Origin: Carpediemonas membranifera BICM
Taxonomy: Eukaryota > Protista > Fornicata
Length of the DNA stretch: 64,000 nucleotides
Direction of reading: 5' to 3'
Assembly (NCBI GenBank): GCA_019828565.1
Contig: JAHDYR010000014.1
Coordinates: forward strand, 277,521-341,520
Shown: positions 1 to 64,000 of the stretch, in pieces
How positions within the stretch are numbered: the first letter of the stretch is position 1
How the letters are laid out: every line of letters starts with the position of its first letter
Notes under the pieces: generated by a model
What the model saw: the letters and a program-made list of their open reading frames with translations, nothing else
Told to the model about the DNA's origin: nothing
Databases searched by the model: none
Translations under genes and position numbers: made by a program

Positions 1-480
1 ATCACCCTCATCACCCTCTCCTTGTACACCCCCAACTTCGCCTCTGTCAAGCCCCTCAGCGCCAGAGTCATGGTTCGTCTTCTCATCATCGCCTTTGGTG
101 CCGCGATCAACTTCTCCATCGAACATCTCGTCTTCAACACAGGCTTCCTCGGAGCCAGCAGAGACGAGCTTTACCACCGACCCACGGTCGCCCTCAACTT
201 CGCCATCTCCATCATGCCACTCTCCCACCACTGGTTCTCGGGCCGTTGGGGTTTTATCCTCAACCGTGACCCCGATTTGCCTGTGCACGCTGAGCCCGCC
301 GCCGAGGAGGAAGCTGCTAAGATCGAGGAGGAGGCAGCCGACTTTGTTCCCGCGTACCCTCTCTGCGACAGCACCCCCAGCCTTGAGACCAACGTTGACG
401 ACAAGTTTGGTGATGTAGTCGTCGACGAGAGTCGGCCAGACAGCCCCAAGAACGAGCTGCTCGAGGATGACAGAGAGTAA
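1..480 (+). CDS. 3' part of an unknown, probably membrane-associated protein with an acidic C-terminal tail (5' end lies outside the window)
   Basis: Frame is open from position 1 to TAA at 478-480. Strong C-ending codon bias. Hydrophobic segments are followed by an E/D-rich tail. Confidence 0.6.
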   Translation: MTLITLSLYTPNFASVKPLSARVMVRLLIIAFGAAINFSIEHLVFNTGFLGASRDELYHRPTVALNFAISIMPLSHHWFSGRWGFILNRDPDLPVHAEPAAEEEAAKIEEEAADFVPAYPLCDSTPSLETNVDDKFGDVVVDESRPDSPKNELLEDDRE

Positions 481-601
481 GCTGGGCTTATAAATGCTCT
501 CTGGTTACATGGAGTTGGCTAGACACGCAGTAAACGCCGGCCTTGCCTGCTTTGGTGCATGGATGCTGACTGCTGTTGACTCGAGGGCGCCTGACGAAAC
601 A

Positions 602-1300
602 ATGCTAAGTCTCTTCCAATGTCTTAGTGGCCGCAATATCTGTGCGAATGTTGGCCTCAGAAGCCTCACCATCACTGCTAACAAGACATCGCTGCCCAAC
701 TACTTCCGGTTCCAGACAGATGTTCCCATCGACGCTCAGCTCGACAACAAGCGTCTCCTAGAGTTCAGCAGACACACCAGCAGCGGGTCTCAGCTTGCTA
801 CAAAGCTGTTCGACCACGACAGTGTCCGTATGGTGCTTCTCGGTCGTGACATGGTTGTGCTTCGTCTTGCCCAACGCGAGGACTTCGACACTCTTGCTAA
901 TCCCATCAAGAGCGACATCACATCCTTCCTAGAGAGCGGTGCAAGTGCCATTGAGCATCCCAAGCAGCCTGACGACGGTCTCAAAGACCTCACCATCCCA
1001 GTGCCCGACCCGATCGAAGGGGTCCCACTCCACATGGTTCACCTCCAGAAGGTACTCGATGTCGCCATCAGACCGACACTGAGGGCTGACCGTGGCGACC
1101 TTGACATCGTCGACTTCACGCCCCTGGAGGATGACAGTGTGGACGAGGTCACTGGTTACCCCAGAGGAGTGCTGTACGTCAGGCTGCAGGGGGCGTGTGC
1201 AGGCTGCCCTCACAGCAAGCAGACCATGCGCGGGTTTGTTGCGAACGTTGTCGGCCGTTACCTGCCAAATGTTGTCGACGTGATTGACGTTGACGCGTAG
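602..1300 (+). CDS. NFU1: Nfu1/NifU-like Fe-S cluster carrier, probably targeted to a mitochondrion-related organelle
   Basis: C-terminal NifU domain IRPTLRADRGDL...VLYVRLQGACAGCPHS (CxxC) and an Nfu_N-like region LATKLFDHDSVRMVLLGRD. ATG 602 gives a presequence-like MLSLFQCLSGRNIC. The ORF is also open from ATG 494. Confidence 0.8.
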   Translation: MLSLFQCLSGRNICANVGLRSLTITANKTSLPNYFRFQTDVPIDAQLDNKRLLEFSRHTSSGSQLATKLFDHDSVRMVLLGRDMVVLRLAQREDFDTLANPIKSDITSFLESGASAIEHPKQPDDGLKDLTIPVPDPIEGVPLHMVHLQKVLDVAIRPTLRADRGDLDIVDFTPLEDDSVDEVTGYPRGVLYVRLQGACAGCPHSKQTMRGFVANVVGRYLPNVVDVIDVDA

Positions 1301-1436
1301 AACATCGGGCGACGTTGCCCATTATAGTTCACTGCAGTAAAGTGCTATTGACACTTGTCTTGGTCTGAAAGCGTTTGGGAGCTCAGTTGTTCTGATGGTT
1401 TCATTTTGCGCGGCGCACAGTTGAGCGCGAAACAAA

Positions 1437-1970
1437 ATGTCGTTCCCCATTCGCAGTAGGAAGTTTAAAGAGGTCACAGCGGACACAGCGATGCTTCCAA
1501 CAAAGCTCTCTAACCTGGATGATGGACAGGAACCCTATATGGCGCCGCACGACGTCGGCTCGGCCAATCTCAGTCCATTCAGACCAGTTGGCTTCCAGAT
1601 GCACCAGACACTCGCACAACCACCCCATACCGTTAGTAAGAAGCTTTTCGACGCCACCCGCCAATACTTCCAGCGACCAACAGAGCCCGAGCTCGCTTTC
1701 GACCTGGGATGGGATGTAGAAGCGCCCGAAGCGACGATTGCGACATGCCAGCACTGCTCGGCGCAGTGGCGGGAGTGCATGCAGTGCGGCTACTGCGCCA
1801 AGCTGGTCTGCGCCCAGTGTGCCCGCCAGTGCACCGCATGCCATGACGTGTTCTGTCCCCTGTGCGCCACAGAGGACTACTCCGGCCTCTACGACCAGTC
1901 CATATGCCTCGACTGCCGTGACGACCGGCATGACCAGGAGCGGCTTAAGACGCATGGAACTTACAAGTGA
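1437..1970 (+). CDS. Cys-rich zinc-finger protein (Siva-like C-terminus)
   Basis: Run of CxxC pairs in the C-terminal half (CQHC, CMQCGYC, CAQC, CTAC, CPLC, CLDC). The family name is tentative. Confidence 0.5.
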   Translation: MSFPIRSRKFKEVTADTAMLPTKLSNLDDGQEPYMAPHDVGSANLSPFRPVGFQMHQTLAQPPHTVSKKLFDATRQYFQRPTEPELAFDLGWDVEAPEATIATCQHCSAQWRECMQCGYCAKLVCAQCARQCTACHDVFCPLCATEDYSGLYDQSICLDCRDDRHDQERLKTHGTYK

Positions 1971-2140
1971 TGAGGAGCACCATAGCGGGTCGAGGAATAG
2001 CTGTGGCAACGGGGCTGGTGTACAAATCTGATAAACGTAGCCGTGCGATTTGGCATGATTTGTCCAATTTACGTGATTTACGGCCGAGAACATTAATCCC
2101 TTCAGCGACGAGCTGGCCACCGGTGTTCTCTATCCCTTGG

Positions 2141-3133
2141 ATGAGTAGCGAAAGTATTGGAGCCAACACGCCAGATGAAAGGTCCAAAAGCTCACAGAAA
2201 CGCGCACAATCGTCTGAAGACAGTTATACGCCAGTGGCGAGATGTCTCGGCACGAACACGCAAGTCACGATGGCTGATGGGTCAACACGCTTTGTCCAGG
2301 ATATATCCAACGGCGACAAAGTCATGGGAGATGATGGCACGGCGCGCAAGGTCATAGCGTTCAGCACGGGTTCCATGGACCTCTATTGCATCAGAGAGAT
2401 CGGGGGGGACGGAATATGGGCATGCAGCGGTGACCACCTGTGCGTACTCATCGTAGGGCGACCCCGCATTGAGCGTGCTGATGTGGACGGCATGGTGGTC
2501 GTTACCACGACGCCTCACGTTCCAAAGGCCGAGACAGTCACTGTGCCCGTTGAGTCCGCTCGTGAGTTGCTTGCTAGGCACCGCACCGAGTTCTTGGTCC
2601 CGGCGAGGGAGCTCGAGTCGGCCTGTGCTAACGTAGCCCCCCTGAAGGTCTACATGCGGCGTGCCAGCACCCTCCCAGCAATCTTCCCGCCCCAGATGAC
2701 TCTGGACGACGCCTACCACGCTGGATACGGCCTACTGTCCGCCAAGGAGCTGTCCGTGTCCGACGCCTGGCAGTCCCCGCAACACCGCTCGGCCATGGTC
2801 GCCGGGGCCGTGGACGCGGCGGGCAGCCTCACGGTCGCTATCGAGAGCCCGCAGGTGAGGGCGGTGTTTGCGACGGCGTGCCGGTCTCTGTGCATCACTG
2901 TCCGCATGGGGAGCGGGACTGTCACCCTCGACGGGGGGGCGGCCGTCATCGTGCCCTTCCTCCGAAGCGAAGGGCTGGCCGATGCTGCTGTGGCGTCTGC
3001 CCCGGCGCGGTTTACGTATCCCTTCACTGTATCGGCCATCGGGAAGGATTCTTACTACGGGTTCGATCTCGATGGAAACAGACGCTTCCTGCTGGGTGAC
3101 CTCACCGTGACCCATAACTCGACTCCTGAGTGA
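2141..3133 (+). CDS. Free-standing intein-like Hint-domain protein with degenerate LAGLIDADG insert
   Basis: Block A CLGTNTQVTMADGS (Cys codon 2243), block B SGDH, block F YYGFDLDGNRRFLL, block G VTHN/S (ends 3118). Degenerate RSAMVAGAVDAAG motif. Start codon is uncertain (ORF open from 1967). Confidence 0.8.
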   Translation: MSSESIGANTPDERSKSSQKRAQSSEDSYTPVARCLGTNTQVTMADGSTRFVQDISNGDKVMGDDGTARKVIAFSTGSMDLYCIREIGGDGIWACSGDHLCVLIVGRPRIERADVDGMVVVTTTPHVPKAETVTVPVESARELLARHRTEFLVPARELESACANVAPLKVYMRRASTLPAIFPPQMTLDDAYHAGYGLLSAKELSVSDAWQSPQHRSAMVAGAVDAAGSLTVAIESPQVRAVFATACRSLCITVRMGSGTVTLDGGAAVIVPFLRSEGLADAAVASAPARFTYPFTVSAIGKDSYYGFDLDGNRRFLLGDLTVTHNSTPE

Positions 3134-3337
3134 CTTTGACCCTTTTTATTTACTGGGCTGCGTTAAATACTGACGGATTGCAGTGGGCGCTCTGTTTTCT
3201 TTGGCGGAAGGTGTTGTATTTGAGACGTTACGACGGAGATAATCTTCCCATGAGGTGTGACGCAGTCGTCGATCGCTTTACGCAGTGCTCAGCTTCACTG
3301 TGTTGCGCAGTATAAATACATTGTTCGACCCTTCACA

Positions 3338-3372
3338 CTGTGCCGCGCAGGATAAGAATACTTGAGTCTAAA
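3338..3372 (-). repeat. Dispersed copy of the sequence downstream of the Fanzor gene (putative element right end)
   Basis: 30/35 nt identical to 15946-15980, with the first 16 nt (ctgtgccgcgcaggat) identical. Confidence 0.6.
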
Positions 3373-3375
3373 TAC

Positions 3376-3486
3376 CATTGCCGACGCCCTCATGTCCGCT
3401 ACCCTTTTGGTGTATGACAGGTGGGCAGTCAGGCTGAACCTGTTTAGTCCCCTGGAGTTCATCCCGGGGGGTTGACAGCCTAAGCC
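3376..3486 (+). repeat. Dispersed coding-like fragment, possibly the 3' end of a 5'-truncated non-LTR retrotransposon ORF
   Basis: Matches 43053-43164. Both read IADALMSATLLVYDRWAxxLxLFxPLEFxP, with many differences at third codon positions. Confidence 0.55.
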
Positions 3487-3566
3487 TTCTTCACATGAAC
3501 CTCCAGTAAACACCTCCAAACGCTACACACACTCAGCATTAAACTGCACTTGACTCTTCCACAACG

Positions 3567-4664
3567 ATGGTGAAAAAGGTCGGTTCCTGCCCCTCACTGG
3601 CCACATATGCCAATGAATTTGGCTTCCTTGAGGGTGTTGTGAAGACCCACTATAACGATTTTCTCTCTTCCTCTGACTACCTTGCTCTGAACGAATGCGA
3701 AAACATTAGCGACTTCATCGTTCAGTTGAATGGCACTCGCTACTGCCAGTACGTTCAGCATCACCGTGATGATGCCAATCTCGAGCCGAGCGTCATTCAC
3801 GACGCGATGATGCGGAAGTTTGTGGATGACTACAACTTCCTTCTCGACAATGCTATTGAGCCCCTCCTCACATTCCTCCGCTTCTGCACATACGGACACA
3901 TGATCGACAACACGATTCTCATCATCCAGGGCACGCTCCAGGGCCGTGAACCCGCCCGCCTCATCAAGGCATGCCATCCCCTCGGTCGTTTCGACGGTAT
4001 CGGTGCCCTCAGCACGGCGAGGTCGGCCAAGGATCTGTACGACCGCGTGCTGATCGACACTCCTATTGCCAAGTACTTCGAGAAGGCGGCGATTGGGGGA
4101 TCCGCCGAGGACACCCTCACGGACAGCAATATCGAGCTCCTCCGCAACTCCCTGCACAAGCACTATCTTGAGGACTTCCTGGAGCTCATCAAGGAGCTCG
4201 GCGGCGACACTTACGATGAGATGAAGCCCTTGCTCGACTTCGAGGCCGATCGCCGTGCCATCAATATCAGCATCAACTCGCTCAACAGCGATATCACCGC
4301 GGAGGAGCGTCGTGCCCTGATGCCCCGCATGGGCGTGCTCTTCCCATGCGGCACCGACCAGCTTGTGAACCGCGACTCCCTGCAAGGAGTTGGGCTGGCC
4401 CTCTCCAGGGTTGACGAGTACCACCACATCTTCGTGGCGGGATCTGAGGACGACCTTGACAGTACTGTGAGCATCGAAGACGGCATGTACAAGCTGGAGA
4501 CCGCCATGGCTCGTCAGGCAATGTACCGCGGCTTCTGCTTTGCCCCGTTCTATGGGTTCTTCAAGCTGAGGGAGCAAGAGATCCGCAATGTGATGTGGTT
4601 GGCGGAGCGAGTCCATTTAGGGCTCAACGAGGGTGTTTCTAAGTTGCCCATCATCCGGGACTAA
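3567..4664 (+). CDS. VMA6: V-type ATPase V0 subunit d
   Basis: GFLEGVV, YGHMIDN, CHPLGRF, LIDTPIAKYF, NIELLRNSLHKHYLEDF, FEADRRAINISINS, KLREQEIRNVMWLAE. Confidence 0.95.
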   Translation: MVKKVGSCPSLATYANEFGFLEGVVKTHYNDFLSSSDYLALNECENISDFIVQLNGTRYCQYVQHHRDDANLEPSVIHDAMMRKFVDDYNFLLDNAIEPLLTFLRFCTYGHMIDNTILIIQGTLQGREPARLIKACHPLGRFDGIGALSTARSAKDLYDRVLIDTPIAKYFEKAAIGGSAEDTLTDSNIELLRNSLHKHYLEDFLELIKELGGDTYDEMKPLLDFEADRRAINISINSLNSDITAEERRALMPRMGVLFPCGTDQLVNRDSLQGVGLALSRVDEYHHIFVAGSEDDLDSTVSIEDGMYKLETAMARQAMYRGFCFAPFYGFFKLREQEIRNVMWLAERVHLGLNEGVSKLPIIRD

Positions 4665-4781
4665 ACTAGTTTACTAACGACTGCGGAGCAATGAGCTTAC
4701 TGGGCCATGGCTGTGAGCTGTGGGGTGAATGGTTGAGGGAATACTGCTGTCACGATCACAACGAGAATAATTCAGGAAGGA

Positions 4782-5366
4782 ATGCCGCTGAAGAAATCCC
4801 ATGATAAGAATGTGGATGATGTCGTCAGTTCAATGGAGCTGAAGGCGCAAGGACTACGGGATAAGATCCAAGGCGTTAACGACCAAATTGACCGCCTGAA
4901 GCAACAGCTTGCAGGACCGACGCGAGATACTGCGCGAGCACAAGCAACGAAGCTGCTACAGCAGCGCCGACAGTATCAGAGGCAGCTCACTGTCATTGAG
5001 AAGCAGAGCATGAACATCACTGCCGCCAAGACAAGCATGAGCATCCTCGAAACCTCGAGGCAGACGTTCGACGCGATGTCCTCACTCAACAAGGCCATGG
5101 GGCAGAGAATGAAGGGCTTCAGCGCGGACAAGATCGCAGACCTCCAGGACGACATGAGCGAGCTTCTCTACTCCGCCGATGAGATCACCAACACGCTGTC
5201 TCAGGACTTCGCGGTGCCGGACTCGGTCACCGATGCCGACCTTGAACTTGAAATGAGTATTCTGGAGAGCGAGATCGCGGCGGGGCAGATGACTGAGGCA
5301 GGGGCAAGACCGGTCTACCTGGAGCAGTCGGCACCTGCTGAGGACGAGGATGAGTTTATTATTTGA
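4782..5366 (+). CDS. Snf7-family ESCRT-III protein (Vps60/CHMP5-like)
   Basis: 194-aa coiled coil with basic N-half and acidic C-half. Motifs DKIADLQDDMSELL..ADEI..TLS and DADLELEM. Confidence 0.8.
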   Translation: MPLKKSHDKNVDDVVSSMELKAQGLRDKIQGVNDQIDRLKQQLAGPTRDTARAQATKLLQQRRQYQRQLTVIEKQSMNITAAKTSMSILETSRQTFDAMSSLNKAMGQRMKGFSADKIADLQDDMSELLYSADEITNTLSQDFAVPDSVTDADLELEMSILESEIAAGQMTEAGARPVYLEQSAPAEDEDEFII

Positions 5367-5591
5367 GGGGTGGGTGGTTGAATGTTTAAATGTGGTCTTC
5401 TTGGTGGTTGCTTGAAATGTGGAGGTTGTTGATCCCTAGAGGTGACCCCTAGAACTGTCGTAAAACGTCCGGAGAAAACCGGGCTGTGTAGAGCAAGGCC
5501 GATGGAGACGGGATGAGCGAGCTATATCTCGAGATTTGGTCAATTTGCCAAAATATTCGCAAGAACCTGGCGAAGAACCCAACAACAGAAT

Positions 5592-7579
5592 ATGGACCTT
5601 GAAGAGCTCGGTGAGACTGATACGGATGACTTTCAGGATCAAATCGATAGCGATAGCTCGTTACAGGCTCAAAAGCCCGCAAAACCAACGAAACGACGCC
5701 GGCGAAAGACTACGATCTACGTATGCCTCACAAACTGCAAGTACGCAGTTCTACCAGAGGTGTGCAAATCACTAGGCTGGCGAGTTGTCTCTGAGGAGTC
5801 CAACTGGGATCTCTACTGGTCCGATCGTTCTGTAGCCCCCGAACGTCTCATGCGTTTCAACGTTTGCTTGTCCACTCCTCCCTCACACAGGCTTTCCAGC
5901 GCTGCAACCACTTCCCTGGGATGTACGAGATCTCCCGCAAGGACAACCTCTCGAAGAACCTGAACCGCATGCGACGGCAGTACCCCGAGGAGTTCGACTT
6001 CTACCCGCCCTCTTTCACCCTCCCAGGGGACAGCATCGACTTCAAGAGCTACTACGCCAAGCGGAAGACCAAGACTGTGTTCATCAGCAAGCCTGTAGCG
6101 GGTTGCCAGGGGAAGGGCATCTTTCTTTTCAAGAGCATCGACGACATCGAGGTAACCGAGCCCCAGGTTGTCCAGCGGTACATCAATAGGCCGCACCTCA
6201 TCGGGGGGCTCAAGTACGACCTCCGCATCTACCTCCTTGTAGCGTCTGTCTCGCCCCTTCGGTTGTTCATTTACAAAAAGGGCATGGCCAGGTTTGCCAC
6301 GCAGGAGTACGTCGAGCCAACCGGAAGGAATCTTGGGGAGACGTACATGCATCTTACGAACTACTCCTTGAACAAGAAGAATGACCAGTTTTCGTACAAC
6401 ACTGACATGGAGCACGATGACGAGGGAAGCAAACGCAGTCTCGAGTCCGTGTGGCGCGTGCTTCGGGCGGAGGGTGTGGACGTCGATGAGGTGTGGGACA
6501 AGATCAAGGACATCTTCGTGAAGACCGTGGTGGCCATCCAACCTTCCCTTGCCCACACGCATCGGACATGTCTGCCGAATGACAAGGCCGGCAACGCGTG
6601 CTTCGAGATACTGGGCATGGACATCCTGCTCGACTCCAAGTACAACCCCTGGCTTATAGAGGTCAACCACTCACCGTCGTTCAACATCGATTCCCCACTC
6701 GACCACGAGCTTAAGTTCGGAGTCATACACGACTCCTGCGTCCTACTCAATATGGACCCCGCTGATAAGGCCAAGATGAGGGCAAGGCAGCGCGCTGACC
6801 AGAATGCCCGACTGTACCGTAAGTCGTCGGCCGGGAAGGAACAGAAGGAGCGACCAGCACTGGGCACGACCACGATGGAGTGGGAGGACGAGCACATGGG
6901 AGACTTCGAGCGGATCTTCCCCTGCTCTGCAGCCAAGATGGCACAGTACTCGTCGTTTTCGCAGGATAAGGCTCTGTACGGCGAGACCACGGCGTCGAAG
7001 ATCAGACGGACGGAGATCAAGCGGAAGATGGAGAGTGTCAAGGAGAAGGCGGAGACGGAGAGGCTGGCGAGGGAGGGTAAGCCCCCAAGGGCCGCGGCAT
7101 CGGCCGACGGCCATCCCCGGCCCAAGAAGAAGGCCCCCCCAAAGGCGGCCAGTAGCTCGGTCAAACTCTCAGGCCAGGAGCGGTTTGAGTCGCTGTATAG
7201 CGCCCGGCCGAGGGCCCCCAAGCCCGTGCCGCGGCTGGCGGCGACGGGGCCGAACGGCGGGGCCTTCCCAAGCGTGTTCGTAGCCGGTGAGTCGATCGAG
7301 GCGCACTCTGAACGGAGTAGGATCGCTGACCGTCTGATCCGGGACCGACTGATCACGGCCTCTGGTGTCAGGGAGGCCATACACAAGATGCTGGCCGACC
7401 CAGTGCCCCAAATGATGGCTAACAGGCCAGTGGTCCGAGCTGAGCCCCGGCACACGTTCATCCAGCATCAGACGGTGTCTGGAGTCTATCCGCAGTTTAC
7501 CGGGAGTCGCGACCGGCCTCTGGGTCAGAACATGTATGTAGGGCTTGGGCCTGTAATAAGGCCACTCGGACCTAGGTGA
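5592..7579 (+). CDS. Tubulin polyglutamylase TTLL6/13-like; exons 5592-5861 and 5891-7579
   Basis: WDLYWSD, NHFPGMYEISRK, KPVAGCQGKGI, KYDLRIY, YMHLTNYSLNK, FEILGMDILLD, LIEVNHSPSF. A 29-nt GT-AG intron joins the two ORFs in frame (MRFN|AFQRCNH). Confidence 0.92.
5862..5890 (+). other. 29-nt spliceosomal intron
   Basis: gtttgcttgtccactcctccctcacacag. Removal restores the TTLL frame. Confidence 0.85.
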
Positions 7580-7834
7580 GAGGCATGTATATACGATTTA
7601 TATGAACGTAAACGGGACGTGGTTACTGTATTGTGAAGAAATCGGCTATGAACGGACTACTGGGTGATGTCGAGATGTGAAACTATCTGGGGATGGTGGA
7701 TGGGCCGATGTGCCATGGCTAGGCATGCTGAATTCAGCTGCAAGTCTGCCGGACCCGTGGGAATTTTTACCGAAAACTGCGGCGACTGCTCGTGGTCAAG
7801 ACAATTCACACATCTTAAGAATCTGAAAGAACGC

Positions 7835-8629
7835 ATGGAGGATTATCTGGACTTCGAAATCTTTAGAACCAAACCCGTCAACGGGTGCAGCTTCACCTGC
7901 AAGGATGCTAGAAACAGCCTCAAGATCTCTAGCGGCAAGCAGATGAAGGAAATCGAAATCCCGAAGACCAAGGGCGTTACCGTCACCATGCCTAAGACCT
8001 TCTCGGCCAAGTACGCCTATACTCACCACATGCAGTGCCCCCAGGGCCATCCTATGACTTGCAAGGCCATCACCGCCGTTGACGACAAGACCGTCTCCAT
8101 CATCGCAGGCGTTGAGCACAAGTGCACCAACAGCAAGTCGCCCATCGACCGCCTCTTCGGCAGCCTGGGCGTCTCCGCTGCCGCCTGCAAGCTGTTCAAG
8201 GAGAAGAAGGAGGGCCTCAAGTCCGAGGACAACAAGATCGTCACCGGTCTCGGCATGACCTTCAAGCGCGATGACCACCGCGTCGCCATCACTGCTGACG
8301 TGTCCCCCTTCACCAAGGACGCCAACTGCTACCTCGCCACAACCCACACCATCCACCCCGGTGTCACTGTTGGCGTCAAGTCCGGCATGAAGATGCACAA
8401 GGGCGAGACCCTCAAGGTCACCCACGACACCAAGGCCGCCATCTCCGTCGAGCCCGCCTGCCCCGGTGTCAAGCGCATCGACATCCGCGGCAACTCGAAC
8501 TACGACGGGTTTGTCTCCGTCGTGGCCCAGTGCCCCTCTGCCCGCGACAGTGAGATCGCCTTTACTGCCCAGTACAAGCACGAGACCAAGGCCATCATCC
8601 CTGGCATGTCGATCAAGATCGGCATGTAA
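7835..8629 (+). CDS. Probably highly expressed beta-strand-rich protein, possibly a VDAC/Tom40-like porin
   Basis: 264 aa with strong codon bias, alternating hydrophobic/polar strands and a C-terminal PGMSIKIGM resembling a beta-signal. The CDS is secure; the product is tentative. Confidence 0.4.
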   Translation: MEDYLDFEIFRTKPVNGCSFTCKDARNSLKISSGKQMKEIEIPKTKGVTVTMPKTFSAKYAYTHHMQCPQGHPMTCKAITAVDDKTVSIIAGVEHKCTNSKSPIDRLFGSLGVSAAACKLFKEKKEGLKSEDNKIVTGLGMTFKRDDHRVAITADVSPFTKDANCYLATTHTIHPGVTVGVKSGMKMHKGETLKVTHDTKAAISVEPACPGVKRIDIRGNSNYDGFVSVVAQCPSARDSEIAFTAQYKHETKAIIPGMSIKIGM

Positions 8630-8904
8630 ATGATGTAAACACGTCGACCAAGCTCTGGTACACTTCATTGGTTGTTAGTATGACAGAAGGATTGCGTTGG
8701 TAGGCCCGTTGCACACCTTCGGTGCTGTTCTCGCCAACCCGGGTCGGAGTCTTTGAAAAGCAACCCGAATGTATGACCTTTCCAAGACGCTTGGCAGATC
8801 AGTTAGGCGCAGAGCACTCCCAAAACTAGTATGTAGATCCCTGCTTGCCGTTCAATCTTACGTAGCTTCTTTCTGACGACGAAATTGAAGAAATTGACGA
8901 TAAC

Positions 8905-11900
8905 ATGGCCAATGGTGCCGGGCTTGAGCTAAAGAGGCCACCAAAGATGCTGCACGATAATGGAGGGGAAATTCTTACACCTCAAGCCATTCATGAGAGT
9001 GTTGACCTGTCTCTTGTCGCCGGCGACAATGACGATGAAACTGAGTTGGACAGCGATGTATTCGAGACCTCCCGGGCACGCACACGGGTAGAAACCGTCC
9101 TGCACTCCGATGCTGGCGAGTTTGCAACCCCCCACCTCAACAGCGGGCACTCCATCCAATCCCTTGTTGGGGGCAGGAGCACCGCTACAGCAGGAACTCA
9201 GCCGGTGCAGCCACAGGACGATGGCGAGGCGACTGCCACGGCAGAGGACACAGAGACTGAGGAATATGTACCAGGGTCAGAGGTGAGTCCCGCGAAGACC
9301 AATGCTCGGCGACCAATGATAGCCGACGACAGCGAGACGGAGGTTGATGCCACAGCGACAGCGACAGAGGTGGGCACGGCGACGGACTCGGACCGCACGG
9401 CCTCCTCATTCAGTGAGCACGTGCCCGGGACGAAGGAGATGCTGCTCAACGCCGCAAAGACCCCTGAGAAGCCCGGGGCTGGCAAGTCGCCGGCGGTCAC
9501 CCCAACCCACCTGCTCTCCTCTACAGGGCACGTTGTCCCGCCAGACCTAGTCCGTGTCACGCAGCAGGCCCCGATGTCGGTCTCGGCTGAGTTCGAGGCA
9601 GAGCACACTGCCGAGATGCCCGCGGACAAACGAGACCTGCTGTTGCCACTGTTCGACGGCGATGAGGTCTTTTACATGGCCTTTCTGCGGTGCTTTAAGA
9701 TCGATACGATTCACCCCTGGCAAGCCCGGGCCATCAAGACTCTGGCCACCGATCCCACGAAGAACGCCGTGATAATCGCCCCAACCAGCGCGGGCAAGAC
9801 CGTGGTGGCCGCTGCCCTGCTTGCTCAGACAGTGTTTGCCCACAGGAAGCAGCGGGCGGTATGGTCGACCCCCCTGATCGCCCAGGCGGCGGAGGTCACG
9901 CCGCTACTGACCAGTCTGTTTGCCGCGGCCCACATGTCGGTCGAGGGCATGTACGGGAGCCATAAGGCGGCCAATAGCGACGGTTCGCTGTATGTTCAGA
10001 CGTTTGAGAAAGCGGCATCGGCCATTAACATGTTGCTCCAGCATCACCGGGCAAACAACATCTCCTGCGTCCTGGTCGATGAGGTCCACATGATAGCCGA
10101 CCCGACCCGTGGCGCGACTCTCGAACTTATGATGACGAAGCTGCGGCTACTACTACCCCAAACCCGGATCATCGCAATGTCGGCAACATTTCCGAACTCC
10201 CACCAGCTGGCAGAGTGGCTCGACGCCAACCTCATCGTCGCCCCGCCCACCGTACGGCCCGTGACGCTGAGGGAGACGGTCACAATGCCCGCCAGACATC
10301 TCATGCGGGTGATGGGGACCCAGCTAGCCGCACACGGAGCGAAAATGTCCAATAGATGCCTGCTGGAGCGGCGGGGTGATGAGCTCGTGCCTGTTGGGGT
10401 TGCTGAGAAGGTCGACACCACAATCATTGGCAAGGGGCCGCGGGATGGGGGCCACCACCTCTCCGACGCGGAGGCCAGGATACTTAGGTTACCCACGAAC
10501 AAGCGGACGTACATGAGCGTGTCGTTCTGTGAGACCATGCGGCTGCTCCAGGACGTTGAGGGCGGGACTCTCGTCTTCTGTGGCTCCAAGGCCGAGGCGG
10601 AGCGGATGGCAGTCCACTGCGCCATGCTCACGGCCCTTGAATTAATCAAATCGGGAAAACGATCGCAGTCTGACGAGACAACACGACAAATGCTGGACGC
10701 CTTTTCCAACCTGCCCTTTGCCCCAGAGAGGCAGCTGGTGGCCGTCGCACCGCACCACATCGCCTTCCATCATGCTGGCCTTAGCGAAGAGGAGCGCGAC
10801 ATCGTCGTTCAGGGCTTCCGGCTGGGCGTTATCCGTGTCATATTCTGCACCCCGACCCTTGCCAGCGGAGTCAACCTACCGTCGTCCACAGTCATCATCA
10901 CTCGGCCCATGATCGCGGGGATGAATCTAGATGCCACCAGATATCGACAGATCGCGGGACGGGCGGGACGATTCGGTCTGGACGCCACTGGCCGATGCCA
11001 CACGATCATACCGCAGGACGGCTGGACGCTGCAGCAGACCAAGGGCCTTGTGTGTGACCTCGCCAGACCGGTTCTGTCATCCTTCGTGCAGCCGGTTCCG
11101 GGGCAGGGGCAGCAGCTTCATCTCAACCGACCCGTGCTGGAAGCCTTGTTGTTCTGCCCCAACTCCGTTGACAGCTTCCTTCGGCACACCTTCTACTTTC
11201 ACACTATCCAAAACGACGCCCACGCCGGCGCTTGGTTCGAGAAGGTCATTGCCACTGAGATCACCCGCCTCACTAGAGATTCATTCGTCGAGGGTGGCGA
11301 GCCGTCCAAGCTCGGTGCTGCCTCTGTCAGGGCAGGGTTCAGTCCGGAGATGGCCATTGAGATGTACAAGTCCCTCGGCCATGCCAGGAAGCGGTGCCGG
11401 CTCGACGACGAGCTCTTCCTCCTCTTCCACGTCGCCCCGACCTTCAACGCAGCTGCGGTCGTCCAGGAGTACATGATGAGGCCGATCCACCCCATGTCGT
11501 TCCGCGGCCGGCTGTACACGATCCTGAGCGAGCTCCCCATCGAGCGGTTTAACGTCATTGTATGTGACATCCTTGGCCCCTTCCTGCACGACCTCATCCA
11601 AACTGCCCCGCCGGCCAGCGGCATCGCCCGCATAGCGAAGGAGCACACCCCCGTCGGCGTGCTTACCTGGGCCCTTGGCGTCCCCAACGAGGGCGTGTCT
11701 GACCTCGTGCTAGACCGGTCGACGTGGCCGCTGCTGCACGGACTGATGAGAGCACTGCACCGGCTGCACGCCGCGCTGTTGATGACGATGCTCATTGACG
11801 AGATCCCACTAGATGTCATTGTCGAGAGGATGGGGTATCGCGTGGCTGAGCTCGACGGTCCTCTCATCCCCACGCGCGGTGACCTCCAGAAGCTCATGAA

Positions 11901-14676
11901 AGAAGCTGGTCAGATGTGCGCCATGGTACACAGGTTCTGTGAGGGTCTATCGTGGAACCTTCTAGGCAGCCTCGTCCACGCCGTTGCACCCAGACTGGAG
12001 TTCGGCGTCCAGGTCGCCCTCATCGACCTTGTTAATATCCCCGGCATCCGCAGGGATGAGGCTAGGGCGCTCTACCGTTGCGGCATCAGCGCTGTCCCAG
12101 ACGTCATTGCTGCTGGTCGGGACCGAGTTTATCAGGCCCTTGGTAGAGGGCTGCCCTTCACTGCAGACCGCGGGGTCAACCAGAGGATTTACGAGAGGTC
12201 CGCCGAGCTCCTTGCCGCAGCCATGACACTCAGCGGGGAGTCTGTCGTTGAGCAACCCGATGGAAGTTACCTGCTCCTGAACAGCGACATGCAGGCGGCG
12301 GGGGTCAACGTCGAGCAGCCCGCCCCGGCCCGCAAGGAGATCCTGCCGTATCAGATCATGAACCGGGCTAATCTTCCCAGTCCCGATGACAGACTGGCTC
12401 TCGTCCGGCTTGCCCTGACGAACGGGGCGTCTTACCAGGCTGAGGAGAGCGAGTCTCCCCGCGAGGATGACAACCCCCTTCTCCGGGCTGCCCTGGACGA
12501 CGAGAGTGCCCAGCCCCCGCCCCGAGGCCACTCGGCCATCAGACCTCTGGTAGGCCCGCAGTTTACGGTGCCGCTGTTCCCGCCGCCGCCCGTGGGGATC
12601 AGCCTGCAGAGCCTGGAGTACCCGCCCCCCGCACCGCCCACTATGTTTGGCCAGAGAACTCGACTCTCCGTGCTCCGACTGTCTGCGGGCGACGAGATGT
12701 TCTCCACCCATCTCACGGCCGTCGTGGACCGCATGCTCGCCATCCCGCCCGGCGACACCGTCGGAATCGTCGCCCACGCCGACCCCGAGACCGAGACCCT
12801 GCAGTCTCTCGTTCTTTGTGGCATCCCAGGCGACGTCGTCGTTGTCACTGCGCCCTTCCCCAACCCGGCCCTCGCGGACATCCTCAGGCCCCTGTTGTCC
12901 TCAACTCGTGTCCGGAAGTCGCTATTTCTCACGGCGGCTAGCCTGCCCATCCTTCTGGATGCCGGGCTGGCCCTCGCCCCGCCCATGGTCGACCCTGCGG
13001 CTGCGGCATGGATGCTGGACGTGAACATAATCCACAGAGACAGTGAGATGAAGCGGACCATCAAGAACCCCACCGAGATGTCCTGGCAAAAGGTCCACGC
13101 CATCTACACCAACGTCGACGGCAGCGTGTGGTCCGGCAACATGCCAGTCAGCCCTCCTGTCGAGCCAGCCGTCGGCAAGGCACTTAGCCAAGCAGTGCTG
13201 GAGGCGCACTGGTGTCTTTCATTCGGCTCGTTCCTCTGCTCACAGCTCGACGCTGCCGGTCTCCTGGACGTCCATGACCGCGTGTTCGTGCCATTCGCCC
13301 TATCCACTGGCCGTATGAGGTGGCGGGGCGTCATGGTAAACTGCTCTCTCGGGAAGCAGCTTACGGCCGCCATGCAACAGATCCGAGCTTGGAATAACGA
13401 GGCCATCGTCCAGAAGGTTGTTACTGAGACCAGCATTACCGCCGCGGGGTTCAATATCAACAGCGTGGACTGTCTCAGGAAGCTGCTCTACACTGCCGAC
13501 GGCTACGGGTTCAAGGCGCTAAAGTTCGGTAGACCAACGAAGTCCGGCGTACGAAATCCGTCCACAGATAAGGCGGCACTCAAGATGCTTCTGGCCGGCC
13601 CCGAGGGTGCCCAGGTGCAGCAATGCGGCATCGTCGCCATGATCTTGCGGGACCGCAATCTAAAGAAGATCATGGAGATGGTCAACTCGCCACTAGCGCT
13701 AGCTGGCGGCAATGCCACGATGGCCCGGCTCCGATCTGACATCAGCCTATGCCGCACATACACTGGCAGACTTGCGTTCGACCAGCCCAACTTCCAGAAC
13801 TTCGCCAACCCGAAGACGGTGACTCTACCGCAGTCGCTGTACAAGAGACTAGCGGCGGAGTTCTCCACACTACCTGCTGCCACCCCTGCCAGTGACGGAA
13901 TGGTAGAGCTCCCGCTGCTGCACAGGTCTCTGGTCTGCGCTGGCGAGGGCAACGTCCTGCTCTCGATCGACTACAACCAGCTGGAGTTCAGACTCCTCGC
14001 CCATTTAGCGGACGACATGCGACTCAAGAAGCTGCTGACCAAGGCCGACCCGTTTGTACTGTTTGCGGCAGACCTCTACCACAAGGACGCCGCCGACGTC
14101 ACCCCTGAGGAGCGGGGCAGGGCCAAGCAGTGCGTCTACGCCATCATGTACGGCCAGGGCCTGACATCAATGTCCCGTAGCCTCGGGATCGACAGAAAGG
14201 AGGCGGGGGCCCTCCTCATGAACCTGTTTGGCGCCTACCCCGGCCTCAAGCTGTTCAGGGAGAAGGTGTGCCGCTTTATGGTGTACCACGGCGATGTGTT
14301 CACACTATTAGGCCGCACTCGCGACTTTAACGACGCCGTGTTCCGCGGTTCTCATGACTCTAATGACTCCAATGCAGTCATGGCCGCGATCAGGGAGGCT
14401 ATCAACACAGTAGTGCAGGGATCAGCCGCAGACATTCTCATGGCAGCCACAACGAGGGCTGAAGCCCAGCTGGAGAAGGCTGGGCTCGGTCAGCATTGCT
14501 TCCTCGTGCTGAATATGCACGATGAACTCATCTGGGAGGTCGCCGAGGGCAAGGCGAACCAGGCTGCCGCGGTGATCATGGACGCCATGACCCACGCTGT
14601 CATGCTGACCGTGCCGCTGACCGTGAAGTGCAGGGTTGGACCAAGGTGGAGTGAGATGCAGCCACTGGAGCTGTGA
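8905..14676 (+). CDS. POLQ: DNA polymerase theta (SF2 helicase plus family A polymerase)
   Basis: Helicase motifs APTSAGKT, DEVH, MSAT, HHAGL, TLASGVNLP, QIAGRAGR. PolA motifs TGRL..DQPNFQN, DYNQLEFRLLAH, RGRAKQCVYAIMYG, QGSAADI, HDELIWEV. Confidence 0.95.
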   Translation: MANGAGLELKRPPKMLHDNGGEILTPQAIHESVDLSLVAGDNDDETELDSDVFETSRARTRVETVLHSDAGEFATPHLNSGHSIQSLVGGRSTATAGTQPVQPQDDGEATATAEDTETEEYVPGSEVSPAKTNARRPMIADDSETEVDATATATEVGTATDSDRTASSFSEHVPGTKEMLLNAAKTPEKPGAGKSPAVTPTHLLSSTGHVVPPDLVRVTQQAPMSVSAEFEAEHTAEMPADKRDLLLPLFDGDEVFYMAFLRCFKIDTIHPWQARAIKTLATDPTKNAVIIAPTSAGKTVVAAALLAQTVFAHRKQRAVWSTPLIAQAAEVTPLLTSLFAAAHMSVEGMYGSHKAANSDGSLYVQTFEKAASAINMLLQHHRANNISCVLVDEVHMIADPTRGATLELMMTKLRLLLPQTRIIAMSATFPNSHQLAEWLDANLIVAPPTVRPVTLRETVTMPARHLMRVMGTQLAAHGAKMSNRCLLERRGDELVPVGVAEKVDTTIIGKGPRDGGHHLSDAEARILRLPTNKRTYMSVSFCETMRLLQDVEGGTLVFCGSKAEAERMAVHCAMLTALELIKSGKRSQSDETTRQMLDAFSNLPFAPERQLVAVAPHHIAFHHAGLSEEERDIVVQGFRLGVIRVIFCTPTLASGVNLPSSTVIITRPMIAGMNLDATRYRQIAGRAGRFGLDATGRCHTIIPQDGWTLQQTKGLVCDLARPVLSSFVQPVPGQGQQLHLNRPVLEALLFCPNSVDSFLRHTFYFHTIQNDAHAGAWFEKVIATEITRLTRDSFVEGGEPSKLGAASVRAGFSPEMAIEMYKSLGHARKRCRLDDELFLLFHVAPTFNAAAVVQEYMMRPIHPMSFRGRLYTILSELPIERFNVIVCDILGPFLHDLIQTAPPASGIARIAKEHTPVGVLTWALGVPNEGVSDLVLDRSTWPLLHGLMRALHRLHAALLMTMLIDEIPLDVIVERMGYRVAELDGPLIPTRGDLQKLMKEAGQMCAMVHRFCEGLSWNLLGSLVHAVAPRLEFGVQVALIDLVNIPGIRRDEARALYRCGISAVPDVIAAGRDRVYQALGRGLPFTADRGVNQRIYERSAELLAAAMTLSGESVVEQPDGSYLLLNSDMQAAGVNVEQPAPARKEILPYQIMNRANLPSPDDRLALVRLALTNGASYQAEESESPREDDNPLLRAALDDESAQPPPRGHSAIRPLVGPQFTVPLFPPPPVGISLQSLEYPPPAPPTMFGQRTRLSVLRLSAGDEMFSTHLTAVVDRMLAIPPGDTVGIVAHADPETETLQSLVLCGIPGDVVVVTAPFPNPALADILRPLLSSTRVRKSLFLTAASLPILLDAGLALAPPMVDPAAAAWMLDVNIIHRDSEMKRTIKNPTEMSWQKVHAIYTNVDGSVWSGNMPVSPPVEPAVGKALSQAVLEAHWCLSFGSFLCSQLDAAGLLDVHDRVFVPFALSTGRMRWRGVMVNCSLGKQLTAAMQQIRAWNNEAIVQKVVTETSITAAGFNINSVDCLRKLLYTADGYGFKALKFGRPTKSGVRNPSTDKAALKMLLAGPEGAQVQQCGIVAMILRDRNLKKIMEMVNSPLALAGGNATMARLRSDISLCRTYTGRLAFDQPNFQNFANPKTVTLPQSLYKRLAAEFSTLPAATPASDGMVELPLLHRSLVCAGEGNVLLSIDYNQLEFRLLAHLADDMRLKKLLTKADPFVLFAADLYHKDAADVTPEERGRAKQCVYAIMYGQGLTSMSRSLGIDRKEAGALLMNLFGAYPGLKLFREKVCRFMVYHGDVFTLLGRTRDFNDAVFRGSHDSNDSNAVMAAIREAINTVVQGSAADILMAATTRAEAQLEKAGLGQHCFLVLNMHDELIWEVAEGKANQAAAVIMDAMTHAVMLTVPLTVKCRVGPRWSEMQPLEL

Positions 14677-14997
14677 CGGGTTGGTGGTGTTAAATTAAAC
14701 TGCCACTGGGTTTGTCCACTGCTTGGCCGCTCCTAGCTTGATTGACTCATTTGTTTCCAAACTAACCGTGAGTGAGCTGAGACGGGTCTATCAGGCCTAG
14801 CATGTCTGGTTCAATGTGACTAATGCCTCTGATGACCTTGCATCTCCTGTCCAGGGTGGTCAATGCGTGTCAACGGCAGATTGAGCACGTGTGAGAAAAA
14901 ATGAGATAACGAACGGTACGTTGCCCAATTCCTTGCGACATCGGGATTTGCTTCCTGTTATGGCGCCCGGAGAAGCCATTCCTATTTTACTCAGCGT

Positions 14998-15716
14998 ATG
15001 AAGCTTGTTTTCGCTCTTCTTCTCATCGGCTTCGTGCTTGCCGACTACGATTTCGATTACCTGATCCTTGATCTGTTCATGGCTGGTGCCCAGCCTGTGA
15101 GCGACGGCCGCTGCCACCTCCCCGATGGTGTTAGCGAGGTATCCATCCACGGCCTCTGGCCCACTGACTGGGAGTCCTACGGCCCCAACAACTGCCCCGG
15201 CGATGCCTGGGACGCCAGCAAGCTCTCAGGCCTCAAGTCTGACCTGACCAAGTACTGGCCGACCTACATGTCCAACAGCGACGACACCTTCCACCAGCAC
15301 GAGTGGGAGAAGCACGGCACCTGCGCCGCTTACGCTAAGGTTGGCAACGGCGCCGTCCACGACGAGCTCTCCTACTTCACCACCGTCCTCGGCCTGCTCC
15401 ACAAGCTCCAGATCACCAAGGCCCTCGCTGACCACAACATCACCCCCTCCATCCACACCACGTACGAGTACTCCGACATCGTCAACGCCCTCCACTACGG
15501 CACCGGCAAGCTCGTCTCCGTGACCTGCCTCGGCCCCCACAACGGCCCCAAGTACTTCAGTCTGTCCACTCCACTTTGACTCACACAGCTCAGGCCACCG
15601 CCTGCTATGACAAGACCCTCACCCAGATCGACTGCCCCCTCGACCTTGTTCACCGCAACGCCCAGGGCTGCAAGGCTGACGAGTTCAAGATCACTTACTA
15701 CCCCCTCAGCGCTTAA
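14998..15716 (+). CDS. Secreted ribonuclease T2; exons 14998-15559 and 15589-15716
   Basis: Signal peptide MKLVFALLLIGFVLA, CAS I SIHGLWP and CAS II HEWEKHGTC. A 29-nt intron restores a Cys-containing C-terminus (ACYDKTLTQIDCP...). Confidence 0.92.
15560..15588 (+). other. 29-nt spliceosomal intron
   Basis: gtctgtccactccactttgactcacacag. Shares tccactcc and ctcacacag with the TTLL intron. Confidence 0.85.
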
Positions 15717-15945
15717 ACCTGCGAATAAACAGCCTGAACAGTGATATTCGATTGGGCGGTGGATGATTGGTTGCCTCAGCCTGACGGTGAGGAGAGTGGA
15801 GAGGTATGACTTGTGATGTACTAGGACCGTGAATTTACGAAAATCCCCCAAGAGATGGACACGATGGACAAGGGTCAAGGAAGATTAGATAAGCTGAATG
15901 GACATAAAACACACACAGCCTGGCGGTGACATTGGAGCATCGATT

Positions 15946-16080
15946 CTGTGCCGCGCAGGATTAAAATTATTGAGTCCAAAACACACAGTGATCCAAGCAG
16001 CATCAGGATCGCAGTGTGGTTCATCATACTCTATCAATCGTGCGCAGCATATCACGCGCGCTGCAGCGCGTGCTTGCTCA
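15946..16080 (-). ncRNA. Candidate Fanzor omegaRNA scaffold / element right end
   Basis: Lies at and downstream of the Fanzor stop. Contains the palindrome cgcgctgcagcgcg and an imperfect gatcc/ggatc stem. Its terminal 35 nt recur at 3338-3372. The RNA call is inferred from TnpB/Fanzor locus architecture. Confidence 0.35.
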
Positions 16081-16928
16081 ACTTTGCATCTCGGTGAGAG
16101 AGATTGAGAAGTATGTCTCTCTGCTCGGGATGCCGACGTAGCCGTTCAACGCGCCATGGAGCTCCCTCGCACGCGGGATTCTGGCAGAGCATGGTGCGGT
16201 GTGTGTGCACCACACGTCTGAAGTGTGCTTTGCAGTGTGGGCACACGATGGAAGTGCGGAATTCGGAGACCATCGTGACACTCACGACGACGTTGTGCCG
16301 GAGCATGATGCCAGGAAGTGCTCGAGCAAAGTGGCGGTACGGAGCACAGGAGGGAGTGCCGGCGGAACCGAACAGTGCAGCCCCATACGCGACTTCGAGG
16401 TGAATGGGCTCCGGGGGGCGCCCGCCGAGATCATCCAGGAGTTGACGTCCAGCCCGGGCGAAGTGCTTCAGGCGCAGACAGTGATTGGCAAAAGTCGCAC
16501 GGCGGAAACACTTTCTCGTCCCCTCGTTGATGATCTGAACGATGTTCTCATGGACAAACCTAATCGACTGTTTGAGAGCCTCTAGACTTGTCGTTTTGAA
16601 CGATGCTACGCTCATATTCACGCGGAAAGAGGGGGTGGCAGTGTAGCCACACTTAGCGAGTACGCCAGATACACTCTGCCTGTCTGGGCGGATCGTGTAG
16701 CCGCCCAGCGACCGAGCACCAGGGTCGAAGCCCATGCGAGCTTGAATGTCCGGGGCAGGAGTAGCCTCGGCGTCATCCTGACCGAGCCGAGCCCGCTTGT
16801 TGCTGCTACCCTTTTTGTACGTGGGCCGGTCAGCCACCCGACCGCCACGGTATTTCTCGCGACCCACCCAAACCGTCACAGCAACAGAGACCCCGTCTGT
16901 CTTCACAGAGAGCACTCTGCGGAGCTTG
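16052..16928 (-). pseudogene. Fanzor (TnpB-like RNA-guided nuclease), C-terminal RuvC/zinc-finger piece
   Basis: TDGVSV, RuvC-I GFDPG, VAYGAALFG, rearranged RuvC-II VSEFRTS directly before the CPHC...CQNPAC zinc finger, then RD motifs (QRDIL/HRDAK). Confidence 0.85.
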
Positions 16929-16933
16929 GTGAT

Positions 16934-17020
16934 TTTGGCGTATAAAGCGCTGTGGATGGTACTTCATTTAGATTAAATACACACACTAAATACACATCAA
17001 CTGATTACGAAATCACAACA
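16934..17020 (-). repeat. 3' LTR of element 1 (87 bp)
   Basis: Identical to 21367-21453. Reads TGTTG...CGCCAAA on the minus strand. Confidence 0.95.
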
Positions 17021-19476
17021 CCTCCGTCTTCTCCAAAGAGCTTGCCGCGCAACTTGTGTGCGTCGATATACGACTCAACTTGTTCGTTTCCTCTCACATC
17101 CTCATCATAGCACTGATAAGTATCTTCTTCAGGCTCGTAACCGCTCCAGCGTAGTCTGAAAACGATGTTCCCGTCCTCATCGGTCGAATGGCTCACTACT
17201 GATTCGACAACGTATAATTCATCATCATCATCAAACTTGGCGAGCTCAGATATCTCCTCCTCAGTTAAGAAGGATCGATGGAACCTCCTCAGACGGTGTA
17301 CATGTGACACCAGCTCCGCCCTCCCTGAAAAGGCCTGTAAGGCGTATTGGTTGTTCGGAAGCGAGTCTTTCACCATGAATGGGCCTCGGTAATTCGGGAG
17401 CGTCTTGCTACGCGGACCCTTAGGTGGGGCCAGCAGGACATAGTCGCCAGGCTTGAAGACATCAGGCTCTACTGAGGGGTAGTCCAAGGCAGAGGACTGG
17501 GTGGCTCTGGCGAGGTCGTGGATCTCCCTCAATCTGCTCAGCAACCCGGAGGTATAAGACGAGGTGGACTCGTAAGAGTCAAGGTTAGGGGTCAACGTCC
17601 TCGGTAACAGGCTGTTGGATGGGGAAAGGACATCGCCATAGAGCATGGCGTAGGGCGTGGTGTTAATGATCCTGTGCTTGGCGTTGTTCATGACAAACTG
17701 GACCAGAGGTAGACAGGAACTCCAGTCGCTCCAACGTCTTCCAAGGGAAGGCAAGAGGGTCTTCAGATGACGCCTAACCTCGCGATTGGCCCTTTCAGCT
17801 ATACCGTTCTGCTGGGAGACGTAAGGGAAAATGGTGGTGTGTTCGATATGCAGAGACCGGTTCAACGCAGCAATGGTGTCGTTGACGAACTGGGAGCCGT
17901 TGTCGGAGTGCAAAAAGTGGGGCAAACCGTGACGTGAGTACACTCTTTCCACCAAGGCCTCGGCAGCGCTGAGAGCGCCAAGGTCACTCAGTGGGACCAG
18001 CTCGACCCATCTTGTGAAGTTGTCAATAATTGTCAGCACATATTTGGATCCAGACGACTCGTCTACTGGCAGGGGACCAATGGCATCGATAGACACCGTG
18101 TGAAAAGGGGTGTCGGTGACAAGGTGGCCAAGTTGCGTCTTGACAGTCTTCTGGAGACGGAATTTCTGACAGATGCCACAGCTGGAAATGAAGGTAGCCG
18201 CATCCGAAGACATGTTCTCCCACTCGTGGCCTAGGTCTTTGAGGGTCTGAACAGTGGCGGCTACTCCCTTGTGACCGCTAAGAGCGTTGCCGTGGACCTT
18301 GCGGAATAGATCAACCTTCTCCTCTTGAGATAGAACGGGGAGGCGAGACTGGACAGCGTTACAGAAGGAAGTTTTCGGTTGGAACATCCTAGACAGAGTG
18401 TCAGCAAGGACATTAGTCTCTCCGGGGATGTAAGCGATCTCGAACATGTACTCTCCTAGTCTGTTCTTCCATCTGTTGACCTTCTCCGACTTGCTAGCAG
18501 TCAAGAAGGTGAGGTTCTTATGGTCAACCTCAGCAACAAAGGAAGTTCCTCTGAGGAAACTGTCGAACTTCAAGACGGCTTCGTAGAGGGCAGCAGCCTC
18601 CTTCTCAGTTATAGACCAGCTCAACTGCGAGCCGGAGAGGGCACGAGAGAAGAAAGAAATGAAGCGGGTCTCGCCATCAATGACTTGGTACAAAACGGCG
18701 CCGAGTCCATAGCCCGAAGCATCGGTCTGGAGTCTAAGGGGATGGTTATAGTCAGGATGATGAAGCATGTCCGCATTCCGGAGAATCTCTTTCAGATCGG
18801 ACAGAGCTTCGCGGGCTGAGTCGTCCAGAGAGAAGGGAACGGGGGTCTCCTTGAGTAGGCGCAAGAGAGGATGGGCGACCTCAGTATATCGGGGAACGAA
18901 TTGACGACAATAGTTGAATATGCCGAGGATCGCGCGCAACTCAGAGAGAGATCTAGGCTCCTGCAGGTTGTCGATATCCAGCAATCTGTCCGGGTCGATA
19001 GTCATGCCACTCTCGTTCACGATGAAACCCAAGAAACGAGCCGAGTCAGTGCCGAACTTGCACTTGTTTCCGGACAAACGGAGATGGTGAGAGACGAGGC
19101 GGTCCAAGACAGCCTCCAAGTTCTCGAGGAATTCCTCGGCATTCCGGCCGACTACCAGTAGGTCATCAACGTAGATGATCAAGCGTCGCTCTCTCACGAT
19201 GTCGTCAAAGATCTCCAACATCACCTTCTGGAAATGGCCGGGGGCGTTCATTAGGCCAAATGGGATCCGCTTGAACTGGAATTGCCCGCTGTGGCAGACG
19301 AAGGAAGTCAGGTAGCGAGAGTCTTCGTGCAGCTCGAACTGGTGGTACCCGGAACGGAGGTCTAATGAGGCAAAGTACTTCATACCGGCAGCCTGTCTTA
19401 GCAAGGTATCGCAGCCTTGGAGAGGCACGGGTTCCGGCACCGTCACGGCGTTGACTTGAACATAATCCAAGACCAT
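17005..19476 (-). CDS. Pol of element 1: RT, RNase H, integrase, chromodomain
   Basis: LDLRSGYHQ, PFGLMNAP, YVDD, TDASGYG, DHKNL, HHCC, SDNGSQF, NGIAER, and chromodomain YVVESVVSH...LRWSGYEPEEDTY. The stop codon lies inside the 3' LTR. Confidence 0.93.
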   Translation of the reverse strand: MVLDYVQVNAVTVPEPVPLQGCDTLLRQAAGMKYFASLDLRSGYHQFELHEDSRYLTSFVCHSGQFQFKRIPFGLMNAPGHFQKVMLEIFDDIVRERRLIIYVDDLLVVGRNAEEFLENLEAVLDRLVSHHLRLSGNKCKFGTDSARFLGFIVNESGMTIDPDRLLDIDNLQEPRSLSELRAILGIFNYCRQFVPRYTEVAHPLLRLLKETPVPFSLDDSAREALSDLKEILRNADMLHHPDYNHPLRLQTDASGYGLGAVLYQVIDGETRFISFFSRALSGSQLSWSITEKEAAALYEAVLKFDSFLRGTSFVAEVDHKNLTFLTASKSEKVNRWKNRLGEYMFEIAYIPGETNVLADTLSRMFQPKTSFCNAVQSRLPVLSQEEKVDLFRKVHGNALSGHKGVAATVQTLKDLGHEWENMSSDAATFISSCGICQKFRLQKTVKTQLGHLVTDTPFHTVSIDAIGPLPVDESSGSKYVLTIIDNFTRWVELVPLSDLGALSAAEALVERVYSRHGLPHFLHSDNGSQFVNDTIAALNRSLHIEHTTIFPYVSQQNGIAERANREVRRHLKTLLPSLGRRWSDWSSCLPLVQFVMNNAKHRIINTTPYAMLYGDVLSPSNSLLPRTLTPNLDSYESTSSYTSGLLSRLREIHDLARATQSSALDYPSVEPDVFKPGDYVLLAPPKGPRSKTLPNYRGPFMVKDSLPNNQYALQAFSGRAELVSHVHRLRRFHRSFLTEEEISELAKFDDDDELYVVESVVSHSTDEDGNIVFRLRWSGYEPEEDTYQCYDEDVRGNEQVESYIDAHKLRGKLFGEDGGVVIS

Positions 19477-21350
19477 TCTCTCCTTATCCTTCTGGTGAAC
19501 ATAGAAAGAGGCGAGGCCCAGGGGGACGAGCTGCGCTCGATAATGTCGCGAGCGAGAAGGTCGTCGATGATGTCGTCGGTCATCTCTCTCAGAGGCTTGG
19601 ACATGTTGTAGGGCTTCGCGGCAACCGGTTCGGCACCTTCCCGCAGCCTCACTATCATGGGCCTGGCCTTGGCTGGGAGGGAGTCTGGCTTCTCAAACAA
19701 CTCTCGATACCGATTCAAAAGGGAACAGACACGCTGCTTTATAGCAGGAATCGTGTCCGCAGTAGCAGTCTCGATTAATGAGTCGACAGAAGAAGGAATG
19801 TCTGCAAGGGGATCGTGTGAAGCGTCAGAGGTTTCGGGACGACCAAGTGTAACCGCGTCGGGGTTGAGGAGCCCCAAGTGAGACGAGATCTCCTCAGAGA
19901 GGATGAGAGGGACATTCAAGTCCGGCATCACATGCACCACACATGTCTCGGAGATAGCGGAAGGAACGCAGCCGGGTCTCTTGTGCGTTATCAGTAACTT
20001 CGCATCGAAGAGGGCCATCGTCTCGGAGTTGTTGGCGGAGATCATGATGTGTCCCGAGGGACGAGTTGCCGGGAATAGGTCCTTAGTCATATCAGACCAC
20101 TCACGCAGACGTAGGTAAGAAGCCTCACTGCACTGATCAGCAAGGGCGGGGAGGTGGGTCTCGTGACCATCGATCGTTATGACAACGTTGGCGGGCTGGC
20201 TATGAGTACCGATGGCGTTCGAATGGCCGCGCTCCGGAGGGTTCGGGTTCAGATAACACTTGTCAGTCGAGTGCTTACCCCACTTCTTGTGGAATGGACA
20301 CCACACGAAGCCCTCGCCGGGACTGACCGACTTGTCAGTGAGATCAGCGATGACAGTGGACGAACCCTTAGCAGAGGTTTGACCAGTGGGTGCGACAACC
20401 TGAGTCTGGGCCGAGGAGGGACCAGTTTGATGAACCTCGGGCTTGGGCTTGACCGTGGGAACGAAGGGTTCAGGCTTCTTGGCAGAGGAACTGTCAGGCT
20501 TGACAGTCGACGATGTCTCAAACTCAATGAGTCGAGCGCGAGTATCCACAAGGACGCGAGCATCTTCGAGTCGTTCCTCGTTGGCGACCATGTCTGCCAG
20601 GATTTCATCGAAAGCAGACTTGCCTAAACGGGCAATCCGGGACCAATGGGCTTGTAGGGTCTTCGGCAAGGTGGCCTTGATAACAGAGGAGAGAGCCTTC
20701 TCGGAGTAGGAGTCTCGCATGCCTAGGATGCGGACGATGAGTGATACACGGTGCGCAAACTTCGCAAGGGCGATCGAGTTGGCGGTTGCTGAAGGCTTAG
20801 CGGCTTCCAAGAACTTGGAGAGCCAAGCCTCGACGATGAGATTGTCGTCGGGCAACACGGCCTGAGAGATAAGGGAATTCAGAGCTTCGTTCAGACTGTC
20901 CCGAGCTTGGGTGTAAGTGACCTCACTCTCCGGAGTGACGTAAGCCTCTTTGCCCTGGGCGAGCTTAAGGACGGCAGAGACCCTGGTGAATTGAGGCAGT
21001 AGGGAGATGGTCCCCAAATGAGGGAGCAACGAAGCGGCGATCGAAGCAACATTGGGATGCTTGATAAGGTGTGCGTCATAGTCGAGGATCAAGCGGAACC
21101 ACCCTTCCTTCGAGGAGGGGAGAGCGCAATGGAAAATCTGGCGTTCGATCGATCCCGGCTTGAAGTCGCAGGGGAAGAGCTTAAAGATAGTCTCGAAAGA
21201 CTCAAGGCATGAAGAATCAAGCGTGGAATCCGAATCAGGGACATCATGGGCACGAACATCGGGCTTCTTCGCGAGAGAACTCACGAGAGTGACCAGATTA
21301 CCTATAGTCTCTTCTAGTGCCGCTATACGAGCGTCATAATCGGACTGCAT
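19443..21350 (-). CDS. Gag-protease plus start of RT of element 1 (-1 frameshift near 19505-19512)
   Basis: Zn knuckle WCPFHKKWGKHSTDKC, protease-like ALADQCSEASY...LILS, and RT entry motif SSSPWASP just before the frame break. Confidence 0.85.
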   Translation of the reverse strand: MQSDYDARIAALEETIGNLVTLVSSLAKKPDVRAHDVPDSDSTLDSSCLESFETIFKLFPCDFKPGSIERQIFHCALPSSKEGWFRLILDYDAHLIKHPNVASIAASLLPHLGTISLLPQFTRVSAVLKLAQGKEAYVTPESEVTYTQARDSLNEALNSLISQAVLPDDNLIVEAWLSKFLEAAKPSATANSIALAKFAHRVSLIVRILGMRDSYSEKALSSVIKATLPKTLQAHWSRIARLGKSAFDEILADMVANEERLEDARVLVDTRARLIEFETSSTVKPDSSSAKKPEPFVPTVKPKPEVHQTGPSSAQTQVVAPTGQTSAKGSSTVIADLTDKSVSPGEGFVWCPFHKKWGKHSTDKCYLNPNPPERGHSNAIGTHSQPANVVITIDGHETHLPALADQCSEASYLRLREWSDMTKDLFPATRPSGHIMISANNSETMALFDAKLLITHKRPGCVPSAISETCVVHVMPDLNVPLILSEEISSHLGLLNPDAVTLGRPETSDASHDPLADIPSSVDSLIETATADTIPAIKQRVCSLLNRYRELFEKPDSLPAKARPMIVRLREGAEPVAAKPYNMSKPLREMTDDIIDDLLARDIIERSSSPWASPLSMFTRRIRREWSWIMFKSTP

Positions 21351-21366
21351 AGCTCAAATTGATCAA

Positions 21367-21453
21367 TTTGGCGTATAAAGCGCTGTGGATGGTACTTCAT
21401 TTAGATTAAATACACACACTAAATACACATCAACTGATTACGAAATCACAACA
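21367..21453 (-). repeat. 5' LTR of element 1 (87 bp)
   Basis: Identical to 16934-17020. Confidence 0.95.
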
Positions 21454-21930
21454 GTGATGTCGCCGTGATCACGCTCGTATTCAGCCACCTGCTCGTCGGT
21501 CAAATTCGTGGTTGCTGACCAATTCACGTGCACACGCAGGCGCCTCTTCATCGCTGGGGTGAGCGACATATAACCGTACTCGATGGTCATGAACCCAGGC
21601 TTGACCGGTGCCATCGGCACGAACGGGACGAGCTTCGGCTCTGGCAGGGCCTGACTGAGCTCGAGGTTCACGGCACGAGTGAGTGTGACCAGCTTGGTCA
21701 CTGCAGCACTCATGCGCGTGACGCACGACAGCACGCCGACGAGGGCCTCGGCCACGGTACCAGTGCGACCCACCCGTTGCTTACAGTACTCGCCCAACCA
21801 GCTCTAAAATGGCGCTGCAATTCCAACGTAGGCTTCCTTGAAGTCCCGGACGAGTGGGGTTATGTCAGGGTCCCTCCACATCGCCAGGTCGCCAATCCAC
21901 CTGCACCGATCCGCTGCCTTTGCCTTCGAC
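21454..21930 (-). pseudogene. Fanzor middle piece (one in-frame TAG at 21804-21806)
   Basis: Joins in frame to both flanking pieces after TSD removal (QQKV|SKAKAA and HGDIT|KLRRVLSVKTDG). Contains FVPMAPVKPGFMTIE. Confidence 0.8.
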
Positions 21931-21934
21931 ACCT

Positions 21935-22018
21935 TGTGGTTTGGAAGAGAAAGAGTTTACGAGTAAAAAGAGGTTTGGACCCTCCCAGGGATATTGGTAG
22001 ATATTAATACTGACTACA
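21935..22018 (-). repeat. 3' LTR of element 2 (84 bp)
   Basis: Identical to 27885-27968. Confidence 0.95.
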
Positions 22019-22721
22019 CTTCCCCCCCATGGCCAAGCAGTCGCGCGGCCATCACCACAACCAACATCTGGTATTACGTGGGGCTAGAGCCACCAATCGA
22101 ACTTGGGATTACGCTCGCTCATGCCGAACCACTATTGGAATTATCGACGGGATAACGACAACCAACTTCTGGGATTACGTCTTATTGCAACCTCCAGGTG
22201 AGGTATTATGCGTAGTAAGGTGTGACCGAAAGATTCGAGGATGATATCAAAAAGATTCGGAAAAGATCTATGCAGCGCTGCTAATTAAGATATGGGTTCA
22301 GGAGCTCCTGTATAAGTATAAAAAGGACGTACCACAGCCCCGCCCCCTCGCGGGCACTCTGGGGCTCGCGCTCGACTCGGGAATTCTGGCCCCGAGCATT
22401 TTTAGGCATTTCGCCATCGCTCATACAGAAAGTTCTGGTACGTTGGGCTGATCCGCCCCATTCTTACACAGTGCCCGAAAAAGGGGTTTTCGAGCCCCAA
22501 TTCGGCTTCGTTGGCGAGTTCTGACTCTTTTTGTTCTGCGCTGTACCGAAAGTTAACCAACATCATAAGCACTGCTCCACGGACGGTAGAAGTCTCGTGG
22601 ACTGTGTTTGAGATATAAATATTGTGAATAGTCCGTCATGGGGATCACTATGGGCACTTCCATTCGTCATTTGGGAAAAGTGCAGGATATGTCGCTTTTT
22701 CCTGAGGAAAAGCGGCCAAAC

Positions 22722-23809
22722 ATGGCGGATACGCGTGCGCTCGACCAAATTCGTGAGCTTTCGATGGAGTTAACTGATGACGATTATCGCAAGGTGCTCG
22801 AAAATGCCCTTGCGACGATTGCTCGGACGCAACGCTATAAGGCCCGCACGATGAGCGCCCTGCAGAAGAGGGCCATCCGCAAGAGCGGCGGGAATGCCTC
22901 CCAGATGCCCATGATGCGGTTTGTGCGCCTCTATTCTTCTTACCTAGGATCTTCACCGTGCCGGCAACTTCCGCTCGGGAGCTCTGCCGTGTGCCGGTGG
23001 GGGGTGTGATGGAGGGGTGCTTCACGAAGCAGGCAGACCAGCTCGCCGATGTGGTTCGACGGTGCTTGGCTGGCTACGTTAACTTCGTTGAGGTGCCCCT
23101 CGAGGGGATCTTCGATCACCTCTCCACCGGCACGCTGTGGAGCAAGGACGCAGGCGGCTTGCTCGATCTGTCAGCCGGCCTGCTGGTCCAGCTCCAGCGA
23201 GAGCATCGTGCGCTCCGCTTCCTGCGGGAGGCGTCTCGCAGCCGTGCCGAAACCGACTCCGGCATAGTCCGCGACGCCGTTGACGCCGGCGTTTTCGATC
23301 TCAAGGGCAACGGCTCAAACAGGTACGTCACCCCGGAGACCCTGTTCTCGCTCTCCCGCGCTCTCGGCTGCGGCCAGAGCCTGGCCCGCCGCACCCTGTA
23401 CCGGGTCGCCGTCTTGGCCCTCGCCCCAGACTACTACCGCTTGTTCCTCCACGGGGAGCGTAGCGAGAACGTCTCAGTCACCGCCACTCACTGGGCCGCC
23501 CTGGTCGCTAACCTCCGCGCCATGGACGAGCTTCCGTCCCTGCCGGAGCGGCTCGGTCTGGCCATGCAGGTCTCTGACCCTGAGCGCGAGTACGAGGTCC
23601 TTGACGTGCTGGGTCACGAGATCCTGACGGCTGGATCCGACCGCCGACTCATTCTTCACGTTCAGTACGCGGGCTACACTGCCCCTACCTGCACTGGTCT
23701 GGACGAGACCCTCGCTGCCGTCAGCGTGGCTCGCGAGTATCTGATCGACTTTGAGCTCGAGGACTGGATCAAGGGCCCTGACGACGAGTCCGATGACGAC
23801 TACCAATAA
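22722..23809 (+). CDS. Antisense accessory gene of element 2 with C-terminal chromodomain-like region; exons 22722-22918 and 22948-23809
   Basis: 29-nt intron gtttgtgcgcctctattcttcttacctag fuses two ORFs in frame (MPMMR|IFTVPATSARE). C-terminus EYEVLDVLGH...LHVQYAGYTAPT. Alternative starts at 22689 and 22638. Confidence 0.75.
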
Positions 23810-23828
23810 ATCTTGATTGAGAATCCGT

Positions 23829-26800
23829 TTACTGCCTGGAGTGCGCAGCACGGTGTAGTTCTCTCTGCTCAAGAAAGTCCTCAAACTTGTCACAGCCATC
23901 GACATTCTCGAATGGCTCCCACGAAGCTTCGTCCGGATCATAGCCCAGCCACTCAACCAAGTATTCGCGATTCTCGACCGGACCGGAGTCGGGCCGGGAC
24001 TTCACAATCTTGCTCGGTATATACTCGGCCGCAACAGTGTTAGCCAAGCGAGTAACTTGCTCCACGGACATGTCGCCGTGATCGAACGGGAGGACCCGGG
24101 AAGCGTCGACCCTGAACTGCTTCAGAGATTCAAGGTCACGCACAGTATAGGCAACAACCTTGTTGTACTCCTGGTGCACCGACACTAGTGCCATTGGGCC
24201 ACGCAGGCCGGCGGCGAATTTGTCGGGTGGTCTGTCGGGGTAAGCCACCAGGACGTACGGAGTCGAAACCGTGGCACGGGCGTCCGGCCTGTACTGCTGT
24301 AGGAGCCGCTTGCTCTTAATGCGCTCGGCAGCCATGAGCCGGTACGCCTTGGCCTCGGACAGCCAGTCCTCTTGCTGGTCAACGATATACGTCTCACCCG
24401 GCGCGATAACGGTAATGTCCTTTGGCACTCGCATCTCGGTGCCATACAGGATCTCGGCTGGGGAGAGTCGAGTAGGGACTCGAGGGGTCGAGTTAACAAG
24501 GTATTGGGCAATCGGTAAGCTGTGGACCCAATCATTGGATCTAAACTGGTAACGACGTGCTGTCAGGATGGACTTAACCGACACATTCGCTCGCTCTACT
24601 AACCCATTCGACTGGGGATGATGAGCCGTCGTCTTTCTCGTTGTAAACCCGAGTCGGGCACTCAGGTCGTTAAAGACTGCGTTGACGAACTGGGATCCTC
24701 CATCCGTCTGCAGTACCTTCGGTACGCCGTATCGGAGGACCCAGTTATTGACAAACGCCCTGGACGTCTCGACCGCTCGGGTAGTCTGGAGCGGGACAAG
24801 CTCAGTCCAACGTGAGCACATGTCTATTACAACGAGGATATACTTATAGGTCGTGCCGTCGACCGTGCACGAGGTAGCGGACATAGTGTCCATGGCCACT
24901 CGGTCGAAGGGGTGCTCGACCGCGGTGTGCAAACCCGCATCGGAAGAGGCCGGGGGCTTACGCCTTAACTGGCATATTGGGCACTTGGCGATATAGTCGT
25001 CCACGTCCTTCTGGCGGACACGTACGCCCCAGTCTCGAAGAAGGTTCTTGGTCGCCCAGGCGGACAAGTGAGCCCCGGCGAAGTGATGCGCCTTCTGCAG
25101 CCTGTCCGCGACTTGGGTATCGAGGGTGTTAGCGAACACGCGAGAAAGGCCATCTGCTGCCCCGTTGTCAACACCCGGAACGTGACGTATGGTGAAATCG
25201 AGGTCAGCTAGTTGGTCGTACCATCTACGGACCTTGGGGTTGATGGACTTGGCCATGAACAGCAGGTTGCGGTGATCAGTACGGATGGTAAAGTGCGTCC
25301 ACGAGAGGAATTTCCGCCAACGCTGGACGGCCAGGATGATTGCGTAGGCTTCCTGCTCTGTGGTACTCCACCTAGTCTGGACCGCGGAGAATGCGTGGGA
25401 CATGAAAGCGATCGGCTGCCCGTCCTGTAGTAATACGGCGCCGCATCCCACGTCTGAGGCATCGGTCATGAGGACATGTGTCGCGTCCGTCTTGAAGTGA
25501 ACGAGGGAGACCCGCTTAAGGAGCTCGGCGATAACGTCGCCCAGGGCCGCTTGCTGACCCGGCCCACCGGGTTCGGCCTTGCCAGCCGACACCTGCAACA
25601 GAGGATGAGCTCGGGACGCGAAGTTGGGCACGAAGTCACGGAAATAATTGAGGAAACCGACGAGTGCCTGTGCGGACCGCTTGCTGGTCGGTAGTTTCAG
25701 CTTCTTAATGTCGTCGATGCGGTCTTCGGCAATCCTCACGGTGTCTCCGGACACGAGTCGACCCAGGAACTCGACCTCAGCCGCGGCGAAGACGCACTTA
25801 TCGCGACCTAGGTGTAGGTCATACTCTTGGCAACGTTTCAGGACGTCCCATAGGTTCCTTATGTAGGAAGGCTCGTCCCGACCCATGACAATAATGTCAT
25901 CGATGTAAATAAGGCACTTCCCTGCCGAGATCAGGTCGGAGAAAGCCTGCTCCATGGCCCACTGGAAATGAGAACCAGCGTTACGCAGACCAAAGGGCAT
26001 AGTCGTGTACTCAAACCGTCCAAGGGGAGTCCCGAAGGCGGTCAGAGGACGAGAACGGTCCGTCAGTGCCACCTGATGGTAGCCGGCCTTGCAGTCGAGC
26101 GTAGCAAAGATGGTATTACCCCTGAGCTTAGCTAGACAATCCTCTATGATCGGGATAGGGTAGTTGAACGGGGGAGTCTTCGCGTTGACCAAACGGAAGT
26201 CGATAACGAACCGGGTACGGTCCTTCCCCTTTGGGACCAAGAATGCCGGTGAGGAGTAAGCCGATGCTGATGGCTGGATGAAGCCATGTCGGGACAGGTC
26301 GTCAAGGTGTTCCTGGAGAAGTGTCTTCTTCTCCGGCGGCATGAAGAACTCGCGGCTAAAGACGGGTTCATCATCAGACAAGACTAGATCGTAAGGGATG
26401 AGCTTACTCGGACGCCCTACTCTGTCCTCGAACAGGCCGACAAACCGCGCGAGCAGTCTGTCCTGAAGGGAAGACGACTTGTCAGACAAGGTGAATAGGC
26501 TCAACTTCTGGGGAGTAATGACCGTTGAGACGTCTTCAGCCTGCTCGGCGTCATTGGCGTCAGACTCCTCGCAGTCGTCAATCTGAGGAAGGATCCCCAG
26601 GGTGACCATATCAGGGTACCCAATGATTAGATCGTACTCTGAGGGTAGGAGGTACGCACGAGTAGTAAAGGTGCACCCACGGGGGACCAGAGCTGATTTG
26701 GCAAAGGTTACTTCGGTGGAAATAGTCTGGTCGACTGTGATGACTCCAGCCGGTGTCGTCACCTCGACCGGGTCACAATGCAGGATCTTTTCGCCGGACC

Positions 26801-27868
26801 TCTCGGCCACTTGCGGCGATATGAAGGTTGCTGACGCGCCACAGTCGAACAACATCGACTCTGCGCTGGTCCTGTATATGGATCCTGACACAATCGGAAG
26901 AGCCTGCGCTCTGCGTTTGCTAGACGCCGCGAAACAAGACAAATAAGAATAGTTCTGGACCTTTATACGGTCACAGAACTCTCTCTTGTGGCCCTCGCGC
27001 CCGCACTTCTCACACTTGGACTTGGGCTTCCGGCACTCGGGGCTGAAATGGCCCTTGCCCCCGCAGTTGTAACAGGTTGGGGTCGTGCTGGTAGGGCGAG
27101 CCCGATCGCGGGACCGCTTGTCCGGGCGGTGATGGTCATGCGGGCGGTCACGACGGTCGTAGGGGCGGTCTCGGCGGTCATCTCGGCGGTCACGACGGTC
27201 GCGCTGGTTACGGCTCTGGCCGCGTTGCGGATGGGCGCCTGGCACGGGCGCTGTCGGACGGCGCGACTGATCGGAGCGGATCGCCTCGGTGAACGGAGCA
27301 AGGTACTCAGCCGACTCGGCTACGTCGCGTGCCGTCTTCATGGTGTATTGCTGGGTCTCCGCCAGTGAGCAACCCTCAGTCTGCTCCTTCAGTCTGTAGT
27401 AGAGGGATTGGCCCTTCACAGCAAAGGCCCGCAAGTAGGCTTCACGAATGGTGTCATCCTCGTCCATGTTAAGGCACTCCAACAAGGTGTTGAACTGCGA
27501 GTTGAGCTTCGACACCTCGAGCGGCGTGAACGCCGCGATGCGCAGCCTGATAAGGTTCAGGCATTGTTCCTTTCTGGTGGGCGCAAGGCAGCGGCGAGTC
27601 GCTGCATGATGATCTTCTCTCTGAGCTTGCGTGATGAAGTGGAAGGTTCGTCGTCATGTTGGTCACCCTGAGGAAGCGGAACCTCCTCTAGGGTCTCTAA
27701 GCCTAGCACTTGTGATGCATAGGACTGGATCTCCGGGCTTATAAGCTTGCGGAGCTTCGCCTTACCTCCTCTAGCCTTAAAGTCACGCAGTGACGTCGTA
27801 AAAGCTACGAAAGCGCTGAATGTTGCCTCTTTCAGGAGCGGCGCTTGTTTTTTCTGTTCTCTACCCAT
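23829..27868 (-). CDS. Gag-Pol of element 2 (one -1 frame break near 27570-27582)
   Basis: Two CCHC knuckles (CYNCGGKGHFSPEC, CEKCGREGHKREFC), protease LFDCGASATF, YIDD, TDASDVG, TDHRNL, TDGGSQF, NGLVER, and chromodomain EYLVEWLGYDPDEASWEP. The 5' ORF 27557-27868 connects via a 1-nt shift. Confidence 0.9.
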
Positions 27869-27884
27869 AGGTAAGTACTAGTAC

Positions 27885-27968
27885 TGTGGTTTGGAAGAGA
27901 AAGAGTTTACGAGTAAAAAGAGGTTTGGACCCTCCCAGGGATATTGGTAGATATTAATACTGACTACA
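27885..27968 (-). repeat. 5' LTR of element 2 (84 bp)
   Basis: Identical to 21935-22018. Confidence 0.95.
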
Positions 27969-28255
27969 ACCTTTTGCTGAGCAATGCTGACGATCTGCTT
28001 GAGGACCTCCTGGTCGAACAGGTTGACCGTCCTCGGTGGGGTCAACGCGTGCGCAGATGCAGAGACGCACGCAAGCAGGCAAGTGAATGTGTACTTAGCC
28101 TGCGTGAAAGAACGCATGCCGGGTTCAAGACTTCCTCTTCCTCGCCGCGGCGCGTTGTTATCGCCTCCACCGTTAATCTCGCCAATGGCCTTGTTAACGG
28201 AAGCCTTCACCGTGTATATCTTGGAAGGCATCGGAGTATATTGAGCTGCCTGCAT
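27969..28255 (-). pseudogene. Fanzor N-terminal piece
   Basis: MQAAQYTPMPSKIYTVKASVNKAI... runs up to the LTR junction and continues in frame at 21930. Confidence 0.75.
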
Positions 28256-28782
28256 CGATCATTTCTTTTCAGGGTTCATCAGCTAGCAGCATACCTCAAA
28301 ACACAAGAAACCAGCATCATACAACACAAAGCGTCTTTTTTTACTACTAGTTACAACCGCTTTCCACCACTAGTGTCTCTCACAACAGACTAAGATGACG
28401 AAGACGACGACGACATGAGTTGGTGCCATCTAGTGCCTTCTTCGAGTCGGGCGAGGGTGCCCTGTAGCCTGTCACGGTACGTCGTCACCGTGCGGGCGAG
28501 CCACAGCTTCACAGAGTTGGCGTATCGGGTGAACCACTTCCGGAGACTGGGACTCACTCTAAACGACTCCAAACGACCTTCGAGCTGCGCGACCAGATCC
28601 CGCGTGGTAGTCTCCCGCCACATCGGCAGAGTGTCGAGCGACTGCACGATGGCCGCGTAGGCCTGACCCGGCTGACCGCCGCGTACATGTGTGAGCAGTC
28701 CGTTGTGGAAGTCGGCGTCATGTAGGGGGAGTTGCCGCGCACAAGATTCCTATCCTAAAACTGCACCAAAAGCTGAAGAGTG

Positions 28783-30384
28783 ATGTCCAGTGGAAACGTG
28801 CTCAAGTCAGAGGCTTCTGAAGAAAGGGGAGAGTTTTCCCACCAATCAACGTTCATTGGCGCTATTGCTATTGCCGATATGCTCAAGACGACGCTCGGGC
28901 CCCTTGGCATGGACAAAATTCTCCAAAGCATGAGTGGTGTTGATTCCCTGACCATCACGAACGATGGAGCGACTATCCTGAGCTCTCTTTCTGTCGATAA
29001 CCCCGCTGCGAGAGTTCTGATCAACCTCTCCACCACACAGGATCAAGAGATTGGTGACGGCACCACGAGCGTTGTCGTCTTCGCTGGTGAGCTCCTGCGC
29101 ATGGCCGAGCAGCTCATTGCCCGCGGTATCCCCGTTCCCGTCATCCGCGAGGGCTACCAGCGTGCCTCTGCGGCCGCCCTTGCTGCGTTGACTGAAAGCG
29201 CCAATGCCAACGACGGGAGCGAGGAGGCGTTCAGAGAGGAGCTCTTCCGCATCGCCATGACGACTTTGTCGAGCAAGATCCTCAACGTCGACAAGAAGTT
29301 CTTCGCCAACATGGCCGTGGACGCCGTTCTTCGTCTGGGCGGGTCGACGAACCTCGCCAACATCCAGATCATCAAGAAGCTCGGCAAGACGATGGAAGAC
29401 TCCTTCCTCGACGAGGGCTTCATCCTTGACAAGCAGATCTCCGTCGGCTGCCCCGTAGACCTCAAGGCCGAGGACCCGGAGCACCCTCTGCGAGTCCTCG
29501 TCGCCAACACCTCTATGGACGCCGACAAGGTCAAGATCTTCGGCTCTAAGGCCAAGGTCTCGGGCGCCACCGAGCTGGCCGCCATCGAGTCCGAAGAGCG
29601 TCGCCGCATGCGCGACAAGTGCGCCCGCATCATGAAACACGATATCAACTGCTTCGTCAACCGCCAGCTTGTCTACAACCAGGCCGAGGAGGAGTTCGCG
29701 GCGAAGGGCGTGATGTGCATCGAGCACGCCGACTTCGACGGCATCGAGCGTCTCTCGCTCGTTCTCGACGCCGACATTCTCTCGACGTTCGACACTCCCG
29801 AGAAGGCCAGGGTTGGCACGTGCCAGCGCATCCACGAGATCATGATCGGCGAGGACAAGCTCATCCGGTTCGCGGGCGTCCCCAAGAACCAGGCCTGTAC
29901 CATCGTCCTCCGCGGCGCCTCCAAGCACCTCCTCGACGAGGCTGAGCGTTCCCTGCACGACGCCCTCGCCGTTCTCTCGCAGACGGTGAAGGACAGGCAC
30001 ACATGCCTCGGCGCGGGCAGCTCCGAGATGCTCATGTCGCTCGCCGTCTCCCGCGAGGCCGACGAGCGCGAGGACCTGACCCAGGTTGCGATGAGGTCCT
30101 TCTCTCAGGCCCTCGAGAACATCTGCTTCATCCTCTGCGAGAACGCCGGGCTTGACGCCAACACCATCGTCGCGAAGCTGCACGCTGCCCACGCTGGCGG
30201 GCACAAGACTGCTGGCATCGACATTGTGAACGGCTGCGTCGGTGATGCCCGCGAGCTTGGCATCGTCGAGGCCCTGAAGTCGAAGCGCCAGATGGTCATG
30301 TCCGCGACGGAGGCGGCGTCCCAGCTTCTCAAGGTCGACAACATCATCCGGTGCGCGCCCCGCGAGCGGCAGCAGGGCCAGTAA
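28783..30384 (+). CDS. CCT2: T-complex protein 1 subunit beta
   Basis: FIGAIAIADMLKTTLGPLGMDKIL, TNDGATIL, GDGTTSV, DKVKIFGS, NCFVNRQL, IEHADFDGIERL, VDNIIRCAPRER. Confidence 0.97.
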   Translation: MSSGNVLKSEASEERGEFSHQSTFIGAIAIADMLKTTLGPLGMDKILQSMSGVDSLTITNDGATILSSLSVDNPAARVLINLSTTQDQEIGDGTTSVVVFAGELLRMAEQLIARGIPVPVIREGYQRASAAALAALTESANANDGSEEAFREELFRIAMTTLSSKILNVDKKFFANMAVDAVLRLGGSTNLANIQIIKKLGKTMEDSFLDEGFILDKQISVGCPVDLKAEDPEHPLRVLVANTSMDADKVKIFGSKAKVSGATELAAIESEERRRMRDKCARIMKHDINCFVNRQLVYNQAEEEFAAKGVMCIEHADFDGIERLSLVLDADILSTFDTPEKARVGTCQRIHEIMIGEDKLIRFAGVPKNQACTIVLRGASKHLLDEAERSLHDALAVLSQTVKDRHTCLGAGSSEMLMSLAVSREADEREDLTQVAMRSFSQALENICFILCENAGLDANTIVAKLHAAHAGGHKTAGIDIVNGCVGDARELGIVEALKSKRQMVMSATEAASQLLKVDNIIRCAPRERQQGQ

Positions 30385-30432
30385 ACATCGCTACGTATTA
30401 GATAAATACTGTTTACGTGTTATAGTTACATG

Positions 30433-33400
30433 TTACATAGTGCTCAGCTCAACCCTCACGTTCCTCGTGTCAGTCGGGAGTTGGAGATCAGGAATCGACT
30501 TCAGCACCGCAAGCTTGTCGTCGCGGTTGCGTGACCTGCTGCGGCGCCCACCGTCGTTGGCGCTTTCGTCCACGATGCTGTTGAGCAGCTTGATGTCTTC
30601 CTTGCTGAGTACGATGCCAAACACACGTTCAAAGACCTTATTGCGCACCCGCATCTGGTAGTTGCGGGCGTTGTTCTGGAACTGGTCCTCCCACCACCGG
30701 GTGATGTCCGAGAACGCCATACTCAGGCTGCCCTGACCCCGGGTGATCTTCAACGCGGAGACGTCCTTGGCAAACATGAAGAAATGCTCCAAATCAAGCC
30801 CCCTGTCGCCGGTGGCCGCGGCATTGCTGTCCAGAGCTCTCTTGAGAGAACGCTCGTCACTGGGGGTCAGGCTGATCTCGAGTGTCCTCAGCATCGTCTG
30901 GATCTCGTTCTGGTCGAGCGTCCTGTTGCCATCGGCGTCAAAGTAGTTGAAGAGCATGATCAGTGTCTCGATTGTAAAGCCGTCGGTCATGTCGAAAGCC
31001 CGCTTGTTCGCCTCGATCGATCTAAGTCTGTTGGTCGCGTCCTCGGTGAGGATGTCGTCGGTGAACGACAGAAGACGCTGGTAGTCGCGGCCGACGCCGT
31101 TTTCGTCAGGCCCATGCAGGAAGCCCTCGCCGAGGATGCCCAGGCGGCGCTGCTCGGCGGGCGGGAGCTTCTCGATGACCATGGACACCATCGTGCTCAG
31201 CTGGGCCACGGATGGCCGTACTGGGTCGGCGATGAGGGGCCGCACCACTCGCTTGAGGATCTCAGCGGCGACGGTGGCCTCCTCCTCAGTGGCCTTGGTG
31301 CTGTCGATGCAGAGGGCATACTGTGTCGCCACCGCCAGACGACGATAGCACTCCATGCCCCGCTGCTTCACCGTGTTCAGGCTCGACAGGGCGCTGCGGG
31401 CGGCCTTAGAGGCGCTGTCAATGGCAGCAGCGACCTCCTTCGTGTGCCCCTCGTTCGACGAAAGCAGCTCTTCGCTCTCAGCCAAGAGGGCCACGACGTC
31501 GGGCAGCAGCGGCTCTCCGTTGGGGTCGTCCGGGTCTCGCACGGCCCCAGTGGATGACCCCAGGTGCTGGATGAGGGCCTTGGCAGTGACACCGCTGGCA
31601 GATGCGTACTCTGATATGACTCGGCGGACTGCTGACCATAGCTTAGTGACAAACTGAACAGGGCAGGCGGTCGACTCGATGAGGTGTAGCCGCTCCTGCG
31701 TGGAGCCCTTCGACAGCTCCTTCAGGTCTGTAGAATGGATCTCGATCGACTTGGGGAAGTAACCAAGCGACATGCGCAGCTCAGCCTTGACCTCGCGCCC
31801 GATGAGAACCCTCTTGGCGGTCTCGATGTTGTGTGCGCCCTGCACGGTCTCGTCCTCCAGGACCGCCGCCTCAATCTTCTTCAGCAGAATCTCCTCTGCC
31901 TCGACTCTAAAGGCGGGGTTCCTGCCGAGCTTGGCGTCCGAGAACTTCTTGTCGATGTCCGCGGCGATGGTGTCGAAGTCCCGGAATGGCCCCGCCTCGT
32001 TGGCCTCGTCTGGCAGGGTCGTGTCGGGCTCGGGCACATCCATGGCGAAGCTGTCCGCCGGCACAGCAGCCGACAACTCCAGCAGGGCGACCGCCTCGGT
32101 GTGCGCCCTCGTAGCGCTGAGCAGGGCGTGCATGCGCCCCCTGAGAGCCTCTCCAGAGGGCACAAGGCGGTGCTGGTGCTCTGCGAACGCCGTCCACCGG
32201 TCGATGACCTCCGCGGCGTCTGCCAGCACAGGCTGGAGACGATGAGGGTCCATGAGCTGGGCCAGGTGGACGTTATCCTCGTCTATGGGCGTGTCGGCCG
32301 CCTGTATCATCGCCTCGAGTTCCAGTACGGTGGCTGCGTACGACGTGAACGTCTGCTCGTGCAGGATAACGTTGGGAATTACCTGGAGCAGGTCAAAGAT
32401 CGAGTTGAACATGGTTGGTGTGTTGCACGGATTGAACGCCTCCGCCAGTTCGGCAAAACTGTCGCCGTCGGGTTCGGACAGGAGGCCGTTGTGCTTCTCG
32501 GCGAAGTCGATGACGAATGTCTCTGCGTCGTCGAGGAACAGATGCAGCGCCTGTACCTGGCTGGCGTACGGCGTGAACAGCTCGGGTAAGTGGGTCAGCT
32601 GGATGGCGTGGCCGAGGGTCGACGCCAACAGGGCCAGTCGGTTCACAGTGGAGCACCATCTGTCGTACATATCCCGCAGCGCCTGCTCGTCCGCCCTCGT
32701 CGAGATCTCGGACTCGATGCAGTAGTTGAACATGTCGACAAAGTCGTCCTTCGAGTCCATCAGTTCCTCGCTCTTCATCGTCACAGAGTCGTGGATGCGG
32801 GCGATCTCGGTGTTGAGTGCGTCCAGCTCCTCCTCTTCCTGTAGCTCCTGCCGGGTGTCATTCAGGCTCACAGGCATCATCTGTGGCGGCAGACGGCTGT
32901 TGTTGGCGATCTCACGGATCTCCGTCAGCTTCTCCTCTGCCACGCTGTTGCCCGTGTCGATGTTCAGCTCACGGCGCCGGCCCAGTGCCTCGAGCGCCTG
33001 GTTGGCGAAGTCGTGCAGGTTCTGCTCGGCACCGTCCAGCGCCGCGCTCTGCAGGCGGACCATCTCCTCGTACTGCTGGGCGGCGTCGCTGAGACTGGCG
33101 GCACGGCTCTCGTAGTGGCGGAGATGCTCGCCGTAGTCCGCCTGCGCCTCCTCCAGCAGCAGCGCCAGCTTCTGTAGCGTGGCCGGGGGTATCCCAACCG
33201 TGCTGGCTGGGGGTGATTCGGCCAGGGCTGTCAACGCGGCGTCGATGGTCGCGATGGCGTGGGCACCGTCGTCGAACACGGCCTTGCCCGCCTCGTAGCT
33301 CTCTGGGCTCTCGACTCGCATCGGCAGGAACTGAATCAACACCGTGGCTGCCCGCTGAAGCACTTCTGACTGCTTCCCGACGTACTGGCGAGCATCATCC

Positions 33401-36400
33401 GGGTTGGGGAGAGGGGGCATCGCGTGTAGCTCCATGTCGATCTTACGGATCCTGTTGCTGATGTCCCGCAGGAGCTCGGCGCATGTGGACTCACGCGCCC
33501 CGCTGGGAGTCATGTGACTGAACTTGACGTTGGTCGGATCCAACCCGGCGTTCTGGACGATCGCCGTGACATAGTCTCTGGCAGTGACCAGCTGGTACTT
33601 CGCACTGTCCAGCGGGCTCGACATCTGGTACAATGCGGCCAGCTCGGCCGAGGCCACCAGGTCGTCGTGAGGTAAGTCGATCACGAGAGAGGAGTTCGTC
33701 GCCCACACATCGATGAGGGCCAGCAGGCACCGGATCCGCTCGGTCTCGTTGGCAGCGATGCCGGGCATGGCCATATCGAGCCTGAGATCGTCCATCTGGG
33801 CCGTCAGCGTGCCGCTAGCCCTGGTCAGCCGGGCCAGTGTGTCTGACACTCCGCGGGACGTCAGGGCGCCGGTCGTACCAGGTTCAGGGGCGGGCACGTC
33901 GTCAAGGGCGACCCGGTGGGGGGGCAGGCGACCGTCGTACAGGGTGAGTCTGGTCGCGGCGTCCTCAAGGACGGGGGCCTCGACCCTCTCGATGGCGAAC
34001 ACGTCGCCGTGTACCTGGTGGAGCTCGCTGAAGGCGGTGGGGTCGAGCTCTGTGGCTGTGAGGGCGGCGAGCTCCTTCTCAACGCGAGCCGTAGCCGCCG
34101 CGATGCGGTCTCTCGACTGCTCCGCGACCTTGACGAAGAATCGTGTGAATGCGGTGTTGAACGTGCTCCGCGTGTCAGCCCTGTTGGCCTTGACGCACAT
34201 GTCGGTGGCGAGGGCGGCCTGGTACATGCAGGTCCGCAGGCGCTGTTCGAGACTATCCCTGCCATCGAGGAATGAAGGACCGTGCGGCTCCCCGCTGCGG
34301 GCAAGCACCTCGGATGCTGCTATGAGGGCGTCCGTGAGCAGCGGGATCGTCGACGTCGGCTCCCCGATGCGTCCGTTGTCCCGCATGACCGAGGAAATCG
34401 CCTCCTCTGCGGGGGCGACCTTGCCCTCCGCGGCAACGAGGGCCGTCGCCAGCTGGTGGGAGCCCTCGACGGCGGCCATGGCGAAGTCCCGGAGAAACGT
34501 GCACGCCGCCTGTCTCTGGTTCCCGATGTGGATGAGGTTCCCGATGATCGTTGCAGTGGGCGTGGTCTGGGCCACGTCCTCCCCGAGCAGCGCTGTGTGA
34601 GCGTCCATCACCTCCTGCGCGTCCTTCTGCAGGGCAGTGCGGGACTTGGCCTCCCGTCCGTAGCGGTTGAGGGCGGTGTCCATGTCGGCCCGGAGCCTCT
34701 CGAACTGTGTGACGTCGGTGGAGGTCACGTCTACAGTGACCAGCTGACCCATCTCGGCCTGGGCCAGGTCAATCAGACGATCCCCGACCGTCCTGTACAA
34801 ATCTCCCTTGGCGCGCCAGTTGTCCAGCGTCGTTGTCAGACGATGGGCGAGGTCCGCCGCGCTGATCTCCAGCGCCGCGGCAGACTGGTACACGGACGAG
34901 AGCCACACGTCCTTGGCACACCGGGTCTTGGCATACCGGGCCTCAGCCAGCACTGCCTCGTGCTCGGCGGCGCAGTGGAGGCAGCCGGCCGCAGTCGCCA
35001 GGTCCCACCGCTTCATGGTGGCGTCCAAGGCCGACACGACGGAGGTCCAGGCACCCCGGGCTGTGCCCTGGACGGCGTTCGCTACAGAGGCCTCCATGGT
35101 GCGCTTGACGGCAGCGAACGTGTTGGTGTGGTGGGCGGTGTGGGCGGCGCAGAACGACGCCAGCCGGGAGCAGAGGTCCGCGGTCATCCCGGGGACACGA
35201 CCGCTCGTCACGAAGAGGGTCGACTCAATGGAGGCGACAGCGGACAGGGGGCCCGTTGCATCGGCCAGACCCCGCGAGAGGACCCATACCGACTCAAGCC
35301 CGTCCCCGGCAGAGGTGTCCGGCCTGTTGTCGATCATGGCCGCCGTGACAGCGTCGCAGTGTGTGCTGAGGACGTCCAGACTCTCGACCAGGGCGTGCTG
35401 GCGGTCCCGGACCTGGTCGGCCAGACGCTGGACAGTCCCGGCAATGCCGATGGAGCTCAGCAGCTGCATCCAGAAGTCCAGCATGGCGGGAAGACACCCA
35501 TCTGAGTCCCGCAGCTCGTCGGCGAGCTCGTGTCCGGCCCCGACGACGCCCGCCATGTGTCGGCCCAGCGTGGACCACTCCTCGTCGTGGTAGTCCAGGG
35601 CGTCCTTGAGGGCGTCGAGGCTGGTGCCGGTCTGGCCCTGGAACGTGTCCTGGATGACGGCCATCAGCCTTATAAACATCGCCCGGCGCACACTGGCCGC
35701 GTCCCGCACATGCCCGTTGAACCGCACCACAGCATCCCGCAGCTCGGTCAGGAAGCGGAGCTCAGCGTCCTCACCGGGCGCGGTGTCGTCCACCCTTAGT
35801 GAGTTGAGACGGTCCAGCGTCTCCTCCAGGAAACCGCGCAGTTTAGGGTCAGCGACAGAGAGGTTGGACTGGATGCGCTGTGCGACCTCGGCGGCATACG
35901 TCGACCGGGCGACGTCTGACACGATGCCCTGGTTCGGGGCCGTGGAGTTCTCAATGCCGAGCAGTGACCGGAGCACACCTGCGTCACGGGTGAGGCTGAC
36001 GACGGCCTCGTCGACCATGCCGCTCCCGGACACTGCGTCGATCCCGAAGACATAGAGCTCGCCGAGTGAGGTCGTTGCCTCGTCGAACGCGGCGATGGAT
36101 TCGGTGAGCTTGGAGACGACGTCGGAGAAGATCTCGCCGCGCATCTGCAATGGACCGATGATGGACAGGGCGCCACGCTGCTCCATGCCCTCGTCGAGCA
36201 CGACGGCCTGATGGAGGAGGGGGAGTTGCCTGATGACGGACTCCAGCACATTGGCGCATTTGACGAGATCATAACCCCGTTCGGCGTGGGTCTCCTTCAG
36301 GGCGATGATCCGCTCCAGCTGGACTCGGACAGCAGCGGGGGGGCTGCTGCCAGTGAGGGCCTTTCTGATGTCGACCCGCTCAGTCCGGACAGAGGAAACG

Positions 36401-39400
36401 TGCTTCTCGATCTCAACAAGCCACGCCTCGATGACTGTCGCCTGACTCACACGGTACCGGAAGAATGCATGGGCGTTGTTCGCGGCAAAGTCGATGCTGC
36501 GGCAAGTGGCGAGGATGGAGTCCCGCAGCGCCTCGAGGACAGCCATTGGCACGGGGCCGACGGTGGTGCCGTCAGCCTCGCTGAACCCGGCGGCGGCGTT
36601 GGTCAGCTGCTCCCAGTCGACCGCCAGCACCCGGCCCCTCCAGCGGCTGACCTCGTCCTGGAGCCGGTCGACGTCGCCCTCCGTGACGACGTCATGCGGG
36701 GTGTGGACCATCGCGTGGATCTCCTGCAGTAACGGGAGGAGGGGCTCGGCGATGGCGTCGAAGCAGGTCCGGGCGGCGATGGCGGCTCTCGTGGTGCCTA
36801 CGAGCCTGATGAGGGCCTGGCGCCTGTTTGTGAGCTCCCGGTCTGTGTTGTCCCGCATCGCCATGACGTCCTCGAGACGCTGCCCGAGACGCTCGCCTGT
36901 GCTGATGTTATGCTCAGCGAGGGTGACATCGATGCCCGCGATGATCTCCCGCGAAATGGCCATCTGTTCCCGCTGGGCAGCCTCGACCGCACTGATGATG
37001 CCAGAGGCCACGGCGAACGAGCGCGGGCTGAGGCCCTCGATGCCGACCTTCCCCACCGCGTCCAGCTGCATAGCGGGGTTTGCGACAATGTCAGTGTGGA
37101 CCGCCCGGATGTGCGCCTCGGCCACTGCCAACACCGTCTCACAGCGCATACGGACCTGCGCGGTATCCACGGCGGTCTCGTACTCGACTCGCAGCCCGTC
37201 GATCCTATCGAAGAGGGCGTCGATCTCCTCAGTGTGGGGCGACAGTCTCGCCAGGATCGCACGGTCGGCTGCAGCGGTCGTCTGTAGTGCCTGCCGGATG
37301 GAGAACATGGCGACGGGGTCGGTGAGAGGCTGGGCGACCAGGCCGTGATAGAACTCCGAGAGCGAGGCCACCAAGGAGACAACCTGGTCGCGGGCTCTGA
37401 GGACTGCGACGCACTCGCTCGCCTGCTCCAGTCGGCCCGCCCAGGACTCGGCGGTCCCCGTCAGCCGCTGCACCGTGCGGAGCCGCTGCTGGCACGCGAG
37501 GACCTTGACGTCGACCGCGGGGGCGGCGACCATGGGGTATTGTGCCCTGAGGACGTCAGTCTCGCCGCTGATGGCCGTGTACTGTGCCTGGAGGTCTCTG
37601 AGGGCCTGCGGGCTCAGCGCGTCGAACTCCTTCGTCAGCAGCAGGCCCGTCAACTGCTCGAGCAGACCGTCACACCGACCCAGGACCGAGTCTCGGATCC
37701 TACAGTAGTTGCGGTAGTCTGCCACCGCGTCCTCTAGGGCCCTGCGCCGACTAGTGGCCCGCACCTTTAGGGCGCTGAGCTCTTTCTCGACATCCGCGGT
37801 GTACAGCTCCTCGCGGTCGTCGTGGGGCGACAGTAGGGCCCGCTGGACGTCCCCCATGAGGTTCTCCAGCCGGGTCACGGCACTGTCGACGTCATCGAAG
37901 ACCAACCCGGCCAGGAAGAGGCCGTGGGGCAGGATCCCGCGGCTTGTAAGGTAGTCGACCGCCTCCTCGCCGAAGAACTCGACGAGGGGCGTCTCCATGG
38001 ACATCGCCGCCGCACCGCCCTCGAACTGAACGTCAGCGATGAAGGCGTGCGGCGGGGTGGCGAGGAGACGCCGGTACTCAGCAAGGTACGCGCGCATCGA
38101 GGCGAGCACGGCGCCAACCCCGCCCAGCTGAAGCGTGGTGCCGTTGGCGTCCTGCTTGGCGACGAGTGTCTTTCCGAGGTCGACTGTCTTGGCCTCATAA
38201 AGTTCGCGGATCTGCCTCGCGTTGTCAACGAGCGTCTCGTACGGCTCATAAAGCACGGAGGGTACCACCAGGGCTGGGGTGGCGTCCTGGGCGAGGGGTG
38301 TGGCCTGGCACTGCCGGGCGACACTCTCGACGGCCCTGAATAAGAGCTTGGAGAAGTCGAGGTAGCCGCCCAGGCCCGAGAGGAGGGAGTCGGCCCCGGG
38401 GCTGTCGACGTCGAGCTGCTCCACCCGCTTGCCCCAGGCGCCTGTGACCCTGTCCAGCTCGGTACAGGTGGCCTTGACGTTGGTCCCGACCATCGCCAGA
38501 GCCCGGCCAACCCCATCAGCGTACGCCGCGTCCACCATCGTCGCGATGACGCCACTGATGAGGGCGTCCGTGCGGCCGTACAGGACCTCGGCGAACCCCT
38601 GCGGGTCCGCCCTGCCGTCGTCACCGGCGTCGAGGGGCACCCCGCACGGTTGGTCCATCTGCTCGGTCGACAGCTTCATCGTCTGGAAGAGAGGCTCGAT
38701 GTCCAGCTCCGCGACAGCGGCCATTAGCTCCTCCAGCTCGGCAGCCTCGACGGGAATTGTGGTGACCGCCTCAACCGCCGTGTCGCAGTGTGTCTTGGCC
38801 TCTTCTAGGGCCGCAGCGACCCGCTGGTACTCGCTGACGATGGCAGAGGCCCGGTCCCGTCGGGTTTCGAGGGCTACAGACCGTGACATGAGCTCGTCTC
38901 CCTTCTTCTCCGCGATCGACTGGAGCGTGGCGTACCGGGACGAGATCTGCCGCACGCTGACCTTGAGCACGGCGCCCCTGCCCAGCAGATACTCCTCGAT
39001 CTCCTCCAGACTCCCGAGGCTGGTCTTCAACTCCACTGACTGCACGTCCCAGTTCCCCACGACGGCCGCGAACTCGCTCTCCTCGAGGTTGTTCGGATCA
39101 ATCAGGTCGTCTGCCGTCAGGCTGAGCAAAGTGGCGATCCACGAGTCAATCGTGTCGGCCAGGTACCGGGCGTTCTCCATGAACTGCGTCTGGAGCTCCG
39201 TGATAGTGTATTGGTGCATCCGGTTCACTGAGAAGCCCGTGTCCCGTCTAGCGAGGTCCTTTCTGAAGTCCTGTACGTCCTCCTTCAGCGCCTGGTCCAC
39301 CTGTCCCTGCCCGGCCACTGCCAGCACCTCTCCGAGGTCGGCGCCGGTCAGCCCGAGGACGTCCCGCCCGATCTCCCCGAGTCTGTTCATGGTCGGCTGG

Positions 39401-41325
39401 ACCTGGCCCGTCGACAGTCGGGTCAGAGCAGACAGCACGAGCTTCTTGAGCTCGGGGGTGAAGCGCTTGAACTCGCTGTCGGCCACTAGCGGCAGGATGC
39501 ATCGCATCAGCAGCTCCACCTGGGCGCCGGTGATGCGGTACTCCGCCAGCAGGTCATTCACCTGGATCGCCTGGGCGATCGCCGTCTCCAGGGACGTCCA
39601 CCGGGAGTCCACAAGTGCCACAGCGGCCTTGGCGCGTTCGTTGAACGTCGACAGCTGTGCTATCGTCGCTCCATCGGCCAGGCTGGCGAGCGCCTCCCCG
39701 TCTGCCTCAGTCGCGTCCGTCAGGGTCTCGAGCATCAGCGCACACAGTCTTTGCCGCTTGAAGCTCTCGTTCATGACCAGGATGTGGATGCGGATGTCAT
39801 CCCACAGGGCCCCGGACAGCGGCACCGCGGGGAACTCCCCGGAGGTCTCGATGACGCCCTTCGTCATGCGGAACCGCAGCTGGTCGGCCTCCTCCTCGGC
39901 CACGTCGTCGAGGTCCTTGGCGAACTCACGGGCCAAGCCCAGCACGGTGTCCCGGACGGCCCCGGTGCCCTCATCCCGGCCGGTGGTGACCAGGTAGGTC
40001 CGCTCCAGGGCATGCGCGCGGTCGATGGTGGCGTCCCACATCTTGATGAGTTGCTGCAGATCTATAGAGAAGAGGGGAGGCTGGTATCGAAGGGTGCTGT
40101 GAGACAAGTGGTACCGGACGAACTGCTCGGTCGTCTCCACCCACGCCCGGGCCAGCTCGGGGGCGCTCTGGAGATACTCGACGTACGCCTCATAGCAGGA
40201 CTCGTCGGGTGCGGCCATGCCGTCGGCCAGGTCGACCAGCGTCGCCCTGATGGCCGCGGACTGTGTCGTGTAGGCGTCCTGGGACCGACGGACCTCGATG
40301 AAGCGCTTGGTCCTGCTGAACACGGTCAGCGTGCGGAGGCTGATGGGGCAGCAGTTGCTGAAGAAGGCGTGCATGTGGCCCAGCATCAGCGTCACGAACC
40401 ACTTGTGTGTGTATAGCAGTGAAGCCTCGTTCTTGTTCGAAATCAGGTCAGGGATGGCATAGGCGTCGTGGGCAAACTGGCATGCGACCAGGGTTCTTTC
40501 GTGCGACGTCGACAGCCTGTCCAGTGTGTCGAGCGGGAAGTTGAAGTGGTCGTAACTGTGGATGATGCAGCCCAGCAGGTGCCCGTTCAGCTGCTGCAGG
40601 CTGTACACCCGCACTGCAGGGAGGTCCTCCGTCGTCGTCTCCTTGTGGGATGACGGGTAAAACTGCACCCGGTCGATCGCCCACTCGTACAGCCCGTCCT
40701 CTCCCCTCAGCCGGCGTGTCTTGCCGTCGGGGAGCTCGTGGCTGTAGTCCACCTTGTAGATCATGTGGTATCGGGCAATCTGGAAGATGCCTCGGCACAC
40801 GGCGTCCCGGAACGATGACAGCGAGGTGCTACTGCGCTCGGCCATGTTGATGTCATCCACGGCAGCCCACATGTCGCGGTATACGTCCGCGTTCGACCTC
40901 GTCTCGTCGAACTGGCCAGCCTTAGTGTATGTCACGAAACCAATGGAGTCCAGCCGCCGCTTCCACGCGCTGGTGTTGTCAGTGAACCGACTGTCCTCAG
41001 GGAATGCGACTCTGGACATCAGCATGGTCAGCGGCTTCTTGTCCGGGCTTTCTCGCTTGGACGAGACGGGCTCCTCTCGCTCAATCTTGCCGCTGAGGAC
41101 ATCGAGAAGGACAGCAAAGGAAAAGCGCTTGCGATAGGAGAATATCTCCTCTATGTTGTCGATTCGGAGCTCGTCAAGGCCGCCTTTCACAAAGTTTTCC
41201 TTTTTCACGTCATCGTCGATTCCTTCCTCGATAGCCCTGAGATAAAGCACATTTTCTATGGCTGATCGAGAGCTTTCGAATATCGAATTGGCATATCTAG
41301 CCATCATGGCGTGTATACTGGCCAT
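30433..41325 (-). CDS. Giant alpha-actinin/spectrin-superfamily-like protein (N-terminal CH domains, helical rod, C-terminal EF-hand)
   Basis: 3630-aa ORF. CH2-like GEDGLYEW...NGHLLGCIIH...YAIPDLI...MHAFF, long amphipathic helical rod, and EF-hand FDADGNRTLDQNE. Confidence 0.7.
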   Translation of the reverse strand: MASIHAMMARYANSIFESSRSAIENVLYLRAIEEGIDDDVKKENFVKGGLDELRIDNIEEIFSYRKRFSFAVLLDVLSGKIEREEPVSSKRESPDKKPLTMLMSRVAFPEDSRFTDNTSAWKRRLDSIGFVTYTKAGQFDETRSNADVYRDMWAAVDDINMAERSSTSLSSFRDAVCRGIFQIARYHMIYKVDYSHELPDGKTRRLRGEDGLYEWAIDRVQFYPSSHKETTTEDLPAVRVYSLQQLNGHLLGCIIHSYDHFNFPLDTLDRLSTSHERTLVACQFAHDAYAIPDLISNKNEASLLYTHKWFVTLMLGHMHAFFSNCCPISLRTLTVFSRTKRFIEVRRSQDAYTTQSAAIRATLVDLADGMAAPDESCYEAYVEYLQSAPELARAWVETTEQFVRYHLSHSTLRYQPPLFSIDLQQLIKMWDATIDRAHALERTYLVTTGRDEGTGAVRDTVLGLAREFAKDLDDVAEEEADQLRFRMTKGVIETSGEFPAVPLSGALWDDIRIHILVMNESFKRQRLCALMLETLTDATEADGEALASLADGATIAQLSTFNERAKAAVALVDSRWTSLETAIAQAIQVNDLLAEYRITGAQVELLMRCILPLVADSEFKRFTPELKKLVLSALTRLSTGQVQPTMNRLGEIGRDVLGLTGADLGEVLAVAGQGQVDQALKEDVQDFRKDLARRDTGFSVNRMHQYTITELQTQFMENARYLADTIDSWIATLLSLTADDLIDPNNLEESEFAAVVGNWDVQSVELKTSLGSLEEIEEYLLGRGAVLKVSVRQISSRYATLQSIAEKKGDELMSRSVALETRRDRASAIVSEYQRVAAALEEAKTHCDTAVEAVTTIPVEAAELEELMAAVAELDIEPLFQTMKLSTEQMDQPCGVPLDAGDDGRADPQGFAEVLYGRTDALISGVIATMVDAAYADGVGRALAMVGTNVKATCTELDRVTGAWGKRVEQLDVDSPGADSLLSGLGGYLDFSKLLFRAVESVARQCQATPLAQDATPALVVPSVLYEPYETLVDNARQIRELYEAKTVDLGKTLVAKQDANGTTLQLGGVGAVLASMRAYLAEYRRLLATPPHAFIADVQFEGGAAAMSMETPLVEFFGEEAVDYLTSRGILPHGLFLAGLVFDDVDSAVTRLENLMGDVQRALLSPHDDREELYTADVEKELSALKVRATSRRRALEDAVADYRNYCRIRDSVLGRCDGLLEQLTGLLLTKEFDALSPQALRDLQAQYTAISGETDVLRAQYPMVAAPAVDVKVLACQQRLRTVQRLTGTAESWAGRLEQASECVAVLRARDQVVSLVASLSEFYHGLVAQPLTDPVAMFSIRQALQTTAAADRAILARLSPHTEEIDALFDRIDGLRVEYETAVDTAQVRMRCETVLAVAEAHIRAVHTDIVANPAMQLDAVGKVGIEGLSPRSFAVASGIISAVEAAQREQMAISREIIAGIDVTLAEHNISTGERLGQRLEDVMAMRDNTDRELTNRRQALIRLVGTTRAAIAARTCFDAIAEPLLPLLQEIHAMVHTPHDVVTEGDVDRLQDEVSRWRGRVLAVDWEQLTNAAAGFSEADGTTVGPVPMAVLEALRDSILATCRSIDFAANNAHAFFRYRVSQATVIEAWLVEIEKHVSSVRTERVDIRKALTGSSPPAAVRVQLERIIALKETHAERGYDLVKCANVLESVIRQLPLLHQAVVLDEGMEQRGALSIIGPLQMRGEIFSDVVSKLTESIAAFDEATTSLGELYVFGIDAVSGSGMVDEAVVSLTRDAGVLRSLLGIENSTAPNQGIVSDVARSTYAAEVAQRIQSNLSVADPKLRGFLEETLDRLNSLRVDDTAPGEDAELRFLTELRDAVVRFNGHVRDAASVRRAMFIRLMAVIQDTFQGQTGTSLDALKDALDYHDEEWSTLGRHMAGVVGAGHELADELRDSDGCLPAMLDFWMQLLSSIGIAGTVQRLADQVRDRQHALVESLDVLSTHCDAVTAAMIDNRPDTSAGDGLESVWVLSRGLADATGPLSAVASIESTLFVTSGRVPGMTADLCSRLASFCAAHTAHHTNTFAAVKRTMEASVANAVQGTARGAWTSVVSALDATMKRWDLATAAGCLHCAAEHEAVLAEARYAKTRCAKDVWLSSVYQSAAALEISAADLAHRLTTTLDNWRAKGDLYRTVGDRLIDLAQAEMGQLVTVDVTSTDVTQFERLRADMDTALNRYGREAKSRTALQKDAQEVMDAHTALLGEDVAQTTPTATIIGNLIHIGNQRQAACTFLRDFAMAAVEGSHQLATALVAAEGKVAPAEEAISSVMRDNGRIGEPTSTIPLLTDALIAASEVLARSGEPHGPSFLDGRDSLEQRLRTCMYQAALATDMCVKANRADTRSTFNTAFTRFFVKVAEQSRDRIAAATARVEKELAALTATELDPTAFSELHQVHGDVFAIERVEAPVLEDAATRLTLYDGRLPPHRVALDDVPAPEPGTTGALTSRGVSDTLARLTRASGTLTAQMDDLRLDMAMPGIAANETERIRCLLALIDVWATNSSLVIDLPHDDLVASAELAALYQMSSPLDSAKYQLVTARDYVTAIVQNAGLDPTNVKFSHMTPSGARESTCAELLRDISNRIRKIDMELHAMPPLPNPDDARQYVGKQSEVLQRAATVLIQFLPMRVESPESYEAGKAVFDDGAHAIATIDAALTALAESPPASTVGIPPATLQKLALLLEEAQADYGEHLRHYESRAASLSDAAQQYEEMVRLQSAALDGAEQNLHDFANQALEALGRRRELNIDTGNSVAEEKLTEIREIANNSRLPPQMMPVSLNDTRQELQEEEELDALNTEIARIHDSVTMKSEELMDSKDDFVDMFNYCIESEISTRADEQALRDMYDRWCSTVNRLALLASTLGHAIQLTHLPELFTPYASQVQALHLFLDDAETFVIDFAEKHNGLLSEPDGDSFAELAEAFNPCNTPTMFNSIFDLLQVIPNVILHEQTFTSYAATVLELEAMIQAADTPIDEDNVHLAQLMDPHRLQPVLADAAEVIDRWTAFAEHQHRLVPSGEALRGRMHALLSATRAHTEAVALLELSAAVPADSFAMDVPEPDTTLPDEANEAGPFRDFDTIAADIDKKFSDAKLGRNPAFRVEAEEILLKKIEAAVLEDETVQGAHNIETAKRVLIGREVKAELRMSLGYFPKSIEIHSTDLKELSKGSTQERLHLIESTACPVQFVTKLWSAVRRVISEYASASGVTAKALIQHLGSSTGAVRDPDDPNGEPLLPDVVALLAESEELLSSNEGHTKEVAAAIDSASKAARSALSSLNTVKQRGMECYRRLAVATQYALCIDSTKATEEEATVAAEILKRVVRPLIADPVRPSVAQLSTMVSMVIEKLPPAEQRRLGILGEGFLHGPDENGVGRDYQRLLSFTDDILTEDATNRLRSIEANKRAFDMTDGFTIETLIMLFNYFDADGNRTLDQNEIQTMLRTLEISLTPSDERSLKRALDSNAAATGDRGLDLEHFFMFAKDVSALKITRGQGSLSMAFSDITRWWEDQFQNNARNYQMRVRNKVFERVFGIVLSKEDIKLLNSIVDESANDGGRRSRSRNRDDKLAVLKSIPDLQLPTDTRNVRVELSTM

Positions 41326-41469
41326 GATGGTTCTGATGCCAAAAAGTGCGTTTTACCTGGTGTCGCAACCGCAGATCACCGCGGACGTCCTGAATCTCTC
41401 TCAGCCGACCCAGCGTAGGTCTGGCGTGACGCTTACTGCCAGGCGGTATTCTGCGCAAAAACCATCTTC

Positions 41470-42913
41470 ATGCAAAAGGTTTGTTCACTCGCAGTATACC
41501 GTCATACAGACCATTACAATCTGTGTAGGACAATGTGGCTTGCAGGTTGGGCTGGACTTTTGGACAGCCCTTGCCAAGGAGTACGGTATTTCCGTGAAAG
41601 ATGGAAAGCAGGCCACCAATTCACTCACAACAGCCCTCCCGCCGGCAGCATTCTTCCATTACGGGAAACACACTGATGGGAGTCGGAAATATGTTCCACG
41701 AGCCATACTTCTCGACCTTGAGCCAGGCGTACTCGCTGACAACAAGGAGACGCTAGGCTTCATGAATCCAGCCAACATCGTCACTGGTGAGCACTTTGAC
41801 GCCGCTCTGGACGAGGAGACGAAGGCTGCTGGTGCTGGGAACAACTGGGCGCACGGCTTCACCAAGGCGCCTCACGTCCGCAGCCGCCGTGTTCGAGGCG
41901 AGAGCGTCATGCAAATAGTGAAGCGGGAGGTTTCGCACACAAACAGGCTGGACAGCTTCCTCGTGGTGCACTCTGTGGCCGGCGGGACAGGGTCCGGCAT
42001 GGGGTCCTGGGTCATCGAGCAGCTGCGGCTGTCGTACCCGTCGACCTCAATCGCCACGGTGTCGGTGTTCCCAAATGCCAGTGATGTCACAGTGCAGCCG
42101 TACAACATGCTGCTGACGCTGCGGCGCCTCATCTCCCACACGGACGCCGCCATCATCGTCAGCAACGAGAACATCGACGGCATCCTGCAACGCCAGGCCG
42201 CCCCAGCAAAGGGACGCCAGAGGTTCGATAACGACGTCATCCTCCGCGTCATGCTCGGGTGGACGGCGGCCATCCGGACCCCGACCCAGCGGTCGGCCGT
42301 GTCAGAGCTCATTCGAATGATGCGGGGTCCCAGGTCAGTCAACCTCTTCTGCCCGTCATGCGCCCCCGTCCGCAACCCCCGGATCATCCGTGCGAAGGCG
42401 CTCATGGCCAGCTTTGTCGACTCAAACGGCTACTTGGTGGCAGACAACCAGCTGGCCCTGCCGCGGGGAAGCCCGGGCGATGATCTGAGCAAGAGCAACA
42501 AGATAATCACGGCGCTTACCGTTTTCCAGAACACAACTGAGTCCGTCGAGGCCGTCGAGGCCGCTGTGGGGGCGGTGAGGCCGGCCTTTGCGCCCTGGGC
42601 CATTCCCATGTGGAAACACATCCAGACCGCGTCCAGCCGATCCCCCAAGCCCCCCAGCGCCTCTGCGGTGACTGTAGTGAGCTGCTCTGGCATGGCACAT
42701 GTCCTGCGGAAGGTGGAGGGCGCCGTCTCGCGTATGCTGAGCGGAAGGTCCCTGGAGCAGATGACGACGGAGCAGCTGAAGAAGGTCCCCTTCATGGACA
42801 CGTATCTGCAGGCCCTGGGCGCCCCCGAGTGTCTCGATCAGTTCCAGGAGGCGTATACTGTGCTGACCGGTGCCATTGAGCTCTACACGCAGGCAGCTCA
42901 TGCTCGCCCGTAG
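41470..42913 (+). CDS. TUBG: Divergent gamma-tubulin; exons 41470-41478 and 41510-42913
   Basis: 31-nt intron gives MQK|TITICVGQCG. Motifs YVPRAILLDLEP, GAGNNWAHG, HSVAGGTGSGMGS, SVFPNASDVTVQPYNMLLTLRRL. Confidence 0.8.
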
Positions 42914-42960
42914 CTCCACACAGGGACATTATGTATATGTATGTATGTATGTAAAGCGGA

Positions 42961-43164
42961 TCCAACATCGACCCGTCTGCTGATAAGCTCGTGGCCTTCC
43001 TGAAGTCTGCGGGAACCAGGCACCCCATACCTGCCCGCAAGATCGCCCTCATCATTGCCGACGCCCTCATGTCCGCTACCCTTCTGGTGTATGACAGGTG
43101 GGCGCTCAAGCTGGGACTTTTCAACCCGCTGGAGTTCCTTCCAGTGGACCCTGTTGCCTAAGCC
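42961..43164 (+). repeat. Start-less coding fragment, possibly the 3' end of a non-LTR retrotransposon
   Basis: SNIDPSADKLVAFLKSAGTRHPIPARKIALIIADALMSATLLVYDRWALKLGLFNPLEFLPVDPVA*. Second copy at 3376-3486. Preceded by (tatg)n. Confidence 0.5.
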
Positions 43165-43479
43165 AGCGTTTACTGTGAAATAAATGGAGTAGTGTAAAGC
43201 AGTCCGCGGCACAGGGGAGACTGTGGTACACGCCCTTTACATGAGCAATCATAAACGTTTCCAGGGTTTACCCGGGCCTTGCAGTGGATATAACAGTCGG
43301 CGTGGGCTAACACGACGCATAGAAGTCAGCTGGACTCACGCTATTCATGATGCCGTCCCATGTGACCATTCTATGACTCCGCAGAGTCGACTGAACGAAT
43401 GAGCGCGACTTCGACACATAGGAATGGTTCAATTGACAACAAGCCCTCATCCTGAGAACATCTCGCTGAGTGGGCGCCA

Positions 43480-46400
43480 ATGAACCTCGGTAATACCGGC
43501 TTTGGAGGCGAGAAGATGATGATCGTGCGGCCCGAGGATCCCAAGGCCGTCATGCACGTTAAGAAGCTGCAGCATGTTCCTGCACTTCTCAATATTTTCG
43601 ATGAGATTCTCGTCAACGCCGCTGATGAGGCTATCCGCAAAGCAACCGACCGCGTGACGAAAAAAAGACGATCTTCGTCCACGTCTCCGAGGACACCATC
43701 ACCGTGGCCAACGACGGCACAGGCGTCAGCGTGTCCGAGCATGAGTCCGGGATCCTGAACCCCGACATCACCTTCGGTGCGAAGAGTGCCAACATCTTCT
43801 CTGACCGCTTCGAGGTCAATATCAAGAACTATCATGCCTACAAGAGCGGCGTCAAGGCGTACTACCACCAGGTGTGGACCCGCAACATGGAGAACATGAC
43901 GGTCCCTGCCGCCAAGTCCCTCTCAACCAAGGCCAAGTGCGACAACATCGACCCGGACCTCATGGCCGAGATGAGCAAGAAGAGGGGCTGCTGCATCATC
44001 TCGTTCAGACCAGACTACTCCCGGTTCGGCGAGGATGACGACCCGATGGACACCCTGGACGACTCCCACAAGGCCCTGTTCGTGCAGCGCGTCCACGAGA
44101 TCGCCAGCTGCCTCGATGCGGTGTCGGTCTGGCTCAAGGTCGATGGGTCCGAGGCCTTTAGCAGCCCAACGAAGCTCCCCAACGGCTTCCACCCTTCATC
44201 AAGCGCATCACGTGCCTCGAGACGGCACCCGACGGCGAGGAGACGCTGGGCCGTGGCAAGACGGCGGTGTCGGTGCAACAGGTCATGGACACCGACGAAG
44301 ATGGCCAGCCAGACGCCCAGGTCATGACGTTCACACTCCGGGGCAACAAGCCCGAGTCCCCTGCCTGGGACATCAGCATCGTCAAGGCTGGACTCCTCGG
44401 GTTGCCGTCGGTCTCCTTCATCATCAGCCCGAGCAGGAGGCCAAGAACGCCGAGATTGCGGCGATCAAGCAGATCCTGGGCCTGTCAGAGAACGACTCGA
44501 CGGACATGCACAGGAAGCTCCGCTACGGCAAGGTGATGCTGATGACGAATCAGGACGCTGACGGCTCTCATATCAAGGGGCTCGTGCTCTCTCTGTTCGA
44601 CCACAAGTGGGCTCCCTCTGCAAGGCGGGCTTCCTACAAGAGTTCGTGACGCCCATTGTCAAGGCGACCAAGGGCCGCAAAGTTCGTTCGTTCTACACCC
44701 TGCCCGAGTATGAGTCCTGGACCGAGAACGAGGGCGCCAAGGGGCAATGGCGGGTGAAGTACTACAAGGGGCTGGGGTCCTCGTCCGACCGCGAGGCCGT
44801 CGAGTACTTCAAAGCCATCGCCCACCACACGATCGACTTCACGTGGGTCTTCCCCAAGGACGAGAGCCGCGACAGGTCCTACAAGAGCGACTTCGCCGCA
44901 TCGTCGGCCGAGCTCAAGAAGGTATTCAACGCCGACAGGACCGTCGCGAGCAGCTTTGCGGACGAGCGGAAGAAGTGGCTGGCCACTGCGGACATGGACG
45001 TGTTCGTCGACTATAACGCCGTCGCCAAAACTAAGCTGCCCATCCACACGTTCGTCAACAAGGAGCTCGTGCTCTACTGCCAGGAGGACAACTTCCGGTC
45101 GATCCCCAGTGTCGTCGACGGCCTCAAGCCCGGCTCCCGCAAGATCCTCTTCGCCCGCTTCAAGCGCAAGCTCAAGGAGCAGATCAAGGTGGCCCAGCTG
45201 GCTGGCTACGTCTCTGAGCACGCCGCCTACCACCACGGCGAGGTGAGCCTCAGCGGGACGATCATCGGCATGGCCCAGAGCTTTGTCGGGTCCAACAACA
45301 TCCCCCTGCTCATGCCTGAGGGCCAGTTCGGGTCCAGGGAGCAGGGTGGGAAGATTGCCGCCTCCCCCAGGTACGTCCACACGCGGCTGTCCGACATGGC
45401 GCGGCTCATCTTCCCCGAGGACGACGACCCACTGCTGGACTACCTCGTGGACGACGGCCAGTCCATTGAACCCGCATTCTACGTCCCCGTCATCCCCATG
45501 GTGCTCATCAACGGCGCGGCGGGCATCGGCACGAGCTGGGCCACTAACATTCCCAACCACTCCCCGCTGGACGTCATCGACGCCGTCAGACGCAGACTAC
45601 ACGTGGCAACGAGAGAGGAGGCTGGGCTGCCTGGCCTCGCCCACTGGTACGCCGGGTGGACCGGCACCATAGTGGCCAAGGACAACGTCGCAGACGGGGA
45701 GCCGCTGACGTACGAGCACACCGGTCGGGTCGAGGCGGTCCCCGTCAACCCCGACGACGACGACCTTTCGTTAGCTTACGACACCATGTGCCTCGAGATC
45801 AGCGAGTTGCCCATCGGGACCTGGACCGAGCCCTACAAGGAGCTGCTCGAGCAGTTCCTACAGGGCGTCTATATCAGACGGAAGTCGGCGAAGGGCGCCT
45901 GGCAGCTCGACATACCCAAGCGCGAGGACAAGATCTCTGCCGTCACCGCGTCGGCCAAGAAGTCACCAGCCCGTGCTAAGGCGGCCAAGAAGGACGAAAA
46001 GTTCGACGAAACCGTCAACGACAAGAACAACAAGGCGTTTAAGCTTGCCGACATGACCCAGCACCATGGGTTGAACATGGTGCGGTTCAGGGTGTCGGTG
46101 ACCAAGCGCATGTACGATGTTGTGCGGCAGACCATTGGCTGGCCCAAGCTGCTGAAGATGAGCGGGTCGATCAGCAAGACCAACATGGTCCTGTTCGACC
46201 GCCACAACCGCATCGTGGAGTGCAAGCGGACGGATGAGATCATCGAGCAGCACTACCAGGTCCGCAGCGAGATGTACCAGCGCCGCATGGACCTGCTGCT
46301 GCTCACACTGCGGTGCCAGTTCCTCATCCAGACCACGATGACCGCCTTCATCAACCTCGTCAACGCCAAGGAGCTTGACACCCACAGGCCCGAGGCCGAG

Positions 46401-47163
46401 CTCATCCAGGAGTTGTGGGGCCGCCAGCTGCTGCCCGATACGGACTCCAGGGCCAAGGTCCTCGCCGCGGCAGGGGCGGGTGAGGTCATGCTGGCTGTGG
46501 AGAACGATGGGCCTCGGACTGAGTTCACCCAGGCCTTCTTCAGGGCTGCTGAGAACGTCACCAAGCTCCAGGAGAACTGCTATAGCAGCCTACTCACCAT
46601 GCCCATCAAAACTCTCACGAAGGAGCGCGCCCAGAAGCTGCATGCGGACGCCGCCGCCACCAAGACCAAGATTATCGAGCTGGTGGGCAACCCCCAAGGA
46701 TCTCTGGCTCGCGGACCTACAGGCGCTGGAAGACGCCCTGATGGAGCGTGACTCGTGCCCCGGCATCACGAGGACGCGGAGGCCGCCCATCCCGGAGCCA
46801 GAGTCTGACAGCGCCGGGACCCCTGACTCTGCAGCGCAGTTCCCGTCGATCAAGCAACGCATCGCCAAGGCGACCCAGGAGCTCGACTCGGAGGAGGCCG
46901 CCACGCCAGTCCAGACCCGCCCCAGGGCACTGAGGACCCGGGCTGCTGCTGTGAGCTACTATGACGACAGTGACAGCGAGGCCTATGACACTGACGACTT
47001 CGACGAGGACATGACCGAACCCGGGCCGACACCGGAACCCAAGGCCAAGGCCCCTGCCCGTCGGATCCGCGGTGTCAACCTCAACTTTGGTGGTAGTTTT
47101 GGAGACTCAGCCAGCGACAGCGACTGCTCGGATATTACCTTAACAGAATTCTTCAAGCTCTAG
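43480..47163 (+). pseudogene. TOP2: Fragmented DNA topoisomerase II
   Basis: IFDEILVNAAD, QDADGSHIKGL, KYYKGLGSS, RSIPSVVDGLKPG, YHHGE, AASPRY spread over at least five ORF segments. The GRNGYG ATP-lid, TEGDSA and PLRGK motifs are absent. Confidence 0.85.
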
Positions 47164-50100
47164 CTGTGAGTGATTTGACCGCACCGGTGTTTATGCAGGC
47201 CAGGCCAGTTGCCAAGCGCTCTCAGGCCTGTGGTGCATTCTTCCCCAACCGACGACGCAGTCACTCGGCACAGCAAGTGTCTCTCTCAAGCAGCTTTTTG
47301 TCACTTCATCTGCCGGTCAGAGTCAGAGTGTTGACTTCCACGTGTGGATGTCGTCGAGCTCGCGGCGGATGGACTGCAGCGCGCTCTGGTGGTTGGCGAC
47401 GACAGTGGCCTGGTCGTTGGCGGTCTCCAAACCCTGCTGGTACTCGTCCTCCGTCGCCTTGACGCGGGCAGCGAACTGGTCGGCGGTCTCGACGGCGACC
47501 TTGCTGACAAGCGGAGCTTCATTGCGGAGAAGCGCTCGCAGGAGGTCCAGATCATGGCCAAGCACCGCAACAACGACGTCCGGCATGTCATGGCGACCCC
47601 CGCAGGTCTTCCGCGGCAGTTATGCGCTGCAACTGCTGCAAGAGCAAGCGCTGCTGCAGTTTTCTCGGCTGAAAGCGCTGAATCGCCACTCCCTGTCGCC
47701 ACCCTCGTGGGGGAGTCGGGCTGTGGCTGTATCACTCCAGTAGCCACCGCAGAGCCTCTGTTAAGGCGTCAGTAACGCTAAGTCTTGCTGTGGGCGTCTG
47801 TCTGACTCAAGTCAGCCTCGTAGAAGGTCGACCAGCCACAGGATAGGGCCATTCTGGTGAGTTCTGCCGTCTTATTCATGCACATTACGGCCATTCAATA
47901 CCTCATTTGACCCACGGTGCCGGTTTGGCGCTCTGCTGTCGCCCCATCCGCGGGCATCCCGGCTGGTCTGGCCTCCAAGCTCTCCAACCATCCAGGCCGA
48001 AATGAGACCTCTTATGCCCCTTTTAGCCCGTATAAACTCGTTTGGACAGGCTGTTGGCGCCCTGGTGGCCATGGCCGGCCGAGTCGATTTTCAGCAAATT
48101 GGGTCGCAGAGCTCGAGCGATGGTTTGAAGGTGAGGTCCACAGAATCACGTGAAAGCGAAGCAATGAGGCTAATATGGCTTTAATAATGCTGCTTTCTGG
48201 TTCAAGCGCTTGAAGACATCTCACTGTGCCACTTTCGGCGATGACACCGAGAACCCGCTATGCTCAGAAGTACTGCAAGCACAGCCCTCGTGATATGTCT
48301 TCTAGTATCACTATACGCTCTCTGTTAGCTTCTTCATCCATGTAGCTCTCCCCAAGGGTAGAAATTTGGCCCAGGAGTTCCATCCGGAGCACACCCCAGC
48401 CATGCCGCCCTGGAGTACCTCTCGGCACGCCATATGACAGTATGAGGATCATCTAACGCATAGCTACCTTTATAGGTGCTGTACCTCCCGCGGTGCCCCC
48501 CGTCCTCCGGTGCCGGCCCGCACTATGCCCCTGCACGGCCCCAGCCCCGGCACCAACTGCCGATCCCAGCTGTACTAAGCAACATCAAGGTCTGGGGCAA
48601 TTTTCGTGCTGTCTCCCCGTGACGGATTTTAATCACTACTTGTCTGGCGTCATGGCTAGTCGGAGAAAGCTGAGAGCAACTATAATCTTTTTGCCAGCGC
48701 AAACCTTTTTGGCAGACGGCGCTGGGTCCTTTTACGCCGTCTACGGGCTTGTCTCAGTCCCAATCGTCAGTACTGAGGTGGGAGACCACTCGGGAATACG
48801 GGATGTCGTAGACTTTTGCCTTTTGCGCCCGTTCATCGCCCACACTATGCGCCATCGTGTTCAGCGCCCTTCATTGCATACCTGTAGCCGTTCTCTCTGC
48901 CATTCTTTCATTCGTTCAGTCAGCCAGCCGTCAGTCAGCCCAACCCGCCCCCAGCCCGTCCGAACGCCGGGAGAGAGAGGAAGGAGAGGAGAGGAGAAGA
49001 GAGGGGGGAAAGAAAGAAAGACTAGCCCACCATCCCGGCATGTATACCGGGCCCCGCCCCCTGTAATATGTAAATCGAATACCAATTTGGGCAGAACTCG
49101 GGCTACAGGCCGAATTGGGTCCTAAAACTGCGGGAGCATGCTTATCTAACCGCGTAAAACACCCTGGCGCAGCGCGGGAGCTCAACTACCCCTCCTTCGT
49201 GAGATACGTCGATTCCAAGGTTGAGCCGACCAAATTCCCGAGTAGCGCAGCTGCGAGGGCGGAGCCCGGGGCAGTCGACGCGGGGGAGGGGAAGGACCAA
49301 GCGTGTGCAAGGGCAGGCCGGGAGGCCGGCCCTTTGGCACACAGCAAAATCGGTCTGGGTCGGTCAGACCCCATGTCATCCCAGACTCCATCACTCAAAA
49401 TGGTGCGTGCATGCATGCTTTAGAGCCCATTCCGAAGCTATATCGACCATCAATTTGGTTGGTGACATGTTCACCTGACTTTCGAAATCCTCCCGAGACT
49501 GCGGGTCCGAAGCTGAGCGATGCCGTCACCTCGACTACTACCATCGAATCGCTGTCGCTCTGCCATAATGCTTGTATAGCCCTCTAACATCTGGATCCGG
49601 GCCATTACCAGCGGGCGCACACTGGAAGTATGCGTTTGGAGTCGATCCGATCTTCGATCTCGGCGGACATCGAACATGACGAGTAGAGGTCGGAGAGGGC
49701 TGAAACTCACACCATTGCACTGTAAGAGAAGCTCATACAGGATGGCTGACCCATATTTATTTTTTAAACTCCCAACCTTAATTTCTGGAGTCGTCGAAAA
49801 TGACGACTCAGTTTGACTCAATACACCCTCAGCCTGCACCCACTGGCGTAACTACAGCTACTAGGCCTGGATAGAGTGCGATTGCCCCACTAACAGCTTT
49901 GAACTCAGTGTCAGCCGTGATCGCGGTGGCGACGCTGAGCACCGAGTTCGGCACCACTGAATTCGGATGACACCCAGCCAGAGACTGTAAGTGGGGCAAT
50001 AGCCTTAGATACGTCTAAAACTAGGATGGACGTGGGCTGGGTGCACACTGACACTCCAGCGGCTCTAGGCGAAAAGTGAATTTCGACCGACTCGACTTGA

Positions 50101-50948
50101 CTCCATCAGACCTCAGACCTCGGATCTGACCATAACGCCGCCATCTAGGGCCATATAGAGTGCATTTGCCCAGGAGCCAGGCCTGAACTCGATGGTCAGT
50201 TTCACCCGGTTCAGCGGCCCGGAGCCTTCGGACAGCCACTTTCGGAATTCAGTTGGGACGTCGTAGAGGGCTGAAAGTGGGGCAATAGACTTGGATTGGG
50301 CTAACACTGGGATGTTAGTGGACTGAGTGAATACTGACACTTGGGCGGGTCACTTTTGAGATGGTCGAAATCCGTGTTCCAGTCAAGACCTTTGAGGTGT
50401 GGGAGCGCGGGACACGCAGTGAATCCATGCTCTAGAGCCAGTATTAGGTAAGGTAAGAAGATATATATTAAGGTAGGGGGTGTTTTTTAGCCTGCGGGAT
50501 TTGCGGTCAGGCGCCTTCGGTGAACTCTGACACTACGCCCCTGTAGTGCTATCGTACCTTACTTCACGTAAGCACTTTTGTCTTTCAACTCCGACTCCTT
50601 CATATCAAAAAGTCCGCTAGAAATCACGATCGAAAATTTCCCAAAAATGCTTTTACGAACGAACCAGAGGACGTCAGATGTTCTAGTAAAAAGCATTGTG
50701 CACTAGACATGCCAGTGTTTATCGGCACCGGATGGATTTTTTATAAAAATTATTATTCGCGATTTTAGAACTTTTGCGCTCACCTCTCGGGATTTTTGGA
50801 ATAGCTGAGCTAAGCCACTATCATGTAAAATCGTAATAACTGTATAGCTACATATGCTACATGAGTGAGTCATCGATCGGGCTCTCAATCTCGAGATATG
50901 GAAAAAAATCTAAACGAAAGAATCTCCTCAGCGACCAGTACACCACGA

Positions 50949-51155
50949 GCGGAGTCCGCGGGGGTCGCAGGGGGCAGAGAGAGTGACGGAGGCGTAGAGA
51001 GGTGTAGCGTAGCGGAGGGCGGGAGGAGCGTAGCGACGAGCGCCCGGAGCGAAGCGAAGCCGAACGAAGCCGGAGGAACGAACGGAGCCCCCCCGTCTTC
51101 AATTCCGGGGGGTGCAGGGGGGCAGAGGGAGGCGCAGCCGACCGTAGCCCCCGCT
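50949..51155 (+). repeat. About 200-bp GC-rich block with GCGNAGC mini-hairpin motifs, shared by all long array units
   Basis: Near-identical to about 53991-54196 and to the equivalent block in four further units. Confidence 0.85.
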
Positions 51156-51215
51156 ATGACAGGTCTGTGTGTGTCCCGCTTTTCGGAGATCTCCGAAAGT
51201 GAATTCGGGTCAACT

Positions 51216-51476
51216 CAGTACGAGTCGAGGAGCAGTACCCAGAGACTGCCACTATACATGCAGGCACTGTACGGCCTCTAGCCGTGATGTATGCAGAATC
51301 AGTGCGATCGGGCGCGGGCCTCGATTTCCCGATTTTCATGAGCCTCATGAAATTTCGACGGCCCAGTACGAGCCGAGGAGCAGTAGCCAGAGACTGCCAC
51401 TGTACATGCAGACACTGTACGGCCTCTAGCCGTGATGTATGCAGAATCGGGGCGATCAGACGCGGGCCTCGATTTT
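51216..51476. repeat. Two-copy direct repeat (about 112 bp, period 148)
   Basis: cagtacgag...gtatgcagaatc...gcgggcctcgattt at 51216 and 51364. Preceded by the 18-bp palindrome tttcggagatctccgaaa (51181-51198). Confidence 0.85.
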
Positions 51477-51674
51477 CGCCCCCATCGAACAGTCCGATGG
51501 ATACGACGACTTGGAGGTCACCAGGGTCTGAAACTGACTGGATAGTTGCTCATGGTGGCTCCATACAGGTTGAGGGTCATTTCATTTTTTCGAAAATGAG
51601 TTCATCTTATTTTCGATTCGGAGCAAATCGACTCTGACTCGGGTCAGAGTCATTTTTTCACGACCGAACGAATA

Positions 51675-52988
51675 ATGAGAGATACTGGTCTTTCATCGAC
51701 GAAAACGTGTAGAAATAACGTACGTTCAAAGACATTTACACTTATGTAGTTTGATTTCCATTCGGGCATCCGCAACCCCGTCATCGATGATGATGAAACT
51801 TCAACTTCGGCTACGAGCCTCGACGACCACCTCATCGACGAGCTCAAGGTTCCCCCTCGACCGCCACGACCACCTGATCCTGATAGCAGCGATTTCTCCG
51901 CCAGTTCGATCGACGATGACCTTGTCGACGGATTGAAGGGCCCAGCTGTCCCGACTCACGACCACGGCGACGATGTCTGGATGGACGATATCGACAGCGA
52001 TGATAACGACGTTGGCGAAGATTTAGTTGACTTCATCGATGACGGCGCTGACGGCGACGACGGTGACCGCACTCAGTATCGTGTCCGCGGTGTTGAAGAT
52101 GACACCCCATACGACCAACATCAGCACATCGAAATGTCACAGGAGCATGACAGCGACACTGAGATTGACAGCGACGCCGAGCTGTACGACCAACCAATAG
52201 AGGCCGGCCTGACCAACGGCTTCGAAAGTCTCGCAGACGCTCCACCTATAGTCTTACCGGACACAGCCACTGTTCGGAGGATGTGTCCCATCTGTGGCGC
52301 TACATCGTTCAAGGGCAACCGCCTCTGCCCGTGCCCAAAGAACGTGAGAAAGCGCGACCGGCCATCGAAACGAGAAGAGTTTCAGCGTACGCTCACTGCT
52401 TCGATCGATTCCCTCCCTGCTTCTGTGCAGGATCAGCTCTTCGTTCTCTCTCACGTACAGTTCCGCCTGGTGAATCACTCGCTCGCCCTCGCTACTGTCA
52501 TGACTCACGTTAGCGAGAGGTACGCCTACCTGGTCACATTCAAGGGCATGATCACCGCATTCGGCAAGACCTTGAAGAGCTCTGGCAAGCTCCGTGGGGA
52601 CCCGATTCCGACTGTTCCGAACGAGCTGACGTCTGCTCTTCGTGACATCTTCTCTTCCGATGCTAACTACGCATCGATGCGCGCCTTGCTAGACGAGTGC
52701 GAGAAGCGAGAAGCCGACCCCGGCGCCACGCAGGTGGTTTTCTCATTCAACCGTAGCAGGATGACCGTGGCTGACGTCACTGTCGCGTTCATTCCGAACC
52801 CCACGCTCGCTGGTCTAACACCCGGACAGTTCGGCCTCCCATCCGCCGATGACAATAGTAGGCCGTTTGTCAACTTCGACTCTCCGAAGGCCGCGTTCTA
52901 TATGTTCCCCCTTCTTTTCCCCGACACTATTGGATTCACCAGCGACTACCGGGCATTCATGGGATCTCGCAGCTCCCTCAAAAGGTAA
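51675..52988 (+). pseudogene. 3'-truncated Helitron RepHel-like N-terminus; exons 51675-51719 and 51750-52988
   Basis: Acidic N-terminus, then CPICGA..CPC, QFRLVNHSLALA (cf. IRxYNxxFAF) and YMFPLLFPDTIG (cf. YPLLFPxGxxG). 30-nt GT-AG intron in frame. The stop codon comes from the aaggtaag junction. Confidence 0.65.
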
Positions 52989-53185
52989 GTTATAGTAAGG
53001 TTTCACTTGATTTGGGGGTGCCCGTGTAGAGGGAGTTTCGGCCTCTCGGCCGAAGGCGAGTGCACGCGCGTGTAGCCTACCCCAGTGACCCTTCGAGCAC
53101 CCCATGAAATCTGGGACAATCGCCCAGCAACCATCTAAATTTTTGGCCTCAAAATGGGGTTCTCAAAAATTGTTCGCCGAGTTGG
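52982..53185 (+). repeat. Short diverged TAAGG-led unit (about 204 bp)
   Basis: Starts aaggtaagttatagtaagg. Shares gcgtgtagcctacccca and tgaaatctgggacaa with the main unit. Confidence 0.75.
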
Positions 53186-54924
53186 AAGGTAAGGTAAGTT
53201 ATGGTAAGGTATTGCGGATTTTGGGGGGTCCCGGTACGGGACCCCTGGGCCCCTGCCAGGGAAGGCGACACATGCAGCGTGTAGCCTACCCCAGGGGTCC
53301 TTCGAACATGCATTGAAATCTGGGACAACGCAAATATTTTATACTAAATTTTCCCGCTCAAAAACGGGACCTCAAAATTGGACTTTGAGGTCAGAGCACA
53401 TGCTTACAGACGGCGTTCAGGGCTGCGGATTGCTTCTCTGGATAGCTGTGCGTGTCAGCTCGGAGGCGCCGCCCTAAGCTCTATTCAACTCCGTCGTCTT
53501 TACATTGAATTATGCATAAATAGTTATAGGACAAAAGTCGCGATCGCTAACTTCTTGTGCAGTACAGCACGAGGCCTGAGGCTTCCGGGCTGCTGGATTT
53601 GGAATTTTTGAAAGTCTCTCGCAGTGTGATTGAGTCACGATATCCATCCGAATCTGGCGAACCGCGTTCAAAGACCGGTTTTACTGGCCTCAAGGATTGA
53701 TGCTGGAGCTAAACAGAGTATACTGCTGTATCATGTTGCGTACGTGTAGGAACGTTATTTTCCCCGATTTTTGATTTAGGCCCTCAACAAATTTTTATAG
53801 AGCCTTTTTGTGTCCATGGTGAGTGAATACGTCTAGAGTGACGCGTATGGAATGGAAGAGAACACGGGTGCGCACTACAATACATAATTACATGCTCTGA
53901 GGAGGATGGGGGTATTTATTTTTTCATATGTAAATCACAGCCCGAGATTCAAAAATTTGTGGGGTGATCTGACGTAGTTACAGGCCATGGGCGGAGTCCG
54001 CGGGGGGTCGCAGGGGGGCAGAGAGAGTGACGGAGGCTTAGAGAGGTGTAGCGTAGCGGAGGGCGGGAGGAGCGTAGCGACGAGCGCCCGGAGCGGAGCG
54101 AAGCCGAACGAAGCCGGAGGAACGAACGGAGCCCCCCCGTCTTCAATTCCGGGGGGTGCAGGGGGGCAGAGGGAGGCGCAGCCGACCGTAGCCCCTGCCT
54201 CTACCCATTCTACGTTCGTTAATCATTTACATGTGGCCACTGCCACTTCGATACTAATAGTTCTTACGATTGAAGCAAGTCCGTCCTTCCTTCTTCGGTG
54301 TGATGCACCCCTTCGGCTTCTTGGGATGTTCGTCGTCGTCCTCGCTGTCCGAGTAGATGATGAACTTGGTAGAGCGAGGGCGGCCGAGCTTGCGGGCAGG
54401 TGCGGGGGCTGACTCTCTCAGGGGAGATGGTGCGGCCCTAGTCGAGCGCTTGGGGAGGATACGGCGCGGTGGTGTAGTCCGCAAACGCTTTGGGGGCACG
54501 TATCCTTGCGAGGACGGCGAGGCAGAGGGCGAGCTGATCGATATGCTCTCGATGTCGTGCACAAGAGGAGACGCGGGCTGAGGGGCGGGCACTGGCTTGG
54601 CCTGGGGTGGACATCTCATGGCTATGCGTTGGTGGGGTGCAGGGGGGCGCTGCGGCTGCTGTACCGTCCCAGGTCATGCACAAGGCACTCCAGCGCGCCA
54701 AGGTGCTGTCCAAGAACCCGGACCGCTATTGGGCGGTCGTGGATGCGCTGTTTGCGCTCGGCGCCAGTGGCTCAGTCCTGAACGGCTTAGCGTTCGTCAT
54801 GTCCAAACAACTTGAATAAATCTGACTGCCATGTGTTCTTTAGGGCTAGCCAAGCTAATCTGGGCAGTTGCAAGGCATGACGACCAATATTGACTGAGAT
54901 ATGGCCGAGGTCCAAAAAAGGATG

Positions 54925-54993
54925 TGCCAGGAGGGATTCGAACCTACCACCTCTTGTATTCACCAACATCTGCTATACCATCTACACCATGGC
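54925..54993 (-). tRNA. Degenerate tRNA-like gene (His-like, GTG)
   Basis: GCCATGG...CCTGGCA ends, A-box-like TGTAGATGG, B-box GGTTCGAATCC and a downstream T6 terminator. Stems are imperfect. Confidence 0.45.
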
Positions 54994-55068
54994 TCAAACC
55001 TGACGCGTTACAACAGACTTGACTTCCAGATATGTGACAATTGACGCATCATGATCTGGCCAGGCGGA

Positions 55069-55761
55069 GATGGGGCGGAGATGGAGCATAGGGGACTTCA
55101 CCAGCGTGTTCAGCGCCCCGAACTACCCCCGGGCAGTCCACGACTTGAGGTCAAAAGATTGAGTAAAGATATGCTTTGACGACCTCGTCAATACGTGACA
55201 TTGGAGGGCTGGGACTTCGCACCCATGTATGCGTGCGGGCCTATAGACAGCTGTAGAGCGCACATGTCGCGATTCAGCCTTCATCTGGGTGTGGTCTACT
55301 CGTTGTCCGCTCGCCTTGCGTGATTGAAGCTGAGCGACGTGGCTGGATCAACTTGACCATGGTTTCAGCGAGATGAAGAGTGAAATGTGCTCTATGGGGC
55401 CTAGAACGTGTCTAGCCGGGGGTGGTTGTGAACGCTGAGGTCTGCAACTCTGGGTTTGAGTCGCGGAATTCGATCCCCGGGATTTGGCGGTGATGGGGCG
55501 GAGATGGAGCATAGGGGACTTCACCAGCGTGTTCAGCGCCCCGAACTACCCCCGGGCAGTCCACGACTTGAGGTCAAAAGATTGCGTAAAGATATGCTTT
55601 GACGACCTCGTCAATACGTGACATTGGAGGGCTGGGACTTCGCACCCATGTATGCGTGCGGGCCTATAGACAGCTGTAGAGCGCACATGTCGCGATTCAG
55701 CCTTCATCTGGGTGTGGTCTACTCGTTGTCCGCTCGCCTTGCGTGATTGAAGCTGAGCGAC
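55069..55761. repeat. 270-bp direct repeat (period 423) inside the first array unit
   Basis: 55069-55338 is near-identical to 55492-55761. Confidence 0.9.
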
Positions 55762-58700
55762 TGTAAGTTATGGTAAGGTATTGCGGATTTTGGGGGGTCC
55801 CGGTACGGGACCCTGGGCCCTGCCAGGGAAGGCGACACATGCAGCGTGTAGCCTACCCCAGGGGTCCTTCGAACATGCATTGAAATCTGGGACAACGCAA
55901 ATATTTTATACTAAATTTTCCCGCTCAAAAACGGGACCTCAAAATTGGACTTTGAGGTCAGAGCACATGCTTACAGACGGCGTTCAGGGCTGCGGATTGC
56001 TTCTCTGGATAGCTGTGCGTGTCAGCTCGGAGGCGCCGCCCTAAGCTCTATTCAACTCCGTCGTCTTTACATTGAATTATGCATAAATAGTTATAGGACA
56101 AAAGTCGCGATCGCTAACTTCTTGTGCAGTACAGCACGAGGCCTGAGGCTTCCGGGCTGCTGGATTTGGAATTTTTGAAAGTCTCTCGCAGTGTGATTGA
56201 GTCACGATATCCATCCGAATCTGGCGAACCGCGTTCAAAGACCGGTTTTACTGGCCTCAAGGATTGATGCTGGAGCTAAACAGAGTATACTGCTGTATCA
56301 TGTTGCGTACGTGTAGGAACGTTATTTTCCCCGATTTTTGATTTAGGCCCTCAACAAATTTTTATAGAGCCTTTTTGTGTCCATGGTGAGTGAATACGTC
56401 TAGAGTGACGCGTATGGAATGGAAGAGAACACGGGTGCGCACTACAATACATAATTACATGCTCTGAGGAGGATGGGGGTATTTATTTTTTCATATGTAA
56501 ATCACAGCCCGAGATTCAAAAATTTGTGGGGTGATCTGACGTAGTTACAGGCCATGGGCGGAGTCCGCGGGGGGTCGCAGGGGGCAGAGAGAGTGACGGA
56601 GGCTTAGAGAGGTGTAGCGTAGCGGAGGGCGGGAGGAGCGTAGCGACGAGCGCCCGGAGCGGAGCGAAGCCGAACGAAGCCGGAGGAATGAACGAGCCCC
56701 CGTCTTCAATTCCGGGGGGTGCAGGGGGGCAGAGGGAGGCGCAGCCGACCGTAGCCCCTGCCTACCCATTCTACGTTCGTTAATCATTTACATGTGGCCA
56801 CTGCCACTTCGATACTAATAGTTCTTACGATTGAAGCAAGTCCGTCCTTCCTTCTTCGGTGTGATGCACCCCTTCGGCTTCTTGGGATGTTCGTCGTCGT
56901 CCTCGCTGTCCGAGTAGATGATGAACTTGGTAGAGCGAGGGCGGCCGAGCTTGCGGGCAGGTGCGGGGGCTGACTCTCTCAGGGGAGATGGTGCGGCCCT
57001 AGTCGAGCGCTTGGGGAGGATACGGCGCGGTGGTGTAGTCCGCAAACGCTTTGGGGGCACGTATCCTTGCGAGGACGGCGAGGCAGAGGGCGAGCTGATC
57101 GATATGCTCTCGATGTCGTGCACAAGAGGAGACGCGGGCTGAGGGGCGGGCACTGGCTTGGCCTGGGGTGGACATCTCATGGCTATGCGTTGGTGGGGTG
57201 CAGGGGGGCGCTGCGGCTGCTGTACCGTCCCAGGTCATGCACAAGGCACTCCAGCGCGCCAAGGTGCTGTCCAAGAACCCGGACCGCTATTGGGCGGTCG
57301 TGGATGCGCTGTTTGCGCTCGGCGCCAGTGGCTCAGTCCTGAACGGCTTAGCGTTCGTCATGTCCAAACAACTTGAATAAATCTGACTGCCATGTGTTCT
57401 TTAGGGCTAGTCAAGCTAATCTGGGCAGTTGCAAGGCATGACGACCAATATTGACTGAGATATGGCCGAGGTCCAAAAAAGGATGTGCCAGGAGGGATTC
57501 GAACCTAAGTTATGGTAAGGTATTGCGGATTTTGGGGGGTCCCGGTACGGGACCCCTGGGCCCCTGCCAGGGAAGGCGACACATGCAGCGTGTAGCCTAC
57601 CCCAGGGGTCCTTCGAACATGCATTGAAATCTGGGACAACGCAAATATTTTATACTAAATTTTCCCGCTCAAAAACGGGACCTCAAAATTGGACTTTGAG
57701 GTCAGAGCACATGCTTACAGACGGCGTTCAGGGCTGCGGATTGCTTCTCTGGATAGCTGTGCGTGTCAGCTCGGAGGCGCCGCCCTAAGCTCTATTCAAC
57801 TCCGTCGTCTTTACATTGAATTATGCATAAATAGTTATAGGACAAAAGTCGCGATCGCTAACTTCTTGTGCAGTACAGCACGAGGCCTGAGGCTTCCGGG
57901 CTGCTGGATTTGGAATTTTTGAAAGTCTCTCGCAGTGTGATTGAGTCACGATATCCATCCGAATCTGGCGAACCGCGTTCAAAGACCGGTTTTACTGGCC
58001 TCAAGGATTGATGCTGGAGCTAAACAGAGTATACTGCTGTATCATGTTGCGTACGTGTAGGAACGTTATTTTCCCCGATTTTTGATTTAGGCCCTCAACA
58101 AATTTTTATAGAGCCTTTTTGTGTCCATGGTGAGTGAATACGTCTAGAGTGACGCGTATGGAATGGAAGAGAACACGGGTGCGCACTACAATACATAATT
58201 ACATGCTCTGAGGAGGATGGGGGTATTTATTTTTTCATATGTAAATCACAGCCCGAGATTCAAAAATTTGTGGGGTGATCTGACGGAGTTACAGGCCATG
58301 GGCGGAGTCCGCGGGGGGTCGCAGGGGGGCAGAGAGAGTGACGGAGGCGTAGAGAGGCGTAGCGTAGCGGAGGGCGGGAGGAGCAACGCGACGAGCGCCC
58401 GGAGCGGAGCGAAGCCGAACGAAGCCGGAGGAACGAACGGAGCCCCCCCGTCTTCAATTCCGGGGGGTGCAGGGGGGCAGAGGGAGGCGCAGCCGACCGT
58501 AGCCCCCGCTCTACCCATTCTACGTTCGTTAATCATTTACATGTGGCCACTGCCACTTCGATACTAATAGTTCTTACGATTGAAGCAAGTCCGTCCTTCC
58601 TTCTTCGGTGTGATGCACCCCTTCGGCTTCTTGGGATGTTCGTCGTCGTCCTCGCTGTCCGAGTAGATGATGAACTTGGTAGAGCGAGGGCGGCCGAGCT

Positions 58701-60010
58701 TGCGGGCAGGTGCGGGGGCTGACTCTCTCAGGGGAGATGGTGCGGCCCTAGTCGAGCGCTTGGGGAGGATACGGCGCGGTGGTGTAGTCCGCAAACGCTT
58801 TGGGGGCACGTATCCTTGCGAGGACGGCGAGGCAGAGGGCGAGCTGATCGATATGCTCTCGATGTCGTGCACAATAGGAGACGCGGGCTGAGGGGCGGGC
58901 ACTGGCTTGGCCTGGGGTGGACATCTCATGGCTATGCGTTGGTGGGGTGCAGGGGGTAAGTTATGGTAAGGTATTGCGGATTTTGGGGGGTCCCGGTACG
59001 GGACCCCTGGGCCCCTGCCAGGGAAGGCGACACATGCAGCGTGTAGCCTACCCCAGGGGTCCTTCGAACATGCATTGAAATCTGGGACAACGCAAATATT
59101 TTATACTAAATTTTCACGCTCAAAAACGGGACCTCAAAATTGGACTTTGAGGTCAGAGCACATGCTTACAGACGGCGTTCAGGGCTGCGGATTGCTTCTC
59201 TGGATAGCTGTGCGTGTCAGCTCGGAGGCGCCGCCCTAAGCTCCATTCAAATCCGTCGTCTTTACATTGAATTATGCATAAATAGTTATAGGACAAAAGT
59301 CGCGATCGCTAACTTCTTGTGCAGTACAGCACGAGGCCTGAGGCTTCAGGGCTGCGGGATTTGGAATTTTTGAAAGTCTCTCGCAGTGTGATTGAGTCAC
59401 GATATCCATCCGAATCTGGAGAATTGGAAAACTGGTACCGGCGGCGTGACCTTAAGTTTTGATGCTAGAGTAAATCTGATGCTACATATATACGCTACGG
59501 TGAAATAGAAAAGGCCCTACGAAGAGTTTTTTTCGATTTAGGCCCTCAACAAATTTTTATAGAGCCTTTTTGTGTCCATGGTGAGTGAATACGTCTAGAG
59601 TGACGCGTATGGAATGGAAGAGAACACGGGTGCGCACTAAAATACATAATTACATGCTCTGAGGAGGATGGGGGTATTTATTTTTTCATATGTAAATCAC
59701 AGCCCGAGATTCAAAAATTTGTGGGGTGATCTGACGGAGTTACAGGCCATGGGCGGAGTCCGCGGGGGGTCGCAGGGGGGCAGAGAGAGTGACGGAGGCG
59801 TAGAGAGGCGTAGCGTAGCGGAGGGCGGGAGGAGCGTAGCGACGAGCGCCCGAGCGGAGCGAAGCCGAACGAAGCCGGAGGAATGACGGAGCCCCCGTCT
59901 TCAATTCCGGGGGGTGCAGGGGGGCAGAGGGAGGCGCAGCCGACCGTAGCCCCCGCTCTACCCATTCTACGTTCGTTAATCATTTACATGTGGCCACTGC
60001 CACTTCGATA

Positions 60011-62038
60011 CTAATAGTTCTTACGATTGAAGCAAGTCCGTCCTTCCTTCTTCGGTGTGATGCACCCCTTCGGCTTCTTGGGATGTTCGTCGTCGTCCTC
60101 GCTGTCCGAGTAGATGATGAACTTGGTAGAGCGAGGGCGGCCGAGCTTGCGGGCAGGTGCGGGGGCTGACTCTCTCAGGGGAGATGGTGCGGCCCTAGTC
60201 GAGCGCTTGGGGAGGATACGGCGCGGTGGTGTAGTCCGCAAACGCTTTGGGGGCACGTATCCTTGCGAGGACGGCGAGGCAGAGGGCGAGCTGATCGATA
60301 TGCTCTCGATGTCGTGCACAATAGGAGACGCGGGCTGAGGGGCGGGCACTGGCTTGGCCTGGGGTGGACGTCTCATGGCTATGCGTTGGTGGGGTGCAGG
60401 GGGGCGCTGCGGCGGCTCGTCATCGTCAGAGATCTCGATTGGATTCAGGGCGCTTTCTCTCGTTGCAGCCGAGTAGTCCACGTACTCGAGCTGGCGTTCG
60501 ATCCCGTCTTCGGGGAAGACACACATAAAGTGAATGCCGTCGTTGTAGCGGATGCCGGTCGCGAGAATGGCCTTGTCTGGGTTGATGACGTCTTGGCACT
60601 TGGGCACGCGGCGGTCGGGGTCATCGTCTGCAGGCCTGATGGTGTACTCAATCGTGTTCTGATTCTTGTACAGAATCAGCGAGTCGTTCTTGATGCCGCA
60701 CTCGTGACAGTAGAAAGCCCACACGGTGGGAATATTCAAGAACGTTCCCTCGAGCGTGATCGTGTGAGCTCTCTCGGGGGCAAAGCCGAGGAATATGAGG
60801 GAGTGGGGGTCTCTGTAGTCACAGCAGTACTGCCTGAACCGCTGCCGGAAGACCTTGACGCGTCCATCCACGTCGTCGCCGGTGCCAAGCGACATGAAGA
60901 AGTCGTAGAACGCCTTGGTGCGCATGGCGAGGGCAAAGATGGCGCAGTCGCCACCGCCGTCGTTGTCGTAGAGCCGAGCGTTGCTGTAGTCCCGGGTCGT
61001 GATCTTTCTGGGGTTGAGCAGCGGGCACTTGCTGGCCATCTCGTCCTCTGGCTGCGTTGGAGGCTCGACTACCGGAATGGTGGGCGTGGGCGGCTCTGTT
61101 CTCTCGCGGGACTTGCGGCGGTGTTGGACAGTGAGCGCGTATGTCGCGTCTCCCTTGCTGTAGTCAGGTGTAGGCGGGGACTCGGGAGAGCCCATGTCGA
61201 AGACGATGGTGGGCTTGTTCTTGCGTTTGTGCTTCCGCTTGTCCTTGCGCTTGGTCGTGGTCTTGGGCTGGGCAGGCTTGTGGGCGGCTGGAGGATGCTC
61301 TTGGGCGCGGCGTGCTTCTTCGATGCGGGAGAGAATAGTCTGGATTGCCTCGTTGGCGTCCTCGGCCTCTGCTGTGTCGAGGAGTTCTTTCGCCGCGTCG
61401 GTGTCGTTGCTGATGATCGATATGACTGTGCCAGGGTCTTTGCTTGACGCCTCCTGCACCCATTGGTCAATGGCAGTGGTCTCCTCCGCGCTGATGATGC
61501 CTGCTGCGGCGAGCTCGTGCACCTCGTTCTGTTTCTCGATGCGGTAGAAGTTGTCGCGACGGAAGCGCTGTACGAGGCTCCGCTGGACGCGGGTGAGATT
61601 CAGCTCGTGTAGTGAGCGGTACGTGGCGTTGAGATGCTCGAACCCAATGGCAGCGACGTTGTCTTCGCACTCATAGTCGGTCAGCGCCTCGAGTTCGACG
61701 TCTGATTCGAGCTCTGCGTCGCTGAAGGCCGTGTCTATGTGTCTCACTCTGGGCTTGCTCTTCGCGCCGGGCTTGCGGGGGTTACGCTTGGTCTGCTTGC
61801 GCTTAGTCTTCTTCAGCTTCGGAGCAACGGGGATGAGGCGCTTGCGGGGCAGGGCTGGGCCGCGGGTGGTGCTGCGCTTGGCGTACATGGTCGCTGCGTT
61901 GGCGAACCTGATCCAGTCTTTGACCTTGAGCATCTTGCGGACGACCTCGTTGGTGTTGTCGTCGACGCTGACGCCTGAGTTGTCGATGAAGGCCTCTCGA
62001 GTGGTGTGCCTGACGATCATGTCGGTCAGGGGAAGCAT
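60011..62038 (-). CDS. OTU-like cysteine protease domain protein with basic and acidic low-complexity regions, probably 5'-truncated
   Basis: DNDGGGDCAIFALA (Cys loop), FRQRFRQY, and YNDGIHFMCV (His loop). The frame stays open up to the TAAGG junction. Its 3' about 125 codons recur in every unit. Confidence 0.65.
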   Translation of the reverse strand: MLPLTDMIVRHTTREAFIDNSGVSVDDNTNEVVRKMLKVKDWIRFANAATMYAKRSTTRGPALPRKRLIPVAPKLKKTKRKQTKRNPRKPGAKSKPRVRHIDTAFSDAELESDVELEALTDYECEDNVAAIGFEHLNATYRSLHELNLTRVQRSLVQRFRRDNFYRIEKQNEVHELAAAGIISAEETTAIDQWVQEASSKDPGTVISIISNDTDAAKELLDTAEAEDANEAIQTILSRIEEARRAQEHPPAAHKPAQPKTTTKRKDKRKHKRKNKPTIVFDMGSPESPPTPDYSKGDATYALTVQHRRKSRERTEPPTPTIPVVEPPTQPEDEMASKCPLLNPRKITTRDYSNARLYDNDGGGDCAIFALAMRTKAFYDFFMSLGTGDDVDGRVKVFRQRFRQYCCDYRDPHSLIFLGFAPERAHTITLEGTFLNIPTVWAFYCHECGIKNDSLILYKNQNTIEYTIRPADDDPDRRVPKCQDVINPDKAILATGIRYNDGIHFMCVFPEDGIERQLEYVDYSAATRESALNPIEISDDDEPPQRPPAPHQRIAMRRPPQAKPVPAPQPASPIVHDIESISISSPSASPSSQGYVPPKRLRTTPPRRILPKRSTRAAPSPLRESAPAPARKLGRPRSTKFIIYSDSEDDDEHPKKPKGCITPKKEGRTCFNRKNY

Positions 62039-63786
62039 CTTCCTGTGCAGGAAGGTAAGGTAAGGTAAGTTATGGTAAGGTATTGCGGATTTTGGGGGGT
62101 CCCGGTACGGGACCCCTGGGCCCCTGCCAGGGAAGGCGACACATGCAGCGTGTAGCCTACCCCAGGGGTCCTTCGAACATGCATTGAAATCTGGGACAAC
62201 GCAAATATTTTATACTAAATTTTCCCGCTCAAAAACGGGACCTCAAAATTGGACTTTGAGGTCAGAGCACATGCTTACAGACGGCGTTCAGGGCTGCGGA
62301 TTGCTTCTCTGGATAGCTGTGCGTGTCAGCTCGGAGGCGCCGCCCTAAGCTCTATTCAACTCCGTCGTCTTTACATTGAATTATGCATAAATAGTTATAG
62401 GACAAAAGTCGCGATCGCTAACTTCTTGTGCAGTACAGCACGAGGCCTGAGGCTTCCGGGCTGCTGGATTTGGAATTTTTGAAAGTCTCTCGCAGTGTGA
62501 TTGAGTCACGATATCCATCCGAATCTGGCGAACCGCGTTCAAAGACCGGTTTTACTGGCCTCAAGGATTGATGCTGGAGCTAAACAGAGTATACTGCTGT
62601 ATCATGTTGCGTACGTGTAGGAACGTTATTTTCCCCGATTTTTGATTTAGGCCCTCAACAAATTTTTATAGAGCCTTTTTGTGTCCATGGTGAGTGAATA
62701 CGTCTAGAGTGACGCGTATGGAATGGAAGAGAACACGGGTGCGCACTACAATACATAATTACATGCTCTGAGGAGGATGGGGGTATTTATTTTTTCATAT
62801 GTAAATCACAGCCCGAGATTCAAAAATTTGTGGGGTGATCTGACGTAGTTACAGGCCATGGGCGGAGTCCGCGGGGGGTCGCAGGGGGGCAGAGAGAGTG
62901 ACGGAGGCGTAGAGAGGCGTAGCGTAGCGGAGGGCGGGAGGAGCGTAGCGACGAGCGCCCGAGCGGAGCGAAGCCGAACGAAGCCGGAGGAATGACGGAG
63001 CCCCCGTCTTCAATTCCGGGGGGTGCAGGGGGGCAGAGGGAGGCGCAGCCGACCGTAGCCCTGCCTACCCATTCTACGTTCGTTAATCATTTACATGTGG
63101 CCACTGCCACTTCGATACTAATAGTTCTTACGATTGAAGCAAGTCCGTCCTTCCTTCTTCGGTGTGATGCACCCCTTCGGCTTCTTGGGATGTTCGTCGT
63201 CGTCCTCGCTGTCCGAGTAGATGATGAACTTGGTAGAGCGAGGGCGGCCGAGCTTGCGGGCAGGTGCGGGGGCTGACTCTCTCAGGGGAGATGGTGCGGC
63301 CCTAGTCGAGCGCTTGGGGAGGATACGGCGCGGTGGTGTAGTCCGCAAACGCTTTGGGGGCACGTATCCTTGCGAGGACGGCGAGGCAGAGGGCGAGCTG
63401 ATCGATATGCTCTCGATGTCGTGCACAATAGGAGACGCGGGCTGAGGGGCGGGCACTGGCTTGGCCTGGGGTGGACATCTCATGGCTATGCGTTGGTGGG
63501 GTGCAGGGGGCGCTGCGGCTGCTGTACCGTCCCAGGTCATGCACAAGGCACTCCAGCGCGCCAAGGTGCTGTCCAAGAACCCGGACCGCTATTGGGCGGT
63601 CGTGGATGCGCTGTTTGCGCTCGGCGCCAGTGGCTCAGTCCTGAACGGCTTAGCGTTCGTCATGTCCAAACAACTTGAATAAATCTGACTGCCATGTGTT
63701 CTTTAGGGCTAGTCAAGCTAATCTGGGCAGTTGCAAGGCATGACGACCAATATTGACTGAGATATGGCCGAGGTCCAAAAAGGATG

Positions 63787-63855
63787 TGCCAGGAGGGATT
63801 CGAACCTACCACCTCTTGTATTCACCAACATCTGCTATACCATCTACACCATGGC
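63787..63855 (-). tRNA. Second copy of the degenerate tRNA-like gene
   Basis: Same sequence as 54925-54993. Confidence 0.45.
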
Positions 63856-64000
63856 TCAAACCTGACGCGTTACAACAGACTTGACTTCCAGATATGTGAC
63901 AATTGACGCATCATGATCTGGCCAGGCGGAGATGGGGCGGAGATGGAGCATAGGGGACTTCACCAGCGTGTTCAGCGCCCCGAACTACCCCCGGGCAGTC

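Follow-up and report, generated by a model that had tools for sequence, protein, structure and literature searches.

We analysed a window of 64 kb, which is the final part of contig C15 (341,520 bases) in the Carpediemonas membranifera assembly (24.2 Mb, 69 contigs). The last base of the window is also the end of the contig. The last host gene that we recognised was a frameshifted topoisomerase II (~43.7-47.2 kb), in agreement with an earlier note on this DNA, which had recognised no housekeeping gene past 47 kb. This copy (43704-47163) is split into several frames. Two apparently intact LTR-type elements (gag-pol, chromodomain-like tail) are found in opposite orientation at 17005-27515. A repeated subtelomeric unit, called unit F, underlies the stack, in which a single family B unit and a 200-bp end of family C are followed by five units of family A. 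Parts of a Helitron-type enzyme, called RepHel (HUH/Y2 Rep, Pif1 and a putative OTU-like tail), are encoded in the stack. The features are as follows:

47601..50445, plus strand: repeated subtelomeric unit F, the base for the first Helitron unit, with copies elsewhere
50446..52981, plus strand: family B unit with its own fixed end and a RepHel N-terminus facing the chromosome end; junction repeat 12 nt
50943..51155, plus strand: G/A-rich block of ~150-210 bp common to families A, B and D, a candidate cis signal; other copies at 53985, 56552, 58296, 59747 and 62856, plus strand
51675..52988, plus strand: family B RepHel 5' fragment, cut ahead of the Rep catalytic motifs
52982..53185, plus strand: 200-bp piece of the family C left end, with 70% identity to that of family A; junction repeat 8 nt
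53186..55762, plus strand: non-autonomous A' unit, cut in the second satellite copy; junction repeat 13 nt
53225..53245, plus strand: subterminal hairpin with a 9-bp stem, lying ~30 nt inwards from the fixed end of family A
55763..57505, plus strand: A' unit, cut within a tRNA-like remnant; junction repeat 5 nt; right junction recurs on C31 and C38
57506..58954, plus strand: unit of type A' or A, truncated at 1.45 kb; junction repeat 4 nt; junction recurs on C31
58955..62051, plus strand: autonomous-type family A unit with the RepHel 3' part on the minus strand, cut just past the helicase; junction repeat 6 nt
60011..62038, minus strand: C-terminal 675 codons of family A RepHel, corresponding to the C-terminal part of the C37 frame
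about 60434-61006, minus strand: putative OTU-like domain with an Asp/Cys/His motif
62052..64000, plus strand: A' unit that opens with 18 nt of telomere repeat and runs off the end of C15

All seven junctions claimed in the earlier note were present, each opening with part of a TAAGG run. Its count of at least three families with one geometry was also correct, as B starts at 50446 and C at 52982, in addition to A. The left end is common to the five family A units (94-99% identity), and a 24-bp piece of the family C end is carried by C11. The right sides, which the note had described as cut at arbitrary positions, do end in the satellite (55762), in an open reading frame (58954, 62051) and at the contig end. 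The cut described as lying within a tRNA (57505) falls in a sequence that is only tRNA-like. Most units are non-autonomous. They have the first 1.46 kb of family A in common, followed by the tRNA-like remnant and a 423-bp satellite; this is the structure of the unit at 53186..55762, where the satellite begins at 55063. Longer units on C31, C37 and C38 contain up to 12 satellite copies. The remnant in the non-autonomous units resembles tRNA-His (54921-54990, minus strand). Neither ARAGORN nor Rfam called a tRNA gene in the A' units.

Unit F has copies of 97-99% identity directly proximal to the C31 array, and six copies in tandem open C23 with a period of ~9.5 kb. One further copy abuts the C24 telomere and is cut by it. 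Unit F also contains a widely dispersed 650-bp repeat (49275-49930), and it may belong to arrays of a site-specific retrotransposon.

The longest readable family A copy, on C37, contains an open frame of 1,707 codons, encoded on the complement of the fixed-end strand. A profile search found Helitron_like_N and PIF1 in this frame, and its HUH, two-tyrosine and helicase motifs were intact. The Helitron-like cargo proposed from the window was therefore confirmed in a longer copy. Both domains were above the cut-off in families A and D, and RepHel matched the Helraiser structure 7LCC. Family D, present on C38 and C26, shows 32-34% identity to A. Across 3.1 kb, the window unit at 58955..62051 has 94% identity to the C37 copy, and its junction was found twice on C31. 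Of the eight PIF1 matches in the genome, seven belong to the telomeric Helitron system, which accounts for every Helitron helicase that we found. We calculated dN/dS for RepHel between A lineages with dS 0.11-0.14 and obtained 0.05-0.06 over 341-623 codons (p <= 3e-11), which argues that the lineages spread through their own enzyme. In the tail, with the putative OTU-like part, dN/dS was ~0.25. The OTU gene named in the earlier note stands as a motif and not as a recognised domain: the Asp/Cys/His motif is invariant in three divergent members and there was a weak atlas lead, but we obtained no Pfam or PDB match, and the fold model built from a three-row alignment had a pLDDT of 35.

RepHel of family B is oriented opposite to that of family A, and its frame showed 35% identity to the N-terminus of the C26 RepHel (searched with exon 2 only). 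The fragment has a 30-nt GT-AG intron at 51720-51749, and its stop codon comes from the next junction. In RNA-like contigs (the RNA status was assigned by the tool) these 30 nt are absent, the next junction is crossed and an A tail is present near 53154. The amputated fragment thus appears to give a spliced, polyadenylated transcript (51653-53154). The genome paper, in contrast, described the Helitron-related genes as without introns or expression (PMC8516963).

Single-stranded DNA hairpins had also been proposed for these units. The subterminal hairpin is present in every A unit, and the terminal 100 nt fold better than shuffled sequences (z -2.5 and -3.1). It is not conserved in B and is different in C. 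A large hairpin in the GC block shared by the units was not supported on the plus strand, where the block folded no better than shuffles (z +3.0, -0.7).

We identified (GGTAA)n tracts at the extremities of C14, C24, C31 and C37, with the G-rich strand running endward. Therefore TAAGG, with which the units open, is the telomere repeat. The terminal tracts measured 444 and 548 nt, that is ~90-110 repeats, and the C31 telomere itself starts with GTAAG. A compact, intronless TERT candidate of ~820 aa lies in an 834-codon open frame on C39 (L033:241-2742, minus strand, G000:C39). Telomerase_RBD and RVT_1 were above the cut-off in a profile search and the usual motifs are intact. The main text of the genome paper describes neither the telomere repeat nor TERT (PMC8516963). 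Family A ends are absent from the C14 and C24 telomeres, so the stacks are optional. On this ground and that of the intact TERT we rejected the units as a replacement for telomerase; the Helitron stacks accompany telomerase. We take the Carpediemonas genome to be permanent and without programmed elimination.

Further, we mapped the fixed ends over the assembly; C1:925-955 kb, C14, C23, C24, C26 and the final 3 kb of C11 were covered by coordinates of matches only. Family A has 33 ends, and 29 of them are no more than 50 kb away from one of six contig ends. In every one of the 29 the fixed end is proximal, so the terminal location and uniform polarity supposed in the earlier note were borne out. 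Two copies of the family B fixed end lie in the last 6.4 kb of C11, and family D is found at the starts of C26 and C38. Families A, B and D together occupy eight ends with one polarity (1 in 256 if the ends are independent). On C31 and C37 the arrays continue into (GGTAA)n, while contig ends elsewhere need not be chromosome ends. The remaining four A copies are older (88-95% identical) and lie inside C1, where LTR elements interrupt them. In this internal cluster (G000:C1:881168-943816, L026-L029 in part) three or more copies run one way and one faces them. The cluster may be the relic of an end-to-end fusion, or a scaffolding or assembly join. At the start of C46 (L023:1-400, G000:C46) the distal side of a family A unit is fused to a fragment of 18S rDNA.

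In the DNA that we read there were 24 distinct junctions. Their repeat runs measure 4-40 nt, with 13 at 8 nt or less. TAAG precedes the element-specific sequence in all 24. We considered whether the junctions could be artefacts made by collapsed long-read repeats. The contig end is repetitive, and independent reads bridge only one of the seven junctions in the window. This one, junction 52982, is nevertheless present in two independent studies, bridged by contigs of a 2017 (RNA-like) and a 2021 (DNA-like) run. Four others (55763, 57506, 58955, 62052) recur on other contigs, and there was no read coverage at 50446 and 53186. Moreover, the 24 distinct junctions follow one rule, some of them cutting unique sequence, and the same junction type occurs in another assembly. 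An assembly artefact was the least probable of all the explanations that we weighed.

The uncut sequence was known for 13 junctions, and here the microhomology was 0-3 nt. Additions without microhomology mostly open with GTAAG, and the starts in partial register coincide with native bases. Telomerase heals non-telomeric ends in this way. The register and the microhomology together suggest healing by telomerase, and the final GTAAG could instead belong to the element; the register bias taken alone gave p 0.06. Ordinary open reading frames are cut by the innermost junctions, which indicates that the ends were made at breaks.

In Paramecium aurelia, germline telomeric Helitrons cap the chromosome ends, and the authors read their geometry as insertion into the C-rich telomere strand (Arnaiz et al. 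2026, PMC13085455). Such insertion would explain much in Carpediemonas too: the polarity, the short repeats at the proximal end and the presence of ORFs in either direction are all as in Paramecium, there is a terminal hairpin, and the repeat number at one junction differs among its copies (1 versus 4, 3 versus 4, 6 versus 8 units). The last observation means that inner tracts may have shrunk after insertion. An intact distal end was seen in none of the more than 30 units read (the set excludes the distal parts on C1 and C26), and insertion would require a separate break for every cycle. Even at the outermost junctions there are just 4-8 repeats, compared with ~90-110 in the terminal tracts. 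For the runs of all 24 junctions, uniform insertion into a mature tract of 444-548 nt gives p ~1e-25. Random insertion into mature tracts was rejected on these short runs, unless the tracts shrink later. On balance we regard insertion of the Paramecium type as unlikely, and yet as the strongest competitor of joining to freshly healed ends.

The stacks might also be made by recombination only. A short healed telomere would invade the telomere-like start of a unit and copy it, so that the stacks no longer need Rep; this route is break-induced replication, as in the Y' arrays of yeast. Identical junctions occur in shuffled order on C15, C31 and C38, therefore recombination multiplies the units and the true additions are fewer than the units. 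Degenerate telomere repeats open the units, most of which have no ORF, and the Helitron-related genes were found to be unexpressed in the genome paper (PMC8516963). On the other hand, Rep and the helicase are under strong purifying selection between lineages, the geometry is common to four or five divergent families and to a second genome, and some junctions have just 4-5 nt of homology. Recombination almost certainly explains the shuffling, even if it is not the origin of the stacks; as their only source we judge it improbable. The units had been pictured as added one after another, but many units in a stack are recombinational copies of one junction.

Retrotransposition in trans, in the manner of Athena and Terminon elements, would have a reverse transcriptase prime on the chromosome 3' end and copy an RNA ending in CCUUA. 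It predicts the same geometry of fixed proximal and variable distal ends, and the genome contains many RTs. No RT was found in any unit by profile search, in line with the earlier note, no poly(A) belongs to the units, and selection acts on a DNA transposase. Family B retains its intron, and the transcribed strand is wrong for a template. A search of 50300-56000 gave no hammerhead or other Rfam match at unit ends. We consider this route very improbable.

We propose that a telomere-specialised Helitron clade, which encodes RepHel, is joined to freshly healed chromosome ends. We hold this proposal to be about evenly poised. First, a chromosome end would break or lose its telomere. Telomerase would then begin healing with one to few GTAAG units on 0-3 nt of pairing. 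At the invariant end, the 5' end of the G-rich strand would be held covalently by Rep, which would transfer it to the chromosome 3'-OH; here the invariant end is read as the rolling-circle origin. The strand peeled off by the helicase, with its second end unjoined, would become the new terminus, and it would be cut or eroded arbitrarily and afterwards healed or extended. Finally, recombination in the common 1.46 kb and in the copies of the 423-bp satellite would shuffle the units among ends.

The transfer of the Rep-held end to the 3'-OH is what the geometry suggests, and for this step alone the balance also lies near the middle. Helraiser cannot do without the end that Rep holds by a 5'-phosphotyrosine, and it can dispense with the other (PMC4778049). 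Therefore, when one end is invariant and the opposite one arbitrary, the invariant end is most simply read as the origin. A chromosome 3'-OH ending in GTAAG could resolve the Rep bond without a nick in the target. Against such joining, the invariant A end resembles the right end of a Helitron, both in its subterminal hairpin and in its position downstream of the A and D ORFs. We know of no Helitron Rep that joins a free 3'-OH.

We searched 1.8 billion proteins for relatives of RepHel. The best three were two Carpediemonas proteins and P0008 (E 7e-135), and the next unrelated one followed at 9e-43. P0008 is encoded on a 7-kb contig of GCA_047518385.1, and four near-perfect TAAGG repeats form a junction ~330 bp upstream of its ORF (L034:140-165). 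These repeats have the same polarity, begin with GTAAG and are followed by sequence resembling the fixed ends. The junction would extend the system to a second assembly; as it comes from one contig, we treat it as a lead. Telomere repeats were absent near the relatives P0002, P0011 and P0017. In a rough FastTree tree, the Carpediemonas proteins and P0008 formed one long-stemmed clade. The tree was built without the near-duplicates P0158-P0162, P0168, P0173 and P0174 and the mis-ranged P0040, and its rows contained neither Paramecium nor labelled HLE1 proteins. One-ended rolling-circle addition to chromosome ends, with no target nick or second joint, is perhaps conserved in a lineage related to Carpediemonas, which we advance somewhat more tentatively than the proposal for Carpediemonas itself. 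It might also hold for the Paramecium elements.

Before the 2026 Paramecium report, the telomere-specialised mobile elements of eukaryotes were essentially retroelements. With Carpediemonas, rolling-circle transposons occupy the telomere niche in a second, distant lineage; they entered it on two occasions or descend from one old clade. The 24 junctions would record separate end-healing events to the single base, which makes them unusually informative, and predict which strand Rep holds. They make testable the target choice and joining of Helitrons, and the handling of ends in a host that is reported to lack ORC and Cdc6. If true, one-ended addition would be the DNA counterpart of Athena and HeT-A. 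Two further products of our analysis are the Carpediemonas telomere repeat, TAAGG, and a candidate TERT.

In common with HLE1 (Helitron1, Helraiser) and HLE2 (Helitron2/Helentron, FoHeli), the Carpediemonas elements have the HUH Y2 Rep and Pif1 in one ORF, a subterminal hairpin (at the A end, but not in B), non-autonomous derivatives, OTU cargo (putative here) and variants with a reversed ORF (PMC11417382, PMC5148889, PMC4778049). HLE1 elements have the ends 5'-TC and CTRR-3' and a target between A and T; neither motif is present at the invariant end, which follows TAAG in 24 of 24 junctions. In contrast to HLE1 and HLE2, there are no dispersed autonomous copies, and the putative OTU lies downstream of the helicase. 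HLE2 elements have short asymmetric terminal inverted repeats, a T|T target and a DUF6570 or EN domain. The longest unit, whose second end is missing, contains no inverted repeat of its fixed end, and RepHel had no match to DUF6570 or an EN domain by profile search. In the FastTree tree, with its weak backbone, the RepHel clade fell outside the group with the labelled HLE2-type rows. The telomeric Helitrons of D. biarmipes are also Helitron DNA at telomeres, but they are dead fragments in random orientation (PMC6581046).

The EN-deficient Penelope-like Athena, Coprina and Terminon elements (10.1101/2021.04.23.441226) resemble the Carpediemonas units in the fixed proximal telomere-like end, the distal truncation, the polarised stacks and the telomerase-positive hosts. 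These elements depend on a Penelope-type RT, and their RNA template carries hammerhead motifs beside reverse-complement telomere repeats, whereas the Carpediemonas enzyme is a DNA transposase. Head-to-tail polarised terminal arrays are also formed by HeT-A/TART/TAHRE and by the Gil elements. GilM/GilT of Giardia and HeT-A of Drosophila are non-LTR retrotransposons, and Drosophila has no telomerase.

The closest system is that of Paramecium. Since Helitron-capped ends were reported there (PMC13085455), the strategy has been described before, contrary to what the earlier note had supposed, and Carpediemonas is the second case of telomeric Helitrons. Both systems are restricted to chromosome ends (the C1 cluster is the exception in Carpediemonas) and have absolute polarity and proximal telomere repeats. 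In both, the ORF points inwards or outwards depending on the family, ORF-less derivatives bear satellites, purifying selection operates and telomerase is present. In Paramecium many copies are complete: they have both termini, repeats on both sides and ORFs of 9-10 kb. In the Carpediemonas units that we read no distal terminus was seen, the cuts are arbitrary, RepHel is no longer than ~2,000 aa, and the units follow each other directly, in many cases separated by a single repeat or less. The Carpediemonas system is thus set apart from that of Paramecium by its one-endedness, as far as read, and by its very short junction tracts.
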